From: a virus
DNA: 64,000 bases
IMG/VR virus record: IMGVR_UViG_3300028840_005764
Span: 1 to 64,000 of that record
Reading direction: 5' to 3' (one strand)
Program-made: the position numbers and the translations under genes
Part shown: positions 1-64,000 of the stretch, one piece after another
How positions within the stretch are numbered: the stretch's first letter is position 1
Layout of the letters: each line of letters starts with the position of its first letter
Notes under the pieces: generated by a model
The model's input: only the letters and a program-made list of their open reading frames with translations
Databases searched by the model: none
Told to the model about the DNA's origin: nothing

Positions 1-996
1 CTTGCAAAGCTCGACGACTATATAAAACAACAAGATATAAAATTGCAGGCTAGACCTCCAGATAGTCAATTGCCCGACGCGGCGTTCGCGCTCGTGAAAA
101 GGGTAGACGGAAAGGTCACGAAGAGGAGTCTGCCTCATCACGGTCCGAACGTGAAGAGCGCCACGGAAAATGGTTCTGTGGACGTAGGTCGTCTTCGCAA
201 TGCTTTGGCCCAGATCAATCAGGTGAAGGGTTTTACAGCTGCGGAGATTGCCGCAGGAAAGAAGCACCTTTGTATGAGCATTGAGGTGCTTCTGAAGTCG
301 CATCAAAAGAAGAACAAAGCTGCAAGCGAAAACAAAGGAGCGAGCCAAATGGATCTCGAGCAAATGATTGCCGAACTCCAGAGCAAGCTCGACGCTCTGG
401 AAGACAAGGACTCCACGACTGCCAAGGAGTACTCGGATCAGATCGACAGTCTGACCCAGGTGCAGGCGGCCATGGAGCAGAAGATCGCCGACGCCACCAA
501 GCTGTCCGAGGACTCGGCAAAGGACACTGAGAAGAAGTTTGCCGAGCAGGAAGCCCAGATCAAGGCCCTGCAGGAGAGCAATGCCACGGCTATCGCCCGT
601 CTGGCGGAAGCCGATGAAGATCGTCGCCGCGCGAAGGTCGAGCTGTTCTGTGAACAGCTGGAGAAGGCCGACCACTTCCCGGCGACCATCGATGTCGTGA
701 AGAAGTACCTCTTCGCTGACACCGACGGCATGGTCCTCGCGCTGTCCGATGACGACGGCAAGGAAGAGAAGTACAACCTGATGCAGGTGTTCAAGGAGAT
801 CCTTGACTCGGTTCCGTCCGACAAGAGGGTGAATCTCACTGAGAGCATCAGCAACAAGGGTGACGATGAACCCGTGCCGCCAAAGAAGGAAGGCGTGGTG
901 AAGTTTGGGGACAAGGAGATCGACTACATGTCCTCAGACAACATTCGCGCAAGCCTGAAGAAAGCCGGCGTCAAAACACAGGAGGACGTTCACTAG
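1..996 (+). CDS. Prohead protease/scaffold-type protein, 5'-truncated, with C-terminal coiled-coil scaffold region
   Basis: Frame +1 is open from base 1 (LAKLDDYIKQQ...). An LPDAAFA...LPHH...LRNALAQINQ domain is followed by a long acidic coiled coil. Lies directly upstream of the decoration and capsid genes. Confidence 0.7.
   Translation, partial: LAKLDDYIKQQDIKLQARPPDSQLPDAAFALVKRVDGKVTKRSLPHHGPNVKSATENGSVDVGRLRNALAQINQVKGFTAAEIAAGKKHLCMSIEVLLKSHQKKNKAASENKGASQMDLEQMIAELQSKLDALEDKDSTTAKEYSDQIDSLTQVQAAMEQKIADATKLSEDSAKDTEKKFAEQEAQIKALQESNATAIARLAEADEDRRRAKVELFCEQLEKADHFPATIDVVKKYLFADTDGMVLALSDDDGKEEKYNLMQVFKEILDSVPSDKRVNLTESISNKGDDEPVPPKKEGVVKFGDKEIDYMSSDNIRASLKKAGVKTQEDVH
349..996 (+). CDS. 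Capsid scaffolding protein from an internal in-frame start
   Basis: AAAGGAG at 334-340, 8 nt before ATG 349 (MDLEQMIAEL). Codon usage becomes strongly GC3-rich from here. Analogous to lambda C/Nu3. Confidence 0.6.
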   Translation: MDLEQMIAELQSKLDALEDKDSTTAKEYSDQIDSLTQVQAAMEQKIADATKLSEDSAKDTEKKFAEQEAQIKALQESNATAIARLAEADEDRRRAKVELFCEQLEKADHFPATIDVVKKYLFADTDGMVLALSDDDGKEEKYNLMQVFKEILDSVPSDKRVNLTESISNKGDDEPVPPKKEGVVKFGDKEIDYMSSDNIRASLKKAGVKTQEDVH

Positions 997-1069
997 AAAG
1001 CTGAAGCGGTAGACTGAGAAGTTCTGCTGCAGAAGCTGAAGGAACGCTTTCAAGTTTCAGGAGGAAACG

Positions 1070-1480
1070 ATGACCCACACACCGGGTTATGGTGGATACC
1101 AGGGCACCGGCCTCACCGAGGAGATCCTTGCCTCGACCGTCGGGCTCAAGAAGATTTCCATCACGATCGACAGCACCGCAGTGGATTCCACCCACACGGG
1201 TTATACTACGACCCTGCGTCGTGGTCTGCTCATGTGGCCGGATCCGACTGTCGGTGACCGCTACACCGAGTTCGATGCTGCTGCCGCCACTGCTACCGCG
1301 TCAAATCAAGCTGTCGTTCTCGGCGAACAGGTCGAGATGGATGGTACGAACGACGCCGTGGCCATGGCGTACTTCGCCGCCTGTTTCAAAGCTGACAAGC
1401 TGTTCGACGATTCAGGCACTGGTCTTTCACACTGGGATCCGACCGAATGTCCGCGGCTCGAGATCCGAGACAACCTGTAA
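1070..1480 (+). CDS. Head decoration protein (lambda gpD-like position and size)
   Basis: 136 aa, strong SD AGGAGG, between scaffold and MCP, TLRRGLLM motif, GC3-rich. Confidence 0.75.
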   Translation: MTHTPGYGGYQGTGLTEEILASTVGLKKISITIDSTAVDSTHTGYTTTLRRGLLMWPDPTVGDRYTEFDAAAATATASNQAVVLGEQVEMDGTNDAVAMAYFAACFKADKLFDDSGTGLSHWDPTECPRLEIRDNL

Positions 1481-1495
1481 GAGAGGAGGTAGATT

Positions 1496-2755
1496 ATGGA
1501 TACCCTGTTGAGTCAACATCCTCTCATGCAGCCGGCGTACATCACGAAGGTGATCGATGAGATCATCCCAGATTCGTCGGAGTTCATGCTCACCAACGAG
1601 ATCCCGACCGAGACCCAGGAGACACACGTCATCATCGTGGACTCGGAGCAATCCATTGGTGGGATGACTCAGGCTGTCGCACGTGGCGCTGAGTCACCGC
1701 CAGTCGAGTACTACGGCCGCTACCAGATGACCTTCACGCCAGCGCACTTCCGCGAGAAGACCACGCTGAGTGAGGCGGACGTCGATGTGGTCCGTAGGAT
1801 CGGTACGGCCAGCGAGTTCGAGCGTGCACAGCAACGCATGGCTCGCATCATCAACGGCCTGCGGATGCGCGTGGAGACTCGTCTCGAGTGGCTGAAGTGG
1901 GAGATGATGAAGGGGACTGTCACCATCAACCAGCCCGACGTCCAGTTCACAGTGGACTACGGCATTCCTGCGGACTTCACCCCGACTCTGACAGCCGGTG
2001 ACCGCTGGAACCAGACCACTGCCGATCCGCTCGACGACATGATGGAGTGGTTGGATCTGTACCGTGACAACGGGATTGATCCTGACCATTTCGTCTTCAA
2101 CCAGGCGATCGAGCGTCTGCTCATGCGGTTCGATGGAATCAGAGAGATCCACGACACATTCTTCGTGTCTGGTGTCGAGGGTTCCAAGATCATGGGCACA
2201 GAGGTGCTCACACGCATCATCCACAGCTTCACTGGCATCCCGTACAAGAAGTACGACAAGGGCTACTACTTCAAGATGGTGCTCAAGTCGGAGGTCACGG
2301 CTGTCAGCACGAGCTTCGTGGTGAGTGAGAACCCCGGCGTTGTCAATGGCGACACCGTGACTCTTACCCACATGAATGGCCCGCGTGCTGGCCAGGTGAC
2401 CATCCCGCTGACCAGCGTCACCGGTACGTCCTTTGGCCACGCAGCGATCGGTGGTACCACCACCTATCCCGCTGGCTCCGAAGTCAGGATCAAGAAACGC
2501 TTCCTCGAGGATGACGAGTTCATCGTTCGTGGCCGGATTCCTCCGTCTGCGACTGGTGGCCCGAACTTCGCGGAGATGATCATGGTGCCGTCCGCGTACA
2601 ACGGCGGTCTCATGAACCCACAACCGGGTATCTTCTCGAAGACCGTGGTCGATGACGACGGTGATCCTCCGAAGGCCGAGCTGATCGCTGGCTTCAGTGG
2701 TTTGCCGGTGTTGTATCACCCAACCACCAACGTGGTCGCACACGTTCTCGGCTAG
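1496..2755 (+). CDS. Major capsid protein (lambda gpE-like, HK97 fold) with an inserted beta domain
   Basis: 419 aa, SD AGGAGG. Motifs VARGAESP, FTPAHFREK, RVETRLEW, VDYGIP, W...ADPLDD and DPPKAELIAGFSGLPVL are typical of Phage_cap_E proteins. Confidence 0.9.
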   Translation: MDTLLSQHPLMQPAYITKVIDEIIPDSSEFMLTNEIPTETQETHVIIVDSEQSIGGMTQAVARGAESPPVEYYGRYQMTFTPAHFREKTTLSEADVDVVRRIGTASEFERAQQRMARIINGLRMRVETRLEWLKWEMMKGTVTINQPDVQFTVDYGIPADFTPTLTAGDRWNQTTADPLDDMMEWLDLYRDNGIDPDHFVFNQAIERLLMRFDGIREIHDTFFVSGVEGSKIMGTEVLTRIIHSFTGIPYKKYDKGYYFKMVLKSEVTAVSTSFVVSENPGVVNGDTVTLTHMNGPRAGQVTIPLTSVTGTSFGHAAIGGTTTYPAGSEVRIKKRFLEDDEFIVRGRIPPSATGGPNFAEMIMVPSAYNGGLMNPQPGIFSKTVVDDDGDPPKAELIAGFSGLPVLYHPTTNVVAHVLG

Positions 2756-2775
2756 TCTGATGTAGTTCTCGTCTT

Positions 2776-2808
2776 GGTGGTGGTAGTTCTGGATGGGCTA
2801 CCACCACC
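2776..2808 (+). terminator. Stem-loop after the capsid gene (terminator or mRNA stabiliser)
   Basis: GGTGGTGGTAG(TTC)-TGGAT-(GGG)CTACCACCACC: 11 perfect bp plus 3 with G-U. Only TT follows, so the U-tract is weak. Confidence 0.6.
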
Positions 2809-2848
2809 TTGACCTGAACAATCATAAAACAAAGAAAGAGGTACAAAG

Positions 2849-3304
2849 ATGGCAAGAGAACTCAGTGACTTTTCAGTGGTCGTCAATCTCGACGGTTGGT
2901 TTGTCCGTGGAGCTCCGACCTACTACAAGGGTCAGGAATTCACTGGCGACGACATCACCGAACGAATGGTGGTGTGTCTTGAGTCCTGCGAGACATTCAG
3001 AGACCGCAAGAACGACATGAGGGAGACGCCAGTTCTGACTCTGCGTGGCGGCAAGCCTGAGGACCTTCGTGCTTCGTTTGTCGAGCGTGAGGCTCGTAAG
3101 GAAGTCGAGTCCAAGATCCAGAAAGAGGAGCTGGTGAAGAAGGCGGAGGCTGACGCCGAGGCCAAGGAGAAGATGAAGGCCAAAATCGAAGCCGAGATGA
3201 AGGCCAAGGCCGCGGTGGAGACAGAAGCTAAGCCCAAACCCAAGCCCAAAGCCAAGACCGAGGAAGCAGAGAAGCCGAAGCGCAAACCACGCAAGCCTTC
3301 GTGA
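2849..3304 (+). CDS. Hypothetical protein with K/E/A-rich C-terminal tail
   Basis: SD GAGG, GC3-rich codons, position right after MCP. Confidence 0.75.
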   Translation: MARELSDFSVVVNLDGWFVRGAPTYYKGQEFTGDDITERMVVCLESCETFRDRKNDMRETPVLTLRGGKPEDLRASFVEREARKEVESKIQKEELVKKAEADAEAKEKMKAKIEAEMKAKAAVETEAKPKPKPKAKTEEAEKPKRKPRKPS

Positions 3305-3345
3305 TTCGTCTTTCCCAACAAACATAAGATATAAAAGGATTGAAA

Positions 3346-3705
3346 ATGGGGCAGGACGAAATTCGCGCAGAAAAAGTAGTTGATAGCGAATACTACTATG
3401 AGGGCATTCCCGATGAAGATCGGGAAGAGGCAGTCAAAAGGTTCTTCAGGACGAAGGACAAAAAAATCGCAGCCTTCCTCAAAGCACGTGGCTTCCCATA
3501 CAGAGGTATGGAGAAGATCGTTATCACCAACGCCCACGGCAAACGCAAAACGGTCATTGCCTTCTGTTTCGAACCACCCGAGGTAATACGACGTACAGTT
3601 CTTGACTTTTGGAATAGAGATGATTCGGAGTATCATAATGTAAACGCCAAGTTGTTGTTGGCTGAGGTACAGAACATCAATTCCCTCATTGCCAACTTCT
3701 ACTGA
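3346..3705 (+). CDS. Small DUF5659-like protein, possibly DNA-binding
   Basis: FRTKDKKIAAFLKARGF...VIAFCFE resembles the DUF5659 pattern. SD AAGGA before ATG 3346. Confidence 0.55.
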   Translation: MGQDEIRAEKVVDSEYYYEGIPDEDREEAVKRFFRTKDKKIAAFLKARGFPYRGMEKIVITNAHGKRKTVIAFCFEPPEVIRRTVLDFWNRDDSEYHNVNAKLLLAEVQNINSLIANFY

Positions 3706-3718
3706 AAGGAGAGCGACA

Positions 3719-4018
3719 ATGTCTATTGATCAATTGCTGGTGTATCAGCACATGGTGGCCATTGTCGCTTTCATGGCGATTCTCGAAGTCCTGAAGGGTA
3801 CCTTGAAAATGGTCAAGGTGCTAGATAAGAAAATTACACAAGTAGTATTGCCGTATTTGCCGTTGGTTTTTGGTGCGGTAACGGCATTTGTTCCAGGAGT
3901 GATTCAGGCCAAAGAGTTGGGTCTGAAGATCTTCATTGGTGTCGCCCTCGGCGGTTTGAGTGGACAGGTATGGAAGATCGTAAAGACGAAAGTGGATCTG
4001 TTGAAGGGCAAACTCTAA
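3719..4018 (+). CDS. Putative holin
   Basis: 99 aa with 2-3 hydrophobic helices, LPYLPLVFGA and GVALGGLSG motifs, basic C-terminus, SD AAAGGAG. Confidence 0.65.
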   Translation: MSIDQLLVYQHMVAIVAFMAILEVLKGTLKMVKVLDKKITQVVLPYLPLVFGAVTAFVPGVIQAKELGLKIFIGVALGGLSGQVWKIVKTKVDLLKGKL

Positions 4019-4020
4019 CA

Positions 4021-4377
4021 ATGTCTTTCACCTTGGTCGTCAGTTGGTTCAAGAAGAATTTGGTGAAGATTCTTCTAGTCATACTGATGGTTTTGGTGTT
4101 GATATTGGTAGCCGCCGGTTGGTGGCTGAAGATTCGTGGTTTCAAGGTCGCGGATCTTCTTTCTCGTCTTCAGATGGCTGACGCTAAGAACGAGGTCAAT
4201 CACCTGGAGACGAGAAAAGCTCTTCTTAAGCAGAAGGGTAATTATCTTGAAGAAGATATGGCAGAAATTGAAAGAAAAATAAAATCAAATAAGAAGAAGA
4301 CAGAAAAAGCAAAACTCAAAATCCAAGGACTTGGAAATGAAGAGATTGCTCGTCGGCTTAGTGATTTGGGCTTTTAG
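4021..4377 (+). CDS. Inner-membrane spanin-like protein (N-terminal TM + coiled coil)
   Basis: ILLVILMVLVLILVAAGWW helix followed by a coiled coil. Follows the holin-like gene. Confidence 0.55.
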   Translation: MSFTLVVSWFKKNLVKILLVILMVLVLILVAAGWWLKIRGFKVADLLSRLQMADAKNEVNHLETRKALLKQKGNYLEEDMAEIERKIKSNKKKTEKAKLKIQGLGNEEIARRLSDLGF

Positions 4378-4753
4378 TTCTACAGCTCTGGCCGCCGAGC
4401 CGATTGTACATAATGGTCAGGAAGGTGTGTTCTTCACTACAGAACAGGCCAAAAAACTTCTTGAAAAAGTCGAAGTAGAACTACCAGCCCTTCAAGCGGA
4501 AAACGCTCTCCTCAAAAAAGAAGTCGCAATTAGTAAAGCTCTTCAATCAGTTCTTGATGAGAGATTGAAAGCTGAATCAGAAATATCTAATAAATGGCAG
4601 GAGAATTATAAAGCTAGTCTTAAAGAGTTATCTAAATATCGTTCAAGAAATGACATCAAATTTTATATCTACGCTGGAATATTCATTACTGGTACAATCA
4701 CCGGAGGACTCATTATGTATGGATCTTCCTTACTGGTAAGAAACATCAGATAG
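4337..4753 (+). CDS. Secreted coiled-coil protein with C-terminal TM, possible second spanin component
   Basis: Sec-type signal MKRLLVGLVIWAFSSTALA, coiled coil, C-terminal hydrophobic helix. Overlaps the previous gene by 41 nt. Confidence 0.55.
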   Translation: MKRLLVGLVIWAFSSTALAAEPIVHNGQEGVFFTTEQAKKLLEKVEVELPALQAENALLKKEVAISKALQSVLDERLKAESEISNKWQENYKASLKELSKYRSRNDIKFYIYAGIFITGTITGGLIMYGSSLLVRNIR

Positions 4754-4762
4754 AGGAAAATC

Positions 4763-5158
4763 ATGTCATCAAATGCAGTTATCGAAGGTCAGTATGATAA
4801 TCTTCTTGAGTCAGCAGCGCTGTCATCAAGCCCAGCCACAGAGCCATTTTATGTGGGTGGTTTCCGTACAGCCAATGTCGCAGTGTCATTGACACATGAT
4901 GCTGCGACTGAAGTGTCCATGGAATGCTTTGTGGCATTCCCATCTGATGACAATTTTTGGTTCAAATTACAGAATGTGAGTACGGCTGGCGATCCTTTGT
5001 ATACGAGTGAGGATGCTGTTTGGACAAAAGTCGTGGGCGGTGATGCTGCTTGGATTTGGAGAATCCCAACAGACTGTACACGCATGAAACTGGCCTTTTC
5101 GGCCACAGCCCCCGGAACAGATACCATTGACGTGTCAGTTCGGGTCGATGCTGGCTAA
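4763..5158 (+). CDS. Small beta-sandwich virion protein
   Basis: SD GAGG, beta-rich, paralogous to the N-terminal domain of the next gene. Confidence 0.65.
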   Translation: MSSNAVIEGQYDNLLESAALSSSPATEPFYVGGFRTANVAVSLTHDAATEVSMECFVAFPSDDNFWFKLQNVSTAGDPLYTSEDAVWTKVVGGDAAWIWRIPTDCTRMKLAFSATAPGTDTIDVSVRVDAG

Positions 5159-5170
5159 GGAGTATCAACA

Positions 5171-7129
5171 ATGGCTTTCGGTCCAATACGACAAAAGGAT
5201 TTTGGTACTGTTCTTGATACTACTTTGGCTGCAGCTCCTGTTGTAACCAGTGAAGTCGAATCTGGTGGGTTTAGTGATTTTGTTTTTGGTATCGATGTAA
5301 GCAGTTATTCAGCTATTACTTCACTTTCAATGACAATTGAAACCTCTCTTGATGGCATTACGTGGTATGACATGGTAAATGCATCAGGTGAGGTAGTCGA
5401 ATGGACAAAGACTATTGCCGGCAATGAGAGCTGGGTATGGTTGGTATCTGCTGCCGCAGCACAGTTACGTGCCACATTCACTCCGGTTGGTGACGCCGGT
5501 GAGACGCTCACGGTTGGGCTATTTGCAGATGCCGCGAAGAACATTGAAATAGGCAATGCAGCAGCTGGAGGCGGCGGTGGCGCTGGAGGCGGTGGTTGGA
5601 TCATCATCAGCGACGTCGCGCCACAAGGAGCAGGTGTTGTCGATAATAAAGTATATCAGGATACTGGGAATACAGTTTTACAATCTTGCGATTCTTATAC
5701 TGTTGATATTGAAGTTTCTATCAAAAGTTCTTATCCAAAGGTAAGAGTTAGTGGCTCAGATTATGAGCTATCTTTGGTTGGTGATTTGTACTCAGGAACC
5801 GTTAATGTGACAATTCCTGCGTCTACAACTGATCTTGAAGTACAAGTAATTACACCAGACGAATCGGTAGGACCGACTGATACCGTACGCGTAGCGTATG
5901 AAGCACCGCCTGAGATTTTGACGTTGTCCTTTACCGGCGGTTATCCTGGCTCGCAGACAGAGCTCAAGGCGGGTGACACATTCCAGATCACAGGTACTAC
6001 CGACAAGGACGCGACAGGCGTGCGTATCTTGGACCTTGATGCATGTCAGTTATCAGAACCTACGTTTGCCGCGAGCACAGTATTCACGGTGACCGGTACC
6101 ATTGCTGATCGTGGTGACGTGGCGCAGTTGTTGCCAGCGCACGTGCAGGCTAAGAATGCTGCTGGAGCTTATGGCTCTTCTCGTGCGACGAATGCTGGTG
6201 GCGGTAGTGTCGACGGAACTGATGTAGTCAATTGCAACGATCTTTATCCTTCAGTGTCGATTGGTGCTATCACATATCCCCCAACACAGGGAGCACTTAA
6301 AGGTTCTGAGACTGCAACAATTGTGAATACAGTGTCTGATTATACTGCTGTTGTTTACGATTCGCCAACAGCAGAACTTTCAATTACGAACCCCACTACA
6401 CTTGAGAATCCAAAGACAGTGCAGCGTATTGCTGGAACGTATAACGACTCCACTAACAATTTTCGTATCACTGCAAATCGTGCGGCCAATGACGCGACGA
6501 CAGTTGACCAAGAAGTGGTTGAGATCGCAAACGTTGCTCCTACGATTGATGTTTCTACGCCAGCAGCTAGGTTGCGTAGTGGCGGAAACGATGGAACATC
6601 GATTCAAAACCACACCATCACCATTGACAGTGACCAGCAATTGGATGCAGCACCAACCCTCAACGAAGATACAGGTGGTGGCACATTCACAGGTTCTTGG
6701 TCTGGTGGACCGTTGCAGTATACCAGGACGCTCCAAGTCCATGACGACGACGTGAAGGGTGCCTACACCTGGCAGGGGTTGGTTGCAACGAACAAGGCGG
6801 GGCTGGTGCAGAACACCATCAACACCGGGTCCAGCTATACACTTGGCGGGTTTGTGGCCAGGACCGTTACGTTCCCAGCGTTCAGCCAGACTGTCAATAT
6901 CAATGTTGAGGTTATCACTTACACCAAGTTGCAGGCTGGTATCTTCACTTCTACGAATCAACCAGCAGTACGACACACACCACAGGGCGATCACAGTGAT
7001 GCCACTGATGAATACACGGTGGATTCTTTGGCTACAAATCCAACTGCTGTTTGGTGGAATGATGTAGCTGCAGCCGCAGCTAATAGTTCTGGAACAGCAC
7101 AACTCACAGACATAGAGGAGACAGTCTGA
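5171..7129 (+). CDS. Virion structural protein with multiple Ig-like/beta domains
   Basis: 652 aa, T/S/G/D-rich, poly-Gly linker after the N-terminal domain, SD AAGGAG. Confidence 0.7.
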   Translation: MAFGPIRQKDFGTVLDTTLAAAPVVTSEVESGGFSDFVFGIDVSSYSAITSLSMTIETSLDGITWYDMVNASGEVVEWTKTIAGNESWVWLVSAAAAQLRATFTPVGDAGETLTVGLFADAAKNIEIGNAAAGGGGGAGGGGWIIISDVAPQGAGVVDNKVYQDTGNTVLQSCDSYTVDIEVSIKSSYPKVRVSGSDYELSLVGDLYSGTVNVTIPASTTDLEVQVITPDESVGPTDTVRVAYEAPPEILTLSFTGGYPGSQTELKAGDTFQITGTTDKDATGVRILDLDACQLSEPTFAASTVFTVTGTIADRGDVAQLLPAHVQAKNAAGAYGSSRATNAGGGSVDGTDVVNCNDLYPSVSIGAITYPPTQGALKGSETATIVNTVSDYTAVVYDSPTAELSITNPTTLENPKTVQRIAGTYNDSTNNFRITANRAANDATTVDQEVVEIANVAPTIDVSTPAARLRSGGNDGTSIQNHTITIDSDQQLDAAPTLNEDTGGGTFTGSWSGGPLQYTRTLQVHDDDVKGAYTWQGLVATNKAGLVQNTINTGSSYTLGGFVARTVTFPAFSQTVNINVEVITYTKLQAGIFTSTNQPAVRHTPQGDHSDATDEYTVDSLATNPTAVWWNDVAAAAANSSGTAQLTDIEETV

Positions 7130-7371
7130 TGATTAAGTCAGAAGCTCTTGGTGTTATCAACGCATTGAAGCTCGTTGACAGCAGCTTCGCAAGACAAGTT
7201 GAGCGAATGTTCTTTGGCCATTCTCGTTCTCGGATGTGGCCGTATCTTGAGCCCGCGGATAGAGTGGATGGAGGTAGCCGACAGATTTTGGAGACCATTG
7301 TTTCCAAACTCACTGCTGAAGGTTACACCGACCACGCTTCCACTATTAACACCGCATATGGGCTTGAATAA
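7129..7371 (+). CDS. Hypothetical protein
   Basis: TGATG stop/start overlap with the upstream gene and an SD (GAGGAG). Confidence 0.65.
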   Translation: MIKSEALGVINALKLVDSSFARQVERMFFGHSRSRMWPYLEPADRVDGGSRQILETIVSKLTAEGYTDHASTINTAYGLE

Positions 7372-7418
7372 ATTTGCAATATCTTTTGTAGAGAAAATCT
7401 GATTTCAAGAGGTTTGTC

Positions 7419-10400
7419 ATGACCGCCTTTGAGGATTTCGTCAACACCGAGCTTCCACGGCGCCCGGCGCAATTGAACCAGACCATCACTGGCTATGATG
7501 GCGATCCAAATGACGGTGGCGCGCCCGCGATCCTTCAAGGTGCTCCAGCTGGTACCAACTTCCTCCAGGCCACAGGTAATGTGTATTGGCGGAAGCGCAC
7601 AACGGTTGCCGACTCGTGGGAACAAAATGATTCTATCGGCCCTTGGGCAGAAGTGGTTGGTGACGATCTTTATGTTGGTGGTGTAGGGGCTGATGACTCT
7701 AACCCCGGAACACAAGCCAAACCATTCGAGACTATGGCTGCCGCCATTGCAGAAGCAGCCGTCATTCAGGCTGCTGCTCCTACTCAACCTGTTATCATTC
7801 ATGTAGCTACAGGCACATATGCTGAGAATATAGTAATTGAAAATTCAGATTTGAGAAATCTTACAATTGTTGGTGCTGTTGAGGACCCGAGAGCAGTTTC
7901 ATCTGTTACATTCCAATCTCTTCAATCAACGGTCAACAATGAAGAGCTTCGTACTCTGCGAATCATCGGCATTAGATTCAATTCACCAAGTGAATTGTCT
8001 TGTCCTACAACAGGGTCGTCGAACAATTTTCTATATAGCTTGGGTCTTTTATTCAATTGTTACTTCAGGAGTGGTGGATTAACTGTCCAATCTGCCAATT
8101 TTCTGTGGACGTACGCCTCGACTTTTCAGGGATTGACTCTCAGGAATGTTTATAGTGTTGTTATGCAAGAAGGTGGATGGATTTACGTTCCGACATATGA
8201 TTTCATTATTGATGCCGATGATACTGAAGCTGTTCCAAATTTAATGGATTCAGTTAATCAGATGCAAATTGAGATGAGGCGTGGGGTTAGAGTTCTTAAC
8301 CCAAAATCTATTAGCATAACTAAGACATCATGGAGTGGCGCTCTTAATGTTTATGTTTTTGATGGATGCCAATTTACGTCTAACGGCACATTCACACTTG
8401 GCGCTGGCGCCTTACTTAGTTTAGTCCGTGCATGGGGTTCGACAGGAGATACTGCGACTATCAATGGACAATTTTATATAACCCAGTCTGGTTTTGAACC
8501 GTATGGTATGGCGGTAAGTTCTGGTGGTGAACTTGGTCTTACCGGTTTTGATGCCTATGTCTATGCGTGGGGTGCTGTTTCCACGATCGCTTCGGGCGCT
8601 ACACTCTATTTGTGGGGTGGTGTGCTTTGGAATCCATGGGACTATTGGACTATTGATGCGGGCGCGAATGTCTACTTTGATCCGGCAGAAGCCAGAGAAG
8701 ATGTTGAAAATCTTGTTCACGTGAGCCCAAAATATGGGCATGACAAATATAATGGAAGCCAAAGATACCCAGTGGCTACGATTGCCGCTGCCATAGCGAA
8801 AGTTGTTGCAATCCAAACAGCAGATTCGACGAAAATGGTTCGTGTTGTTGTTGGCATCGGCACTTATGCTGAACCACTAACACTTGAAAATGTGAATCTG
8901 CATCAATTAGAGGTCGAAGCCGAACTGGATGACACAAACTCACTTGGTGTTATCATTCAGAGAATCACGTCGGCGCAAGACAACGAGAATCTCGAATATC
9001 TCCAGATAAGCAATATCAAGTTTACCGCGGCATCAACGATTTCTTGTGATGTAGACGGGGCGAATAACCACTTGGGGGACACCGGTCTCAACTTCAAGAA
9101 CTGTCGGTTTGCGGGCGTAACGACTCTGGAAGCATGCTATATTGCTTGGTTCAAGGATTGTTACTTCCCACAGAATATCTCCATCACTAACTGTGGTCGT
9201 GTTGACTTTGATGCGTGTAGTCAAGTTCAACCCGGTAAGAAGTTGATTGGAATCATCGACGCTCTTGCTAACAAGAACAACAATTGGTATGGATATCAGG
9301 TCATTTACCCATATGGTGAATCCGTCCTTTCTGCTCCTGACATGTCAGTGATCAACGGAGACACAGGCTGGATAGGTGTCGGTATTTGGACTGGTTCCTC
9401 TATAGGTGCCACAACAGAAGTTGGAACCTTTGGTGACCAGACCTGGGTTGACTTATACGTCGGTGCCTATCTCTATGGTAGTGCTGGTAGTTCGTTCTCA
9501 TCTGGAAGCTGGGTTGACTTTTACGGTGGAATCCTGTCGTCGGACTACACCATCGACCCCGCTGCCACAATAGCCATCGACGAAGGCCCTACAGGTCCTG
9601 CAGCGCAGCGAGACGATATCATCTACGTGGACGGCAATCTTGGGCATGCCGGTTACAATGGCTCTGAAAAGTATCCGTATAAAACCATTGGCGACGCCAT
9701 TACTCGGGCCATCGCCATTCAGACAGCCGATCCTACACAGCATACTCAGATCTTAGTTAGTAGTGGTGCATATGCTGAAAATTTGGTTTTGGAAAATACC
9801 AATCTTGTGAGTTTGGAATTACAAGCAATATCTGAAGGCTCTGGAACTGAGTCTCGTAGAGTCGAGATGTTGAACCTCACCTCCACTCAAGACAATGAAA
9901 ATTTGGAATTTCTTAAGATAGCGGGTTTTGAGTTTACTGGTGACGTGAATCTTTCTTCTGACGTTGCTGGAAGTGATTTCGGAAGCGAAGAGATAGTTTT
10001 CGATAACTGTTTATTTTCTAAAGCAACTGGCACATTTACTTTGTATTCTGTTAATGTAATAAGATTTACGAATGGATGTTATGTTAATCAACCAGCCTTT
10101 AATTTTACAAATTGTTGGAATATTATTTTTGAATTTCGATCACTTATGAGAGGTACTGGTTCGATTGTTGGTGTCGCTGATGAAAGTAGTTTGAAACCAT
10201 CTGGATGGACTGATATTACTTGTGGCATAGTTTGTTCTACAGGAAGCGCTCTACCTTCAATTAATCTAGATACTCAGAATGGTTCTACAGTTTGGATAGG
10301 TGGTTTTTGCTACGGTGGAAGAATAGGCAACCAAGGAGGCGCCACTGACAGTTATTTTGGGGCTTATGGTTGGCTAGCAGTAGAAGAAGGTGGTCAGTTC

Positions 10401-11792
10401 ACTGAATACAATGGGAATGCCGTAGCAGATGCCGGTAGTTGGATTGATGTCACCGGCGGTAGAATTGACTTCAGTGAATTTTCTTCCATAGATTCGTCTT
10501 CATATATCTACATAGATGAAGGTGGGCTTGGAAGTCAACGTGATGATGTAATCTTTGTTGACGCCGCTCGAGGCCATGATCTATTCAACGGTTCAGAAAA
10601 ATATCCTTACGCCACCATCGCTACAGCAATAACAAGAGCCATCGCCATTCAAACTGCTGACTCGGCACAAAGAGTCACCATCGAAGTCGCTTCAGGTACC
10701 TACACCGAGACACTGGACTTCAGCGACACCAACCTGCACAAGTTGGATTTGACTGCAGCTGCTGTCGATGTTGGTCTACCTTTCCGTCCTCGCCCGGTGT
10801 CTGTCACAGGCATCAACACAACAGCTGATAACGAGAATCTCGATCTGACAATAACAGGCTTCGTCTTTACTGGGGACGTAACGTACTCATGCGACGTTGC
10901 TGGTGCCAGCAACGATTCTTATCTGAGCTTCCACAAGTGTCAGTTTGCTGCGCTCCAGGACGCCACGTTCGGTTCACTGATCCTACTAACATTTGACGAT
11001 TGTCGTCTCAATACAGAAGCTCTTGCGATAACCAATGTTTTTGAAACCAGAGTGACAAATACCGTAATCGCTGGTGTGGGTAGTGGCACAAGAACTTGGG
11101 ATTGGGACGATACGGGAGTTATCCCGGACGTCTTTACCAGCGGTCGAATTCGGGTCGAGAATAGTTCTATTCTTTCTGCTATCACCTTGGCTAGGTCAGG
11201 GACGACAGGTGGTATAGATTTAATGTGTTATGGCGGCGCCCAGATAAGTCCCGTCGGGATTACGGTTCAAGCTGGGTGCGCGCTGAGCTTGAACACAGGA
11301 TCGTACCTCTATTCCTACACCAACGCCGATGACTTCCAGTCTGGTTCGACGCTGAATCTCTGGGGTGGTGTTCTTTTTGACAATCCTGCCGGTAGGACCC
11401 TCAGCGGCACGATCAACTACGAGGCTCCGTACTATACGGACAAGGTCATTCTGAATGATCGTTTGGAGTTCATCAATGGAGCTCGCTTCGTCAACGCTGT
11501 CAACGACGATGTGGATACGGGTACAGAGGATGTTGACACATTTGCCGATACACTAGGTGAAGGTGTTGACTGGGACTACGTGGTCAAGAAAGGTGCCAAC
11601 ACCAGAAAAGGTACGGTGTCGGCGGGATGGGAGTCCAGCACCGATACCATTACCCATACAGAAACGGGAGTGGAGGTTGGTGATACCTCCGACCTCACGT
11701 TCGACGTCGACATCAACTCCAACACAGTCAGGCTGCGGGCAACGGCAACCAGTGACAACTGGGAAGTACGTGTCGTGCGGCGCTTGGTCTAG
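7419..11792 (+). CDS. Large fibre/spike protein with four tandem beta-helix (pectin-lyase-like) units
   Basis: Four copies of xYV...G.D..NGS...PyxTIxxAI...GtYaE (DUF1565-like cap), each followed by beta-helix-like sequence (FxNCxF repeats). Confidence 0.75.
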   Translation: MTAFEDFVNTELPRRPAQLNQTITGYDGDPNDGGAPAILQGAPAGTNFLQATGNVYWRKRTTVADSWEQNDSIGPWAEVVGDDLYVGGVGADDSNPGTQAKPFETMAAAIAEAAVIQAAAPTQPVIIHVATGTYAENIVIENSDLRNLTIVGAVEDPRAVSSVTFQSLQSTVNNEELRTLRIIGIRFNSPSELSCPTTGSSNNFLYSLGLLFNCYFRSGGLTVQSANFLWTYASTFQGLTLRNVYSVVMQEGGWIYVPTYDFIIDADDTEAVPNLMDSVNQMQIEMRRGVRVLNPKSISITKTSWSGALNVYVFDGCQFTSNGTFTLGAGALLSLVRAWGSTGDTATINGQFYITQSGFEPYGMAVSSGGELGLTGFDAYVYAWGAVSTIASGATLYLWGGVLWNPWDYWTIDAGANVYFDPAEAREDVENLVHVSPKYGHDKYNGSQRYPVATIAAAIAKVVAIQTADSTKMVRVVVGIGTYAEPLTLENVNLHQLEVEAELDDTNSLGVIIQRITSAQDNENLEYLQISNIKFTAASTISCDVDGANNHLGDTGLNFKNCRFAGVTTLEACYIAWFKDCYFPQNISITNCGRVDFDACSQVQPGKKLIGIIDALANKNNNWYGYQVIYPYGESVLSAPDMSVINGDTGWIGVGIWTGSSIGATTEVGTFGDQTWVDLYVGAYLYGSAGSSFSSGSWVDFYGGILSSDYTIDPAATIAIDEGPTGPAAQRDDIIYVDGNLGHAGYNGSEKYPYKTIGDAITRAIAIQTADPTQHTQILVSSGAYAENLVLENTNLVSLELQAISEGSGTESRRVEMLNLTSTQDNENLEFLKIAGFEFTGDVNLSSDVAGSDFGSEEIVFDNCLFSKATGTFTLYSVNVIRFTNGCYVNQPAFNFTNCWNIIFEFRSLMRGTGSIVGVADESSLKPSGWTDITCGIVCSTGSALPSINLDTQNGSTVWIGGFCYGGRIGNQGGATDSYFGAYGWLAVEEGGQFTEYNGNAVADAGSWIDVTGGRIDFSEFSSIDSSSYIYIDEGGLGSQRDDVIFVDAARGHDLFNGSEKYPYATIATAITRAIAIQTADSAQRVTIEVASGTYTETLDFSDTNLHKLDLTAAAVDVGLPFRPRPVSVTGINTTADNENLDLTITGFVFTGDVTYSCDVAGASNDSYLSFHKCQFAALQDATFGSLILLTFDDCRLNTEALAITNVFETRVTNTVIAGVGSGTRTWDWDDTGVIPDVFTSGRIRVENSSILSAITLARSGTTGGIDLMCYGGAQISPVGITVQAGCALSLNTGSYLYSYTNADDFQSGSTLNLWGGVLFDNPAGRTLSGTINYEAPYYTDKVILNDRLEFINGARFVNAVNDDVDTGTEDVDTFADTLGEGVDWDYVVKKGANTRKGTVSAGWESSTDTITHTETGVEVGDTSDLTFDVDINSNTVRLRATATSDNWEVRVVRRLV

Positions 11793-11801
11793 GAGAGAGC
11801 T

Positions 11802-12257
11802 ATGTCCAAAGGCCTGTACATCATCAATGATAACTTTGCGATCACGCCTGAGGGTGGTTTTGCTTGCAAGTATACAAATGACACTGGAGCCGCCAGCGTC
11901 AAAGGCACTCTTGTCGACACCAGCGGCTCAGTAGATAACGGGGTCACGGTTGAAGGAGCTGATGGTCTTGACCCCATCGGCGCTATGTGGAGTGATGGTG
12001 TAGCTAATGGCAGTTCTGTCTGGGTTGTCATTGGTGGCCCGGCATACGTGTTATTGCAGGACAGTACTGCAGCTACACGTGGTTACTGGGTTCGTACTTC
12101 CGAAACAGCTGCCGGTAGAGCCGACGCCACTAACGCCGCACCCTCTGGAGGGACGATTGGGGCGTTGGAGGACCACATGTGCGAGATTGGTCACGCTATG
12201 GAGTCCGTGGCCGGTGGCACAGATGTGCTGGCTCTGGTCCATTTGCACTTCAACTAA
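11802..12257 (+). CDS. Small virion protein (capsid cement/fibre-base-like)
   Basis: TNDTGAASVKGTLV...PIG...GVANG..VWVVIGG pattern, SD AGGAG. Confidence 0.6.
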   Translation: MSKGLYIINDNFAITPEGGFACKYTNDTGAASVKGTLVDTSGSVDNGVTVEGADGLDPIGAMWSDGVANGSSVWVVIGGPAYVLLQDSTAATRGYWVRTSETAAGRADATNAAPSGGTIGALEDHMCEIGHAMESVAGGTDVLALVHLHFN

Positions 12258-12258
12258 G

Positions 12259-12474
12259 ATGAATGATATGAAAAAATCATATCAGCCACCAAAGATAGAA
12301 TCAGAATCTCTTTTTGATGGTTTTGCACAATTTCCTTGTTCATATCAACCGCAGTGTACTGGACAACCACCATGTATAAACATAAAAGAAAATATCATAT
12401 ATAATGATGTTGAACGTGTAACCATAAAAAAAGAATCCGAGGCAGACGATGGCTTCAGAAATTCATTATGTTGA
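12259..12474 (+). CDS. Small Cys-containing peptide with RiPP-leader-like N-terminus
   Basis: MNDMKKSYQPPKIESESLFDGFAQFPCSYQPQCTGQPPC... fills the gap between flanking genes. It is the 3' part of track ORF 12007..12474. Confidence 0.5.
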   Translation: MNDMKKSYQPPKIESESLFDGFAQFPCSYQPQCTGQPPCINIKENIIYNDVERVTIKKESEADDGFRNSLC

Positions 12475-12739
12475 AAACGATACGCTGCCGAAGCTGCAGT
12501 GTGTTTATACGGGCGTAGATTTGGGTGGGGCCACCGTTGAACTCCACATCGGATATGACGTGCCCTTGACGATTGTCGGTACGGTGACGGATCCACCGAA
12601 CGGCGAGTTCGAGTTTGGATATAATATTGGTGATCTTCAGACGGGTACATGGGAAGCCGAAATTCAAATTACTGATAATGCTGGTGAAGTGATTACTTTT
12701 CAAGGGCTTAAGTTCATTATTAAAGCACAGATTGCATGA
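12449..12739 (+). CDS. BppU-N-like Ig-fold virion protein
   Basis: NDTLP...VDLGGATV...VTDPPNGEF...GTWEAEIQIT..G.VITF pattern. Confidence 0.65.
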   Translation: MASEIHYVENDTLPKLQCVYTGVDLGGATVELHIGYDVPLTIVGTVTDPPNGEFEFGYNIGDLQTGTWEAEIQITDNAGEVITFQGLKFIIKAQIA

Positions 12740-13380
12740 CCATTTATCTAAATAGCGGACCTGCAGAAATCGCCCTCACGAAGGGCGATTGTCTTTGTGA
12801 ATTGACGCCTGGTTCATATCGTATTGAGTTGGTAAAAGGAACGAATGCTGTTGAATTATCTACTGCTGAAGCTAATTTAAGTCTCGAAACTTTGTCAGAT
12901 GGTGTGAACAAAGTTTATATTGAAGCAGAGCCAGAACAACAAGCTATTGAACTTGATACTGTTGATAACGTTGTTCAACTTGATGTTAGTCAAAATGCTG
13001 TCACACTCGAGAAGGAAGAATACACAGCTGAGATGTCAGCTGGCGCAGATATTGTTGAACTTAGTGTTGATGCGATAGTTCAACCAATACAACAGATTGT
13101 ATATACAACTGATAGATTGACAGGGCGTCCTTTAATAGGCGTTCAAGATGATAGTAATAGGACTTTCACAACTTATGAAAAATTTGTACCGGAATCGGCT
13201 GAATTATTTCATAATGGTAGAAGACTAACGCGTTCAGACACAGATAATTTGCTACTAGGGGATTATTTTTGTGTAGAAAGTGGAGGGGCGGGAACTGGTT
13301 ACAACACAATAATTTTTCTTAGAATGTCACCAGCAGAAAGATCAGTTATAAGAATAAACTATGTTCCCGTTTTCTTTTAG
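12736..13380 (+). CDS. Virion protein with acidic repetitive N-terminus and small beta C-terminal domain
   Basis: ATGA overlap. C-terminal LIGVQDDSNRTFT...LFHNGRRL...DY...ESGGAGTGYNTI domain typical of phage fibres. Confidence 0.65.
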   Translation: MTIYLNSGPAEIALTKGDCLCELTPGSYRIELVKGTNAVELSTAEANLSLETLSDGVNKVYIEAEPEQQAIELDTVDNVVQLDVSQNAVTLEKEEYTAEMSAGADIVELSVDAIVQPIQQIVYTTDRLTGRPLIGVQDDSNRTFTTYEKFVPESAELFHNGRRLTRSDTDNLLLGDYFCVESGGAGTGYNTIIFLRMSPAERSVIRINYVPVFF

Positions 13381-13391
13381 GAGGAAGAAAG

Positions 13392-15356
13392 ATGCCTACG
13401 ACTCTGTACAATCTCATCGACCAGGCGCTTGACATTGCCGGGTCATACACACACGACGCGGCCATGGACTGGGACGAGGAGGACAGCTATCTTGGGCGTC
13501 CTTTGTCTGGTCAGTCGGGTTCAACTGCCAGCATCATCACTGGCGCAGGTGCCGGTGAGGCACGTGTGGATGGCGTCAGCGGTATGACAGCCGCTGATGA
13601 AGGGAAGTTCCTCACCATCAGTGGAGCCGCTTCTGGCGCCAACAACGGTACGTTCATCATCTCCAACGTCGTGGATGCGGATACCGTTGATGTGGTCAAT
13701 GCCAGCGCCGTGATTCCAGACGGCAACAACGGCTCAATTGCTTGGGTCGAGCGATACCCGTACAGCGCGGAAGACGATTTCAACTATATTCGTACCGACC
13801 GCCAAGCCATCAAGGGTGTGGACTACCACGCAGCAGTCCCGACGTATGAACGGCCAGATGCCGTTGGCACGGATGTGGACGCCAACCTTGCAAATCTCGC
13901 GGGCAAGACGGCTGATGCCTTGGCCACGGTGCGTAACGTCTACACCGAGGACGTCGCACTACCACCGTCCATTGCCGACGGTGATGGCAATGTGCTCATC
14001 AGTGATGAAACATTTACGACAACCAACTTCCACTTCACTAGTGACGACGTTGACAGCTTCGTCACGCTCACCGACGGCACGGCAGTCGGGGCCACAGGCA
14101 CGTACCGAGTCAAGACCGTAACAGACGGTCAAACGCTTGAGCTTGATGGTCTGGCAGCGACCGGCGCGGGTACTGTCACCTGGGTCCGCGAGGGCGATCT
14201 CAAGGGCATCTCGACCAGTCGTGATTATGCTGATGCCGTTGATCGCACTGGTGTACCGATCGCGGATAGTGGCGCTGAAGACGAGACGGTGTACGACGCC
14301 ACGTTCATCGAAGTGCTTGAGGAACTTTCAACCGGCGGAAAAGCCACCGTCGAGAGTGAGGCTGCACTTCGTATCTTTGGTCGTAGTTTCGGTGATGAGA
14401 AGGATCCCAATCGCACCGTCACAAACGAGGGCAGCAGACTTTTCATGCAGCTCAAGACCGGTGACAACGATGGTTCGGCCACCGACTCATCCGTCGAACC
14501 GATCTCAGGACGGAGTGGCAGTGCTGCGAGCTTGCCGGGCAGCAACACCAACGTCACTGGCTTGACTGGAATGTCAGAAGCCGATATCGGCTTGTACATT
14601 ACAATCTGGAATCTCGCGGCTGACGAGGCTGGGCACTACAAAATCACTGCCGTGCCGTCAGCAAGTAGCGTGACCGTTGAGCGAGGTTCCAACTTCACGG
14701 CGGATGCCTCTGGTGCCATCGAATGGCAAATCAGCCGTCACAGCGGAGTTCTTTTCACATTTCACGGTGATCGCTTCCGCAATGACAATTTGTCGGAAAC
14801 CTGGGGTCGTGCCGTTCTCGTAGGTGGTAGTGGTGGCACCAGCGAGCTGGTCGTTGACATCGACCAAATTCGTGATTCCATTGGGATCCAGGATGGTGAT
14901 ACCGACCTCAGCGCGTACCTCACCAATACCGGGAACTACTTCACGTTTGTGGATTTGCCTGATGCGACTCCAAGCGTGGTGGAAGCTCTCAACGTACTCA
15001 ATGAGCAGATTGGCAATAGGACATACACGAGTTCGTTGCTGACTGATGGTCAAACTATTACCGCCAGTATTGAAGCAATTGCCAATGCCATCGACGATGT
15101 TAGTGTCGTAAGATACATTGAAGTAGCATCAACAGATATCAACGTAGGAACAAGTCATACGCTTCCTGGCAGCGCGTCCTACACACTTGATGGTACTGGT
15201 AATGGACGTAATATGTGGTTCTTCAGTCGTGGAATTCTACGACATCCTGGAACCGACCCGTCGTACTACGAATATGAAGAAGAAAGTACAACTACAATCC
15301 TAGTGAAACGTAAAATCAAAGCCGATGACGTTATGGACTTCTTCATTCTGAAGTAA
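13392..15356 (+). CDS. Virion structural protein with three repeated beta-barrel modules
   Basis: SD AGGAGG, GC3-rich. Three repeats of xD.GxxxTIxxxxxxxxGxYxI. Confidence 0.75.
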   Translation: MPTTLYNLIDQALDIAGSYTHDAAMDWDEEDSYLGRPLSGQSGSTASIITGAGAGEARVDGVSGMTAADEGKFLTISGAASGANNGTFIISNVVDADTVDVVNASAVIPDGNNGSIAWVERYPYSAEDDFNYIRTDRQAIKGVDYHAAVPTYERPDAVGTDVDANLANLAGKTADALATVRNVYTEDVALPPSIADGDGNVLISDETFTTTNFHFTSDDVDSFVTLTDGTAVGATGTYRVKTVTDGQTLELDGLAATGAGTVTWVREGDLKGISTSRDYADAVDRTGVPIADSGAEDETVYDATFIEVLEELSTGGKATVESEAALRIFGRSFGDEKDPNRTVTNEGSRLFMQLKTGDNDGSATDSSVEPISGRSGSAASLPGSNTNVTGLTGMSEADIGLYITIWNLAADEAGHYKITAVPSASSVTVERGSNFTADASGAIEWQISRHSGVLFTFHGDRFRNDNLSETWGRAVLVGGSGGTSELVVDIDQIRDSIGIQDGDTDLSAYLTNTGNYFTFVDLPDATPSVVEALNVLNEQIGNRTYTSSLLTDGQTITASIEAIANAIDDVSVVRYIEVASTDINVGTSHTLPGSASYTLDGTGNGRNMWFFSRGILRHPGTDPSYYEYEEESTTTILVKRKIKADDVMDFFILK

Positions 15357-15362
15357 TCTTGA

Positions 15363-15575
15363 ATGTTAAAGGCAGATTTAACCATTGTGCAGGTCCCTGC
15401 ACCACCTGATCGGTGGTGTCAGGGACATATGCGCAATGTTCCTAAAGATGCCAAATATCATGATGCTCCAATAAGATTTTTTCATATAGTTGGCGACAAC
15501 ATAGATATGGTCATATGTGAACCATGTTTAGTGATTGCCAGCGCCATAAAAGATAAAAAGAAAAAAGGATTATAA
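15363..15575 (+). CDS. Small putative zinc-binding protein
   Basis: WCQGH...ICEPC (CxxH/CxxC). Fills an operon gap. Confidence 0.55.
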   Translation: MLKADLTIVQVPAPPDRWCQGHMRNVPKDAKYHDAPIRFFHIVGDNIDMVICEPCLVIASAIKDKKKKGL

Positions 15576-15579
15576 AACC

Positions 15580-16041
15580 ATGAGTGAAAAAGAAACCAAC
15601 AACAGGCTAAACCAACTACAACAAATCAGGAATGGTGGTCTATCTGACCATCAACAATCTCTTCAACGTCTGAAAGTTGAATTTGCAAGATATGTTGAAT
15701 TAACAAGTTTGACGCCAGAAACGGCGTTAGCACCATTAATGGACGTGGTGAAGGAAGCCGAACGTCTACGACGCAATGAAATTTCTGGTGCAGAGCGCAT
15801 GGAACGTCAGGCGGCAGCATCACGGTCCAAAGCCGACGGCTATGCTATGATAAGCTCTATCGTCCTGAATGTAGTCAATAGATACATTCAAGGCGCAGAA
15901 CGTGAGATAGAAGAGCGCAGGATGTTGGAGGAACGCGAAGGGCGTGAAGAGGACAAAAAACGTGGAGTTTCTGAAGAAATAGCAGAATCTCCACCCAAGA
16001 AAAAAACCAATAAAAGACCTAGAAAGAAAAAGGCTGAATGA
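15580..16041 (+). CDS. Hypothetical coiled-coil protein with basic tail
   Basis: Helical heptads, ATGA overlap with the next gene. Confidence 0.65.
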   Translation: MSEKETNNRLNQLQQIRNGGLSDHQQSLQRLKVEFARYVELTSLTPETALAPLMDVVKEAERLRRNEISGAERMERQAAASRSKADGYAMISSIVLNVVNRYIQGAEREIEERRMLEEREGREEDKKRGVSEEIAESPPKKKTNKRPRKKKAE

Positions 16042-16535
16042 CGTTATCGCGCAAAGATATTGGCGATCTTGAGATCATTGATGCTGAAGAACTGCTCAGC
16101 GATGGTACAGTTGAATACCATTCTGATGACGTGACTTCAGTTGTATCTGGCGTAGTAACTGTATCCAATGACGACCTGAGAAATCCCGATATAGCTCCAG
16201 AAGTAGATGATATTTTTGTATTAACTGGTGCTACTGCTGGCAATGGTACTTATACTATAAATACCGTAACAGGCGCTTATACTTTCACTGTGAATGAAGC
16301 AATTCCAGATAGTACTGGGGGAAGTGCTAGTTTTCGTCATCCATCTGGAGCTTTGAAAGTTGGGGTCGATCCATCGCAACTTTACAACTCTACACAGACT
16401 AATTTGCAAGGAGTAATCGAGGATATCGATGCAGTTGCTGGAGGAACTGCGGACCTTGGTAAGTATATAATCACTACAGAAGGTGGTATCGTCTATACAA
16501 ATGACGGTGACCTTGTGCTTAAGGTGGCAGCATAA
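16038..16535 (+). CDS. Virion protein with one copy of the shared beta-barrel module
   Basis: EVDDIFVLTGATAGNGTYTINTV motif. Coupled overlaps at both ends. Confidence 0.65.
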   Translation: MTLSRKDIGDLEIIDAEELLSDGTVEYHSDDVTSVVSGVVTVSNDDLRNPDIAPEVDDIFVLTGATAGNGTYTINTVTGAYTFTVNEAIPDSTGGSASFRHPSGALKVGVDPSQLYNSTQTNLQGVIEDIDAVAGGTADLGKYIITTEGGIVYTNDGDLVLKVAA

Positions 16536-17440
16536 TGGCTACATCACTACATAAAAATCTTGTTGATTCTGAGCTGCACGAGGCCAAAGGTGCGGCAGGT
16601 GCCAGCGTCAACCAAGTGCTGACAGCGGTTGGTGATGGTACCGCAACATTTCAAGATCTAGTTAGTCATGCGTCGACACATGAGGACGGCGGGGCTGATG
16701 AAATTAGTGTTGCTGGGCTCTCTGGCCAGCTGGCTGATGACCAACCGGCATTAGCACATGATTTAGGTGGTTCTAAGCATAATGTTGATACATTGGCTAA
16801 TCTCAATTCAAAAATATCAGATGCCACTTTAGATGATTCAAGTTCTGCACGTACGCCTACAGCGCACGCTTCCACGCATCAAAATGGTGGAGCTGATGAA
16901 ATAAGTGTTGCTGGTTTGAGTGGTACACTTGCAGATGAACAGGATGCAGGAAGTATCAAAGGAGTCACTGTAGACGATACAGACATCGCTGATGGGAAGA
17001 TCCTTAAGTACAATTCGACAAGTGGCAATCTTGAATATGAAGACGAGGGTGGTGCGGGGGCTGTTTTTGGGACGCAGTATCAGCAAGAAGAATCATCTGG
17101 CGAGAGTTCGACCACATCGTCTACGTTCCAGGATAAGTTGTCTTTGACTACACCAACAGTTCCTGCTGGTACTTATCGAGTTGGTTGGACAGCTATGTTT
17201 TCCAATGTAGATAGGGCGGGCGAGGCCCGTCTTTATAATTCTACTGACACTGTGATGCTGGGTGGTCTGAAGCAGTATAGACCAAAAACTTCAGATATAT
17301 ATGAGACGATCACAGACTTTGTCGAGGTAACATTTTCATCCAGTGGTTCAAAAACATTTGTGATTCAATGGCGTGATGTACTCAGTGGTAATACGCAGTC
17401 GATTAAAGAAGCGCGTATTGAATTTTGGAGGATTGTATGA
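16535..17440 (+). CDS. Fibre protein with His-containing repeats
   Basis: Two HASTH(E/Q)xGGADEISVAGLSG repeats and a C-terminal jelly-roll-like tip. Confidence 0.7.
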   Translation: MATSLHKNLVDSELHEAKGAAGASVNQVLTAVGDGTATFQDLVSHASTHEDGGADEISVAGLSGQLADDQPALAHDLGGSKHNVDTLANLNSKISDATLDDSSSARTPTAHASTHQNGGADEISVAGLSGTLADEQDAGSIKGVTVDDTDIADGKILKYNSTSGNLEYEDEGGAGAVFGTQYQQEESSGESSTTSSTFQDKLSLTTPTVPAGTYRVGWTAMFSNVDRAGEARLYNSTDTVMLGGLKQYRPKTSDIYETITDFVEVTFSSSGSKTFVIQWRDVLSGNTQSIKEARIEFWRIV

Positions 17441-18048
17441 GCTGGTCTAACACGTATTCGGTGTCGGAAGATTTTTCCAATGGTGTTGCGCTTAATAAAT
17501 TTCATGGCGAAATCGTAGCTTTAGAAATTGGTAGTGCAACATTTCAAGGTGTCAATATTGCTGGTGATGATTGCGCAGTCGTCTTTTCCGCGGAACCCTC
17601 TGCGGCCGACAAAGTTCTAGTCGACGGCGCTGTGGCCTCACATGATGGTATACCAGCTCCAGTGTATGAATATGTTACATCTTCTAAGGTTAGCGCCGGT
17701 GTCATCAATATAACTGAAGATGAAGATTGGCAGGATATAGACGGCCAGGTAACGACTGCCGCATTTTTTGTTACTCAAGCGTCAGATGCTCTTGGGAAAT
17801 GGGTTGGTTCGGTAAAAGTAAGTGGTACTGGGGCACAGATACGTGCTATCTGGGCGAGTGATTCCGCAGAGCTAAAAACGCCTCATTCTGTGGCGGATAC
17901 CTCTGGCGCGTGGACACCTATTACGTTTTTCTCTGATGGCGCATTCAAACTAGGCACTGATGATATCGTAATACAAGCAAGATTAAATGGGGCTTCGAGT
18001 TTTCAAATACGCCATAGTTCAGTAACATTTTTGAGGAAATCTGTATAA
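17437..18048 (+). CDS. Fibre-associated protein
   Basis: SD GGAGG and ATGA overlap give start 17437. Beta-rich C-terminal domain. Confidence 0.65.
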   Translation: MSWSNTYSVSEDFSNGVALNKFHGEIVALEIGSATFQGVNIAGDDCAVVFSAEPSAADKVLVDGAVASHDGIPAPVYEYVTSSKVSAGVINITEDEDWQDIDGQVTTAAFFVTQASDALGKWVGSVKVSGTGAQIRAIWASDSAELKTPHSVADTSGAWTPITFFSDGAFKLGTDDIVIQARLNGASSFQIRHSSVTFLRKSV

Positions 18049-18052
18049 GTTT

Positions 18053-18580
18053 ATGGGGGCTGTGATGAAGATTTTGATCGTGGAAGATGATCAAGATACC
18101 GCCAGAGCCATGCAAATAGTTTTAGTGAAGTTGGGCAATATAGTTTTTAAATCTAGTACTTTGAAGAATGCTATACATCTATATAAAACACACAGTATTG
18201 ATATAATCATTCTTGATTTGAGTATTTTGGATAGTAGGGGTTTAGAAACAGCTTATACGATTAAAAAATATTTAACTAGAAATACTGTTTTAATTGTTTA
18301 TACCGCTAGACAAGAATTGTTGGACAAATCTTTAGAAATGGGTGTTGATGAATTTTTGGTGAAAGGTGATTTTACACCTCTTGATTTACCTGGGATTATC
18401 GAACAAGCAATAATGAATAAGAGAATGGCTACGGCAGTGGAGAGAAATGAACGCATGTTGAATGGCGAGGAAATTACTCAGCCTGGTGTAGTGCGCGACG
18501 CCGGTAACGTTGGCGATAAACTATTGGAGGTTGCTGAAGAAATAAGATTGACAAGTACTGTTTTGATTGGGGACGGTTAA
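18053..18580 (+). CDS. Stand-alone response regulator receiver (CheY-like) protein
   Basis: KILIVEDD acidic pocket, IILD phospho-acceptor Asp (LDLSILDSRGLET), IVYT Thr, GVDEFLVK Lys. About 50-aa tail with no recognisable output domain. Start may be 18065. Confidence 0.85.
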   Translation: MGAVMKILIVEDDQDTARAMQIVLVKLGNIVFKSSTLKNAIHLYKTHSIDIIILDLSILDSRGLETAYTIKKYLTRNTVLIVYTARQELLDKSLEMGVDEFLVKGDFTPLDLPGIIEQAIMNKRMATAVERNERMLNGEEITQPGVVRDAGNVGDKLLEVAEEIRLTSTVLIGDG

Positions 18581-18584
18581 TACG

Positions 18585-19073
18585 ATGGCATCAAAAGACA
18601 GTGGTATTAGCAGCGCTTTGTTAACTCGAATAGCAGATAGTCTCGAGGAGAATGGTTCTGCGTTGAAAACAGCTCGTGCTGAAAATATGAGGGTAAATGT
18701 ACAGCTTGCTCAATTAACTACAAATCTTGAAACTTTTACTAATTCTGTCAATGCGCGTTTAGATCGACTTGAAGCCAGGATAGAAGGAAATGGTGGCCCT
18801 GGTATCAAAACAAGCGTCGCTTTGTTAATAAAGAGATTAGATGATTTGGAAATCGATGTAAATGGGATAGAAAAAAGTAAGAAGATTAGTGCAGAAAAAC
18901 GAATCGATTCGTTAGAAGCACAGAAAAGGGCGGATAAAAATTTTCGTTGGACTACGTTTATCGCTATTGCTGCTATTTTGATTTCATTATCATCTTCTAT
19001 TGGTAATTGCGCACCGAAAATCGTCAGCATGTTTAGTGAAAAATCGCCACAACCATCTGGAACAACACCGTGA
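18585..19073 (+). CDS. Coiled-coil protein with C-terminal TM (XhlA/holin-like architecture)
   Basis: Heptad coiled coil with GNGGPG motif, then TM WTTFIAIAAILISLSSSI. GTGA overlap with patatin. Confidence 0.6.
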   Translation: MASKDSGISSALLTRIADSLEENGSALKTARAENMRVNVQLAQLTTNLETFTNSVNARLDRLEARIEGNGGPGIKTSVALLIKRLDDLEIDVNGIEKSKKISAEKRIDSLEAQKRADKNFRWTTFIAIAAILISLSSSIGNCAPKIVSMFSEKSPQPSGTTP

Positions 19074-19894
19074 CAGCCTGGGTCTTTGGTGGCGGCTCTT
19101 CACTCATGTACATGCATCTGGGTGCTGCTCAGTGCCTGTACGATCATAATATGACCCCAACTTCTTTGTACGGTGTGTCGGCGGGTGCTATTGCCGCCGC
19201 GTTATTGTCGACCGGCAAGCAACCAAAAGAATTTATCAATGAAGCGAGGAAATTATTACCTTCCAAAATGTTAAGTTTTAACTGGAAATTTTTTTTTGGT
19301 GATAAAGGTTTTTTACATTTCAGAAAAATGGAGAAAATGCTTACTCCATATGTGCCAGATAATTTCGCACACGCCAAGATACCACTAACAATTGTCACAA
19401 CTGATTATAAAGCAAAAAGGGAAAAGATATTTTCTTGTAGTGATAAACCAAAAACTTCAGTAACAAAAGCTTGTAGAGCGTCTTGTAGTATTCCAATTCT
19501 TTTTGCTCCAGTAAAAATAGGCCAAGAATTAGTTGACGGCGGTGTGGTAAATCATCTCCCAGTAAATCTTCCATCTACGCCGTCTATTGGCTTCCGTCTT
19601 GTTTCAGATACCCGCGCTAGTCGTAAACCGTCGTTTATTCTGAGATTGTTAACATTTGGATGGATAACTTTTATTAGTAGTATATTGAGTTGTTTTATTC
19701 ATACCATAGAAAGATTACATATTGATGATGCAATATTTACTAATGTTATTACATTGACAGCGCCGTGGAACTCATTAGATTTATGGGGCCTTGATGATGA
19801 GGTGATTGATAAACTATATAATATTGGATACAATACAGTTGAAGAAAAATTTCAAAGTGGTTGGAAATTTGACAGTAGGATTTCGTTTATTTAG
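19070..19894 (+). CDS. Patatin-like phospholipase
   Basis: Gly-rich loop GGGS, nucleophile elbow GVSAG, RASCSIPILFAP, catalytic DGG (LVDGGVVNHLP). Confidence 0.9.
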   Translation: MTAWVFGGGSSLMYMHLGAAQCLYDHNMTPTSLYGVSAGAIAAALLSTGKQPKEFINEARKLLPSKMLSFNWKFFFGDKGFLHFRKMEKMLTPYVPDNFAHAKIPLTIVTTDYKAKREKIFSCSDKPKTSVTKACRASCSIPILFAPVKIGQELVDGGVVNHLPVNLPSTPSIGFRLVSDTRASRKPSFILRLLTFGWITFISSILSCFIHTIERLHIDDAIFTNVITLTAPWNSLDLWGLDDEVIDKLYNIGYNTVEEKFQSGWKFDSRISFI

Positions 19895-19902
19895 GAGAAG
19901 AA

Positions 19903-21090
19903 ATGGCGCTTATACGCATTACAATAGATATCAAAGAAGACGTTGACATTGCCCTTATCCATTTCGATAAGATTCAGGTATGGCGTGCTGAAACGCGGTG
20001 GGGTGCATATACCGAAGCCACGTCGCCGGCAACTCGCATTGACCTTGCGACAGATCAACAGATTTATGATTTTGATGATTATGATAGTTCTGAATTCTTC
20101 TGGTATCGGTGGAGATTCTATAACAGCACTGGAGCCGCCGGCAACTACTCAGAACCATTTCAGGGGTATACTCCTGGCACCACGTACTGTAGCTATGAAA
20201 ATATGAAACGGATTTTGAATACTGGCTATACTTCTGGCAAGATTCGTTTTTCTGACGCATTCAAGAATTTGCGTAAGGCCAATGACGAGCAAGATGTTGA
20301 TCTCACAACAGTGACGATTGGTCCTAGCTACTACGGGCAAGAGGACTTCGCTATCACCTTCTTAGACGCAACCAATTTCAAAGTTGAGGTTGGTGAAGGT
20401 CATCAGCTTGCCATGCGTCTGATTGGAACTGGCGACATTTCTACAGACTTTGTGGCAGATGACTATTCTGTTCGTATCAAGGCCAGTGACTGGAGTGGTG
20501 TACCGGTCGCTGGCGATCAGATCTTGTTTACAACAGATAGTCATATGTCGATGAATGATGCTGTGCAATTTATAAATGATGCTGAAATTTTTGCAGATAT
20601 GATAATTGAGGAAAATATTGGTTTTACAGAGTTGAAAAGAGATGAACTTCGTTTTGCTAGAGACGAAGTACCAAAAGGCGTGCGTCAGGCCACGGCGAGA
20701 ATAGCCGCATTTTTCATCTATAGTTCAATCTATCATCAACAATCAATTCCAGGTCTTCCGAACAATATCAACGATATCTCGAATGCCGATCGCCGTGATG
20801 ATCTCAGTAGTTGGATTGAGCAGGCGAAACGTTATCTGCAAGGATTCATCAAAAAGTACAGCATGTTCTTCGACCCAGAAACAGGAGACGCCGTCACTAC
20901 CGCCCCTCGTTGGCAGTCAATGGACACGCTTTTTGATGGTGTTGGTGTTTATGGCGTCGGCGAAGGTCTCAAGCTCCCTGCCTTGGATGAGTTCAAGGAG
21001 CAGACTGATATGAGCTACGCCGGGTTACTCGACTGGGATTTATTGGAATATTATATTTGGAATAGTTGGGATAATTCTGGATTGGAATAA
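19903..21090 (+). CDS. Head-tail adaptor protein with extra N-terminal Fn3-like domain and internal insertion
   Basis: YCSYENMK adaptor-like start motif and VPKGVRQATARIAAFFIY helix. First of the neck genes. SD AGGAG. Confidence 0.6.
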   Translation: MALIRITIDIKEDVDIALIHFDKIQVWRAETRWGAYTEATSPATRIDLATDQQIYDFDDYDSSEFFWYRWRFYNSTGAAGNYSEPFQGYTPGTTYCSYENMKRILNTGYTSGKIRFSDAFKNLRKANDEQDVDLTTVTIGPSYYGQEDFAITFLDATNFKVEVGEGHQLAMRLIGTGDISTDFVADDYSVRIKASDWSGVPVAGDQILFTTDSHMSMNDAVQFINDAEIFADMIIEENIGFTELKRDELRFARDEVPKGVRQATARIAAFFIYSSIYHQQSIPGLPNNINDISNADRRDDLSSWIEQAKRYLQGFIKKYSMFFDPETGDAVTTAPRWQSMDTLFDGVGVYGVGEGLKLPALDEFKEQTDMSYAGLLDWDLLEYYIWNSWDNSGLE

Positions 21091-21096
21091 CGTAAT

Positions 21097-21714
21097 ATGT
21101 TTAATATAGAAACAAATTTTGATGAATTCATCAAGTCAATTGATGATGCAATATTGGCGTTACAAAAAGTCGATGGGCTGTTTGGTACTCCAGCTTTTAA
21201 GACTTTTATAAATAAGTTATTTCGTGATGTAAAGGATATGTTTTTAAAGAATATCAATGATTGGAAAGTTGGTGAAATCGATGTGCAATCGGACAGATGG
21301 GAATCAACTAAACAGATTTTGATGGATAAGCCTTTGGAGAAATATGAAGAAATTCTTATTTCACGTGGTTATCCAGCAAGTTATATGCAACGCACGAGTC
21401 AAAAACCAGAGAAAGTTAAGTCTTCTGAGCCGTGGAAAGCCACGGAATTCATGTCTGATGATTTGATCAAAGGTGTGAACGCGCCAATGAATGTAGAATC
21501 TAGTGAAAATAAATTGACACTTACTTTCTCATCAAGTTTTAGAAATTTTCTTGAAAACTATCCATTAATAGTTGATGAACAAATTATGCAAGAATCACAA
21601 GGCCAATATAGTTTATTGCAATTATATGACGAACAGCGTACAAAGTTGATGTCGGAATTTATGGAAATAGTACCTAAAATCATAGATCAAATATTCGCTG
21701 AGGCGAGCAGATGA
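21097..21714 (+). CDS. Putative neck/tail completion protein
   Basis: Position between adaptor and terminator, helical, 205 aa. Assignment is by synteny only. Confidence 0.45.
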   Translation: MFNIETNFDEFIKSIDDAILALQKVDGLFGTPAFKTFINKLFRDVKDMFLKNINDWKVGEIDVQSDRWESTKQILMDKPLEKYEEILISRGYPASYMQRTSQKPEKVKSSEPWKATEFMSDDLIKGVNAPMNVESSENKLTLTFSSSFRNFLENYPLIVDEQIMQESQGQYSLLQLYDEQRTKLMSEFMEIVPKIIDQIFAEASR

Positions 21715-22223
21715 CGCAAGATAGGCCTACAGCTCATCTCATCAAGACTGGCAATTATTTTGCTGATGGTGTCAACAATATCGTTGAGATTCTTGAACGC
21801 GAACAGCGCGAGGATACAGAACAGAAACTGACATATCTCAATGGTGTACTCAAAATCCACGATGAAGATATTCTACTCATTCCCAAAACCCCATGCATTG
21901 CTGTTTCCTTCGAGGGTTTTGAAGAGATAATCCACACCATAGGAAAAAGACAAGTAACAGTCGAAACAACATTACTTATAAACACCTACTATTACCACCA
22001 AGAAATAAGCAGAGAAATAAGAAAAAAAGAGATAAGAGACGCAATGTGGGAGCTTGCTCGTATCTTGCGACGCAATTCGGATTTGAACGGGCTCAGTTCG
22101 AAGGGTGCGCAGATACCGTCGGGCGAAGTGATGTCTCGGTTGCGGCAGAATGGCGCTTTTTCTGGGGGATTGATCAGGATGCAAGTCCCAATTCTCCACC
22201 AATCGAGGAGAGGAGTCTCTTAG
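21711..22223 (+). CDS. Tail terminator-like protein
   Basis: PCIAVS...ILRRNSDLNG pattern, immediately before the tail tube gene. Confidence 0.6.
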   Translation: MTQDRPTAHLIKTGNYFADGVNNIVEILEREQREDTEQKLTYLNGVLKIHDEDILLIPKTPCIAVSFEGFEEIIHTIGKRQVTVETTLLINTYYYHQEISREIRKKEIRDAMWELARILRRNSDLNGLSSKGAQIPSGEVMSRLRQNGAFSGGLIRMQVPILHQSRRGVS

Positions 22224-22236
22224 AGGAGTCAAAAAC

Positions 22237-24186
22237 ATGGGTAGCTTCGGACGCATCGCAATCGGTGCCCGTGGCCAGCTGTCCTATGCTGAAGAGCTGG
22301 ACGCGCTTGGCTGGGGTGAACCGATTCCACCGACCCAACGGGTTGACTTCCTTACCGAGTCGTTCAACAACGAAATCGGTAACCTCCTGTCGGAGGCGCT
22401 CAACCCATCGCGCGGTATCTCGAAGCGTGTCCGTGGTGTCAGCAACATCAGCGGCGACGTCGCTGTGGAGCAGAACACTACCGGGTATGAAACCTGGTAC
22501 AAACACGCATTCGGTGATTCCGTTACCATCAACAAGTGCGACGGTGGTGTGCGCACGCAAGTCACAGCAGATTATTCCGGCGGTGCCGGTGATATTTCTG
22601 TTGGCGACACAAGTGCATTCGACGACGGTGCTGGTGATTGGGACCTGGTCGCGGTCTACAAGGATTCGACCACAGGTTTGCTCACGACCCAGGCGCTGGA
22701 GTACAGCGCGAAAGCCGCCTCACCAGCCACCTTCACACTCACCGGAAGTCCCACAGCCATCCCGCAGGGCGCATGGATCATGCAGACCTACGGCGGTGGT
22801 TCCGCGTACTGGGACAGCGTCTACACCCACTACATCGAGGCGGCTGCCGTTCTCCCGACCGGCATGACGTTTGAGGTGGGTCGTGACGTGGCTTTCTTCG
22901 TGTACTCGGGTTGCAAGTTCAACACCGTGGAGAACACCTTCACGGCTCAGGAGATCTTGCAGGCCACCTTCGGTACCATCGGACGAGCTGAGTACAGTGG
23001 CGCCGATCTGCTTGTCGCAACGACCGACACGACCACTGAACTCGAGCTGAAGAACTACTACCTCGACTACTACAACGCGTCAGGCGCCATCGGCTACGCG
23101 TTTGCAGACGATGGTGGTGTGTTCACAGACGAGACCTCAGCAGCGAATGACGACACAGCCGATGACGTCACGTTGCTGCCGGCGGCTGTTGCAGCCAACG
23201 ATGCCTTTTACTTCGGCTCGGATGACGTGTTCACCGCGCTGGAAGTGATCATCAGCACGCCGGCAGCTACACCAGTCGGTTGGACTGTGGATTGGGAGTA
23301 CTACGACGGTAGCGCATGGACGACGTTGCCGTTCCTGGTTCAGGAGTTGGAGACGCTGGAAGAGGCGGCAGGCACCTACGTGAACACGTGGAATGCACCT
23401 GCCGACTGGACCGCGACCACGGTCAATGCGCAGTCTGCGTACTGGGTCCGTGCGAATCTCAGCGCTGCAACGTCTGGTGCTGGCCCGCTTGCACAGCGTG
23501 TCTACACCGGTCCTGGAATCGTTGGTTTCGGCAAGAGCGGGACGATCCAGGTGGGCTCGGAGAACGAGATCACGTACTCCGGCACCGAAGTCTCGATCAC
23601 CGCGGGCACCGCGAAGCTCCTGACCGTCTCGAACTGGGCTTCTGGCTCGACACACGCGATCGACGAGCCCGTGGCGCCTCAGGTGACATGGGGTTCAGAT
23701 GTTGCGGAACCGACCGCGACAGACCCGCTGTCTTCGTTCCAGGCCGCGGTGTACATCGATGGCGTGGCGCAAGAGGTGTTGAGCGCGACTTGGACGTTGA
23801 ACAACAACTTGTTCACGGACAAGTACCAGCTCGGTGATCGCTTCCGCGCTGGTCTCCCGGAGCAGCAACGTACGGTCGAGGGTTCGTTGAACGTGGAGTT
23901 CGACGACATGATCCTCTACCACAAGTACGTCAACGGTACGGCTGCGTTTCTCGAGATTCGGTGTGTGGACGACGGCTATCAGATCGACGATTCAGCACCG
24001 GCTGGATTTGAGGTCTATGGCCAGAAGCACTGCATTCTGCCGAACATCGAGTACACAGGCACTACACCGCAAATTGGAGGACCTGACCAGATCACACACG
24101 ACATGCCGTTCACCGCTCTCATCGACAGCACGAACGACATGAACGAAATCGCCGTGATCTTCGTCAATGACCGTGCTACTATCTAG
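22237..24186 (+). CDS. Major tail tube protein with large inserted domains
   Basis: N-terminal GARGQLSYAEE...DFLTESF...ISGDV; YTH...GMTFEVGR...YSGCKF; C-terminal LNNNL...RTVEGSLNVEFDD...TPQIGGP. Very GC3-rich, SD GAGGAG. Confidence 0.85.
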   Translation: MGSFGRIAIGARGQLSYAEELDALGWGEPIPPTQRVDFLTESFNNEIGNLLSEALNPSRGISKRVRGVSNISGDVAVEQNTTGYETWYKHAFGDSVTINKCDGGVRTQVTADYSGGAGDISVGDTSAFDDGAGDWDLVAVYKDSTTGLLTTQALEYSAKAASPATFTLTGSPTAIPQGAWIMQTYGGGSAYWDSVYTHYIEAAAVLPTGMTFEVGRDVAFFVYSGCKFNTVENTFTAQEILQATFGTIGRAEYSGADLLVATTDTTTELELKNYYLDYYNASGAIGYAFADDGGVFTDETSAANDDTADDVTLLPAAVAANDAFYFGSDDVFTALEVIISTPAATPVGWTVDWEYYDGSAWTTLPFLVQELETLEEAAGTYVNTWNAPADWTATTVNAQSAYWVRANLSAATSGAGPLAQRVYTGPGIVGFGKSGTIQVGSENEITYSGTEVSITAGTAKLLTVSNWASGSTHAIDEPVAPQVTWGSDVAEPTATDPLSSFQAAVYIDGVAQEVLSATWTLNNNLFTDKYQLGDRFRAGLPEQQRTVEGSLNVEFDDMILYHKYVNGTAAFLEIRCVDDGYQIDDSAPAGFEVYGQKHCILPNIEYTGTTPQIGGPDQITHDMPFTALIDSTNDMNEIAVIFVNDRATI

Positions 24187-24219
24187 TGGCCGTCATCACT
24201 CTCCCGTGAGCGTCGCCAT

Positions 24220-24285
24220 GTGACCGGGGGCTTGTTGGCATAAGCCTCTCACCCCCCCAGAGGCCGTTAGCAAGCCCCCGGTCGC
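24220..24285 (+). terminator. Long RNA stem-loop after the tail tube gene
   Basis: 20-bp stem 24220-24239/24266-24285 with 4 G-U pairs, plus inner stem GCCTCT/AGAGGC. No U-tract. Confidence 0.6.
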
Positions 24286-24551
24286 TCCCCCTCAACAACA
24301 AAATGGGCATCATAACCAAAATATCTTTTTATTTGGCAATCATATTTTATTTGCCAGTAATAATACTGGCACATTTCTATAATTTTATTGCAAGAGTTTT
24401 GATTAAATCGGGATTGAAAAAATATGGAATACTAGGTGGCAGAAGATCTCAAATTGCCTTGAAGCTCAATAAAAAGGCTCATATAATCATGCGTGCAGTG
24501 TCGGTAGATACTGTAAGTTATACAACACAGATAAAAGACGAGGAGATAATT

Positions 24552-24938
24552 ATGAAAGCGATTGACGCGAAGAAAGCTTACGATTTCATCTGTGAAGACG
24601 ACAAGAAAGCCCCACCCGATCAGCGTACGGTCTTCAAGTGCAAGTACCTTGACCCGTACACCGCGGCCCGTCTCGGCGATCAGATCTACAACGTGTCAGG
24701 AACCGGTTCCAAGCGCAAAGAGCGACTTCTGACAGGCACACAGCAATTCGAGATTCTCAAGTCGTGCCTCGTTGGATGGGAAAACATGGAACATCCGAAC
24801 AATGAAGGTGAGAAGTTCACTTTCGATCGGGATCGCATCGAAGACATGATCGCAGCCATTCCTCCCAAGTACCGAGCCGAAATTGCGGACTTCATCCGCG
24901 GAGAGTCGGAACTCGAAGAGGGGGAAGGCAACGGCTAA
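24552..24938 (+). CDS. Tail assembly chaperone (gpG-like)
   Basis: SD GAGGAG before ATG 24552, CLVGWEN motif, located between tube and tape measure genes. Confidence 0.8.
   Translation: MKAIDAKKAYDFICEDDKKAPPDQRTVFKCKYLDPYTAARLGDQIYNVSGTGSKRKERLLTGTQQFEILKSCLVGWENMEHPNNEGEKFTFDRDRIEDMIAAIPPKYRAEIADFIRGESELEEGEGNG
24920..24926 (+). other. -1 programmed ribosomal frameshift site G_GGG_GAA
   Basis: Heptamer in the correct phase, with three sense codons (GGC AAC GGC) between it and the gpG stop. The -1 frame is open from here to 25510. Confidence 0.7.
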
Positions 24939-25510
24939 GGGATATCGTCCGCTTTCGATATTTCTTGGCCTCGGGTGACAATCCCGAACACAGGCAAAAA
25001 GAATGGTCGTGTGAGAACTGCAGTGAGCAGAAAGGTGAACGTCTACAACTTCAACGGAATTGCCCGTATCTGGATAAAGATGAAAAAAAAGAAATAAAAG
25101 AAATAGTAACCAAATCATCACTTAGTAAATATGATATAAAGCTTGCTAAGAAGAAAGCAAAAAGGAATAAAGAAAGATTAGATAATGATGAGAAACGTAG
25201 GCCAATACTTGAAATAGGTTCTCATAAATTTTATTCATGTCCTGCTGGATTATTGATTGGTAACAGAGGGTTGATTGCTTTAATAGATTTGATAAACTGG
25301 TCAGAGAACATGAATACACCATTATTTGATGGTGGATTGACAAACCATACTCAGTATTATTTCGAATGCTATAGGACCGTTATCGGGGAACAGAAAGCAA
25401 TTGAAAATGAGGAAATGAAACGGAATCGGAAAGAGACAGAAAAGAAAAGTAAAAAACCAAAATCGCCACACAGAAAACCAACTATAAAATCAGGAAGAAG
25501 AAGGCGATAA
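24920..25510 (+). CDS. Tail assembly chaperone frameshift extension (gpT-like portion of gpGT)
   Basis: The -1 frame reads RLRDIVRFRYFLAS...WSCENC...NCP...SCP...PLFDGGL. It has no good independent start. Confidence 0.7.
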   Translation, partial: GGRQRLRDIVRFRYFLASGDNPEHRQKEWSCENCSEQKGERLQLQRNCPYLDKDEKKEIKEIVTKSSLSKYDIKLAKKKAKRNKERLDNDEKRRPILEIGSHKFYSCPAGLLIGNRGLIALIDLINWSENMNTPLFDGGLTNHTQYYFECYRTVIGEQKAIENEEMKRNRKETEKKSKKPKSPHRKPTIKSGRRRR

Positions 25511-25522
25511 AGGCAATGGAAA

Positions 25523-28500
25523 ATGGCAGACCGTCAGATTAACTTCGCCATTAATATTTCTAGGTCTGACCAGAATGTATTCAGAACCCTTATAAAAGAA
25601 TTCCAACAATTCAGAAAAGAAGCTGGTGCGGCAAATCGCGCGCTTGCCGCTATGTCCAAGATAAGCACTAACGCCACCAATGTCACACAAGCTGCTAGTG
25701 CCTTCAACGCGTTATCAGACGCAATTGCCAAAGTAGCAACTTCAGTGAATGCGGTTGATCTAACAAAAATTACAGCCATGATGCGTCTTCTCAAGACTCA
25801 AGGTGAACTTGCTACGGGGCAGATCAAAGCGCTCCAAAAGCAGATGGATGCGTTGAATGCAACGCGCAGCCAAAAAGGCGCAAAGGACGCGGCATCAGCA
25901 GCTGATAAAGAAGTAAAAGCACAGGCAAAAGTTCTTGAAAATATAAGTAAAGTAGTTAATGCCAGACAGAATGAACTTACGCAATTAAGAAATAAGATAC
26001 GGCAAAGCGCTGAGGCCGGGGAGGCAGATGCGAGTGCTGCGCGCAAGATGCAGACTCTGTCTACTGAGCTCAGAAAACTGAGAGTAGCTGGTGTTGCAGC
26101 TGTTAAATCGCTCGAAGAGCAGCGTACTGCTGGGGCGAATCTTGACAAAAATACTCTTAATTTAATTCAATCGTTTGATGGTGTTAAGAAAGCTATCAAT
26201 AGTGAAATTGTTTCAATACAAAATTCTAATCAAACTCTTGTAAACGCAGAAAAAGTTATTCGTAAATTTGCTGTTGCCAATCGGCAGGCTTCAGCCGCTG
26301 CTATTTCTGCGTGGAATAAATACGCTACTGAACTACAGCGTAGTATGAAAGTGGCTGCGGCCGCCACTAAGACTACTACCGGGCAAGAAGCCGCTCGGAC
26401 TCGTGTAGCCGATGCATCCGCACAGCTTGGTAAACTTCAAGCTGCTGGCGCGCCATCTCAGGTTATTGACGCGCAGCGTGTTGCTCTTGATAGGGCTACA
26501 GAATCTTATAATAAATATTCAGCAGCTGTACAGTTGGCTCAAATTGCAGTAGAAAAACAAAAGACTGCTCAACAAGCAGCTCTTACGGTTACACAACGAA
26601 TTGAAGAATATCGCGGCGCTTTGTTGAAACAGCGTGAAGCTTCGATCAGGGCACTACAAAATGTCGAAGACGCAGCAGCTCAACGCGCGCTGGCCAACGC
26701 CCAAAAGGAAGTGAAAGCGGCCCGTCAACGCGTACAAGCCGCTCGTGAAGTGTATGCAGTTGAAGCAGGTGTGCGTAAGAGCGCCGTTGAACGAATGGTG
26801 CAGGCCAACAGCGAGGCGGCAAAGTCGGCTACTGCAGCCGCGAATGCGCAAAAAAATGCATCGAAAGTCGCGAATCAAGCCGCCAGAGAACAGGCAAACG
26901 CACAACGTCAAGCCGCTAAGGCAGCGGCGGCGAATGCCAAGGCCACCACAAACTTCGCTGACCAGATTGCGAAGGGCTTCAACAATGTTATTGCTTCCCA
27001 GCTTAAATATCTGGGTGCGTCATTTGTTGTCTTCCGTCTGATTCAACGCATACGTGAGGCTTTTGAATCTATTATTGAAGTTAGCGATCGTGTGGCTAAA
27101 GCCTTTGCCGTATCGCGTTCTGCTATTTTGGGGTTGGAAGAACGGTATGATGCGCTTGGCGATTCTATTGAGAGTACTGCCATCAAGATGGGCAGGAGCA
27201 TCAAAGACGTCAGTGAAATATTGTTCCAATTTGGTAGTGCTGGTTTGCAGGCTGAAGAGTCAATGGCGGCTCTTCAATCTACAATGCGACTTATTATTGC
27301 TACTGATGCGGATGTAACAGCTACTACGAAAACAGTGGCTGGTGTTTACAGGCTTCTTGGTAATCAATTAGATTATCTTGGTACACAAACACAGAAGTTT
27401 GCTCGAATTAATGATGTGTTGGCCGCGACCTATCGTGACAATCAGGTCGAGCTCAACGAATTGAATCAAGGTTTGAAGTTTGCGCTTCCTGTTGCAAAAC
27501 AGTTGAATCTTTCGTTTGAACAAGTCTCAGGTATTCTGGCTACACTCCAGAACAATATGATTCGTGCTGGTGAAGCAGGTCGTTCATTGCGTTCGATCTT
27601 TTCACGCATGTCATCACAGTCAGAGGAATTTGCAGAAGCTTTTGGTATTGCTCTGGACCCAGATAAACCTCTTAGTTTTATTGATATGTTGGAAAAGCTG
27701 CAGAGCCGTATGAGTTCTGGCGCTTTGACTGTTGATCAGGTTGGTACTGTTTTTGAACGTTTTGGTTTGCGCGGTGCTAACTCGTTTCTCGTTTTGACTC
27801 AGCAATTTGATTCTTTGAGCGAGACAATCAGAAAATTAGAGGAGGATTCCCAAGGCGCTGCTGCGACCATGGCGCGCGTTCGTATTGAAAGTATTGCCGG
27901 CCAGGTTAACAAATTCAAAGAGACTGTTCTTGAATTAGCACGTGATGCCCTGTTGCCATTGGGTGCAATTATTTTTGGATTAATAGAAGCCTTCAATGAC
28001 TTTTATGAGGTTTTACAAGAGACAGGATTAGACAAATATTTGAAAATAATTTTGGCTATTACTACAGCATTAATAGCAATAAAAATAGCAACTGTTGCTT
28101 GGACTGTTGTTACTAAGTTGCAGACTTTGTGGTTAATTAGGCAACAAGCCGCTGTAATAGGATCTGTGGTTGCACAACATCAATATATCAGAGCTCTACA
28201 CCTTTCTACTGTTGGCGTGTACACAAATATAAAAGCTCTTTTTTCAATGAGTGGTGCGCTGGGTGTTTTAGCAGGTGTATTGCAAACTGTTGCCACGGCT
28301 ATGATTACGGCGTTTCCATATGTGCTAATAGGTGCTGCGATTGCACTAATAATATATTGGATTTATAGAATGCGTAATGAATATCGCCTTACAATAGAAG
28401 AGAATAATAAGAGATTAGAGCAAATCAGAGAGGAAATTAGACAAAGAAGACACGAGAGAGATGCGCTTGATCGAACAATAAGTAAATTGGAAGAAGTTAA

Positions 28501-31500
28501 TCAAGCTTCAGCGGAAGGGCGAGCCAATCTAATTACGCAGAATAGAGCTATCTCAGAAGCCGTATCAGCACATGGTGAATTAGCGTTAGCCGCAGCTGAA
28601 AGCGGCGGTAATCTTGCAGTGTTCACACAAAAAGCTAGAGAACAAAGGCAAGTCGTTCAAGAAGCTATGGAGGTACTACAACGGGAACAAGTTGATAAGT
28701 TTGGTGAAAGTATCAAACTACAGACAAAATTTTTGCAGGATTCAGCCGATCAGTATGAATTACTTCAAGATCAAATTGCTAATTATAAAGGACAATTAGC
28801 TGGTACAATACCCATACAATTTCAATCAAATCAGGCTATGTCCGCACGCGCTCAAGCCCAATTGGCCTTGACAAATGCGGAAAACAAACTTGCGGGGGTG
28901 ATGGAGGAAGCAAGAAAAACACAAAGAGATATGAGTAAAAGTGTACAAGAAAATATAAAAATAATGCCACAATTTGTTGATGTATTGAAAGATGCTTCTC
29001 AGGCTGCATCACGGTTGTACGCTACTGATAGGCCCGTGAAGGCTTTCGGCGATTTCTATAGTTTTCTGCAGAGGTCTGTAAACCAGCTCTCGGAGTTCCC
29101 AATACAGGCCAAGATTTCTGAGTTGAATGATAAGATCGTGCGAGGATTGGAGAGTCTCAAATTTAGGTATTTGTTTGAATTTGATGTAGTTATTCCAGAT
29201 TCAGTTGTTGATGATGCTGAAGCAGAAGTGGCTAGAGTATTCAAAGAATCCACTAGATTATTGAAAGAATCTCAGGAATTAAGCACGATAGAACTTGATC
29301 AATTTATAGATGTTGATTTTGCTGAATCAGACAAAAAGATTCAGATGTTTGCTGACACAATACAAGAACAGTTAAGAGAATCAACGAAAGGTTTGGGTTT
29401 AAAAGAATTAATAGCTTTTGATGAAGAACAAGGTGAAGAATTATTTACAGCAATAACGGAAAATATACAACTATTGCCATCAGCTTTTGAGGAAGGCAGC
29501 GAGGCCGCGGAGAAATTTTATAATAATGCTAAAACAATACAAAACATTCAAGATGAATTAATTGCGCAAGTAGAGAAACAGGATGATGCCGGTTTTTATC
29601 TTATTCAAAATGAAGAGGATAGAAAACAAGTTATTGATGGTATTAAAGGTTTATATGGTGATATGAATGATCTTTTGTATGATGGAAACCTTACACAAGA
29701 AGAACTAGTAGAATATGCTGATAGGATTTTCAATTTATCTAAGCAAACATTATTAGCACAAAACGCTGTTAACGGTATATATGCACAACAGTTGGCCATT
29801 AGGCGGGCTTACAACTTAGCTCTGGGCCAAGCCGAGTCAATTAGTGACAATATATTATATGATGAGAAGCAATCACTTAATGTTATAGGTCAAAAAGTTC
29901 AATTAGCAGAAAAAGAACTAGAAGCTGCTAATGAAAGAGTAGAACGAATTAAGGAATCAGGACCTGTTCTTCAAGCGGCCTTGGACGCTCAAAAAGAAGC
30001 GCAGTCTGTAGTATTGGGATTGACTGCGGAGCAGGCTGCACAAACGAAAAAAGTCTGGGATACTGAGACCAGTATAGCGCGAACCAGAACTGAAGCTATT
30101 GGTGCTCTTGATAGGGAATATGCTTTTGGTCAAGCGCGTTCTTCTCAGTTGAAAGCGCAGTTGAGTCTATCTCGTCGATTGGAGAAGATTCGTATCAGGC
30201 GGATCAACAAGATCGATGACGAGAGAAAACGCCGTGCTACGGCAGAGGCAGAAAGAAGAAAATTCATCGCTGCTCGTTTTGCATTGAATAGGCAGATTTT
30301 AGAAGCGGAGCAGCAGGAAGCCATAAATTTTGCCACAAGATTGAATGCTGCTCTGGAAATATTTAAAGCAGACGATAAGATATTAAAATCTGAAAATAGA
30401 TTATTGATTGTTGAAAGAGAGTTGGCTTTTAGACGTGAGAAAATTGCTGAATTAGAATCAAGAAGAAATAAGAATGGTAAAGTGTATAAAAATCTTGTTG
30501 CTGATATTCGTACTACAGAAGGAGAAATAAACACCTTCAAAAGAGAACAACTATCTCTTGAAATTGGTATTCTAGAAACTAGAACTGAATATAATGCTAC
30601 ACTTAATGAGCAAGTATCTTCATTAGAAAGTATTAGATTAAAATTAGTTCAGAGTAGTTTAATACAAGATAGGAATCTTGCTAATGTATATGAAGAAAAT
30701 ATCTTGAATGCTAAAATAGCCGCAACCAAAGAAAAAATTAGTTTCTTTAATGAAAAATTAAGTCGAGGTCTTGAGCTAAATACTGATGAACAATTAAAAT
30801 ATAACGATTTGATTGATGAATATGCCGGACTTCTATCAGAAGATATATTGCGCGATGAAGGAGAATTAGAAAAAATTAAAAAACAACAATTAGCAGTTCA
30901 AGATAAGATTAATTCGACTTATGATAAAGAACTTGGGTATTTAGCTGAGATACGTGGTGAGATAGAAGGTGCTACATCTTCACTTCTGCAACAAAGATTT
31001 GGAGACGCACCATTTAGTGCGATGCAAGATGCTGCTCGCGCCCTTGGTAAGAGTATCTTTGAGATACAAGCTCTTGGCCCGCAAAAGACCATAGAGTTGA
31101 TAAATAAAGGACTTCGTGAAGGAACGTTGTCTGCTGATAATTTCACAGGTAAAATGCATGAATTTGCTCGTGCTTTATCTGTTGTTGGCGAAGAAGAAAG
31201 GAAAATTAGGGAAATACAAGAAGATATCAAACGGCAAAGATTTGAAACTGCTATTATACAGCTGCAAGCTGCGTTAGACGCCGGAAACATTGAAAAAGCG
31301 TCTAAGGCCCTTGACGATATGGGCAATAGCGCTGAGGTCCTGAACCCACGTACAGGCAAAGTCGATTATCGAGCCACTCTCGAGAATTTCGAAAAGATCA
31401 GAATTGCTGGTGGCCTGATAGGTGACGAACTAGCTGAATCAGGCGGCAGACTTGAAGCGAAGCTTGAAGTAAGTCGTGATAGGGCTGAACAATTACTACA

Positions 31501-34500
31501 AACTGTTGAAAAACATATCAATACTATTACTAAAGCTTTAAGTGAAGGTAAATTCTTAGATGGTTTCGTTGATAGTATGAATACAGTAATATCACAATTG
31601 AAAAGGCTTGAAGGCACTACCATCACATTTGAGGTAAAAGAATATAGTGGCGGGACCGCTACGCGTGGGTATCAAGCTGGATTCTTTCACGGACAAGACG
31701 GCGGTGGTGTCCCGGGGCAGGGGCGAGGCGATATCGTACAGGCGATGTTGGAGCCTGGTGAATTTGTCATACCGCGTTCTGTAGTTGGTGTTCTTGGTTC
31801 TGATTTCTTTGAACAGTTCCGCGATCCGAACTTTGTGAATGCTCTGTCCAGGTCCGGCCAGGGTCTGCGCGGTGTCTTCGGCAATATACCTGGTATTGAT
31901 CGACCATCAGCCTACACCAGTAGCAATCTGGTTCCTGGGGAGGGCCTTGGTGATATCATCCCAGCCAGACTGGCCGAGGGCGACTTTGTTATTCCGCGGT
32001 GGTCTGTCCAAACACTTGGAACCGAATTCTTTGGACGTTTGATTGATCCGGAACTTATCAAAAAATTGTCTGCAGCAAATATATCAAGACTTAAAAATGA
32101 ATTAGGATATGAACAATTTGCTAATGTGAGAGAAGATCTCTTAAATGAAAATCGTCGTGCTATTGGCTATAAACATGGCGGCCTAGTTTCTCTTAGTGGA
32201 ATACGTGGTTATGCAGATGGTGGTACCGCTATTAAAACCACTGGAGTATCTCAGGCAGAAGCCGAGACATATGCATTATTAAAAATGACATTTGATGACA
32301 TAGAGATTTCGTATAAAGGTCCTAGTGTTGCAGAACAAATTAATGACGTAGTTTTTAAGGATGTTTCAGTAGATATAGATCCTATGTTGGCGCCAATTGA
32401 TGAAGTTGGTGAAAAGATTTTTTCTATTTCAAAAATAACTGCGCCAAAAGTTGAGATTGTAGATCCAAAAGAAGCTGAAAATGTAGCTAATGTAACGCAA
32501 GAGACGGAAAAACTTACAGAAGCAATTGACCAAAAGAATCAAGCGACAGGCGAGTCTGGCCAATATACCGCGGATGTTAAACAATCACTTGAGCTGCTTT
32601 TTAACACTACAGTAGCGACAGAAGAAGGCGCTAACGCCCAGGAAGTGTTTACTGCTGCTGTTGAACAAACAGTTGTAAAACTAAAAAATGTAGTAGGTGC
32701 GATATCTGCATTTCGTGCGCAAGTGAAAGCCGCGCAAGGTCCTTTTGTAGAATTAGCTGGCAAAATGCTTGATGCATTTGGCAGCAAAATGGAAAAGGCT
32801 ATTGATAATATTGCTGGTAAATTCAGTAATCTATTCTCAAAACAATTACCAGGTTTATTCGGTACGTTCGTAAAGGACTTTGTTCTTGCCGGGGCGGAAG
32901 TCGTTGCCGCTAACGAAGAAAATCAAAAAGATATCATAGATTCGTTTAGAGAATCACGCGTTGCTCTTGTTGAACAATTGAAACGTAATGAGATTTCATA
33001 TTTTGATTATTTCAACAAACTAGAAGACCTGGCCGCAGACAGGGACAAGGCGCAGGCGGAAAGTGCCGAAGACGTTACTGGTGAGTTACGCGATGTGTAT
33101 GAGGATTTTACAAAGAATTTCTTTAGTGAATTTACTGGCTTGTTGACAGATATGGTTTCTGGATTCAATGAATTTTTTGACGATATTATTGATGGTATGG
33201 TTGGTTTGGCTGATAACGTTTTTAGCGTATTTGGTGATATAGGCGGAGCTGTAGGCAATATATTTGGCGAAACCGGAATGGCTGCCGGCTCAGTAGTCGG
33301 TGGTGTTCTTGGCGAAGCTATGGGTTCGATCTTCTCTGCCGTTGGTAGTATCGCTAGTGCTTTTACAAGTGTGATATCTTCTGCTGTTCAAGGGATACTT
33401 TCTATTATTCCGTATATAGTTGAATTGGGGATGATGGGTGAAGATGAAATCAAAGGAATGCTTGACTCATTCCGAGAGGCACCTGCCATTCTAGCTGATA
33501 TTGGAGAAGGTTTTGTTCGAAATCTTCCGCTAGTTGCTAAGGCTTTAGAGGATAACTTCCCCACGATAGCTACTGCATTTGTGGATATGGTTATCAAGAT
33601 CATTGGTTCTATAGCGGATATATTGAGAAGTGATTTTATACCTGTATTCGTTGGTACAATTTTAGATGCTTTTGTTGATATTGTTCAAGCCCTACCAGAT
33701 TTGTTCCAGGGGATTTTTGTATCAATAGCAGAAACATTCGGAAATATTTTCTCCGGGGATCAACTTTCCACTTTAGCAGATGCTGTCCAATCAACTATCA
33801 GCACTGTGATACAAATTATTGTGAGTGGTATTAGTGATTTAGTTATTCCCATATTGCAATCTATTGTTGATGCTTTACCAGCTATAGTTACCGCTATTGG
33901 CAGCGCAGTAGTCGCAGAAGCTCCTCAGTTAATGGATGCGGTCACCGCGTTGATGGATACTTTTGTCAATATGTTCAAGGATCCTGCGGTTTTGTCAAAA
34001 TTGCAGGAAGCAGTTGTTGGTATGTTTGCCGGTCTTGGCGACATGGGTGGTGATGGTGGTCAATTTGGTGTGTTGTTTGAAAGTATTACTGGGTTTTTGG
34101 AGAGTATGTTCGAAGTATTACCAACAATGATTGAAGGTGGTGTGGCGGTTGTAAATACTTTTATGGCCTTGGCTCCTATTATAATTGATGTACTTACAAT
34201 AGTACAACAAGCTATATATTCAATACTCCCGCCGATAGCTACGTTATTAGCGGAGTTGGTTGGAAGTTTCAGTAAAATATTTTCCGCAATCGTACCGACC
34301 ATAATTAGCCTTATTGATATTATTGCTGATGCCGTTGGTCAGTTGATGCCGATTATTACACCAATCTTAACTGCAATTGTGGATGCTTTTCTACCATTGG
34401 TAGAAGCATTTATGGGCTTATTAGATGCAGTTATTGAGCCGCTTGGCGAATTATTGATGGAGATCATTCCAATATTGGGAGAGATGTTCGCCAACTACAT

Positions 34501-36076
34501 GGGACCGGCGATTATTATTCTTGAAGTGCTTATAGATGTATTGGTTGACATAATTGATGTGGTCACCGCAATAATACCGGTTGTTCTAAATGCACTTATA
34601 CCTATTTTTAAAGTAGTTATGAATATGATATCTTTAATGGTTCCCCCACTTACAGAATTGGTTGAAGCATTAGCACCGTTGTTAGAAATCTTTATCAAAG
34701 CCGGTATAGCGACCGCATTTGTGGTTCTTATTGCTGGTTTTATAGAAATACTTGTTTTGGGTATACCAATTATTCAATCGCTGATGCCACTATTAATGTT
34801 TTCCGTTAGAGTGTTGATATATATTGTTCAAGTTACAGGTACGTTGGTAGCGGCCTTACAGGGTCTGACTGCTTTGTTTACTCGGCTGGCAGATGTATTT
34901 ACAGGATTAAAAGAAAAAGCTACTGAAGCAATAGATAAATTCTCTTTCTTGAGTAAAGTATTCGATGCCATTCAAAAAGTATTGTATGGCAATAGTCTCA
35001 TACCGGTACTTGAATTACTATACGATGTGTTTAAAGCAATAAGCGACTTCATCGCAAACACTTTTATGAAAGTGTTTGAAACTATGCAACAAGGTCTGAA
35101 GACCATTTCAGACTTTATTGAAAACACTTTCGTTACGGCATTTGATAGTCTCAGTGATGCCTTTTCAGATATTTTTGATTTGATATCAGATATCGTTGGG
35201 ATAATACCAACACCAGGGGACGCTACTGACTCTACGTCTAACGTAGTCGATACGGCCAAAAATGTAGGCGAAACCATTGCTGATGGTGTTAAAGACGGTG
35301 TTTCAAATGCTGTTGGCGCGCTCAAAGATCTGACGCCATGGCACGCTGGAGGTATTTTCCAGGCATCTGATGACCCAGGCGCACGTGAATTCCATGATTT
35401 CCTTGGTCTCCGTGGAGATGAGGGCCTTGCGCTTCTGCAAAACGGAGAGGGAATTCTGACTCGTGCTGGCGTCAAGGCAATTGGTGGCGTTGAGGTGCTA
35501 GATGAGTTGAATGCCGGTGGCGATTCTATGCGTTTGCCACTTGACGGAGGTGGAGCACAGATACCCGCCTGGATGATTGATGTACCAACCTTCCACGTGG
35601 GCGGTGTGTTTGAGGTCGCGACTGATGCCGCGACACAGGAATTCAACAGAATGTTGGGTCTACGTGCCGACGAGGGTCTGGCTCTTCTACAGAATGGTGA
35701 AGGTATCCTGACACGTACTGGAGTTGAAGCCATTGGCGGCGCTGACGCCGTAAACGCAGCCAATAAAAATGAGTTTGCTGTTGCTACGTTTGCTGACAAT
35801 CCTGGTGTGCTTGGTGCGCACACACAAACAGTTAGGCCAATAGGAGGCGGCGGCCCCGAACCAGCAGGCGGAGGCGGCGGAGGCGGCGGTGGAGGACCAG
35901 TCACTATTCAAGTGAATGTGGACATGTCTGGTTCGAATTTCCAGTCAGAGACTATTGCCGAGGACGTTGAAAATAGTGTTGCTGATATGATGTCCAACGG
36001 CGAAGGGCGTGTGTACGAAGAGGTGAACAACGTAGCTGGTAACGATGAGCCAGAGGGTATCAGGTATAGGTCGTAG
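25523..36076 (+). CDS. Tape measure protein (TP901-type core), 3517 aa
   Basis: Ala-rich coiled coils, TP901-like core (GSAGL...FALPVAKQLNLSFEQ...AGEAGRSLRSIFSR...FGLRG), TM segment, amphipathic repeats. Follows the chaperones. Confidence 0.92.
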   Translation: MADRQINFAINISRSDQNVFRTLIKEFQQFRKEAGAANRALAAMSKISTNATNVTQAASAFNALSDAIAKVATSVNAVDLTKITAMMRLLKTQGELATGQIKALQKQMDALNATRSQKGAKDAASAADKEVKAQAKVLENISKVVNARQNELTQLRNKIRQSAEAGEADASAARKMQTLSTELRKLRVAGVAAVKSLEEQRTAGANLDKNTLNLIQSFDGVKKAINSEIVSIQNSNQTLVNAEKVIRKFAVANRQASAAAISAWNKYATELQRSMKVAAAATKTTTGQEAARTRVADASAQLGKLQAAGAPSQVIDAQRVALDRATESYNKYSAAVQLAQIAVEKQKTAQQAALTVTQRIEEYRGALLKQREASIRALQNVEDAAAQRALANAQKEVKAARQRVQAAREVYAVEAGVRKSAVERMVQANSEAAKSATAAANAQKNASKVANQAAREQANAQRQAAKAAAANAKATTNFADQIAKGFNNVIASQLKYLGASFVVFRLIQRIREAFESIIEVSDRVAKAFAVSRSAILGLEERYDALGDSIESTAIKMGRSIKDVSEILFQFGSAGLQAEESMAALQSTMRLIIATDADVTATTKTVAGVYRLLGNQLDYLGTQTQKFARINDVLAATYRDNQVELNELNQGLKFALPVAKQLNLSFEQVSGILATLQNNMIRAGEAGRSLRSIFSRMSSQSEEFAEAFGIALDPDKPLSFIDMLEKLQSRMSSGALTVDQVGTVFERFGLRGANSFLVLTQQFDSLSETIRKLEEDSQGAAATMARVRIESIAGQVNKFKETVLELARDALLPLGAIIFGLIEAFNDFYEVLQETGLDKYLKIILAITTALIAIKIATVAWTVVTKLQTLWLIRQQAAVIGSVVAQHQYIRALHLSTVGVYTNIKALFSMSGALGVLAGVLQTVATAMITAFPYVLIGAAIALIIYWIYRMRNEYRLTIEENNKRLEQIREEIRQRRHERDALDRTISKLEEVNQASAEGRANLITQNRAISEAVSAHGELALAAAESGGNLAVFTQKAREQRQVVQEAMEVLQREQVDKFGESIKLQTKFLQDSADQYELLQDQIANYKGQLAGTIPIQFQSNQAMSARAQAQLALTNAENKLAGVMEEARKTQRDMSKSVQENIKIMPQFVDVLKDASQAASRLYATDRPVKAFGDFYSFLQRSVNQLSEFPIQAKISELNDKIVRGLESLKFRYLFEFDVVIPDSVVDDAEAEVARVFKESTRLLKESQELSTIELDQFIDVDFAESDKKIQMFADTIQEQLRESTKGLGLKELIAFDEEQGEELFTAITENIQLLPSAFEEGSEAAEKFYNNAKTIQNIQDELIAQVEKQDDAGFYLIQNEEDRKQVIDGIKGLYGDMNDLLYDGNLTQEELVEYADRIFNLSKQTLLAQNAVNGIYAQQLAIRRAYNLALGQAESISDNILYDEKQSLNVIGQKVQLAEKELEAANERVERIKESGPVLQAALDAQKEAQSVVLGLTAEQAAQTKKVWDTETSIARTRTEAIGALDREYAFGQARSSQLKAQLSLSRRLEKIRIRRINKIDDERKRRATAEAERRKFIAARFALNRQILEAEQQEAINFATRLNAALEIFKADDKILKSENRLLIVERELAFRREKIAELESRRNKNGKVYKNLVADIRTTEGEINTFKREQLSLEIGILETRTEYNATLNEQVSSLESIRLKLVQSSLIQDRNLANVYEENILNAKIAATKEKISFFNEKLSRGLELNTDEQLKYNDLIDEYAGLLSEDILRDEGELEKIKKQQLAVQDKINSTYDKELGYLAEIRGEIEGATSSLLQQRFGDAPFSAMQDAARALGKSIFEIQALGPQKTIELINKGLREGTLSADNFTGKMHEFARALSVVGEEERKIREIQEDIKRQRFETAIIQLQAALDAGNIEKASKALDDMGNSAEVLNPRTGKVDYRATLENFEKIRIAGGLIGDELAESGGRLEAKLEVSRDRAEQLLQTVEKHINTITKALSEGKFLDGFVDSMNTVISQLKRLEGTTITFEVKEYSGGTATRGYQAGFFHGQDGGGVPGQGRGDIVQAMLEPGEFVIPRSVVGVLGSDFFEQFRDPNFVNALSRSGQGLRGVFGNIPGIDRPSAYTSSNLVPGEGLGDIIPARLAEGDFVIPRWSVQTLGTEFFGRLIDPELIKKLSAANISRLKNELGYEQFANVREDLLNENRRAIGYKHGGLVSLSGIRGYADGGTAIKTTGVSQAEAETYALLKMTFDDIEISYKGPSVAEQINDVVFKDVSVDIDPMLAPIDEVGEKIFSISKITAPKVEIVDPKEAENVANVTQETEKLTEAIDQKNQATGESGQYTADVKQSLELLFNTTVATEEGANAQEVFTAAVEQTVVKLKNVVGAISAFRAQVKAAQGPFVELAGKMLDAFGSKMEKAIDNIAGKFSNLFSKQLPGLFGTFVKDFVLAGAEVVAANEENQKDIIDSFRESRVALVEQLKRNEISYFDYFNKLEDLAADRDKAQAESAEDVTGELRDVYEDFTKNFFSEFTGLLTDMVSGFNEFFDDIIDGMVGLADNVFSVFGDIGGAVGNIFGETGMAAGSVVGGVLGEAMGSIFSAVGSIASAFTSVISSAVQGILSIIPYIVELGMMGEDEIKGMLDSFREAPAILADIGEGFVRNLPLVAKALEDNFPTIATAFVDMVIKIIGSIADILRSDFIPVFVGTILDAFVDIVQALPDLFQGIFVSIAETFGNIFSGDQLSTLADAVQSTISTVIQIIVSGISDLVIPILQSIVDALPAIVTAIGSAVVAEAPQLMDAVTALMDTFVNMFKDPAVLSKLQEAVVGMFAGLGDMGGDGGQFGVLFESITGFLESMFEVLPTMIEGGVAVVNTFMALAPIIIDVLTIVQQAIYSILPPIATLLAELVGSFSKIFSAIVPTIISLIDIIADAVGQLMPIITPILTAIVDAFLPLVEAFMGLLDAVIEPLGELLMEIIPILGEMFANYMGPAIIILEVLIDVLVDIIDVVTAIIPVVLNALIPIFKVVMNMISLMVPPLTELVEALAPLLEIFIKAGIATAFVVLIAGFIEILVLGIPIIQSLMPLLMFSVRVLIYIVQVTGTLVAALQGLTALFTRLADVFTGLKEKATEAIDKFSFLSKVFDAIQKVLYGNSLIPVLELLYDVFKAISDFIANTFMKVFETMQQGLKTISDFIENTFVTAFDSLSDAFSDIFDLISDIVGIIPTPGDATDSTSNVVDTAKNVGETIADGVKDGVSNAVGALKDLTPWHAGGIFQASDDPGAREFHDFLGLRGDEGLALLQNGEGILTRAGVKAIGGVEVLDELNAGGDSMRLPLDGGGAQIPAWMIDVPTFHVGGVFEVATDAATQEFNRMLGLRADEGLALLQNGEGILTRTGVEAIGGADAVNAANKNEFAVATFADNPGVLGAHTQTVRPIGGGGPEPAGGGGGGGGGGPVTIQVNVDMSGSNFQSETIAEDVENSVADMMSNGEGRVYEEVNNVAGNDEPEGIRYRS

Positions 36077-36086
36077 GTGAAGTGCG

Positions 36087-38075
36087 ATGTCGTTGTTTTT
36101 GGCAGACTTAGATCCTTATGACACCGAGTCGGATGTTGCAAAGGACACGAATGTCTACCTGCGCATTGGGGCCGATGGCGGCGACATTGTGGACTTGGAC
36201 ACGGTGCTAATCACCATCGAGGGGTCGGACGCCTATGACGGTGATGGCACGCCAGCGGGATACCAGGACGGGTTCTATGGTACAGTGACTTCGGACGGTT
36301 CGAACGGTTACATTTTTGACATTGATCCTGAATCAGATTTTCCTGAAACAACTACAATAGATGTTGATGTTTATGCTGAGAATACTCTTGGTACAGTTAT
36401 ATTGAATCAATCATATTCTTTTGACATTACCACTTATCCATTTATTTCGGCTTTGGACCCAGCAAATGGTGAAACCGGTGTCGACCATGACAAAAACATC
36501 GAGATGACACTGGATGGTGGGTCTGGAAACATCACGAAATCCACAATTGAAGTGCGCGTAGATAGCGTACTTGCGTATGACGATGATGGTGCTACACCAG
36601 GTTTTCAGCCTGGTTTTCAAGGTACAGGCTCCAGTATCGTGGTGAATGGTAATGGTTATGACCTGGTTATCGACCAGGAAGAGGATTTTGGTGCAGGCCA
36701 AAGGATTGATTTACAAATTGATGCTGATAATGACTTAAGTTTTTCTATTGATGAAGATAAGTATTTCAAAACTAATATTTACACAACTCAGATCAATCCA
36801 GTTACACCTGTGGGTAATGAGAAGCTCGCGCCTATCGAACAAAGTATTTACATAGACTTTACCAAAACACCTGTTTTGATAAAGGTTAATTCAGTTGTGG
36901 CGTGGGACGGCGCTTTTCAAAATGGATGGTCTGGCCTCAACATTTCACATGTTGACGGTACCCGTATCGTCCTCGACCCGCCATCTGATTTTACCATCAA
37001 TGTGGGCGTGGTTGTTGAGGCTCAGACCACTACAGATTCACGAACTTGGCGCTTTCTACCTGGTACGACACAGGCCACCACTACGCATGACACAGGTTCT
37101 CCTGTAGTTTTGGATGCCGATGGCAGCCTGTGGTACGCATACACCAGGGACTACGAAGAGGGCCTCACACCACCATTGCAGCCTGGCAACATTTACATGC
37201 GTAAGGGCAATCCGCTTACCGCCGAAGCCATCACGGTGACTGGACAGGTAGTAGATGTTGGTTTTGATGCTAATACAGGACTTATCAATGTTGTGTTTGA
37301 ACACAATAGAAAAGTCCAGTTTATGACAGTGTTACCAACGGATAGTCCTAGTTACAAGAATCCAGAATCTATTCTTTTCACCAATGCCAATATGTCTCTT
37401 TATGGTGATCAGCGAAGACAACGTGGTACTATTTTCTATGGTAGTACATATGGTAATCAACGAAGAGGTATGACATACGACTGGGGTACACCAGGACTTG
37501 GTGAATTTCTCAGTACACCGTATCCAGTCACACTACACTGCTACAATACCGTATCCTCATACATGCAGGAATATGTGATTGGTTTTGAAGTGTACAAGAG
37601 CATTCCCGGCTCTTCGTATTGGAGACCACTCGGTACAATCAGTTATACGTATGGTGATCCATATGCGGTTTTTGTTGATAATAAATTTATTGCTGGCGCA
37701 TCATATCGATGCCGTGCAATATTTCAATATGATGATACGGCCACGTCTAAGATTTTCAAAAGCGTTACGAGCGACATTGTAACACTGTCCGAAAATACGA
37801 TGTCTGATTTAGCGGCGATGTCTATATATGGTGGCAGAAAACGCCAGGTTGTGTTGTCAGTTACTATCTCACCGCCTCTAAAAAGATTGATAGCTGATTA
37901 TGGTGATATATCTGTTTATGGCGGTAGAAAACGTCAGGTTGTACCTTCGTCTACTAGTTATGTACCTGTCAAACGCGTATATGATACTGAAACTATGGAC
38001 ATGTCTGTGTACGGCGGAACTGATAGAATAGTGAAACTCGACATCACGGGATACGATCCGATAGGAGTTGGTTGA
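36087..38075 (+). CDS. Tail protein with N-terminal Ig-like (Big_5-like) domains and C-terminal short repeats
   Basis: LDP..GETGV..D..I Ig-like starts and four xSxYG repeats. Confidence 0.7.
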   Translation: MSLFLADLDPYDTESDVAKDTNVYLRIGADGGDIVDLDTVLITIEGSDAYDGDGTPAGYQDGFYGTVTSDGSNGYIFDIDPESDFPETTTIDVDVYAENTLGTVILNQSYSFDITTYPFISALDPANGETGVDHDKNIEMTLDGGSGNITKSTIEVRVDSVLAYDDDGATPGFQPGFQGTGSSIVVNGNGYDLVIDQEEDFGAGQRIDLQIDADNDLSFSIDEDKYFKTNIYTTQINPVTPVGNEKLAPIEQSIYIDFTKTPVLIKVNSVVAWDGAFQNGWSGLNISHVDGTRIVLDPPSDFTINVGVVVEAQTTTDSRTWRFLPGTTQATTTHDTGSPVVLDADGSLWYAYTRDYEEGLTPPLQPGNIYMRKGNPLTAEAITVTGQVVDVGFDANTGLINVVFEHNRKVQFMTVLPTDSPSYKNPESILFTNANMSLYGDQRRQRGTIFYGSTYGNQRRGMTYDWGTPGLGEFLSTPYPVTLHCYNTVSSYMQEYVIGFEVYKSIPGSSYWRPLGTISYTYGDPYAVFVDNKFIAGASYRCRAIFQYDDTATSKIFKSVTSDIVTLSENTMSDLAAMSIYGGRKRQVVLSVTISPPLKRLIADYGDISVYGGRKRQVVPSSTSYVPVKRVYDTETMDMSVYGGTDRIVKLDITGYDPIGVG

Positions 38076-38608
38076 TGTCTATTCCCACACTCACACAGAT
38101 GTTGAATAAACATCGAGCTGAGGGCCGTCTATCCTGGTTGCCTCGTTTAAGTGGTGAGATCTTTGCCACGTTGAGGGATGAAGATGGGCGTATTGTTCAG
38201 CAGTTACGTCAAAAAAACTTGATGACAAGAACATACTGGGAATTCAGAACAAGGTATGATTATCAAATAAATACAGTGAGTATTTGTATTTCCAACGATG
38301 ATGATGTGATGAATTTCAGAAAGACCATATTTAGAAATACTTATACTGATACTGGGTCTTTAACTTCTAATACGATCGAAGTTAATAACACAAGCAAGAC
38401 TTGGACATTTAGAGGTACTTTTGGCGCGCCGTCTACTGATAATACTATTTATTGGGTGGGTTTGGCAACTAATTTTGCTGTTTTAACTTCTGGTGATTTT
38501 AACATAAAATATCAATGTTATTGTGGTACAAAATTATCTTCTTCGTTCGTACAAACAACATCACAAACGCTGGAACTCGTCTACAGAATTTCTCTCACAC
38601 AGGTGTGA
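38075..38608 (+). CDS. Small tail-tip/fibre-associated protein
   Basis: TGATG overlap. GEIFATLRDEDG...KNLMT and QTTSQTLELVYRI motifs. Confidence 0.65.
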   Translation: MSIPTLTQMLNKHRAEGRLSWLPRLSGEIFATLRDEDGRIVQQLRQKNLMTRTYWEFRTRYDYQINTVSICISNDDDVMNFRKTIFRNTYTDTGSLTSNTIEVNNTSKTWTFRGTFGAPSTDNTIYWVGLATNFAVLTSGDFNIKYQCYCGTKLSSSFVQTTSQTLELVYRISLTQV

Positions 38609-38611
38609 CAC

Positions 38612-41600
38612 ATGAGTAACCATCTTTGCACAGGGTATTTGAACCTTCGTATCAAGAACGCAGTCACTGGTGAAGAGAAAAACTCCAGGCACCCTAATGC
38701 ATTTGTGATGTCTGCCAATCTCCAGGAAGGCATGTTCAACGATATAGTTGGCGGTCGTGGCGGATATAGTGTTGGTGTCGGAGCTATGTGTATGTTTCTG
38801 CGTACTGATGGCGGGTATCGTTATGAAAAAGATACTCATACTGTTTTATATATAGACCATTACAACATGTCAGATTTGTGGGATCACTATTGGGCTGCTG
38901 GCTCTGCTGACTACATGAGAAGACGACAATATCCATCTGCAAATCGAACAGCCACATTAACTGAAGGTATCAATGCTGTCGCTTCATTCATTTCTGGTTG
39001 GGATAATTATAGGTATTTGACAGAAAACGTAGTTGGTTTCCCGACAAATTATTATGGTATACCGGCGATTTCGTTTATTGACTTACAGGGTACCGCAATT
39101 AGCCCATTGTTGTTTAAACATGAAAAAGGTTTCAACAATATTTTCAATCATGCAACAGCAGGTACTGACATTGCTCTCAGCCAGGGTGATGTTGAAATAG
39201 AAGGAGTGTATTCGCCTGATTATTTACAACATCGTTGGTATTGCATTTATTATGCTAATGAAGGCGGTACCGGAATCATCGATTCTGGTGTCGGGGAACG
39301 TGATGATGGTTCTGTTTCTACTGGCTCTGATACCTTTACCGCGAATAGTGGTACTGCGCCGTTTGCCGGTGATGCTTCTGATGTTGGAAGATACATTGTT
39401 ATTAAAAATGCCACCAATGCTATCAATAATGGTGTTTTCGAAATAACTGCTTTTATCAGTACTACCCAATGCACAGTTGACGCCACGACCATTAATCAAC
39501 CATTCGTGACCGAGGGTGGTGCTTCGCCTAGCGGTTTGGAATGGACATTGCGCGATGGTCCTGTTGGTGAGTATCTGATTAGAAGAAACACATATACCAG
39601 ACAAAATACACAAGGCACTACTGTACCCAGTTATGCATATGGTGGTGGGCGTTTGTATGGTATGCGTCATGAATATCATGGCACAGAAGAAGTTGGTATG
39701 TTTGGGTATGAAAGTGTGTTTGATCGAGGTGCGAGTTGGTGGTGGATTCACAGAAGAGATGATGAATCTACAACACGAGCTGGTGCCGGTATCAATCGCT
39801 GGCTGCACATGGCACCAAGGGGTTTTGATCCTGTTTATCAGGACGGTGATATACAAAATATGCCGACTGGCATTCGAGCTTGGCGTTCGATAAATATAGA
39901 TGATGAAAATAAGATATGGGCTGCATGGTCTAATTATGACTATCAACCAGATCCACCACATGCCGACAAAATACTTGCTCGGATTGATCCATATCCGAGT
40001 GGTAACGCCAGGTATCCTGCCGTCACAGATCTTCATGATCCGGGCAACTACGATTTATTTGAAGCGCAAACTGGGCCCACTGACGACGAAGGTTTGTGTT
40101 CAAATTATCCTATTGGTATTTGTTGTGATGAAATCAATGGTCGTGTGATTGTTGCACACAACCCTGGCAATCTCCATGTTGGTGAAACGTACGAGGATAT
40201 GGAAAAGGGCGGGTTCTCGTACACAGAGAATGCGGGTGCAGCTGAGTACGGGGATGCGTGGAAACGTTTGCATTTGTTGCATTCTGCTTCTGGCACTGTG
40301 ACTCCTTCAGGTACCACACTCAATGGTACCAGCACGTTCTTCCAGGATGAGTTTGCTGTTGGTGATTGGATTCGACCTGAGCCTAAGCCGGCGACAGGTC
40401 AGATCACATCTATGATTCCGGCTGACTACACGGACGGCGACTGGTTCACGTTAGATGACGGGCTGAATGACCCGGTCAAGTTCTTCTTCGATGTATCTGG
40501 CTCCTATAGTCCTGGTTCACCGCCTGCTGGTTGGCAGTACGTGACTATTACTATTACTGGTCTTGGTACTGACGTACTCATCGCCGATCAGATTCGAACT
40601 GATGTCAATGGTACAAGTAATTTGGATATAACGGCTGGGAATACAACTGCACAAGTAGATTTCACAGCCGATAATGATGGTGATCGTGCGAACAACACAA
40701 TCACGGAAATGATTCAAGCCCCCACCAAAACTCTTAATCCTAGTGGTTTGAGTGGCGGAATCATCAGGGCCTTTGAAATAACTGGCATTACAAACCAGAC
40801 AACAATGACTATCAGTCCAACATATCCAGAATCATATACAAATCTGACAATTGAGAAAGGTGCACTTACTGCCGCACAAGCGGTTGTCTATACAAGATAT
40901 CATACCCCATCAACAGATACCAGTGATTACACCATTAGGTGTTATGTTGATTATGATAAACAAGGCAATTTCTTTTGGGTTTCTGATGATGGTAATCAAA
41001 TCAATAAGTGGAGTTTTTCTAAGGGTTATGCCGAATCAAGAACTACAGCCGAATTCTCGAGGGTTGCTACTGATAAGATCAGAAATCTAGTTGTCACTAG
41101 ATTCAAGACTGACGGATTTTCCGATCACGCTTTTGAAGGTAATGTGTGGACCGGTTCATTTGGCCTTAACGCAGCTCTGAGAATTGATAACGATGGTACG
41201 AACGATTTTTTGAAGTGTCAAGTAACACAATATCACCATAGCGCGTCTGATAACTGGCCAACTGAAATCCAGATACGGGATTATGATCATGACTATGGTT
41301 TATATGTGCTTTGGAATCCAAATATAGGGGCACTGGGATTATGGGCTCCGTATTCAGCTGGTATCGAGCGTCATTATTGGGTAATCAATACAGTACATTC
41401 AGGTATTCCACTTGGGTATTGCCCACGTCTTGGTAGTCTATCTGAATTAAGTGATAGTGAATCTACTTGGAGTGTTATACACGACATGCGTTGGGACGAT
41501 GTTGGTATGAATAATCAATTGCTTGTTGGTCATGGCAAATCAACAGATTATGATGCAAATACAAGAGATGCTTTATACTCTTTTGGCAGAATGAGTTATT

Positions 41601-44600
41601 TATGGGATGGTCAAAGTTGGTATTTGACACATTTAGTTAGCCACAGATATTACGATCTTGATTTCGAGAATACAACTGGAGATGGCCCGTTTACTGAAGA
41701 AACATTGTCGGTAGGCAACGGATTGAAACGTATGCATGATGATTTTCAACTCATGCAGGACGGGTTGTACATTCGTTTTGTTGATTCTGGAGCCGCCTCT
41801 CAGACAGACGAATTCGTACAAGACGAGACAACTACATTTGCTGCCTACATTGGTGTAGGAAAAGATAACACTCAAGAAGTTGAATATTCTATAGAAAGAT
41901 ATTCTTCACCTACAGTTCATAGAGATCGTTCAGAACCCATGAAGGGTTTATCCAATATGTGGACTGTGGATGGTGGTATTGATGGTGGGTACATCCACGA
42001 TCTTACTGTACAGCGTACAGTACCATTCCATCGTGGTGTAGCTGAATATGACGGTTATGCGTCGTATGGCCAAGATGGTAGTGCAACTGGTACACAAGCA
42101 GATTATTATTATAATTTTTTCAATCAAGATGGCTACGACGAACACGACGATCCAGACGACGCACATTTTATGGCTGCACTTAGGATCAAAGATGAATCTG
42201 ATGGTGTTGATGAATTCCCCGGTGATGGTTTTGTTACCAATGGCAGTGATGTGTTCACCACTGAAACATATGCTGTTGGTTCAATTACAGCCCTCCCAAA
42301 CGATGGTACACCGTGGTCTACTGGTCTGAAGGATGGTGATACTTTTACACTTGATGATGGTGTGAATTCACCAACTACGTTTTGGTTTGATGCCTCTGGT
42401 AGTGGTTCTGGTAGTGGAGTGGAGATTGACATCAGTGCTGTATCTACTCCAGGCGATGTTGCTGATTTGATTCGTTCTGCTATCAATAGTGCTGCTAGTC
42501 TAGACATTACTGCAGACAGTAATTTAGGTGACCCGTACATCACACTCAAGAATGATGCTACTGGCAGTGCAGGCAACCAGGTTATCACTGAGAGCTTGGC
42601 GAATATAGCTTCACTTAGGCCGGTTGGCATGAGGATGCACACGTTCTCGGCAGCCGATGAGGGAAAATCAATTTTCATCGAGAATGCCACTACCGCAGGA
42701 AACAACGGTCAGGCTGTGATTTTGGAGTTTAATCCCAGCGGTTCTGATCCCAATGAAGTGAAGGTTGATCGTACATTTAATGCTGGTGATGAAAGTGGTG
42801 TTAATACGTTACGGTGGAAGTTGCGAGACATACCGGCTGTTGCGTATGTTGTATATACTGTGGAGTATACAGACCGAATGGATACTATGGTTGGTGGTAT
42901 AGATTGGAAATTATATTCAAGTAGGGACCACGGCAGTACATGGACGCAAGTCAAAAAATGGTTGAGCTACAACGGTGTATCAATAAATGATCCGCTTTCT
43001 ACTGTTCAAGATCACGGTGTGTATTGGAATGATTATGATTATGTTGGTACATATCATTACCGTACAGATGCTCTAAGGGGTTCGCCCAGCCTGTGGTTTG
43101 ATCTGAGAGACTTACCTGAAGCGTCTAGGAGAAGACAATACTGGAAAGTATACAGAAGTTATTATGGTGGTACTAATGGCCAGCATAGATTTTCTTCTGT
43201 TCGTTTGCTAGATGCTAATGGCGCTTATATTGGTGTACTTGACACACAACAATTATCAGATCGTAGTGATGAACATTATGTGTCTAATTTGACGGAACTT
43301 TATAAACTAAATGTTTTTGAAGGAGGCGGTACGATCGCCGCCACTGATGATAATGACGGTGATAATCTAACTTATATACTCACCACATCAACAACAGATT
43401 TATATGAAGATACTGGAAGTGGTAATGCAAAAATCACACGAATGGGAAATATACAAATTACATCAGATACTTTTGTGCCAACAGATGTTGGAAAACTAAT
43501 CAGAATATCTGATGCCAACGATTCTGATAACGACGGTTTTGCAAACATCACCACATACATCAACGCCAGAGAAGTAATCACCGATAAGGCGTTTACGTAC
43601 GAAGACGGTACGTTCGATTGGCAAATATTGTATATGGGTGAAGATGATCAGATTTGTTTCTATCAAGATCCATATTCGACTGACGACACGTTTTTCTTGT
43701 CTGATCGCTATATGCCACTGAGGAATTTCAACCCTCAGATATTAGATGTACCTGCAAATAACACCATTTATTTGAAAACCGATAACGTTCCACTACAAAT
43801 AGGCGGAACACCATTCAGTGGATTCAAATTCTTTGTGTATAGGGCGCTGGATACTCAATCATCTTCTAATCCAGGGCGCGCGGGTTCTACAGACATAAAT
43901 TTGGCTATGTGGGTGAGCCAGCGTGGTGGCGGAGTGTATGCATCCGATGTCCTTGAGTTCATTACACTTATTGCCACTACAGCCGGTGCGACATCGCCCG
44001 CTGATGACGATGGGGATAGCAGAACAGATATCGTTGATCTTCCGGTTGACGTGAATGCTTTTGATGTGGCAGTTGGTGATTATATTGTCATAGAAGGCAA
44101 TACAAGTAATTATGGCAGAAGAGTACATGAAATTCGTAACATTAATGTGGAAACACTCGGTGCTGCTGAGACCTGGACGCTTACGGCTTTGGTTAAGGGC
44201 AGCTACTCGAATGGCGACTACTTCGTCATGGATGACGGTATCAATCCGGTGGTGTCCTTCTACCTCGATGTAGATGGGTTGTATGATGCTCCTGCCGGTA
44301 CAGTGGAAATTGATATTTCCGGTACGTCCACAGCCATCGATGTGGCCAACGCCATCCGCACTGCCATTCTCGAGGCACCCATTAGGATCACGCCGGATGC
44401 GCCTGGTGCCGCACTCATTAACCTAACGGCCGATCAAGCGGGAACGCAAGCGGCTAACGATATTCAGGATTTCACCACAGGCGGGTTGTCACCAACTCGC
44501 GGAGCCACGGCCTCGGACGGCACTACGCAGTTACAGGTGTGGTACGACGAGATACTAGTCAGCAAGTCATTCAGTTTCTCTATTGTCAGGCGACGTCCAG

Positions 44601-44653
44601 ATTGGAAGCTATGGGTTGGGTCTATAGTTATCGTCGCGCAGGAGCAGATATAG
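38612..44653 (+). CDS. Very large multidomain tail/adhesin protein (2013 aa)
   Basis: Propeller-like segments, Asp-box SRDHGSTW, repeated beta-barrel modules and three DGDxFxLDDG modules. Confidence 0.75.
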   Translation: MSNHLCTGYLNLRIKNAVTGEEKNSRHPNAFVMSANLQEGMFNDIVGGRGGYSVGVGAMCMFLRTDGGYRYEKDTHTVLYIDHYNMSDLWDHYWAAGSADYMRRRQYPSANRTATLTEGINAVASFISGWDNYRYLTENVVGFPTNYYGIPAISFIDLQGTAISPLLFKHEKGFNNIFNHATAGTDIALSQGDVEIEGVYSPDYLQHRWYCIYYANEGGTGIIDSGVGERDDGSVSTGSDTFTANSGTAPFAGDASDVGRYIVIKNATNAINNGVFEITAFISTTQCTVDATTINQPFVTEGGASPSGLEWTLRDGPVGEYLIRRNTYTRQNTQGTTVPSYAYGGGRLYGMRHEYHGTEEVGMFGYESVFDRGASWWWIHRRDDESTTRAGAGINRWLHMAPRGFDPVYQDGDIQNMPTGIRAWRSINIDDENKIWAAWSNYDYQPDPPHADKILARIDPYPSGNARYPAVTDLHDPGNYDLFEAQTGPTDDEGLCSNYPIGICCDEINGRVIVAHNPGNLHVGETYEDMEKGGFSYTENAGAAEYGDAWKRLHLLHSASGTVTPSGTTLNGTSTFFQDEFAVGDWIRPEPKPATGQITSMIPADYTDGDWFTLDDGLNDPVKFFFDVSGSYSPGSPPAGWQYVTITITGLGTDVLIADQIRTDVNGTSNLDITAGNTTAQVDFTADNDGDRANNTITEMIQAPTKTLNPSGLSGGIIRAFEITGITNQTTMTISPTYPESYTNLTIEKGALTAAQAVVYTRYHTPSTDTSDYTIRCYVDYDKQGNFFWVSDDGNQINKWSFSKGYAESRTTAEFSRVATDKIRNLVVTRFKTDGFSDHAFEGNVWTGSFGLNAALRIDNDGTNDFLKCQVTQYHHSASDNWPTEIQIRDYDHDYGLYVLWNPNIGALGLWAPYSAGIERHYWVINTVHSGIPLGYCPRLGSLSELSDSESTWSVIHDMRWDDVGMNNQLLVGHGKSTDYDANTRDALYSFGRMSYLWDGQSWYLTHLVSHRYYDLDFENTTGDGPFTEETLSVGNGLKRMHDDFQLMQDGLYIRFVDSGAASQTDEFVQDETTTFAAYIGVGKDNTQEVEYSIERYSSPTVHRDRSEPMKGLSNMWTVDGGIDGGYIHDLTVQRTVPFHRGVAEYDGYASYGQDGSATGTQADYYYNFFNQDGYDEHDDPDDAHFMAALRIKDESDGVDEFPGDGFVTNGSDVFTTETYAVGSITALPNDGTPWSTGLKDGDTFTLDDGVNSPTTFWFDASGSGSGSGVEIDISAVSTPGDVADLIRSAINSAASLDITADSNLGDPYITLKNDATGSAGNQVITESLANIASLRPVGMRMHTFSAADEGKSIFIENATTAGNNGQAVILEFNPSGSDPNEVKVDRTFNAGDESGVNTLRWKLRDIPAVAYVVYTVEYTDRMDTMVGGIDWKLYSSRDHGSTWTQVKKWLSYNGVSINDPLSTVQDHGVYWNDYDYVGTYHYRTDALRGSPSLWFDLRDLPEASRRRQYWKVYRSYYGGTNGQHRFSSVRLLDANGAYIGVLDTQQLSDRSDEHYVSNLTELYKLNVFEGGGTIAATDDNDGDNLTYILTTSTTDLYEDTGSGNAKITRMGNIQITSDTFVPTDVGKLIRISDANDSDNDGFANITTYINAREVITDKAFTYEDGTFDWQILYMGEDDQICFYQDPYSTDDTFFLSDRYMPLRNFNPQILDVPANNTIYLKTDNVPLQIGGTPFSGFKFFVYRALDTQSSSNPGRAGSTDINLAMWVSQRGGGVYASDVLEFITLIATTAGATSPADDDGDSRTDIVDLPVDVNAFDVAVGDYIVIEGNTSNYGRRVHEIRNINVETLGAAETWTLTALVKGSYSNGDYFVMDDGINPVVSFYLDVDGLYDAPAGTVEIDISGTSTAIDVANAIRTAILEAPIRITPDAPGAALINLTADQAGTQAANDIQDFTTGGLSPTRGATASDGTTQLQVWYDEILVSKSFSFSIVRRRPDWKLWVGSIVIVAQEQI

Positions 44654-46530
44654 CACTTTCGAACCCAGCCGTCGCCGCCCTTGTCGGCGATGCAGAAAGA
44701 GTTCGCTTCATACACTTGCCCAATATGCCTGGGTCTATCAAGGCGTATGTGGTGTATGTTGCACTGTTGACTTCGCAAAAGAAACAGTTTGTTTTTAAGG
44801 AAATAGAGTCTCTCCTGACGGACCCGGCTAAAGAGCTCATCGCCCCAATGAATGATATTGCGCACAATGTAATACCAAATGATGAGGCTGTGGATATTCA
44901 GAATTTTTATATAATAGAAACCAATACAAACAATAATGTTCTCTTCTTGTGGGACGATGGTGCAGATATATGGAAGATGGTCTATGATTTCCAGAATCTT
45001 CAAACCACGGTTATTCCGCAGGTGGCGTTCGCCGGTACACACCCAGTTCTGGCTCGGGACTGGATGCTGCGTGCGTTTTATGTGGTGTCGCGTGATTTGA
45101 AGCTCAGAAATGAATTGACTGTTCCTGAGCTGGATATTGTTACGCATTCAGCATATCGTTTGCTGAGTTTTGATATAGACGATAAATCATCAGATAGTTT
45201 TGTTTATTACATAGGTAATTATGACAATAAAGCTAATATTCCATTGCCATTGTCGACGGACGCGTACACCAGAATTCTTTTAGATTGTACGCGCGAAACA
45301 CTGGGCCCAGGTGCTCACCAGACTGTTGACATTATTGGCGGTTTAGTTTTAACAAATACTACACCAAGTCTTGTTCATACAGGGCAACCCGGGCAGATTG
45401 GTGAATCATGGCTTTTTGAATATCAGTCGGGTTGGTTTTCAAATTGGAATATTCCATTAAGTGCGCCACTATCATTTACTGATTTTTCCGTAAGTGTTTG
45501 GATATATGGCGGTGCTGATCAGCCAGTCAATAGCACTATAATCTATGGTAGAGATGCTAGTTCAAATAGAGTTTTTGAAATACTTCTACCTTGGGGAAGT
45601 GGCACTGTTTATTGGCGATGTGGGAATAGCGACACAAGTTCTTATGACCAGTTAACATATACAGGTAGTGCTAGTTATTACAAAGGTAAATGGACACATT
45701 ATCTTTTCACCAAAAGCGTGTCTGGTGGAAGGATGAAAATATTTAGGGACAATGTTCAAGTTGCTAGTACAACAGGAAAGACACGTTTTCTTTCAGATGT
45801 GGACGCCCTTTGGGTGGTGCCAAGATATTCTGGTTATGTGGCTGAAGTCGTGTTCATGGACAAGGAAGTTGTGACATCTGAATTGGCAAACATATACAAT
45901 AGAGGACTGCAAGGAAACCGTATTGATAGTTCTATTGTCGGGGGTTTGGAGCATTATTGGACTTTTGATAATTATGATGCAAGAGTTATAGTTGATGATT
46001 CTGGTAACGCGTACAACGCTGTTATCAATGACGAATGGTCAATTTCTGATGAAGGTGCCATTCGTATCGGCGATTATCCAGCACAAATTAATCAATGGGA
46101 TGTTGGAGGGCCTGGCGCTCAAATCACAATAGAAGCTTGGGTTACTCCTAAGTTTATAAGCCAATTGGGTTACGTAGTGAATGGCGATATAAGATTTTAT
46201 TATGACCTGAGTGGTGAATTGCATTTTGAATTTGATGGTGCCAGTACCCATCATTTGCAACAGGTTGCATTGCACACTATGAGATGGAACGAACCAAATC
46301 ACATCGTGGTTTCACACACCTTTGGAAACTCTACAAACACTTTCATGGCTATCAACGGGAACCCGGTGCCATCACAATGGATGTCTGGCGACGGCAATGA
46401 AGATCCGTCTTTTGGCTTGATTAATACAACTATCGAAACTGGATTGTATGATATATTGAGTCAGTATAAGATATCCTTTATAGCAAAGACAGAAGCTGAG
46501 ATAAAAGATTATATAACAGGGAGAGTATAA
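44611..46530 (+). CDS. LamG/concanavalin-like domain tail protein
   Basis: FSVSVWI...WTHYLFT...KIFRDNVQV...GLEHYWTFD and a second ITIEAWV...HIVVS unit. Likely start ATG 44611. Confidence 0.75.
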   Translation: MGWVYSYRRAGADIALSNPAVAALVGDAERVRFIHLPNMPGSIKAYVVYVALLTSQKKQFVFKEIESLLTDPAKELIAPMNDIAHNVIPNDEAVDIQNFYIIETNTNNNVLFLWDDGADIWKMVYDFQNLQTTVIPQVAFAGTHPVLARDWMLRAFYVVSRDLKLRNELTVPELDIVTHSAYRLLSFDIDDKSSDSFVYYIGNYDNKANIPLPLSTDAYTRILLDCTRETLGPGAHQTVDIIGGLVLTNTTPSLVHTGQPGQIGESWLFEYQSGWFSNWNIPLSAPLSFTDFSVSVWIYGGADQPVNSTIIYGRDASSNRVFEILLPWGSGTVYWRCGNSDTSSYDQLTYTGSASYYKGKWTHYLFTKSVSGGRMKIFRDNVQVASTTGKTRFLSDVDALWVVPRYSGYVAEVVFMDKEVVTSELANIYNRGLQGNRIDSSIVGGLEHYWTFDNYDARVIVDDSGNAYNAVINDEWSISDEGAIRIGDYPAQINQWDVGGPGAQITIEAWVTPKFISQLGYVVNGDIRFYYDLSGELHFEFDGASTHHLQQVALHTMRWNEPNHIVVSHTFGNSTNTFMAINGNPVPSQWMSGDGNEDPSFGLINTTIETGLYDILSQYKISFIAKTEAEIKDYITGRV

Positions 46531-46796
46531 TGGAGTTTCCTATTCATATCGTGATTGAAAATCATACATCATCAAATATTACATTTAATCTCAGGCAAAT
46601 ATTTTATTTTGGCCATGTGAATTTAGAAAATTCAACACCTTTGATAGAAGCTGGTTCACAATACGAATTTGATGCAGGTCTTTGTGATGGGAGTGATTAT
46701 ATCGACGCTATGCGACGTTATTGTAGAAATAATGAAATCATATTCAATCCTAGTACTGGCATCTGGGTCACGGTGACGGATAACGAGCCGCTCTAA
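46530..46796 (+). CDS. Hypothetical protein
   Basis: TAATG overlap, SD GGGAG. Confidence 0.6.
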   Translation: MEFPIHIVIENHTSSNITFNLRQIFYFGHVNLENSTPLIEAGSQYEFDAGLCDGSDYIDAMRRYCRNNEIIFNPSTGIWVTVTDNEPL

Positions 46797-46822
46797 AGCC
46801 CAGAAAACAGAGGTGAGCGGCT

Positions 46823-49800
46823 ATGCCAGACATTTTTCTTGGGGAGTTAGATCTAGATCTCACCCCGCCTTATGTCCAGAATGAGGACCCAGCACCAGGT
46901 CAGACAAACGTCTCTATAGAAACCGCTATAAGTTTCAACATATTGGAACCAAATTTTGAGGCTGGCGTTGATCCTGACACCATCACTGTCACCGTCAATG
47001 GCACCAACGCCATCCTCGATGGGTTTTTCCAGACGGGGTACAACGGATCAATCTCCCCCATCACATTGGGTTTAGCTGTTGGATACCGCGTCATCATTGT
47101 GCCAGCTATCTACCTGTCAGACGACAGTACCTTCCTCATCACCGTAGACGCAGATGACCTTGCTGGTATTCCGAACACGATGCCAACGCACAGCTGGACG
47201 TTTTACACCGGTGAGCAGTTTGATACCAACGCCCACATTTTTCTTGCCAACTCTATGACTCAGACGGTGAACTCTGCATCTTCTGCATTTCAATCAAAGT
47301 TCAATCAGGTGCAGGCCGGGAGCCATGGCAACATTTCGTTGTCCGTGGAGAAGGATAACCCAGACCCGACGAAGAACTATCAGATCCGTACTATCGTTGC
47401 CGGTCGCCTTGATACAAAACTCAACGTGGTCCAAAACACTGAACTTGAGCTCGGTGTGGGCCAGATTACGTATGAGGACGAGAAGGTCTTCAAGGGCGAT
47501 TATCAACCGCCATTGGTTGTAGTGGATGATGGTGATGAAGTCTATGGCATTAATCGTACGTTCAATCGTATGGTGTACTCATCTATTAACAACCCAATTT
47601 TCAATCTTAGATTAGTAGATAGAGATGATGATACTTTCTTTGTTTTTTATAGAGATGGCATTGGGGTTAAGGCGTCAGCTGTAAATAAAGTTAATACATC
47701 TGGTTCAACTGGAATCACAGCGCTTTTGGTAAGCGGCGCGAGCGGCATGGATGCTGCTGTTAAATTATCTTTTACTTCGTTTATGGTTGCTAGCCTCAGT
47801 AGTTCCTCTGCTGGTGGTGTTAGAACATATACAATGGAAATAGTTAAATGTGATCAATATGTTGTTAATGAAGAGGTGATCAGCCCGTTTCAATTCACAG
47901 GCCCAGACGCATCAGACGCAGGGCACTTAGATCTCATAGCTGACGGTAGTGGGAATGTTTATGGAACTTTCTATTATACAGAAACTGGCAATGATATAGA
48001 TAGAAAGATTCGTTTTATAAGGTCATACGATAACGGGAATAATTGGGATTTTGTTTATTTTCCAGGCACGAATGAAATCTCCACATTACCAAACTTTTTT
48101 GATGAGATTGGATTTGATCCATACACTACAAATGGTGATGGTCTTGAATATCCAAGATTATCATACGATCCAATAAATGAAATTTTCATCATTACCGTGA
48201 TGTCTAAACGTACCGCCCCTGATGCCGGCGCAAGATGTGGAACAGCGTATTCAAAGGATTTTGTTACGTGGAATAGATTGAATTACCCTGTATTCAGAAA
48301 TTTTGTTCAATTATGGAGTACAGCTGAAGATTTGGATACAGATGAAAAGAGTGCAAAGTTAGTGAGATTCAATAATAAATATTTTTCTATATGTTCAGAT
48401 TCTGAAGGTATTTATTCTTGTATATTCGAAAGTGAAAATGAAACGCATGGTTCACGTCGTGGTTTGGTGTGGGCTGGGGACAATAGTTCTGCGACTGGTG
48501 GTTATCGTATAGATAAGCACGACTATGCTGTTTTTAATAATGTATTGTATTATGCGACTGAATTCTTAAGTACTGGATTCGCAAAAATTGGATTTGTAAT
48601 TCATGCATTGGGTGGGCATACCAATTTGCCTGATAAAACACAATACAGCGGTGGATGGTTCGGTACAGTTGGAGAACCAGATTCTGATATTGGATTTTCT
48701 AAAACTGTTGGTGGTACAAGTAGTGCTTCATCAGATCAATATGGATTAACTATTACTGTAAATACTGGTGCAGCAGATCAACTTTATTACGGTAGAACAG
48801 ATCTAGATACTAGCGTCATGAAAGACGATGGCGCAAAAGTCAAGTTTGTTATTAAACCAGTACAAGACGGAGGACGAACTTCTGACAGCGCGCAAAGAAT
48901 ACATTTGAAACTTCCAAATACGGGCAATACTGATAATTTTCATATTACAGTAAGAGTTAGTACAGATGGTATATATGTAGTTAATGAATCACCAGGTGGT
49001 GAATCTGCACAGTTCGCTATAACTATAAATGATTTCTATGAAATATTATTGGTTGCGAAACCATCGTCTACTACATGTGTGGTGAAATGTTTCTATAGAT
49101 CTGTATACGCTAATGCGCTTTGGACACCCGCGTCTATTGAAAGTACTACAGACACGTGGATAGAATTAACCGGTATACCGACGTTTACTTCTCCTGATAC
49201 AACTTCTAAAGGCGAATTTCATTTTGGTTTGATCGGCCCACAACCTTCTCAAACGTCTGAGGCCATTTGGAAATCAGTGTATTATTGTGATGGTGTTGAA
49301 CCAACAGATATAGAATTCACAACAACGGATTCTATTGATACGTATAATCCTTCGACAGATGAAGCTAGTTTAGATTTATTGCCAATAGGACGTGAAGGTA
49401 TACGGCAACGTACAGTCGGTAGTGTAGATACATGGCAACGTACAATCAGCGGTATTATACTGCGTTGGCACGGCTTGGATGCTTTCAAAAATGACAGTTG
49501 GACTTTTAATACTACAAGTGATTTTAATGAAGTAAATGTAACTAGTAAAATACCAAAGCTTGTTTATCGCACAGAAAATACAAGTTCTGATCAATCAGTA
49601 TTATTCTTTTCTGAAGATGACGATATGGGCGCATATATTATGGATACATTCATAATGTTAAATACAAATTTCCGTTATTGTAAAATACAGGCAAATAATG
49701 ATGGTACTACTTGGTCGCCAGCGCCATTGGAGCTTGATGTAGATTTTGGTTTAGAAGATGGCACAATATATGAAACGACATTAAGAATAAATGAAGATAT

Positions 49801-50572
49801 GTTGACTATCAGATGTGTTGATAAAGAGTGGTTACATGGTGAGTTGCGAGGTAAATACATTCTCCTGGAACGAATCTTCGAACCGCATGTGGTAGCACCT
49901 CCGGGTTCTGATCAGGAATACAGAAATGTTGCTTTTAAAATCGTGGATAATGGTGCTGATTTTGTCATAATCAGCACAGCTGGTTTGATAGATGATGCCG
50001 CACATGGCGGGGCTTCATCCCACTTGTTTCAAGATCAACGTGTTGTGGCTGGAGATTCTTTTGTTATTTATGATTCAAGAATGAGTTTAGTTACACGTGA
50101 TGTTTCTGCTTATAAATATGTCAGGTTTTTCATTAGACAATCTGATTTATGGTCCGATCCGTGGGGTAATAACCAGCCAAGTTTGCCGAATGAAGACTCA
50201 TGGTCAGTTGGCGAATTAGACTTTGGGAAACGTATCGAGTTGGAAGACAACTTTAGCTATGGATCGACTCGACAATTACAACAGAACAATACAATCAAGG
50301 AGAATGACTATGGCCAGTCAGATGTAACGAATCAAGGAGAGCCAATTCACGTATTCTCTATGGTATACAACATTACTTCCGATGATGATGCTGATGCGCT
50401 TCAAGCGTTGTACGATGCCGCCAACGAAGTAGGTCAGCCGTTTTGGTACATTCCTGATGTGGTAACAAGCCCAGAGGAATTGTACCTTGTTGTATTCTCT
50501 AAGGATTATTCGTATTCAAAGACACTCCCAGATCGGCAGGATATCAAGTTCTTGTTGGAAGAGGTCGTGTGA
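46823..50572 (+). CDS. Tail-tip protein: Ig-like domain + Asp-box propeller + distal-tail-like C-terminus
   Basis: DLTPPYVQNEDPAPGQTNV Ig start, RSYDNGNNW and YSKDFVTW Asp-boxes, C-terminal FSYG...GQPFWYIPD. Confidence 0.7.
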   Translation: MPDIFLGELDLDLTPPYVQNEDPAPGQTNVSIETAISFNILEPNFEAGVDPDTITVTVNGTNAILDGFFQTGYNGSISPITLGLAVGYRVIIVPAIYLSDDSTFLITVDADDLAGIPNTMPTHSWTFYTGEQFDTNAHIFLANSMTQTVNSASSAFQSKFNQVQAGSHGNISLSVEKDNPDPTKNYQIRTIVAGRLDTKLNVVQNTELELGVGQITYEDEKVFKGDYQPPLVVVDDGDEVYGINRTFNRMVYSSINNPIFNLRLVDRDDDTFFVFYRDGIGVKASAVNKVNTSGSTGITALLVSGASGMDAAVKLSFTSFMVASLSSSSAGGVRTYTMEIVKCDQYVVNEEVISPFQFTGPDASDAGHLDLIADGSGNVYGTFYYTETGNDIDRKIRFIRSYDNGNNWDFVYFPGTNEISTLPNFFDEIGFDPYTTNGDGLEYPRLSYDPINEIFIITVMSKRTAPDAGARCGTAYSKDFVTWNRLNYPVFRNFVQLWSTAEDLDTDEKSAKLVRFNNKYFSICSDSEGIYSCIFESENETHGSRRGLVWAGDNSSATGGYRIDKHDYAVFNNVLYYATEFLSTGFAKIGFVIHALGGHTNLPDKTQYSGGWFGTVGEPDSDIGFSKTVGGTSSASSDQYGLTITVNTGAADQLYYGRTDLDTSVMKDDGAKVKFVIKPVQDGGRTSDSAQRIHLKLPNTGNTDNFHITVRVSTDGIYVVNESPGGESAQFAITINDFYEILLVAKPSSTTCVVKCFYRSVYANALWTPASIESTTDTWIELTGIPTFTSPDTTSKGEFHFGLIGPQPSQTSEAIWKSVYYCDGVEPTDIEFTTTDSIDTYNPSTDEASLDLLPIGREGIRQRTVGSVDTWQRTISGIILRWHGLDAFKNDSWTFNTTSDFNEVNVTSKIPKLVYRTENTSSDQSVLFFSEDDDMGAYIMDTFIMLNTNFRYCKIQANNDGTTWSPAPLELDVDFGLEDGTIYETTLRINEDMLTIRCVDKEWLHGELRGKYILLERIFEPHVVAPPGSDQEYRNVAFKIVDNGADFVIISTAGLIDDAAHGGASSHLFQDQRVVAGDSFVIYDSRMSLVTRDVSAYKYVRFFIRQSDLWSDPWGNNQPSLPNEDSWSVGELDFGKRIELEDNFSYGSTRQLQQNNTIKENDYGQSDVTNQGEPIHVFSMVYNITSDDDADALQALYDAANEVGQPFWYIPDVVTSPEELYLVVFSKDYSYSKTLPDRQDIKFLLEEVV

Positions 50573-53500
50573 TGGTGCAGACTGGTTTTTTACATAATCG
50601 CGCCTTACACAAGTTAGCTGCAATTCATTCTGAGGACACAGCAGAATATAAGTATGCAGTAGAAAGCACATCAAATATCAATCCTGCAGAAGAAAATGCA
50701 GCTGAGTTTTCTATTATTGATTTTGATCCGACACAAGATTTAGAAGTACACAGCACGTCTCCTAATACGTATTATGGTATGCGTGTAAGAAATATCAATG
50801 GAGGCCCATTAATTGATAAACATAGCAATTATCGTTATCCAGTTGATGTACCAGATTTCGCTCTGGGAACAGCTCGTTTCGCATTAGTTGATTATGTAAA
50901 TGATTGTATTGATAACAAGGCTAAAGACGAATATTGGTCATTTTACAATCATAGTGTAATTTCAAGTTTATCCTCTGACAGAGTTAAGCATTCTGGCCAC
51001 AGTGATGGCGAAGTTCTAATGTGCAGCTTCTATAAATATGCTGGCAATTTCTATGAAATATATGTTTCTGTTTATAATGAATCTACTGAAACTTGGGGTG
51101 CTTATATATTAATAGATACGATACCAAGATTTCTCATTAGTGCAATTAATATAGATTGTTCTCCAACATTTTTGACTGTTCCTAATCTTGGAACGCTTTT
51201 ATTGTATTATTCTATATCACAAGATGCGTATGGTTCGTTGGATTATTCTGCTCAAAATGTAACTATGGCAATCACTAAAAATCACGGACAAACATGGGAG
51301 AAGTTTGGTAGTTTTACTTTGGATCCCTATCATGGAAAAGTTGTGCCATCAGACGTGCTATTAGAATGGGGTTGTACCGTACTGAAAGCTATATATCACA
51401 ATAATAAAATTATATTAGGTACTATGTTACAAGGTACTGATTCACCTGGCGCTCCTGCTGATGATGAGTTAAGAAGTCAAAGAATATTAAACATAGTTTA
51501 TTCAAATGATTTAGGCAAAAGCTGGACAACAGTACCATTTGAATTTGTTAGTGCTTCAACGCTTGGTGGTATACCGGCGACTTCATATAACTATGGTGAT
51601 AGTAATAATAGTGGCCCAGCTAATTTCGGCCTTGGTGTTGAACCTCAAAGCGACAAAGTTGTTGTTGTACTTAGAAGTACTGGTGATGAAGAAATAATTG
51701 AGAATACTGAAAAGATATTTTTCTTTTATAATATTGATGACGATTTGGGGCAATGGGGTGCATCTACTGTTGGTAGCCGTAATTATCGTTTGATTGATGA
51801 TTTTTCAGAGAATAGTCTTGAGACGCGTGCTAGTGGTTCACTGATTGCTGTAACTAAATCTAATTTGAACGATGGCGACTATTTTATTTTGAATGATGGT
51901 GTAAATATAGCAACAGAATTCTATTTTGATGTGAGCGGCACATATACTCCTCCAAGTGGAGTAGAGATTGATATTAGTGCTACTGCCACTGCACAAGATG
52001 TATCAGATACTATTGTTTCTGTAGTCAACGGTGTGGGTACACTCGATATAACAGCTATAAACTACGGTGGAACTTCTACAAGAGTTTTATTTATAGCAGA
52101 TAATTATGGATCAGCGGCAAATAACAAAATTATTGAATATACCAATTCGACATTGAATGTCGATGGCATGTCTGGCGGTATTACATATCCAGTTTTGAAA
52201 TATTTGATTGAAGATATTGATATTGGTTCAACCGTAACAGACACTCCATCCAATTGGCATGTGTCTGGCGGTTATTTAGTACAAGATAGTTATATTAACG
52301 ACCCAAGCCGTGCTGGTGGTGCTGGAGGCACACAACTAATTTATAGAGAACATGACGATCCTACATTAAATAGAACAGTCGGTTTGCATGTAGATGTAAA
52401 ATACTTTTTTGATGTTTTCCACACTGTTGGAAGTGGCGTATTTGGGTTGGGTTTTTGTAGGCAAGATGAGGATTCGTATTATACGGTTGAGATAGATACG
52501 ACTAACATCGCATATGGTATATGTGATATGAATATATATTTAATTAATGGCGCCATCGGGACAAGAACAGCAATTAGTTCATCTGCCCAAATCCCATTTA
52601 ATTATATCAGCGGAGACGGCGCTATAGATGTAATCTTTGAAGGTGATGATACAATTAGAGTATTTTTCAATGGTGATTTAATCTGTACTGCTACAGATAA
52701 TATATTAAGAACAGGAAGAATTTTCTTGTTCTGTAATGGTATGGCTCCAATCAGATTCGATAACTGGGGTTTGTTAACCAATATTGAAAGAAAGAATGTT
52801 ATTGGTACCGGGGCTGATGATGGTTTTAGTAATATCTTCCCAATGGTTGGATCAAATATAGAGTTAGTTGTTGATCAATACAATCAAGCGTGGATCGCTG
52901 CAGATATCAAAAGTACTCATTGGGGGTCTACGCAATTCAATTCATTTGGTGTTGCATTTAACAAATTTGTACTTGAAAGAGATGTAGAACGTGTAGAGGG
53001 AAAATTCTTGGCAAAGGATACTTATTCTGTAAAGTTTCATAATTCAAAATATTTCAATGATGATTGTGGTTATTATTTCTCGCCACATGAATTTGGTTTG
53101 TATCCAACCCATTATGATACAACACCAACCACACGCGTGTTCATGGAAGCTTTTCTATGGCACAAAGAAGAACCTGTTTTCTATATCCGCAGCGGTACGG
53201 ACAGCAGCGGTACAGAAGAATTATTTTTAGTACAAAGAGCTATATATTCTACAAGAACAATATCACCTAATTTTGGTTCAGTTTACAGCGCTGTTCCTTG
53301 GACATCGGATCCAGAGTACTCAGGTTGGTATCTGAATGGTACGTACACAGATGTAGATGGATGGTTCATACGTACACAACAATCTACTGGTTGGATTGAA
53401 CAATCATATGTATTTGATACTGATACCTTTAGCACTGACGGCAACAGAGCGATGCCGGTTAGATATTGGGATTTTTATCATCGAGGCTTCGTGTTCTTAA

Positions 53501-55077
53501 TGTCAACAAGAAGTTATTCTGCCAATAGTGTTAATGCTACAAGAACAATTTGCGAATTTACCGTACCACGCATTATTCAAGGTGCTGCGTCACCAGAAGA
53601 ATGCAAGCTGCGTATTGTGTCTACAGACGAATCTGGTGTTGGGAATGAAGACGGTAGCTATGACCTTCAACATTATGTGGGTGGTACAACTTGGACGTCA
53701 TTGGATACTTTGAACAACATAGACCCAAAAGGTGGGGCCACAGGTGTGTTCTGGGACATCATGGTCTTTCTTGTGCCGTCCATGATGACATCGGATTCGT
53801 ATCCACACGTGTCGGCCTACGCGCGCCTCTCAGGGTCAGCGGAGTGGTCCGTCATTGCTGAGGACGAGACAGTCAGTACATATACGGTGGCTAGTATCGT
53901 GGCTGATGTCAGAGCTGGTTCGATAGGTGGTTCTGGAGCCATCAATCAACAAGAAATCAAATTTCTTGGTTATACAGATACATGTTTTGTTGATCCAGCT
54001 ATTAATCCTGTTCGTGGTGAAAGTCTTTTTAGTGGTGAGCGGGTAAAGGCCACACATGGAATCGTGTATACGGTTGGCGGAGGTTTCAGTAGCAAAGGAG
54101 ATGAGTGGCATATCACAGATTTAGAAAGAAGTGATTATCCTGCGTCTAATGTCTTCGATCGTAAATCTGTTTTATGGGAAAGTGACGGTGACAATACTGA
54201 TAAAGAAGTAATAATAGACGCAGACCATGATGTTGAATTTAATTCGATTGTATTAACAGGTGTTAACACAAGATATATAGCTGTTCAGTCAAATGATACT
54301 GATAATTTTACAACACCCAATTTCTCTGTTGAAATTGATCTAGCAAAATATACTGATGTACCCATTGATAAAATAGTTAATCAAGATGATATGGTACGGT
54401 TGTATACTGTTGGCACTGGATTCCGTAGAGATGAGCTCCGAGACCAGCTGTTCATTACAGAAAATTCCAGTCACGGTTGTTTCCGTATCCGTGCAAATAG
54501 TGGCCGTTATTTATTTTATGAGACTGATACGGCAGCTTCTATACCAGTTGGAAATTGGTATATACATATACTTTCAGACAGTGTCGCTCTTAAACTTGTG
54601 AAGAGACATAAGGATAGATATTTCAGAATCATTTGCCGAAAGAGTGGTTACACATACCCAACACCAGAGGGCTATTTCAAGATTGGTCAATTTTCAGTTG
54701 GTATGTTTGACGACTTACAAGAGAATCCAGAACGCAATCGTGACGTTACATATCAAAATCACACGAAAACAGTCAAATCTCTTGGTGGATCGACAAGAAT
54801 GTTGCGCCAAGGACCTGTATCTAGAAATAGAAGAGTTTTGTTTTCTGCCATCAGTACAAATAAACGTGCTTTTGCCGAACAATTACGTAGAATTGTTGAA
54901 CATTGTGATGGCAGGTACCCTTTATTTTTCGTTGATGATATAGAAGAATATCAATTAACGTCATATGGCACATACTCTTTAAATGTTTTCCCATGTTACA
55001 TAGATAAAGATATAAGCATGCCACAGAATCCAGGGAATATAACTAATATAACATTACAGCTTAAGGAAGATATATAA
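50569..55077 (+). CDS. Tail-tip protein paralogous to the upstream gene (Asp-box propeller, lectin-like domains, distal-tail-like C-terminus)
   Basis: TKNHGQTW and SNDLGKSW Asp-boxes. C-terminal ~330 aa align by eye with 46823..50572. Confidence 0.7.
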   Translation: MMVQTGFLHNRALHKLAAIHSEDTAEYKYAVESTSNINPAEENAAEFSIIDFDPTQDLEVHSTSPNTYYGMRVRNINGGPLIDKHSNYRYPVDVPDFALGTARFALVDYVNDCIDNKAKDEYWSFYNHSVISSLSSDRVKHSGHSDGEVLMCSFYKYAGNFYEIYVSVYNESTETWGAYILIDTIPRFLISAINIDCSPTFLTVPNLGTLLLYYSISQDAYGSLDYSAQNVTMAITKNHGQTWEKFGSFTLDPYHGKVVPSDVLLEWGCTVLKAIYHNNKIILGTMLQGTDSPGAPADDELRSQRILNIVYSNDLGKSWTTVPFEFVSASTLGGIPATSYNYGDSNNSGPANFGLGVEPQSDKVVVVLRSTGDEEIIENTEKIFFFYNIDDDLGQWGASTVGSRNYRLIDDFSENSLETRASGSLIAVTKSNLNDGDYFILNDGVNIATEFYFDVSGTYTPPSGVEIDISATATAQDVSDTIVSVVNGVGTLDITAINYGGTSTRVLFIADNYGSAANNKIIEYTNSTLNVDGMSGGITYPVLKYLIEDIDIGSTVTDTPSNWHVSGGYLVQDSYINDPSRAGGAGGTQLIYREHDDPTLNRTVGLHVDVKYFFDVFHTVGSGVFGLGFCRQDEDSYYTVEIDTTNIAYGICDMNIYLINGAIGTRTAISSSAQIPFNYISGDGAIDVIFEGDDTIRVFFNGDLICTATDNILRTGRIFLFCNGMAPIRFDNWGLLTNIERKNVIGTGADDGFSNIFPMVGSNIELVVDQYNQAWIAADIKSTHWGSTQFNSFGVAFNKFVLERDVERVEGKFLAKDTYSVKFHNSKYFNDDCGYYFSPHEFGLYPTHYDTTPTTRVFMEAFLWHKEEPVFYIRSGTDSSGTEELFLVQRAIYSTRTISPNFGSVYSAVPWTSDPEYSGWYLNGTYTDVDGWFIRTQQSTGWIEQSYVFDTDTFSTDGNRAMPVRYWDFYHRGFVFLMSTRSYSANSVNATRTICEFTVPRIIQGAASPEECKLRIVSTDESGVGNEDGSYDLQHYVGGTTWTSLDTLNNIDPKGGATGVFWDIMVFLVPSMMTSDSYPHVSAYARLSGSAEWSVIAEDETVSTYTVASIVADVRAGSIGGSGAINQQEIKFLGYTDTCFVDPAINPVRGESLFSGERVKATHGIVYTVGGGFSSKGDEWHITDLERSDYPASNVFDRKSVLWESDGDNTDKEVIIDADHDVEFNSIVLTGVNTRYIAVQSNDTDNFTTPNFSVEIDLAKYTDVPIDKIVNQDDMVRLYTVGTGFRRDELRDQLFITENSSHGCFRIRANSGRYLFYETDTAASIPVGNWYIHILSDSVALKLVKRHKDRYFRIICRKSGYTYPTPEGYFKIGQFSVGMFDDLQENPERNRDVTYQNHTKTVKSLGGSTRMLRQGPVSRNRRVLFSAISTNKRAFAEQLRRIVEHCDGRYPLFFVDDIEEYQLTSYGTYSLNVFPCYIDKDISMPQNPGNITNITLQLKEDI

Positions 55078-57788
55078 TGGAAGATTATAAAAACACAAGA
55101 ATATTACTAGACATAGATCTGATAGATAGGCACTATCGGTATTCAGATGTTGATGGCCCTGCGCACAAATACTCAACTTCTTCAAATGGTAATGTTATAG
55201 TAGAAGATGATATAATTTTATATAAAGGTTTAATAATGAATTCAGGTGATATAAAAAATTCATTCAATGTGACAACAAACAAACCATCTGTTGGCAACGT
55301 ATCGGTGTCTATATTTAATGAAGATAATTTACATCTAGGCAATCACCCTGTAGCAATAGAATCAGGGAATGCTTCTATAAAAATTATTAATAATGATGAT
55401 TATGAAGATATAATAAATTCATTTAGTGGAAAAATTGATTCGGTACAATGGGACAGAGAAATAATAAAATTTCAAATCAGAAGTGAAGAGATAACAATAT
55501 ATAGAAATGTTCCAGATATTGTCTTTGATGAGAAAACATTTCAAGACACACGCGTCATTGTAGATCCAAAATTTGTAGTTTCTGAAGGAATAATTATGCG
55601 GTTTGGCGAAACAGCTACACCAATATGGGGGTATGAGGATGATGACAGAATAGAAGTTCGATATGCCAAACGTATCACGCATCCAGAGCTCAAGGCGCCA
55701 GATGACTACTGGAAAGGCGCACGCATTGACTGTGTTGATGCTAGTGGTACGATAGCCGATCCAGAGAGCAGCAATTTTGCTATAGGCGAGTTTGCAGTAG
55801 CTATTCGCTCGGCAGATGATTATATTGTATTGCCAACAGTTTTAGATCGTTATTATATGTACACTTTTATTGATAAAAATCTACGCGAACATGGAAACGA
55901 CGCGACTGGCGGAAACGCTCCATCCGCGCCATATGAAATGCATAGTGTTTTAAATAATACAATGTCCAATGCCTGGAAAGCAGATACGGTATTGATAAAA
56001 AATGGTGGTTTTGATGTTGATGCGGAATGGACTAAGGGCGTAGGTTGGTCCATAGGCAGTGGTGTGGCAACCTGTACACCAACAGTTGGTTCTACTGATT
56101 TAGCATATAATGATACAACTATGTTTGAAGAAGGAGCTATATATATAGTTGAATTTGATTTGCTTAGTTTTACACAAGGCCGTATATCAGTACATATCAA
56201 TGGTGTTCCAGTTGGTGCCGACTTTTCTACTACAATCAGATATCTGGCTCCGGGCATTAGCGGCAGATACAAGATGCGAATCAAGGCTGGAGCCCAGACC
56301 GGTGGCGCTACAGACGGCTTGCGCTTCTACACGGGGCCGTGGGGTGGTTTCGAATTCGGTGGTTCGATTGATAACGTGACGGTCAACAAAACCGACACCG
56401 CCAAGTTCTTGATCACCAGGAAACCTGTGCCTGAGAATGCCGACAGCGTTGGTAAGCCGTTCCCCATTGTCTACGGCCACGTAGAGAAGATGTACGCGGT
56501 CTGGGCCATTAGCGCTAAGAGCACGCGTCAGAACTCGTTGTCGGCTGGTGACGACCTGTATGTGATTGCTGGGCACAAAATCTACGATCGCAGTCCCACG
56601 GAGGTCAGAGTCTATTTTGGACTTGATGAGAACGCGCAGGGCATGAACTACAAGCACGGGTCGTTGGACTACGTACCAAACCCATTACCACGTAGCATCT
56701 CTGAGATTGATCCGTGGCACGAAGGCAACCTGACAGGCGATACGCAGCCAACAGTTACTAGCAAGTATGACTTGCGCTCAGGAGACCCGTCAAAAGACGT
56801 ATGTCCGTTCCACAAGCTCGTGGAGGTCACGACCAACTACGGCGATGTGGTGACAGCTATCAAGCTGCGTGGAGACGAGTACACAGGTTGGTTTGATGGC
56901 AACGAACTACCGCCAGTTGAGGTTGGAGACGGCGACCTGCCAGGAATAAATGGCCAACCTCAGTTCCCAATACGTTATGGGCTTGGTAATAGTAAGATAT
57001 ATGTCTCGTTTCGAGGCATGGAAGATACCACAGGTGTTATTACTGGTATCCCAAATTCTCTCATTGAGCACCCAGTAGACATCATCAAACATTTTCTCTT
57101 GCATTATACGAATATCAACAATGACAGATCAAAGATCAACGATCAGACTTTCGCTGATGCCAAAGCCAGACTAGAGAATTGGCGTTTCGGCGCGGCGATC
57201 ACAGATATAGCAGATGGCAAGAAAATTCTTGAGCGTTTGACAGGTCAGTGCAAAGCCAACTGGCAGTGGAAGAACGGTGTATTTAATATTAGCGTATTAG
57301 ACTTAGAAAATCGTGATCCTGTATTTTTTATTAATGAACGCGAACACTTTGTTGGGAAACAGAGTTGGTCAAGACCTAAGCTTTCTGGAATGTATAATGA
57401 CTTTATAATGAAATATGGTTTCAATTCTATAAAGAATGAGTATGACCGTGTTGTAGTACGGAATAAATCAAATGATCAGCTATGCCGCAATATGTATTCA
57501 GAGTATGGTGTAATAAGATCACTTAAAGAGATACTTTGTCCTGACATATTTGATTCCTTCACGGCAAATAAATTGATGGATCACTATGTATTACTGTATG
57601 CAATCCAAAGGCATACGTTTACGACCAATCTTCGGTATTCAGAAGATACCAGGGAAATTCAACCAGGCTCAGTAGTTAGTATTACTTTTGTTGACGTTGA
57701 TGACGTGGAAACGACTGAAACGTATTTGGCTACTTCAATTAGTATGAAGAGAGATTCCTTCAAAGCTTCGTTTTTAGAATTACCATAA
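55077..57788 (+). CDS. Baseplate hub/central tail tip protein with inserted carbohydrate-binding-like domain
   Basis: FSGKID...IKF, VGKPFPIVYG and IEHPVDII hub motifs. Inserted IKNGGFD...WTKG.GW.I...FGGSIDNVTV CBM-like unit. Last gene of the tail operon. Confidence 0.7.
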   Translation: MEDYKNTRILLDIDLIDRHYRYSDVDGPAHKYSTSSNGNVIVEDDIILYKGLIMNSGDIKNSFNVTTNKPSVGNVSVSIFNEDNLHLGNHPVAIESGNASIKIINNDDYEDIINSFSGKIDSVQWDREIIKFQIRSEEITIYRNVPDIVFDEKTFQDTRVIVDPKFVVSEGIIMRFGETATPIWGYEDDDRIEVRYAKRITHPELKAPDDYWKGARIDCVDASGTIADPESSNFAIGEFAVAIRSADDYIVLPTVLDRYYMYTFIDKNLREHGNDATGGNAPSAPYEMHSVLNNTMSNAWKADTVLIKNGGFDVDAEWTKGVGWSIGSGVATCTPTVGSTDLAYNDTTMFEEGAIYIVEFDLLSFTQGRISVHINGVPVGADFSTTIRYLAPGISGRYKMRIKAGAQTGGATDGLRFYTGPWGGFEFGGSIDNVTVNKTDTAKFLITRKPVPENADSVGKPFPIVYGHVEKMYAVWAISAKSTRQNSLSAGDDLYVIAGHKIYDRSPTEVRVYFGLDENAQGMNYKHGSLDYVPNPLPRSISEIDPWHEGNLTGDTQPTVTSKYDLRSGDPSKDVCPFHKLVEVTTNYGDVVTAIKLRGDEYTGWFDGNELPPVEVGDGDLPGINGQPQFPIRYGLGNSKIYVSFRGMEDTTGVITGIPNSLIEHPVDIIKHFLLHYTNINNDRSKINDQTFADAKARLENWRFGAAITDIADGKKILERLTGQCKANWQWKNGVFNISVLDLENRDPVFFINEREHFVGKQSWSRPKLSGMYNDFIMKYGFNSIKNEYDRVVVRNKSNDQLCRNMYSEYGVIRSLKEILCPDIFDSFTANKLMDHYVLLYAIQRHTFTTNLRYSEDTREIQPGSVVSITFVDVDDVETTETYLATSISMKRDSFKASFLELP

Positions 57789-57795
57789 TTGGCAT

Positions 57796-57821
57796 TAGCT
57801 GTCATGCAGCTAGCACTTTTT
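57796..57821 (+). terminator. Possible intrinsic terminator of the structural operon
   Basis: TAGCTG-TCATG-CAGCTA, then GCAC TTTTT, just after the last tail gene. Weak stem. Confidence 0.35.
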
Positions 57822-57902
57822 CTTCTAGCAGGGAAATAAGCTATTATTATACTGTATTATTATGAGACAGAAGTGGTGGTTTCCAGCACAGATCACCTAA
57901 AA

Positions 57903-57921
57903 TTGTATCAAAATGATACAA
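57903..57921. promoter_or_regulatory. Operator-like inverted repeat
   Basis: TTGTATCA-AAA-TGATACAA, perfect 8-bp arms in the intergenic region. Confidence 0.45.
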
Positions 57922-58030
57922 AAACTGTATGGCACGAACTTTTCAAATTTTTTTTTCGATTTTCTCGCAATTTTTTTTCTTGTGTAACTGGATGCAATCA
58001 TTACGAAAGTGAAAAAATTTTTGTTTACAG

Positions 58031-58061
58031 TTGACACAGAAATATTTTTCCCCCTTAAGAA
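58031..58061 (+). promoter_or_regulatory. Candidate sigma70 promoter
   Basis: Perfect TTGACA at 58031 after an AT-rich UP-like tract, but only a weak -10 (TTAAGA/TAAGAA). Confidence 0.3.
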
Positions 58062-58072
58062 CCCCCGACACT

Positions 58073-58375
58073 CGCGGTTACCGCGTTCATCAGTTGCAAG
58101 AAAGCCGCAAACCGTCAACCACCCAACAGCTCAAAGCGATCACATTGGGGCATCGCCCCTTTTACTCGATGACGAGGGCGAAGCCCGAGGAATCGAGTAG
58201 GTGACGTACGTTACTCAGTCATCCACTTCTCGTACATCTCGTTCAATGAACCAGAATCCAGGGGTGATCGTCGTCAACGTTAATGGCGTACTGCGCCTAG
58301 GCCAACCCCATGACAGCCAGGCCATTCTCCCTTCTGTCGAAGGGAGAGAATGACCCACCTGTCTTTCTTAAGAAA
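58073..58375. other. Cluster of GC-rich hairpins/palindromes (candidate replication origin or structured RNA)
   Basis: At least six inverted repeats in 300 bp of non-coding DNA upstream of the replication operon. Confidence 0.5.
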
Positions 58376-58450
58376 AAAATCTTTCTTGGCCGCGGATTTT
58401 TGTGTCGAATTTTTCACCAATTTTTATACGTTTTGCGGTAGATATGCGTC

Positions 58451-59950
58451 ATGAGCAAACGTTTCACTATCTATGTGTCGCCATCAGAATGTTCGATCGA
58501 GCCACAACTTCCCATTCGTGTCGTGCGTGCCATCAATAAAGTCACGTCGTTTGAGTTGCCAGGAGCTTGGGTTTCTGGTTTTGGACCGCGAAGGAGATAC
58601 TTGTTTTCGCAGGCTAAGCAGAAATTTCCGGTCGGGCTTCTGAAACGCGTGCGTAGAACAATAAAGAAAAATGGGTATAGAACTAAGACAATTGATTATA
58701 GAGATGAAGTAGATGTTGATGAAGATCAATTATCAGATGTGATTGATAGCCTTGATAGAATACCGAGATGGTATCAAGTAGAAGGTATTGTATCAGGTAT
58801 CAAATATCCATATGGATTATTTTGGTGGCCAACTGGTTCAGGAAAAACCACGCTTTTTAGTGTGTTGTTATTATGCTATGACATCCCCTCCCTTATCCTA
58901 ACTCACAGGCGTGAGTTGCTATACCAATTGAAGTCTCAGATTTCCGCCATTACAGACCATGAAGTTGGAATCATTGGTGACGGAAAATGGAAACCCAAAA
59001 AGTGGACTGTTGGTATCGTAAATAGTTTTATAAATAAAGGCTCGATACGAGACACACGTGTTAAAGAATATTTGAACACTGTTGAGTATTTGATTATAGA
59101 TGAGTGTCATCATTTGGGCGCAAGTACATGGATCAATATAGCCAGAGGATGTAGAAATACCAAAGCTCGTCATGGTTTCTCTGGGACATGTTTCAGAACA
59201 GACAATGCAGACCTCTTACTTCTGGCACATACCGGAGATGTGATTAGTAAATTCACTACAAGTTATATGATAGACAATGGTTGGTTGTCTAGGCCGCATA
59301 TATACTCAGATGAAATAAATTACAAAGGGGAGACTGGTTCTGGTAGTAGTTGGCACACAGTACAGAAAGAACTCATTGTCGATAATCTGATAAGAAATCT
59401 GAAAGGTTGTAAGTTTATATACGATAATTATTGTAAGAATTTACAAGTATTGGTTATGGTAAATCGTATTGCACACGGTCATGTGCTTCGTTCAATGCTG
59501 CAGGGCGAATATGGTGTTGAAGGTCGCGATATTAGATTCATGACTGGCAGCGAGGCGTGGAATGTCAGAGAAAAGGCGCTTGAGGATTATCGTTCTGGGG
59601 TATATCCAATATTGATAGGGACTTCGATTTATGACGAGGGTATTGATTTACCAACCGTTGGCGCGGCGGCGAATATGGCTGGTGGTGATAGTGATATCAA
59701 AACCACACAGCGTCTTGGCCGCGCGATACGCAAGGTACCTACCCCTGGCGAGGCTGATGTAGATCCTGATACGGAACAAACAGTCAACTACTACGATCCT
59801 TTTGATAAGGGTCACGCATTTGTCAGAAAACACAGCAAACACAGACACGCAGTATATGAAAATGAAAAAGCCTTTGTTAAGTGTGGTGCATGGGGAGAAT
59901 CAATTGATAAAAAGACATCCAAGACCAAAGCTTCCAAAAAAAGATGTTGA
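58451..59950 (+). CDS. Superfamily 2 DNA helicase (UvsW/ResIII-like)
   Basis: RWYQ Q-motif, Walker A PTGSGKT, DECHH, SGT, EGIDLP, QRLGRAIR. Confidence 0.9.
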   Translation: MSKRFTIYVSPSECSIEPQLPIRVVRAINKVTSFELPGAWVSGFGPRRRYLFSQAKQKFPVGLLKRVRRTIKKNGYRTKTIDYRDEVDVDEDQLSDVIDSLDRIPRWYQVEGIVSGIKYPYGLFWWPTGSGKTTLFSVLLLCYDIPSLILTHRRELLYQLKSQISAITDHEVGIIGDGKWKPKKWTVGIVNSFINKGSIRDTRVKEYLNTVEYLIIDECHHLGASTWINIARGCRNTKARHGFSGTCFRTDNADLLLLAHTGDVISKFTTSYMIDNGWLSRPHIYSDEINYKGETGSGSSWHTVQKELIVDNLIRNLKGCKFIYDNYCKNLQVLVMVNRIAHGHVLRSMLQGEYGVEGRDIRFMTGSEAWNVREKALEDYRSGVYPILIGTSIYDEGIDLPTVGAAANMAGGDSDIKTTQRLGRAIRKVPTPGEADVDPDTEQTVNYYDPFDKGHAFVRKHSKHRHAVYENEKAFVKCGAWGESIDKKTSKTKASKKRC

Positions 59951-60443
59951 AGAAGCGACAACAGGTAGTGTTGTTGATTTTTCAAAGATCAGACAAGCAT
60001 CTAAAAATCGCAAAAAACAAAAGTTATCAGAGGCACGAAATGCTAAGGTAATAATGTCTCAATTGAAGAAAATGTTTCAAGAATTACATGAAGAAATATT
60101 TGGTACACAGTTTCCATTCAAAGGAAAAACTCATTTTGTTACTGTGCGAACTAAAGGGAAGTTGATCAGGAGACGTTATCGTTCTGATAGCTCTGTGTTA
60201 TATGAGATATATAAATATAATAAGGCTATCTACGGTATAGATTTAGATGATTTTAAAAGATTTCTATTATATGTGTTTAATACAATTGAAAATACTACTA
60301 TCAAAAATGTAAGGCAAGTTATGTCAGTGTTGTCTGATGAATCTGATAAATATTTCATAGAAAAATACAAACGCCAAATAGGCAAAAGAAAACTAAAGAA
60401 ACAAATGAGAAGAGTTGAAGAGGATGCAAAGTTTTTTGAGTGA
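59904..60443 (+). CDS. Basic hypothetical protein, candidate initiator/loader partner
   Basis: TTG 59904 with SD GGGGAG (the track ORF starts at 59802). Sits directly upstream of the DnaC-like gene. Confidence 0.5.
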   Translation: MIKRHPRPKLPKKDVEEATTGSVVDFSKIRQASKNRKKQKLSEARNAKVIMSQLKKMFQELHEEIFGTQFPFKGKTHFVTVRTKGKLIRRRYRSDSSVLYEIYKYNKAIYGIDLDDFKRFLLYVFNTIENTTIKNVRQVMSVLSDESDKYFIEKYKRQIGKRKLKKQMRRVEEDAKFFE

Positions 60444-61266
60444 AGATAAGGATGAATGTAGGGTTTCACTGGTATCGCAACAAGCAGCGAAACTCAAAAC
60501 AGAACTCATCGGTAGTTGCCAACGATGTGATGGAAGAGGACGTATATTAACTCCATATTTTTCTGAACAAACTCTATCGTTGAGAACATTTCCTTGTAAA
60601 TGTTATAGAAGATTTATTTATTTATTCGATATGATGGTTTCAGGAGTATCTTATGAAATGGCGCGTGAAATAATAGATATAAAATGGGAAGACACAGAAG
60701 TTGTGGAATTAGATATATTCGCTGGCAAAGAATATCCACGTGGTAAAACACAATTGTATGCAGATAACTTATCTCCGTACATGAAGAACATGGAAAAGGT
60801 TATTGATAGAGGATACAGTTTTCTATTTATAGGTGTCAACAATACTGGAAAAACTTTTGCGTCAATGAAAGTATTACATCATTTCCTTAAATATAAGCAT
60901 AGCGGACATTTTATAAAGTTTCGCAAATTGATGAAGCTTATTAATGATTCATTTCAAAGCGATAAAAAAGGTAGATTTTCCAGAGATTTATTGAATGAGA
61001 TTGCTAATGTCGATTTATTAATTATAGATGAGTTTGGTAAGGAGACAGGCAAAAGAGAACATATCGCAGCAGAGGCTGAAGAGTTGCTTAAAGATCGTGA
61101 TATGGCTAGAAAGCCCACTATTGTGATAACGAATAATACTTATAAAGAATTGCAAGAACTTTATACAATGAATATTGTAGGTGCATTCATAAGAAATTAT
61201 AGAGCATTATTATTTAATCCCAAAAAGAATTTTAGAAAGCTCGCCAGAGAAGATTGGTATAAATAA
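60415..61266 (+). CDS. DnaC/IstB-like AAA+ helicase loader
   Basis: N-terminal CxxCxGxG...PCxC, Walker A GVNNTGKT, Walker B LLIIDEFG, PTIVITN. Confidence 0.85.
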   Translation: MKRMQSFLSEDKDECRVSLVSQQAAKLKTELIGSCQRCDGRGRILTPYFSEQTLSLRTFPCKCYRRFIYLFDMMVSGVSYEMAREIIDIKWEDTEVVELDIFAGKEYPRGKTQLYADNLSPYMKNMEKVIDRGYSFLFIGVNNTGKTFASMKVLHHFLKYKHSGHFIKFRKLMKLINDSFQSDKKGRFSRDLLNEIANVDLLIIDEFGKETGKREHIAAEAEELLKDRDMARKPTIVITNNTYKELQELYTMNIVGAFIRNYRALLFNPKKNFRKLAREDWYK

Positions 61267-62591
61267 TGGCTGAACCCACTATTGAACGAGACATAGTTCT
61301 TGGTGCCCTGCACGATGAAAATTTTATGCCAGTTCTCCTCGATTCAAATGTGAGAGGAGATCATTTTGATAAATCTGTATTCGGTTGGATCATTGATAAA
61401 TGCGTGGATTTTTGGCTGAGCGATAAGTATGGTCGTACAAAAATCAACAAAACAGCATTAAAGAACTATGTTGAAAGGGATAGCGAATTAGATGAAGCAA
61501 AAGCGAAAAAATATTTACGTGTTATAAAAAAACTATACAAAACAGATCCTGAAAATGCGAGGTATTCGTTAGCTGAGTTACAAAAATTCTCGAGATATAA
61601 AGACTTTCTAGGGACTATGGAAAAGACTGTTGACAAAATTGAGAAAAATACAGATGTAGATGAGGCAATTGATTTCGTTCATAAGCAAATTCTAGAAATT
61701 GAAATGTCTAAACAGAAGGAGTGGGAGTCTAGAGATCTACTTATAGGTTTTGAAGAGAGACAAGAGTTTAGAAAACAACGTAAGTTACATCCGGAGAAAT
61801 TTAAAGTTTTTCGTTTTGGTATAAAAGGAGTTGATATACGAATTGCTAGGGGAATAATACCTGGATGGTTGGTTGCCATTGCAGCTAAAACCGGTATCGG
61901 CAAATCAATTTTCTGTATTCATGTTGGTTTATTTGGGTTATATCAGAAATTTAATGTTACACATATTATTACAGAGAATGAATTTGATCAGATTGAAGGT
62001 AGATATGATAGCCGCATTACGATGGTACCTTATCTTCTGTTACAGGGTTATGATTATGGTGGAAGACACGCACCATTGTTGTCTCAGGCAAGTCGCAATT
62101 TTGATATGTTGAGAGATATTGTTAATACAAATTTGAAAACTGTTAAATGTATACCTAATAAAACTAATATTTTAACAATATATAATATCCTTGAATATCT
62201 TGAAAGACGGGAAGGACACAAAACAGATTTGCTTATCATTGATTCGCCAGAACTGATGACATCAGTTGCAACTTTTAAGGAATATCGTCTGCAGAAAGCA
62301 GCTGTTTATTGGGAATTGAAATCACTGTTACTGGAGAAGAATATCATTGGTTTTGTTACATCACAACTTCGTTCCTCAACAGATGACTCTATGCCCACGG
62401 CAGAGGATATGAGTGAGGCTTATGATAAAGCGCGGTTACTAGATTATATGTTGGTATTGAGTAGAACTCAAAGGCATATCATTGAAGGAACTGCAGCTTT
62501 AACAATTGTCAAATCAAGAGATAGCGACAATGACGGCAGACCAATAGAACTCAATCCAGATTATAGTTGTATGATGATGGACGTTTCTTAA
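61266..62591 (+). CDS. dnaB: DnaB-like replicative helicase
   Basis: Walker A AAKTGIGKS, ITE (H1a), LLIID (H2), TSQL (H3), IVKSR (H4). Confidence 0.85.
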   Translation: MAEPTIERDIVLGALHDENFMPVLLDSNVRGDHFDKSVFGWIIDKCVDFWLSDKYGRTKINKTALKNYVERDSELDEAKAKKYLRVIKKLYKTDPENARYSLAELQKFSRYKDFLGTMEKTVDKIEKNTDVDEAIDFVHKQILEIEMSKQKEWESRDLLIGFEERQEFRKQRKLHPEKFKVFRFGIKGVDIRIARGIIPGWLVAIAAKTGIGKSIFCIHVGLFGLYQKFNVTHIITENEFDQIEGRYDSRITMVPYLLLQGYDYGGRHAPLLSQASRNFDMLRDIVNTNLKTVKCIPNKTNILTIYNILEYLERREGHKTDLLIIDSPELMTSVATFKEYRLQKAAVYWELKSLLLEKNIIGFVTSQLRSSTDDSMPTAEDMSEAYDKARLLDYMLVLSRTQRHIIEGTAALTIVKSRDSDNDGRPIELNPDYSCMMMDVS

Positions 62592-63661
62592 TGTATGTTG
62601 AGAAAAAAGATTTTATTAAATGGATTATAAATGAATTGGGTGCAAAACCCTCATATAAAAAAGATGAATATATATGCAATTGTCCTTTTTGTGATAAAAA
62701 CGAAAATCATTACGACTTTACAATAAATACAGAAAAAATGGTGATGAATTGTTGGCGAGGTTTCGATCGCCGTTGTGAGTCTGGGCATAATGTTCTGACT
62801 CTGTTGTCATTTTACTATGATGTGTCGTTCGAACGGGCGAAAGAACTTGTTAAAGAAAAGTTTGAGACAGAAAATTCTTTGCTAAGACTGAAAAAAAAGC
62901 TGAAAAATTTGGACAACAGGAGGATATTACAGATCGACACACAGAAAATATTATGGGATATGCCACGTGGAGTAGAATCGATTGAAGAACCAGTGACTGA
63001 TGGTGGAAAAAAAGCTAAGAAATGGCTGTTGAAAACTAGAAAAATACCTTTGGAACTTATAACTGCAATTAAACCATATTATTTTGGGAAGAATGTAGAT
63101 AAAAGATGGAGAAAATATAATGACAGAGTTTTCTTTCCGGTTGTATCGAAAAGTAATAAAGCGTGGATTGCCTATAGTATGGATAAAAAATCAACTAAAA
63201 AAAGACCGAAGACAATGAATCCTCCTGGATCAATATTGAGTAATATGCTTTTTATGTACGACTTCTGTTTTGACTCTAAAATCATTGTTGTCTGTGAGGG
63301 AATTTTTGATGCGTTACGTATGTTCATGTTTGGCTATGCGGCAGTGGCCATTTTCGGTGTGAATATATCAGGTTCACAACTAGATCTTCTTAATGATCTG
63401 GATGCTGATGAGCTTGTTGTATGCCTTGATCCAGATGCCAATAAAGTGGTGGTGGATAGTAAAGGAAGAAAAAGTTCAAAATCCTTCAAATTAGCTAGAG
63501 AAGTAGAACAGTTTTTTCTTGGTGACGTCAGCATCATGAAGCTGAAAAGGGAGGATCCTGATCGCTCAAGTTTCAAGGAGATTAGGATTTGCTACGGAAA
63601 CCGCGAGAGACTAGGGCGCAGTACCAGGCGTTTGAAAGCTCTACGCACCATGAGAACATGA
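62591..63661 (+). CDS. dnaG: DNA primase (zinc-binding domain + TOPRIM)
   Basis: CPFC...NCWR zinc domain, RVFFPV, VVCEGIFDA and CLDPDA TOPRIM motifs. TAATG overlap gives start 62591. Confidence 0.85.
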   Translation: MYVEKKDFIKWIINELGAKPSYKKDEYICNCPFCDKNENHYDFTINTEKMVMNCWRGFDRRCESGHNVLTLLSFYYDVSFERAKELVKEKFETENSLLRLKKKLKNLDNRRILQIDTQKILWDMPRGVESIEEPVTDGGKKAKKWLLKTRKIPLELITAIKPYYFGKNVDKRWRKYNDRVFFPVVSKSNKAWIAYSMDKKSTKKRPKTMNPPGSILSNMLFMYDFCFDSKIIVVCEGIFDALRMFMFGYAAVAIFGVNISGSQLDLLNDLDADELVVCLDPDANKVVVDSKGRKSSKSFKLAREVEQFFLGDVSIMKLKREDPDRSSFKEIRICYGNRERLGRSTRRLKALRTMRT

Positions 63662-63671
63662 GGAGTGACAG

Positions 63672-64000
63672 ATGGCGAAGAAGACGGCGAAGAAGAGCTC
63701 GAAGGCTAACACCAAAAAGAAGGCGGCGAAGAAGACCGCAAAAAAAGCAGCCAAGAAGCAGAGCACCAAGGCCAAGAAGAAGTCCAAGGACGCGGAAGAA
63801 AAGACAGACGAACCCGCTGACGAGGATGATTGCTTTGGCAGGCATTACGACGCAGGCAATAAGGTCTGTGACGAGCAGTGTGGTGTCAAGGACAAGTGTA
63901 TGGCCGAGTTCAAGAAGCTGAAGGGGTCTGATGACGACGATGAGGAGGAATCGAAAAAGGCCGATGCCAAGAAGAAGAAAAAAAGTAAAAAGGTCAAGGA
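63672..64000 (+). CDS. Histone-H1-like Lys/Ala-rich protein with a 4-Cys domain, 3'-truncated
   Basis: Not in the ORF track. SD GAGGAG, ATG 63672, MAKKTAKKSSKANTKKKAAKKTAKK...CFGRHYDAGNKVCDEQCGVKDKC..., open to the window end. Confidence 0.8.
   Translation, partial: MAKKTAKKSSKANTKKKAAKKTAKKAAKKQSTKAKKKSKDAEEKTDEPADEDDCFGRHYDAGNKVCDEQCGVKDKCMAEFKKLKGSDDDDEEESKKADAKKKKKSKKVK

Follow-up and report, generated by a model that had tools for sequence, protein, structure and literature searches.

A stand-alone receiver (REC), a coiled-coil protein with a C-terminal transmembrane helix (CC-TM) and a predicted patatin-like phospholipase are encoded by three coupled genes of a large, uncultured marine phage, which confirms the observation from which the analysis started. 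Comparison across phages supports the view that these genes belong together functionally and are not neighbours by chance. On the basis of sequence comparisons and structure predictions, the trio is tentatively interpreted as a signal-gated, membrane-directed late module that probably serves lysis or egress. The window, by which we mean the whole 64,000-nucleotide stretch of DNA analysed, belongs to a phage genome of 142,861 bp. Among sequencing runs, one sediment and one seawater metagenome contain the stretch and are its two possible sources, and no RNA run is listed with it. No DNA similarity to GenBank phages was found, and a literature search found no paper describing a REC/CC-TM/patatin module. 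The features of the region are the following.

12736..19894, + strand: variable accessory block of ~10 genes (fibre-like genes and the three-gene module), between conserved structural genes at 12449-12739 and 19903-21090
18053..18580, + strand: REC, stand-alone receiver, 175 aa (Pfam PF00072, AlphaFold2, family alignment, dN/dS 0.07)
18215..18217, + strand: codon of the predicted phospho-acceptor Asp51 (AdeR receiver alignment, family alignment)
18083-18091, 18302-18304 and 18362-18364, + strand: other REC site residues, E7-D8-D9, T80 and K100, respectively (AdeR and family alignments)
18470..18577, + strand: family-specific C-terminal tail of REC, candidate docking element (family conservation, AlphaFold2)
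18585..19073, + strand: CC-TM protein, 162 aa (alignment A4, AlphaFold2, dN/dS 0.07)
18786..18803, + strand: GNGGPG hairpin loop of CC-TM, family motif NGNGxxG[LI]KT (alignment A4, model)
18951..19016, + strand: TM helix of CC-TM (residues 123-141) and invariant Cys142 in [NTS]-C-[GA]-P (hydropathy and motif table)
19070..19894, + strand: predicted patatin-like phospholipase, 274 aa, GTG start, no signal peptide (Pfam PF01734, clade profile, dN/dS 0.06)
19085-19102, 19172-19186 and 19535-19543, + strand: patatin Gly loop FGGGSS, elbow GVSAG (Ser37) and catalytic DGG (Asp156), respectively
19903..24186, + strand: conserved downstream structural genes of 395/205/170 aa (family unassigned), then a 649-aa Phage_tube_2 protein; these genes mark the patatin slot in relatives

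The tight packing of the three open reading frames, as originally described, was borne out by the junctions, which were read directly from the sequence. The gene upstream of REC stops at 18048. The REC stop codon TAA (18578-18580) is followed by a 4-nt gap, TACG, and by the ATG of CC-TM at 18585, and the CC-TM and patatin genes overlap at GTGA (19070-19073). An alternative REC start, ATG at 18065, would yield a 171-aa protein. A 93%-identical variant, L007, reads ATGA where the window has GTGA, which confirms the start of the patatin and the translation of its Gly loop. The dN/dS values relative to L007 (0.07 for REC, 0.07 for CC-TM and 0.06 for the patatin) show that purifying selection acts on all three genes. 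The three genes are AT-rich, as had been claimed, with 36-39% GC compared with 45% for the genome, but this is unexceptional among the ORFs of the genome, whose GC content spans 30 to 66% and 26% of which fall below 38.5%. AT-richness was thus rejected as a sign of foreign origin. The placement between fibre and neck genes held in part: the upstream genes are fibre-like, but the "neck" designation finds no family support for the 395/205/170-aa downstream genes, after which the next recognisable gene encodes the Phage_tube_2 protein (22237-24186, 1.4e-27). A promoter and terminator scan yielded no excess of sites over shuffled sequence, and no such signal sets the module apart from the late operon.

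REC matches the Pfam Response_reg family (PF00072) with an E value of 4e-14 and 53 bits (cut-off 30.2), and comparison with equivalog models gave no match. The AlphaFold2 model adopts a (β-α)5 receiver fold, in which five strands alternate with helices, with pLDDT above 85 across the domain. The pLDDT of the whole model is 79; helix 5 is extended, the linker behind it disordered and the helix at the C terminus conserved. Alignment to AdeR agrees with the prediction of an intact receiver in that E7-D8-D9, D51, T80 and K100 are all present, and the acidic pocket, the Asp, the Thr/Ser and the Lys are kept throughout the phage REC family (alignment A8). The solved receivers closest to REC are AdeR and KdpE, and REC is nearest to the OmpR-family receivers, to which these two, PmrA and CpxR belong. 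The phage RECs constitute a single family, with phmmer values to the window REC of 9e-36, 1e-23 and 5e-17. The C-terminal tail of this family is absent from cellular receivers. It consists of a [W/Q]PG linker and then an amphipathic helix that carries a motif of the type D-K-[VI]-G-D..L....A-E-E-[LI]-[RK], modeled by AlphaFold2 as disordered at residues 137-148 and helical at residues 149-167, and it is kept in the window, L007, L010, L014, L015, L016 and the L021 fragment.

The single-domain response regulators CheY, Spo0F, DivK and CpdR (PF00072) share with REC the stand-alone fold, the acidic pocket, the Asp, the Thr and the Lys, and are also alike in that output must proceed through protein–protein contact. 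In contrast to these proteins, REC is encoded by a phage whose genome contains no kinase, carries the additional family-specific C-terminal linker and helix, and its gene is always coupled to the gene of one small membrane protein. The lack of a kinase, first noted for the window, extends to the whole 142,861-bp genome, in which HisKA gave no match and GHKL only a sub-threshold one (18.7 bits).

CC-TM had been described as a coiled-coil protein with a single C-terminal TM, and it does contain one hydrophobic segment, residues 123-141. In the AlphaFold2 model (mean pLDDT 82), helices 10-67 and 74-151 are joined at GNGGPG, and R58 and E63, just before this hairpin loop, are invariant or nearly so in alignment A4. 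A basic stretch precedes the TM, and the Cys142 motif is located at the outer face of the membrane. As modeled, CC-TM would form a cytoplasmic antiparallel helical hairpin whose second helix runs into the TM and ends in a short periplasmic tail. Among the 15 family members tabulated, 14 have the TM and all 15 the Cys. A lipoprotein reading of this post-TM Cys was rejected, as a canonical lipobox occurs in only 4 of 14 members. The family amounts to 16 clusters among 1.84 billion representatives; Pfam, PHROG and NCBIfam assign it to no functionally known family, no homologue was found among GenBank phages, and a fold search of the PDB with the CC-TM model gave no match. A lead to DUF7201 from a protein atlas (0.91) was discarded because Pfam searches on 15 members and a genome search gave no confirmation.

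Two classes of phage lysis proteins were compared with CC-TM. An i-spanin has an N-terminal TM and a periplasmic coiled coil, and an o- or u-spanin has an N-terminal lipoprotein signal and a lipobox Cys. Spanin identity was rejected, since the TM of CC-TM is C-terminal, its coiled coil is cytoplasmic by the positive-inside rule and the lipobox mostly does not fit. PBSX XhlA and SPP1 gp24.1, in which a C-terminal-TM protein is the partner of a two-TM holin (PMC6316719), are closer in layout: each is a small late-region phage protein whose N-terminal coiled coil is cytoplasmic and whose single TM is C-terminal. However, CC-TM is about twice as long, forms a two-helix hairpin with a GNGxxG loop, has an invariant Cys after the TM and, in the window, has no adjacent holin or endolysin. 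Membership in the XhlA family (PF10779) was rejected, as the window protein gave no match (cut-off 34.7 bits). The XhlA model produced weak matches in 3 of the 15 CC-TM family members (best 1.8e-5), and the CC-TM family profile aligned with SPP1 gp24.1 at an hhalign probability of 0.7%. A holin-like role for CC-TM is one that we can only infer.

The patatin matches Pfam PF01734 with an E value of 8e-32 and 111 bits (cut-off 27.7). Its Ser/Asp dyad is intact, as predicted, and both G35-V-S37-A-G39 and D156-G-G are invariant in the clade (13 aligned sequences). The oxyanion loop had been called atypical, and FGGGSS indeed has no counterpart of the basic residue of GGGxR/K. However, the Gly loop is GxGxx clade-wide (SGSGF, GGSGF, SGSSF), whereas the cellular relatives in the alignment have SGGGxRG; the missing basic residue is therefore no oddity of this gene but is shared by the whole phage clade. 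The clade is monophyletic (support 100/99) and phage-specific, and its nearest relatives are PlpD/RssA and not CapV; the clade profile matches PlpD (5fqu) at 7e-41 and CapV at ~1e-10. Matches in GenBank phages are partial, with 27-33% identity, and occur only in uncultured "Acinetobacter phage MD-2021a" records. PlpD/RssA-type patatins (PDB 5fqu) provide the best sequence match to the catalytic domain and have the same Ser-Asp dyad and overall domain. Unlike these, the phage patatin has neither a POTRA/β-barrel secretion domain nor a signal peptide, its Gly loop has no basic residue, and its separate clade conserves a C-terminal EIERKHIEDA region. The protein thus comprises a catalytic domain and a clade-specific C-terminal part, with no fibre-docking domain.

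CapV, the patatin effector of CBASS, is activated by a cyclic dinucleotide. To our knowledge, the solved patatin effectors CapV, ExoU and VipD all need an activating ligand or partner, and a cytoplasmic phage patatin would therefore plausibly need a gate as well. By analogy, the phage protein may be compared to CapV as a proposed signal-gated patatin lipase, with a sensor plus lipase effector design and membrane damage as the output. It differs from CapV in having no nucleotide-sensing extension and no CD-NTase, and in its location in a late phage operon and not in a host defence island. CBASS membership was rejected, as there is no cyclase among the neighbours, the only match is a generic phospholipase-effector match of 30 bits and the profile is closer to PlpD.

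A related reading, considered very unlikely, is that of a phage-borne conflict system for superinfection exclusion or abortive killing, in which sensor and membrane adaptor trigger the patatin when stress or a competing phage is sensed. It is consistent with a layout that combines a sensor, a membrane protein and a patatin effector and with the swapping of sensors described below, both typical of defence systems, with the location in a variable hot spot, and with weak matches to CBASS-type phospholipase effector models and to a model of an anti-phage phospholipase (19.8 bits; cut-off 400). However, PADLOC run on the module matched no defence system model, neither a cyclase nor any other known sensor enzyme is present, and the genes are translationally coupled within the late structural operon of the 143-kb phage and show no promoter signal of their own. 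The phage-specific patatin clade, nearest to PlpD/RssA, also argues against this reading.

A REC gene (166-171 aa, Response_reg) is located directly upstream of CC-TM in 8 of the 8 lineages with readable context, namely window/L007, L010-12, the P0056 contig, L014, L015, L016, the P0067 contigs and L021. The CC-TM identities across these lineages are only 25-37%, and the phage backbones differ. A word-based search with REC alone found only a 91% variant and missed the family, which was revealed by the CC-TM search. The check for synteny proposed with the original prediction showed that the trio recurs beyond the window: the patatin joins the REC/CC-TM pair in three diverged lineages and in two orders, REC-CCTM-PAT in the window and PAT-REC-CCTM in L010-12 and the P0067 contigs, and the trio genes are joined by overlaps or gaps of a few bases. 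The patatin is absent beside REC/CC-TM in L014 and L016 and absent downstream in L015 and L021, and REC/CC-TM is absent beside the patatin in L002, L003, L009 and L024, so that each part can work without the other. REC and CC-TM are a conserved pair, and the attachment of the patatin is repeated but optional. The two constitute an undescribed protein family pair with no functional annotation in Pfam, PHROG or NCBIfam. Pattern scans of IMG/VR and JGI metagenomes contributed nothing beyond L005/L006, L024 and L013/L023, the last being on the same contig as L010/L011. A prophage and host search of one genome per GTDB species found nothing, and no fused REC-CCTM or REC-patatin protein occurs among 8000 long candidates, which is weak evidence.

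These distributions bear on the reading of the trio as unlinked cargo genes with no more in common than an insertion hot spot. That each component can occur without the others fits this reading, as does the fact that L005/L006, the closest backbone relatives, have no such block. Nonetheless, it is most improbable given the invariable adjacency of REC and CC-TM at such low identities on different backbones, the recurrence of the trio in permuted order with genes joined by start/stop overlaps or few-base gaps, and the strong purifying selection on all three.

L005/L006 are the closest relatives as judged by the flanking genes, and in them the homologues of the genes on either side of the block abut. 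The module is thus mobile cargo that this phage type does not carry as a conserved component. Homologues of the downstream structural genes follow the patatin or the module, in the same order, in L002, L010, L024 and the P0005 contigs. The sister phages L002, P0005 contigs and L024 keep the patatin in the same slot, which in L002 and L024 holds other genes beside it. There, the patatin is preceded by a single-pass coiled-coil protein with an N-terminal TM, which differs from CC-TM (34% identity between L002 and L024), and by an MshEN-like protein of 122-127 aa. In L003, the patatin is accompanied by a further, different TM coiled-coil protein. The positive-inside rule places all these membrane coiled coils in the cytoplasm, and REC, the MshEN-like protein and the patatin, none of which has a signal peptide, are likewise cytoplasmic.

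MshEN is the c-di-GMP-receptor fold of MshE and PilF, and the leading Arg of its motif contacts c-di-GMP. The sister-phage protein resembles the MshEN/T2SSE_N domains of MshE and PilF (PDB 5htl, 6f8l, 8pdk) in its tandem 24-residue MshEN-type motifs, here in a stand-alone protein. It gave no Pfam match at E 0.05; a profile of two phage proteins (L002/L024) matched PilF 6f8l at 2.6e-9 over three repeats, MshE 5htl at 3.2e-5 and PilB at 9e-4. The motifs start with SLG, MLG and LLG instead of RLG, and since the leading Arg is not kept, binding of c-di-GMP cannot be assumed. The MshEN-like protein, absent from the window, holds the place of REC before the same patatin. As the sister phages swap both the sensor and the membrane protein in this slot, the recurring design is a small sensor domain, a membrane coiled-coil protein and a patatin. 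The swap lends indirect support to the idea that the lipase may be signal-gated.

The position of the patatin is also relevant to a possible entry function. The patatin gene of phage WO, at the end of the tail module, has been proposed to act in entry or exit across membranes (PMC3173496). The likeness, a patatin gene within a phage structural region, is an analogy only: the WO protein belongs to a different patatin lineage, a tblastn search against GenBank phages gave no WO match, no receiver or hairpin partner is described there, and the host is the intracellular Wolbachia. If the patatin were a virion-associated entry lipase, packaged or attached near the fibre apparatus to help breach a membrane at infection, REC and CC-TM would be accessories for assembly or regulation, or unrelated. 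The WO proposal, the invariable location of the patatin at the 3' end of a variable fibre-like block in the structural operon, and the 214/654/165-aa fibre-like genes that L003 and the window have in common together with the patatin point in this direction. We nonetheless regard an entry lipase as improbable, because the immediate neighbours of the patatin are membrane proteins and cytoplasmic signalling-type domains and not fibres, the gene order near it is not fixed relative to any fibre gene, the protein has no fibre-docking domain, and an integral membrane protein and a phospho-switch are unlikely parts of a virion.

In the preferred interpretation as a lysis or egress module, CC-TM would be anchored in the inner membrane of the host and expose its hairpin to the cytoplasm, and the receiver would dock onto the hairpin by its conserved C-terminal helix. 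The phosphoryl group on Asp51 would come from acetyl phosphate or a histidine kinase of the host, the donors suggested by the lack of a phage-encoded kinase, and the phosphorylation state of this residue would decide whether the complex is held inactive or released. CC-TM would then assemble and/or recruit the patatin, a cytoplasmic protein with no signal peptide, to the membrane's inner face, where the patatin would hydrolyse phospholipids and help collapse the envelope at the end of infection. We infer binding, phosphorylation, direction of control, lipid substrate and the link to lysis alike.

The same intact and conserved phospho-site in a phage with no kinase is also expected of a hijack of host signalling with no role in lysis. 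CC-TM would then tether the receiver at the inner membrane, where the receiver would draw phosphate from host histidine kinases or act as their decoy, for example to blunt envelope-stress or receptor-expression responses late in infection, and the patatin would be an independent neighbour. The similarity of REC to the OmpR-family receivers AdeR, KdpE, PmrA and CpxR, and the existence of the REC/CC-TM pair without the patatin, are in keeping with such a role. A precedent exists in CtrA of Alphaproteobacteria phages, a phage-encoded response regulator that exploits host signalling (PMC9437464). However, a hijack appears unlikely. It leaves unexplained why the patatin joined the pair three times in two orders and why an MshEN-like protein and another membrane coiled-coil protein precede the sister-phage patatin, and translational coupling to late structural genes is late for host reprogramming.

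It is possible, though doubtful, that the phages represent a new class of lysis or egress control, in which a CC-TM-anchored phospholipase attack is gated by interchangeable receivers of the phosphorelay or second-messenger state of the host (REC or the MshEN-like domain). If so, the phage would time destruction of the host to its physiological state, by means of a phospho-receiver read by host kinases or acetyl phosphate here and an MshEN-like domain that may read c-di-GMP in the sisters, and lytic phages could sense, at the membrane itself, which two-component or second-messenger state the host is in. Holin/antiholin systems and T4 lysis inhibition are the main known cases of control over lysis timing, phage lipases in lysis are known mainly from mycobacteriophage LysB, and signal-gated patatins are known as host defence effectors (CapV). 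A patatin wired through a membrane adaptor to a phospho-switch or a c-di-GMP-receptor-like domain would join the three subjects. The module is small (three genes, 1.8 kb) and has obvious point mutants (REC Asp51, patatin Ser37 and CC-TM Cys142), which makes it directly testable.

In T4 lysis inhibition, holin T is controlled with antiholins RI and RIII, and the signal is superinfection sensed in the periplasm. T4 thus offers a precedent for signal-dependent lysis timing, with no sequence relationship to the module and with a signal other than phosphorylation. LysB, a cutinase-type esterase acting on the mycobacterial outer membrane, is a lipolytic lysis enzyme and a precedent for a lipid-cleaving enzyme that completes lysis beside a peptidoglycan hydrolase, again with no sequence relationship. 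The original prediction saw no endolysin in the window, which stands for the proteins scanned, those outside the 3517-aa tape-measure-like ORF; Pfam found no lysin domain in the other large tail proteins of the window. An Amidase_2 endolysin candidate is encoded elsewhere, at genome positions 135375-136187, ~25 kb from the module when counted across the genome ends; it is flanked by the genes of an arginine decarboxylase and a 5'-3' exonuclease. The patatin is therefore not needed as the only lytic enzyme, and its role in the timing of lysis or egress would be played alongside this candidate. No holin was identified anywhere in the genome, and the module has fibre-like structural genes around it instead of the endolysin candidate. 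L014 and L016 encode, 1.3-2 kb downstream and in the same direction, a two-TM protein and an endolysin candidate of the VanY-like/PG-binding kind; the endolysin calls are weak (VanY 21.6 bits, below the cut-off; PHROG endolysin 1e-5). Together with the weak XhlA matches of the CC-TM family, these downstream genes hint at a link to lysis.

The module consists of a stand-alone CheY-like receiver (REC), a helical-hairpin coiled-coil protein with one C-terminal transmembrane helix (CC-TM), and a patatin. Direct reading of the DNA reproduced exactly the three ORFs and the junctions of the original prediction:

18053 or 18065 (alternative starts) to 18580, REC, passing the Pfam receiver threshold
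18585-19073, CC-TM, with an AlphaFold2 hairpin and a single C-terminal membrane helix
19070-19894, patatin, 111 bits, with a GVSAG/DGG dyad

The intact receiver, the coiled-coil protein with a single C-terminal membrane helix and the patatin Ser/Asp dyad described there are all borne out. REC carries the site residues E7-D8-D9, D51, T80 and K100, and its AlphaFold2 model comprises a receiver fold with a long helix 5 and, beyond a disordered linker, a terminal helix. CC-TM matched no family of known function. In its AlphaFold2 model GNGGPG links two long helices, the second of which continues into the single membrane helix, in agreement with the hydropathy. The GTG start of the patatin is corroborated by an ATG at the equivalent place in L007, a variant contig 93% identical to the window. 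The dN/dS values against L007 are 0.07 for REC, 0.07 for CC-TM and 0.06 for the patatin; thus, all three are maintained genes. Compared with window positions 19040-19060, L007 (1900-1950) contains an in-frame insertion of 18 nt (6 codons), located in the CC-TM periplasmic tail just 5' of the patatin-start overlap.

Searched with CC-TM, 1.84 billion cluster representatives yielded a small family of 16 clusters with full-length identities of 25-37%, which keeps R58, E63 and the NGNGxxG[LI]KT loop. In all 15 members of the family alignment an invariant Cys, set in the motif [NTS]-C-[GA]-P, directly follows the membrane helix (window 19008-19016). The lipobox fits in only four members, and this Cys may form a periplasmic disulfide or carry another modification. 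A Response_reg gene of 166-171 aa lies immediately upstream of CC-TM in every readable context, that is, in the window and the related phage contigs L007, L010-12, one P0056 contig, L014, L015, L016, the P0067 contigs and L021, the last of which carries only the tail of REC. The basis is comparative throughout, with about 12 contexts in total and several contigs read as gene tables without DNA. The paired receivers constitute one family (phmmer 9e-36 to 5e-17), which a word-based search using REC alone overlooked. They keep the phospho-site residues, and at the C-terminus they have a common tail absent from ordinary receivers, in which an amphipathic helix follows a [W/Q]PG linker. From these comparisons REC and CC-TM are judged to be an obligate pair. 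Phages are known to encode CtrA regulators (PMC9437464); a literature search returned no paper in which a single-domain receiver of a phage is paired with either a membrane protein or a patatin.

Synteny of the whole module holds in part: REC and CC-TM remain adjacent wherever the context is readable, whereas the patatin is optional and occurs in two orders. The window order is REC, CC-TM, patatin. In L010-12 the patatin precedes the pair in the same slot, the place just before the conserved structural genes, here ahead of genes of 398, 204 and 172 aa and the tube gene. The P0067 contigs have this patatin-first order on a different backbone. L014 and L016 carry the pair without a patatin, and a VanY-like/PG-binding endolysin candidate and a two-TM protein are encoded 1.3-2 kb downstream of it. 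The gene next after the pair in L021 encodes an unrelated 232-aa protein. Judged by gene order, the patatin joins the pair repeatedly, not always. The phage patatins form a clade apart from cellular RssA-like proteins (support 100/99), share a GxGxx loop that lacks the customary basic residue, and have PlpD as their closest solved relative (7e-41). A role in entry or exit was proposed for the patatin of phage WO (PMC3173496); a virion-borne lipase acting at entry is quite unlikely to be the explanation here.

The patatin is also found with other partners. In the sister phages (L002, the P0005 contigs and L024) it occupies the same slot, directly ahead of the homologue of the 395-aa gene (window 19903-21090), and is preceded by a coiled-coil protein of 73-118 aa with an N-terminal membrane helix and by a protein of 122-127 aa. 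The coiled-coil proteins of L002 and L024 are 34% identical. The second protein has tandem motifs of the MshEN/T2SSE_N type:

L002 7621-8004 and L024 3618-3986 (outside the window), MshEN-like stand-alone protein of 122-127 aa, directly before the patatin

Its profile matched the MshEN/T2SSE_N domains of PilF (2.6e-9, three repeats), MshE (5htl, 3.2e-5) and PilB, which are c-di-GMP-receptor domains of pilus ATPases; a Pfam search did not detect the domain. The phage proteins have another residue in place of the Arg that opens each MshEN motif; we therefore call them MshEN-like only, and any ligand binding by them would be putative. A stand-alone domain of this kind in a phage late operon seems to be undescribed. 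L003 has a third arrangement, in which a zinc-ribbon protein, a 93-aa N-TM coiled-coil protein and a 66-aa protein precede the patatin; it also has the window's fibre-like genes of 214, 654 and 165 aa. In L009 an N-TM protein lies ahead of the patatin.

The 7.2 kb between 12736 and 19894, which hold fibre-like genes and the module, are missing in L005 and L006, IMG/VR contigs related to the window through the flanking genes. There the homologues of 12449-12739 and 19903-21090 lie directly against each other, and the whole block is therefore variable cargo. Other gene sets replace it in L002 and L024, which together with its absence from L005 and L006 marks the site as a hot spot of accessory genes, both virion and membrane ones. 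That the three genes are simply unlinked cargo is nevertheless highly improbable in our estimate: the strict adjacency of REC and CC-TM, a tail specific to these receivers and the exchange of one sensor type for another all favour a coupling that is both physical and functional.

The recurring design is a signalling-type domain, small and cytoplasmic, together with a single-pass coiled-coil membrane protein and a patatin. Under the positive-inside rule every version has its coiled coil in the cytoplasm, and no soluble part has a signal peptide; for these reasons the sensor domain, the membrane coiled-coil protein and the patatin would come together on the inner side of the host membrane. To our knowledge, solved patatin effectors need an activator, which makes a gate on the phage patatin plausible. 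On the grounds of this meeting place, the coupling arguments and the plausible gate, we tentatively favour, at a little short of an even chance, a signal-gated, membrane-damaging module that acts at a late stage of infection, with lysis or egress as its most likely role. A phage-borne conflict system is very unlikely, and PADLOC found no system.

The signal would have to come from the host. The earlier statement that the window encodes no kinase extends to the whole genome, where HisKA was not matched and GHKL only below threshold, so REC would depend on acetyl phosphate or on kinases of the host. As an alternative to the signal-gated module, a receiver tethered at the membrane that serves host kinases as phosphate sink or decoy is unlikely. 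Two genes that bear on kinase and lysis functions lie outside the window:

genome 99289-100617, minus strand, 442-aa ORF with sub-threshold GHKL ATPase (HATPase_c_3, 17.9 bits) and SprT-like matches
genome 135375-136187, minus strand, Amidase_2 endolysin candidate of 270 aa

The 442-aa ORF, the sole GHKL-like sequence of the genome, is unconvincing as a histidine kinase. The Amidase_2 gene, the only recognisable peptidoglycan hydrolase gene, stands outside any lysis cassette; its neighbours encode a pyruvoyl-dependent arginine decarboxylase and a 5'-3' exonuclease. The 142,861-bp genome as a whole yielded no recognisable holin. Of the steps in the signal-gated reading, the connection with lysis is the weakest; it draws on the late-operon position, the endolysin-like genes of L014 and L016, weak XhlA matches in 3 of 15 CC-TM members and the analogy with XhlA/gp24.1 (PMC6316719). 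Tested for membership of XhlA itself, CC-TM was rejected.

The record, of which the window covers the first 64 kb, is complete, with direct terminal repeats (the exact repeat found is 144 bp), and belongs to a large tailed phage. The DNA was present in one sediment and one seawater metagenome; no similar phage was found in GenBank, and no prophage copy among GTDB species representatives. Replication genes start at ~58 kb in the window, and the structural and structural-type genes are as listed:

1496-2755, major head protein
5171-7129, sheath-like protein
7419-11792, 1457-aa protein among head-proximal fibre genes, with an N-terminal DUF1565/pectinesterase-type beta-helix match
22237-24186, Phage_tube_2 protein
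25523-36076, tape-measure-like ORF of 3517 aa in tape-measure position

The 1457-aa protein is a possible polysaccharide depolymerase. A relative's homologue of the 3517-aa ORF has 3864 aa and bears PhageMin_Tail; the two would mean that the tail is unusually long or that the tape measure has several domains. GC per ORF spans 30%-66% across the whole genome (mean 46%, SD 9.5%), with Gly/Ala-rich structural genes at the high end. ARAGORN identified 26 tRNA genes outside the window, at genome 83.4-95.0 kb and 128.0-133.0 kb, mostly in one minus-strand array.
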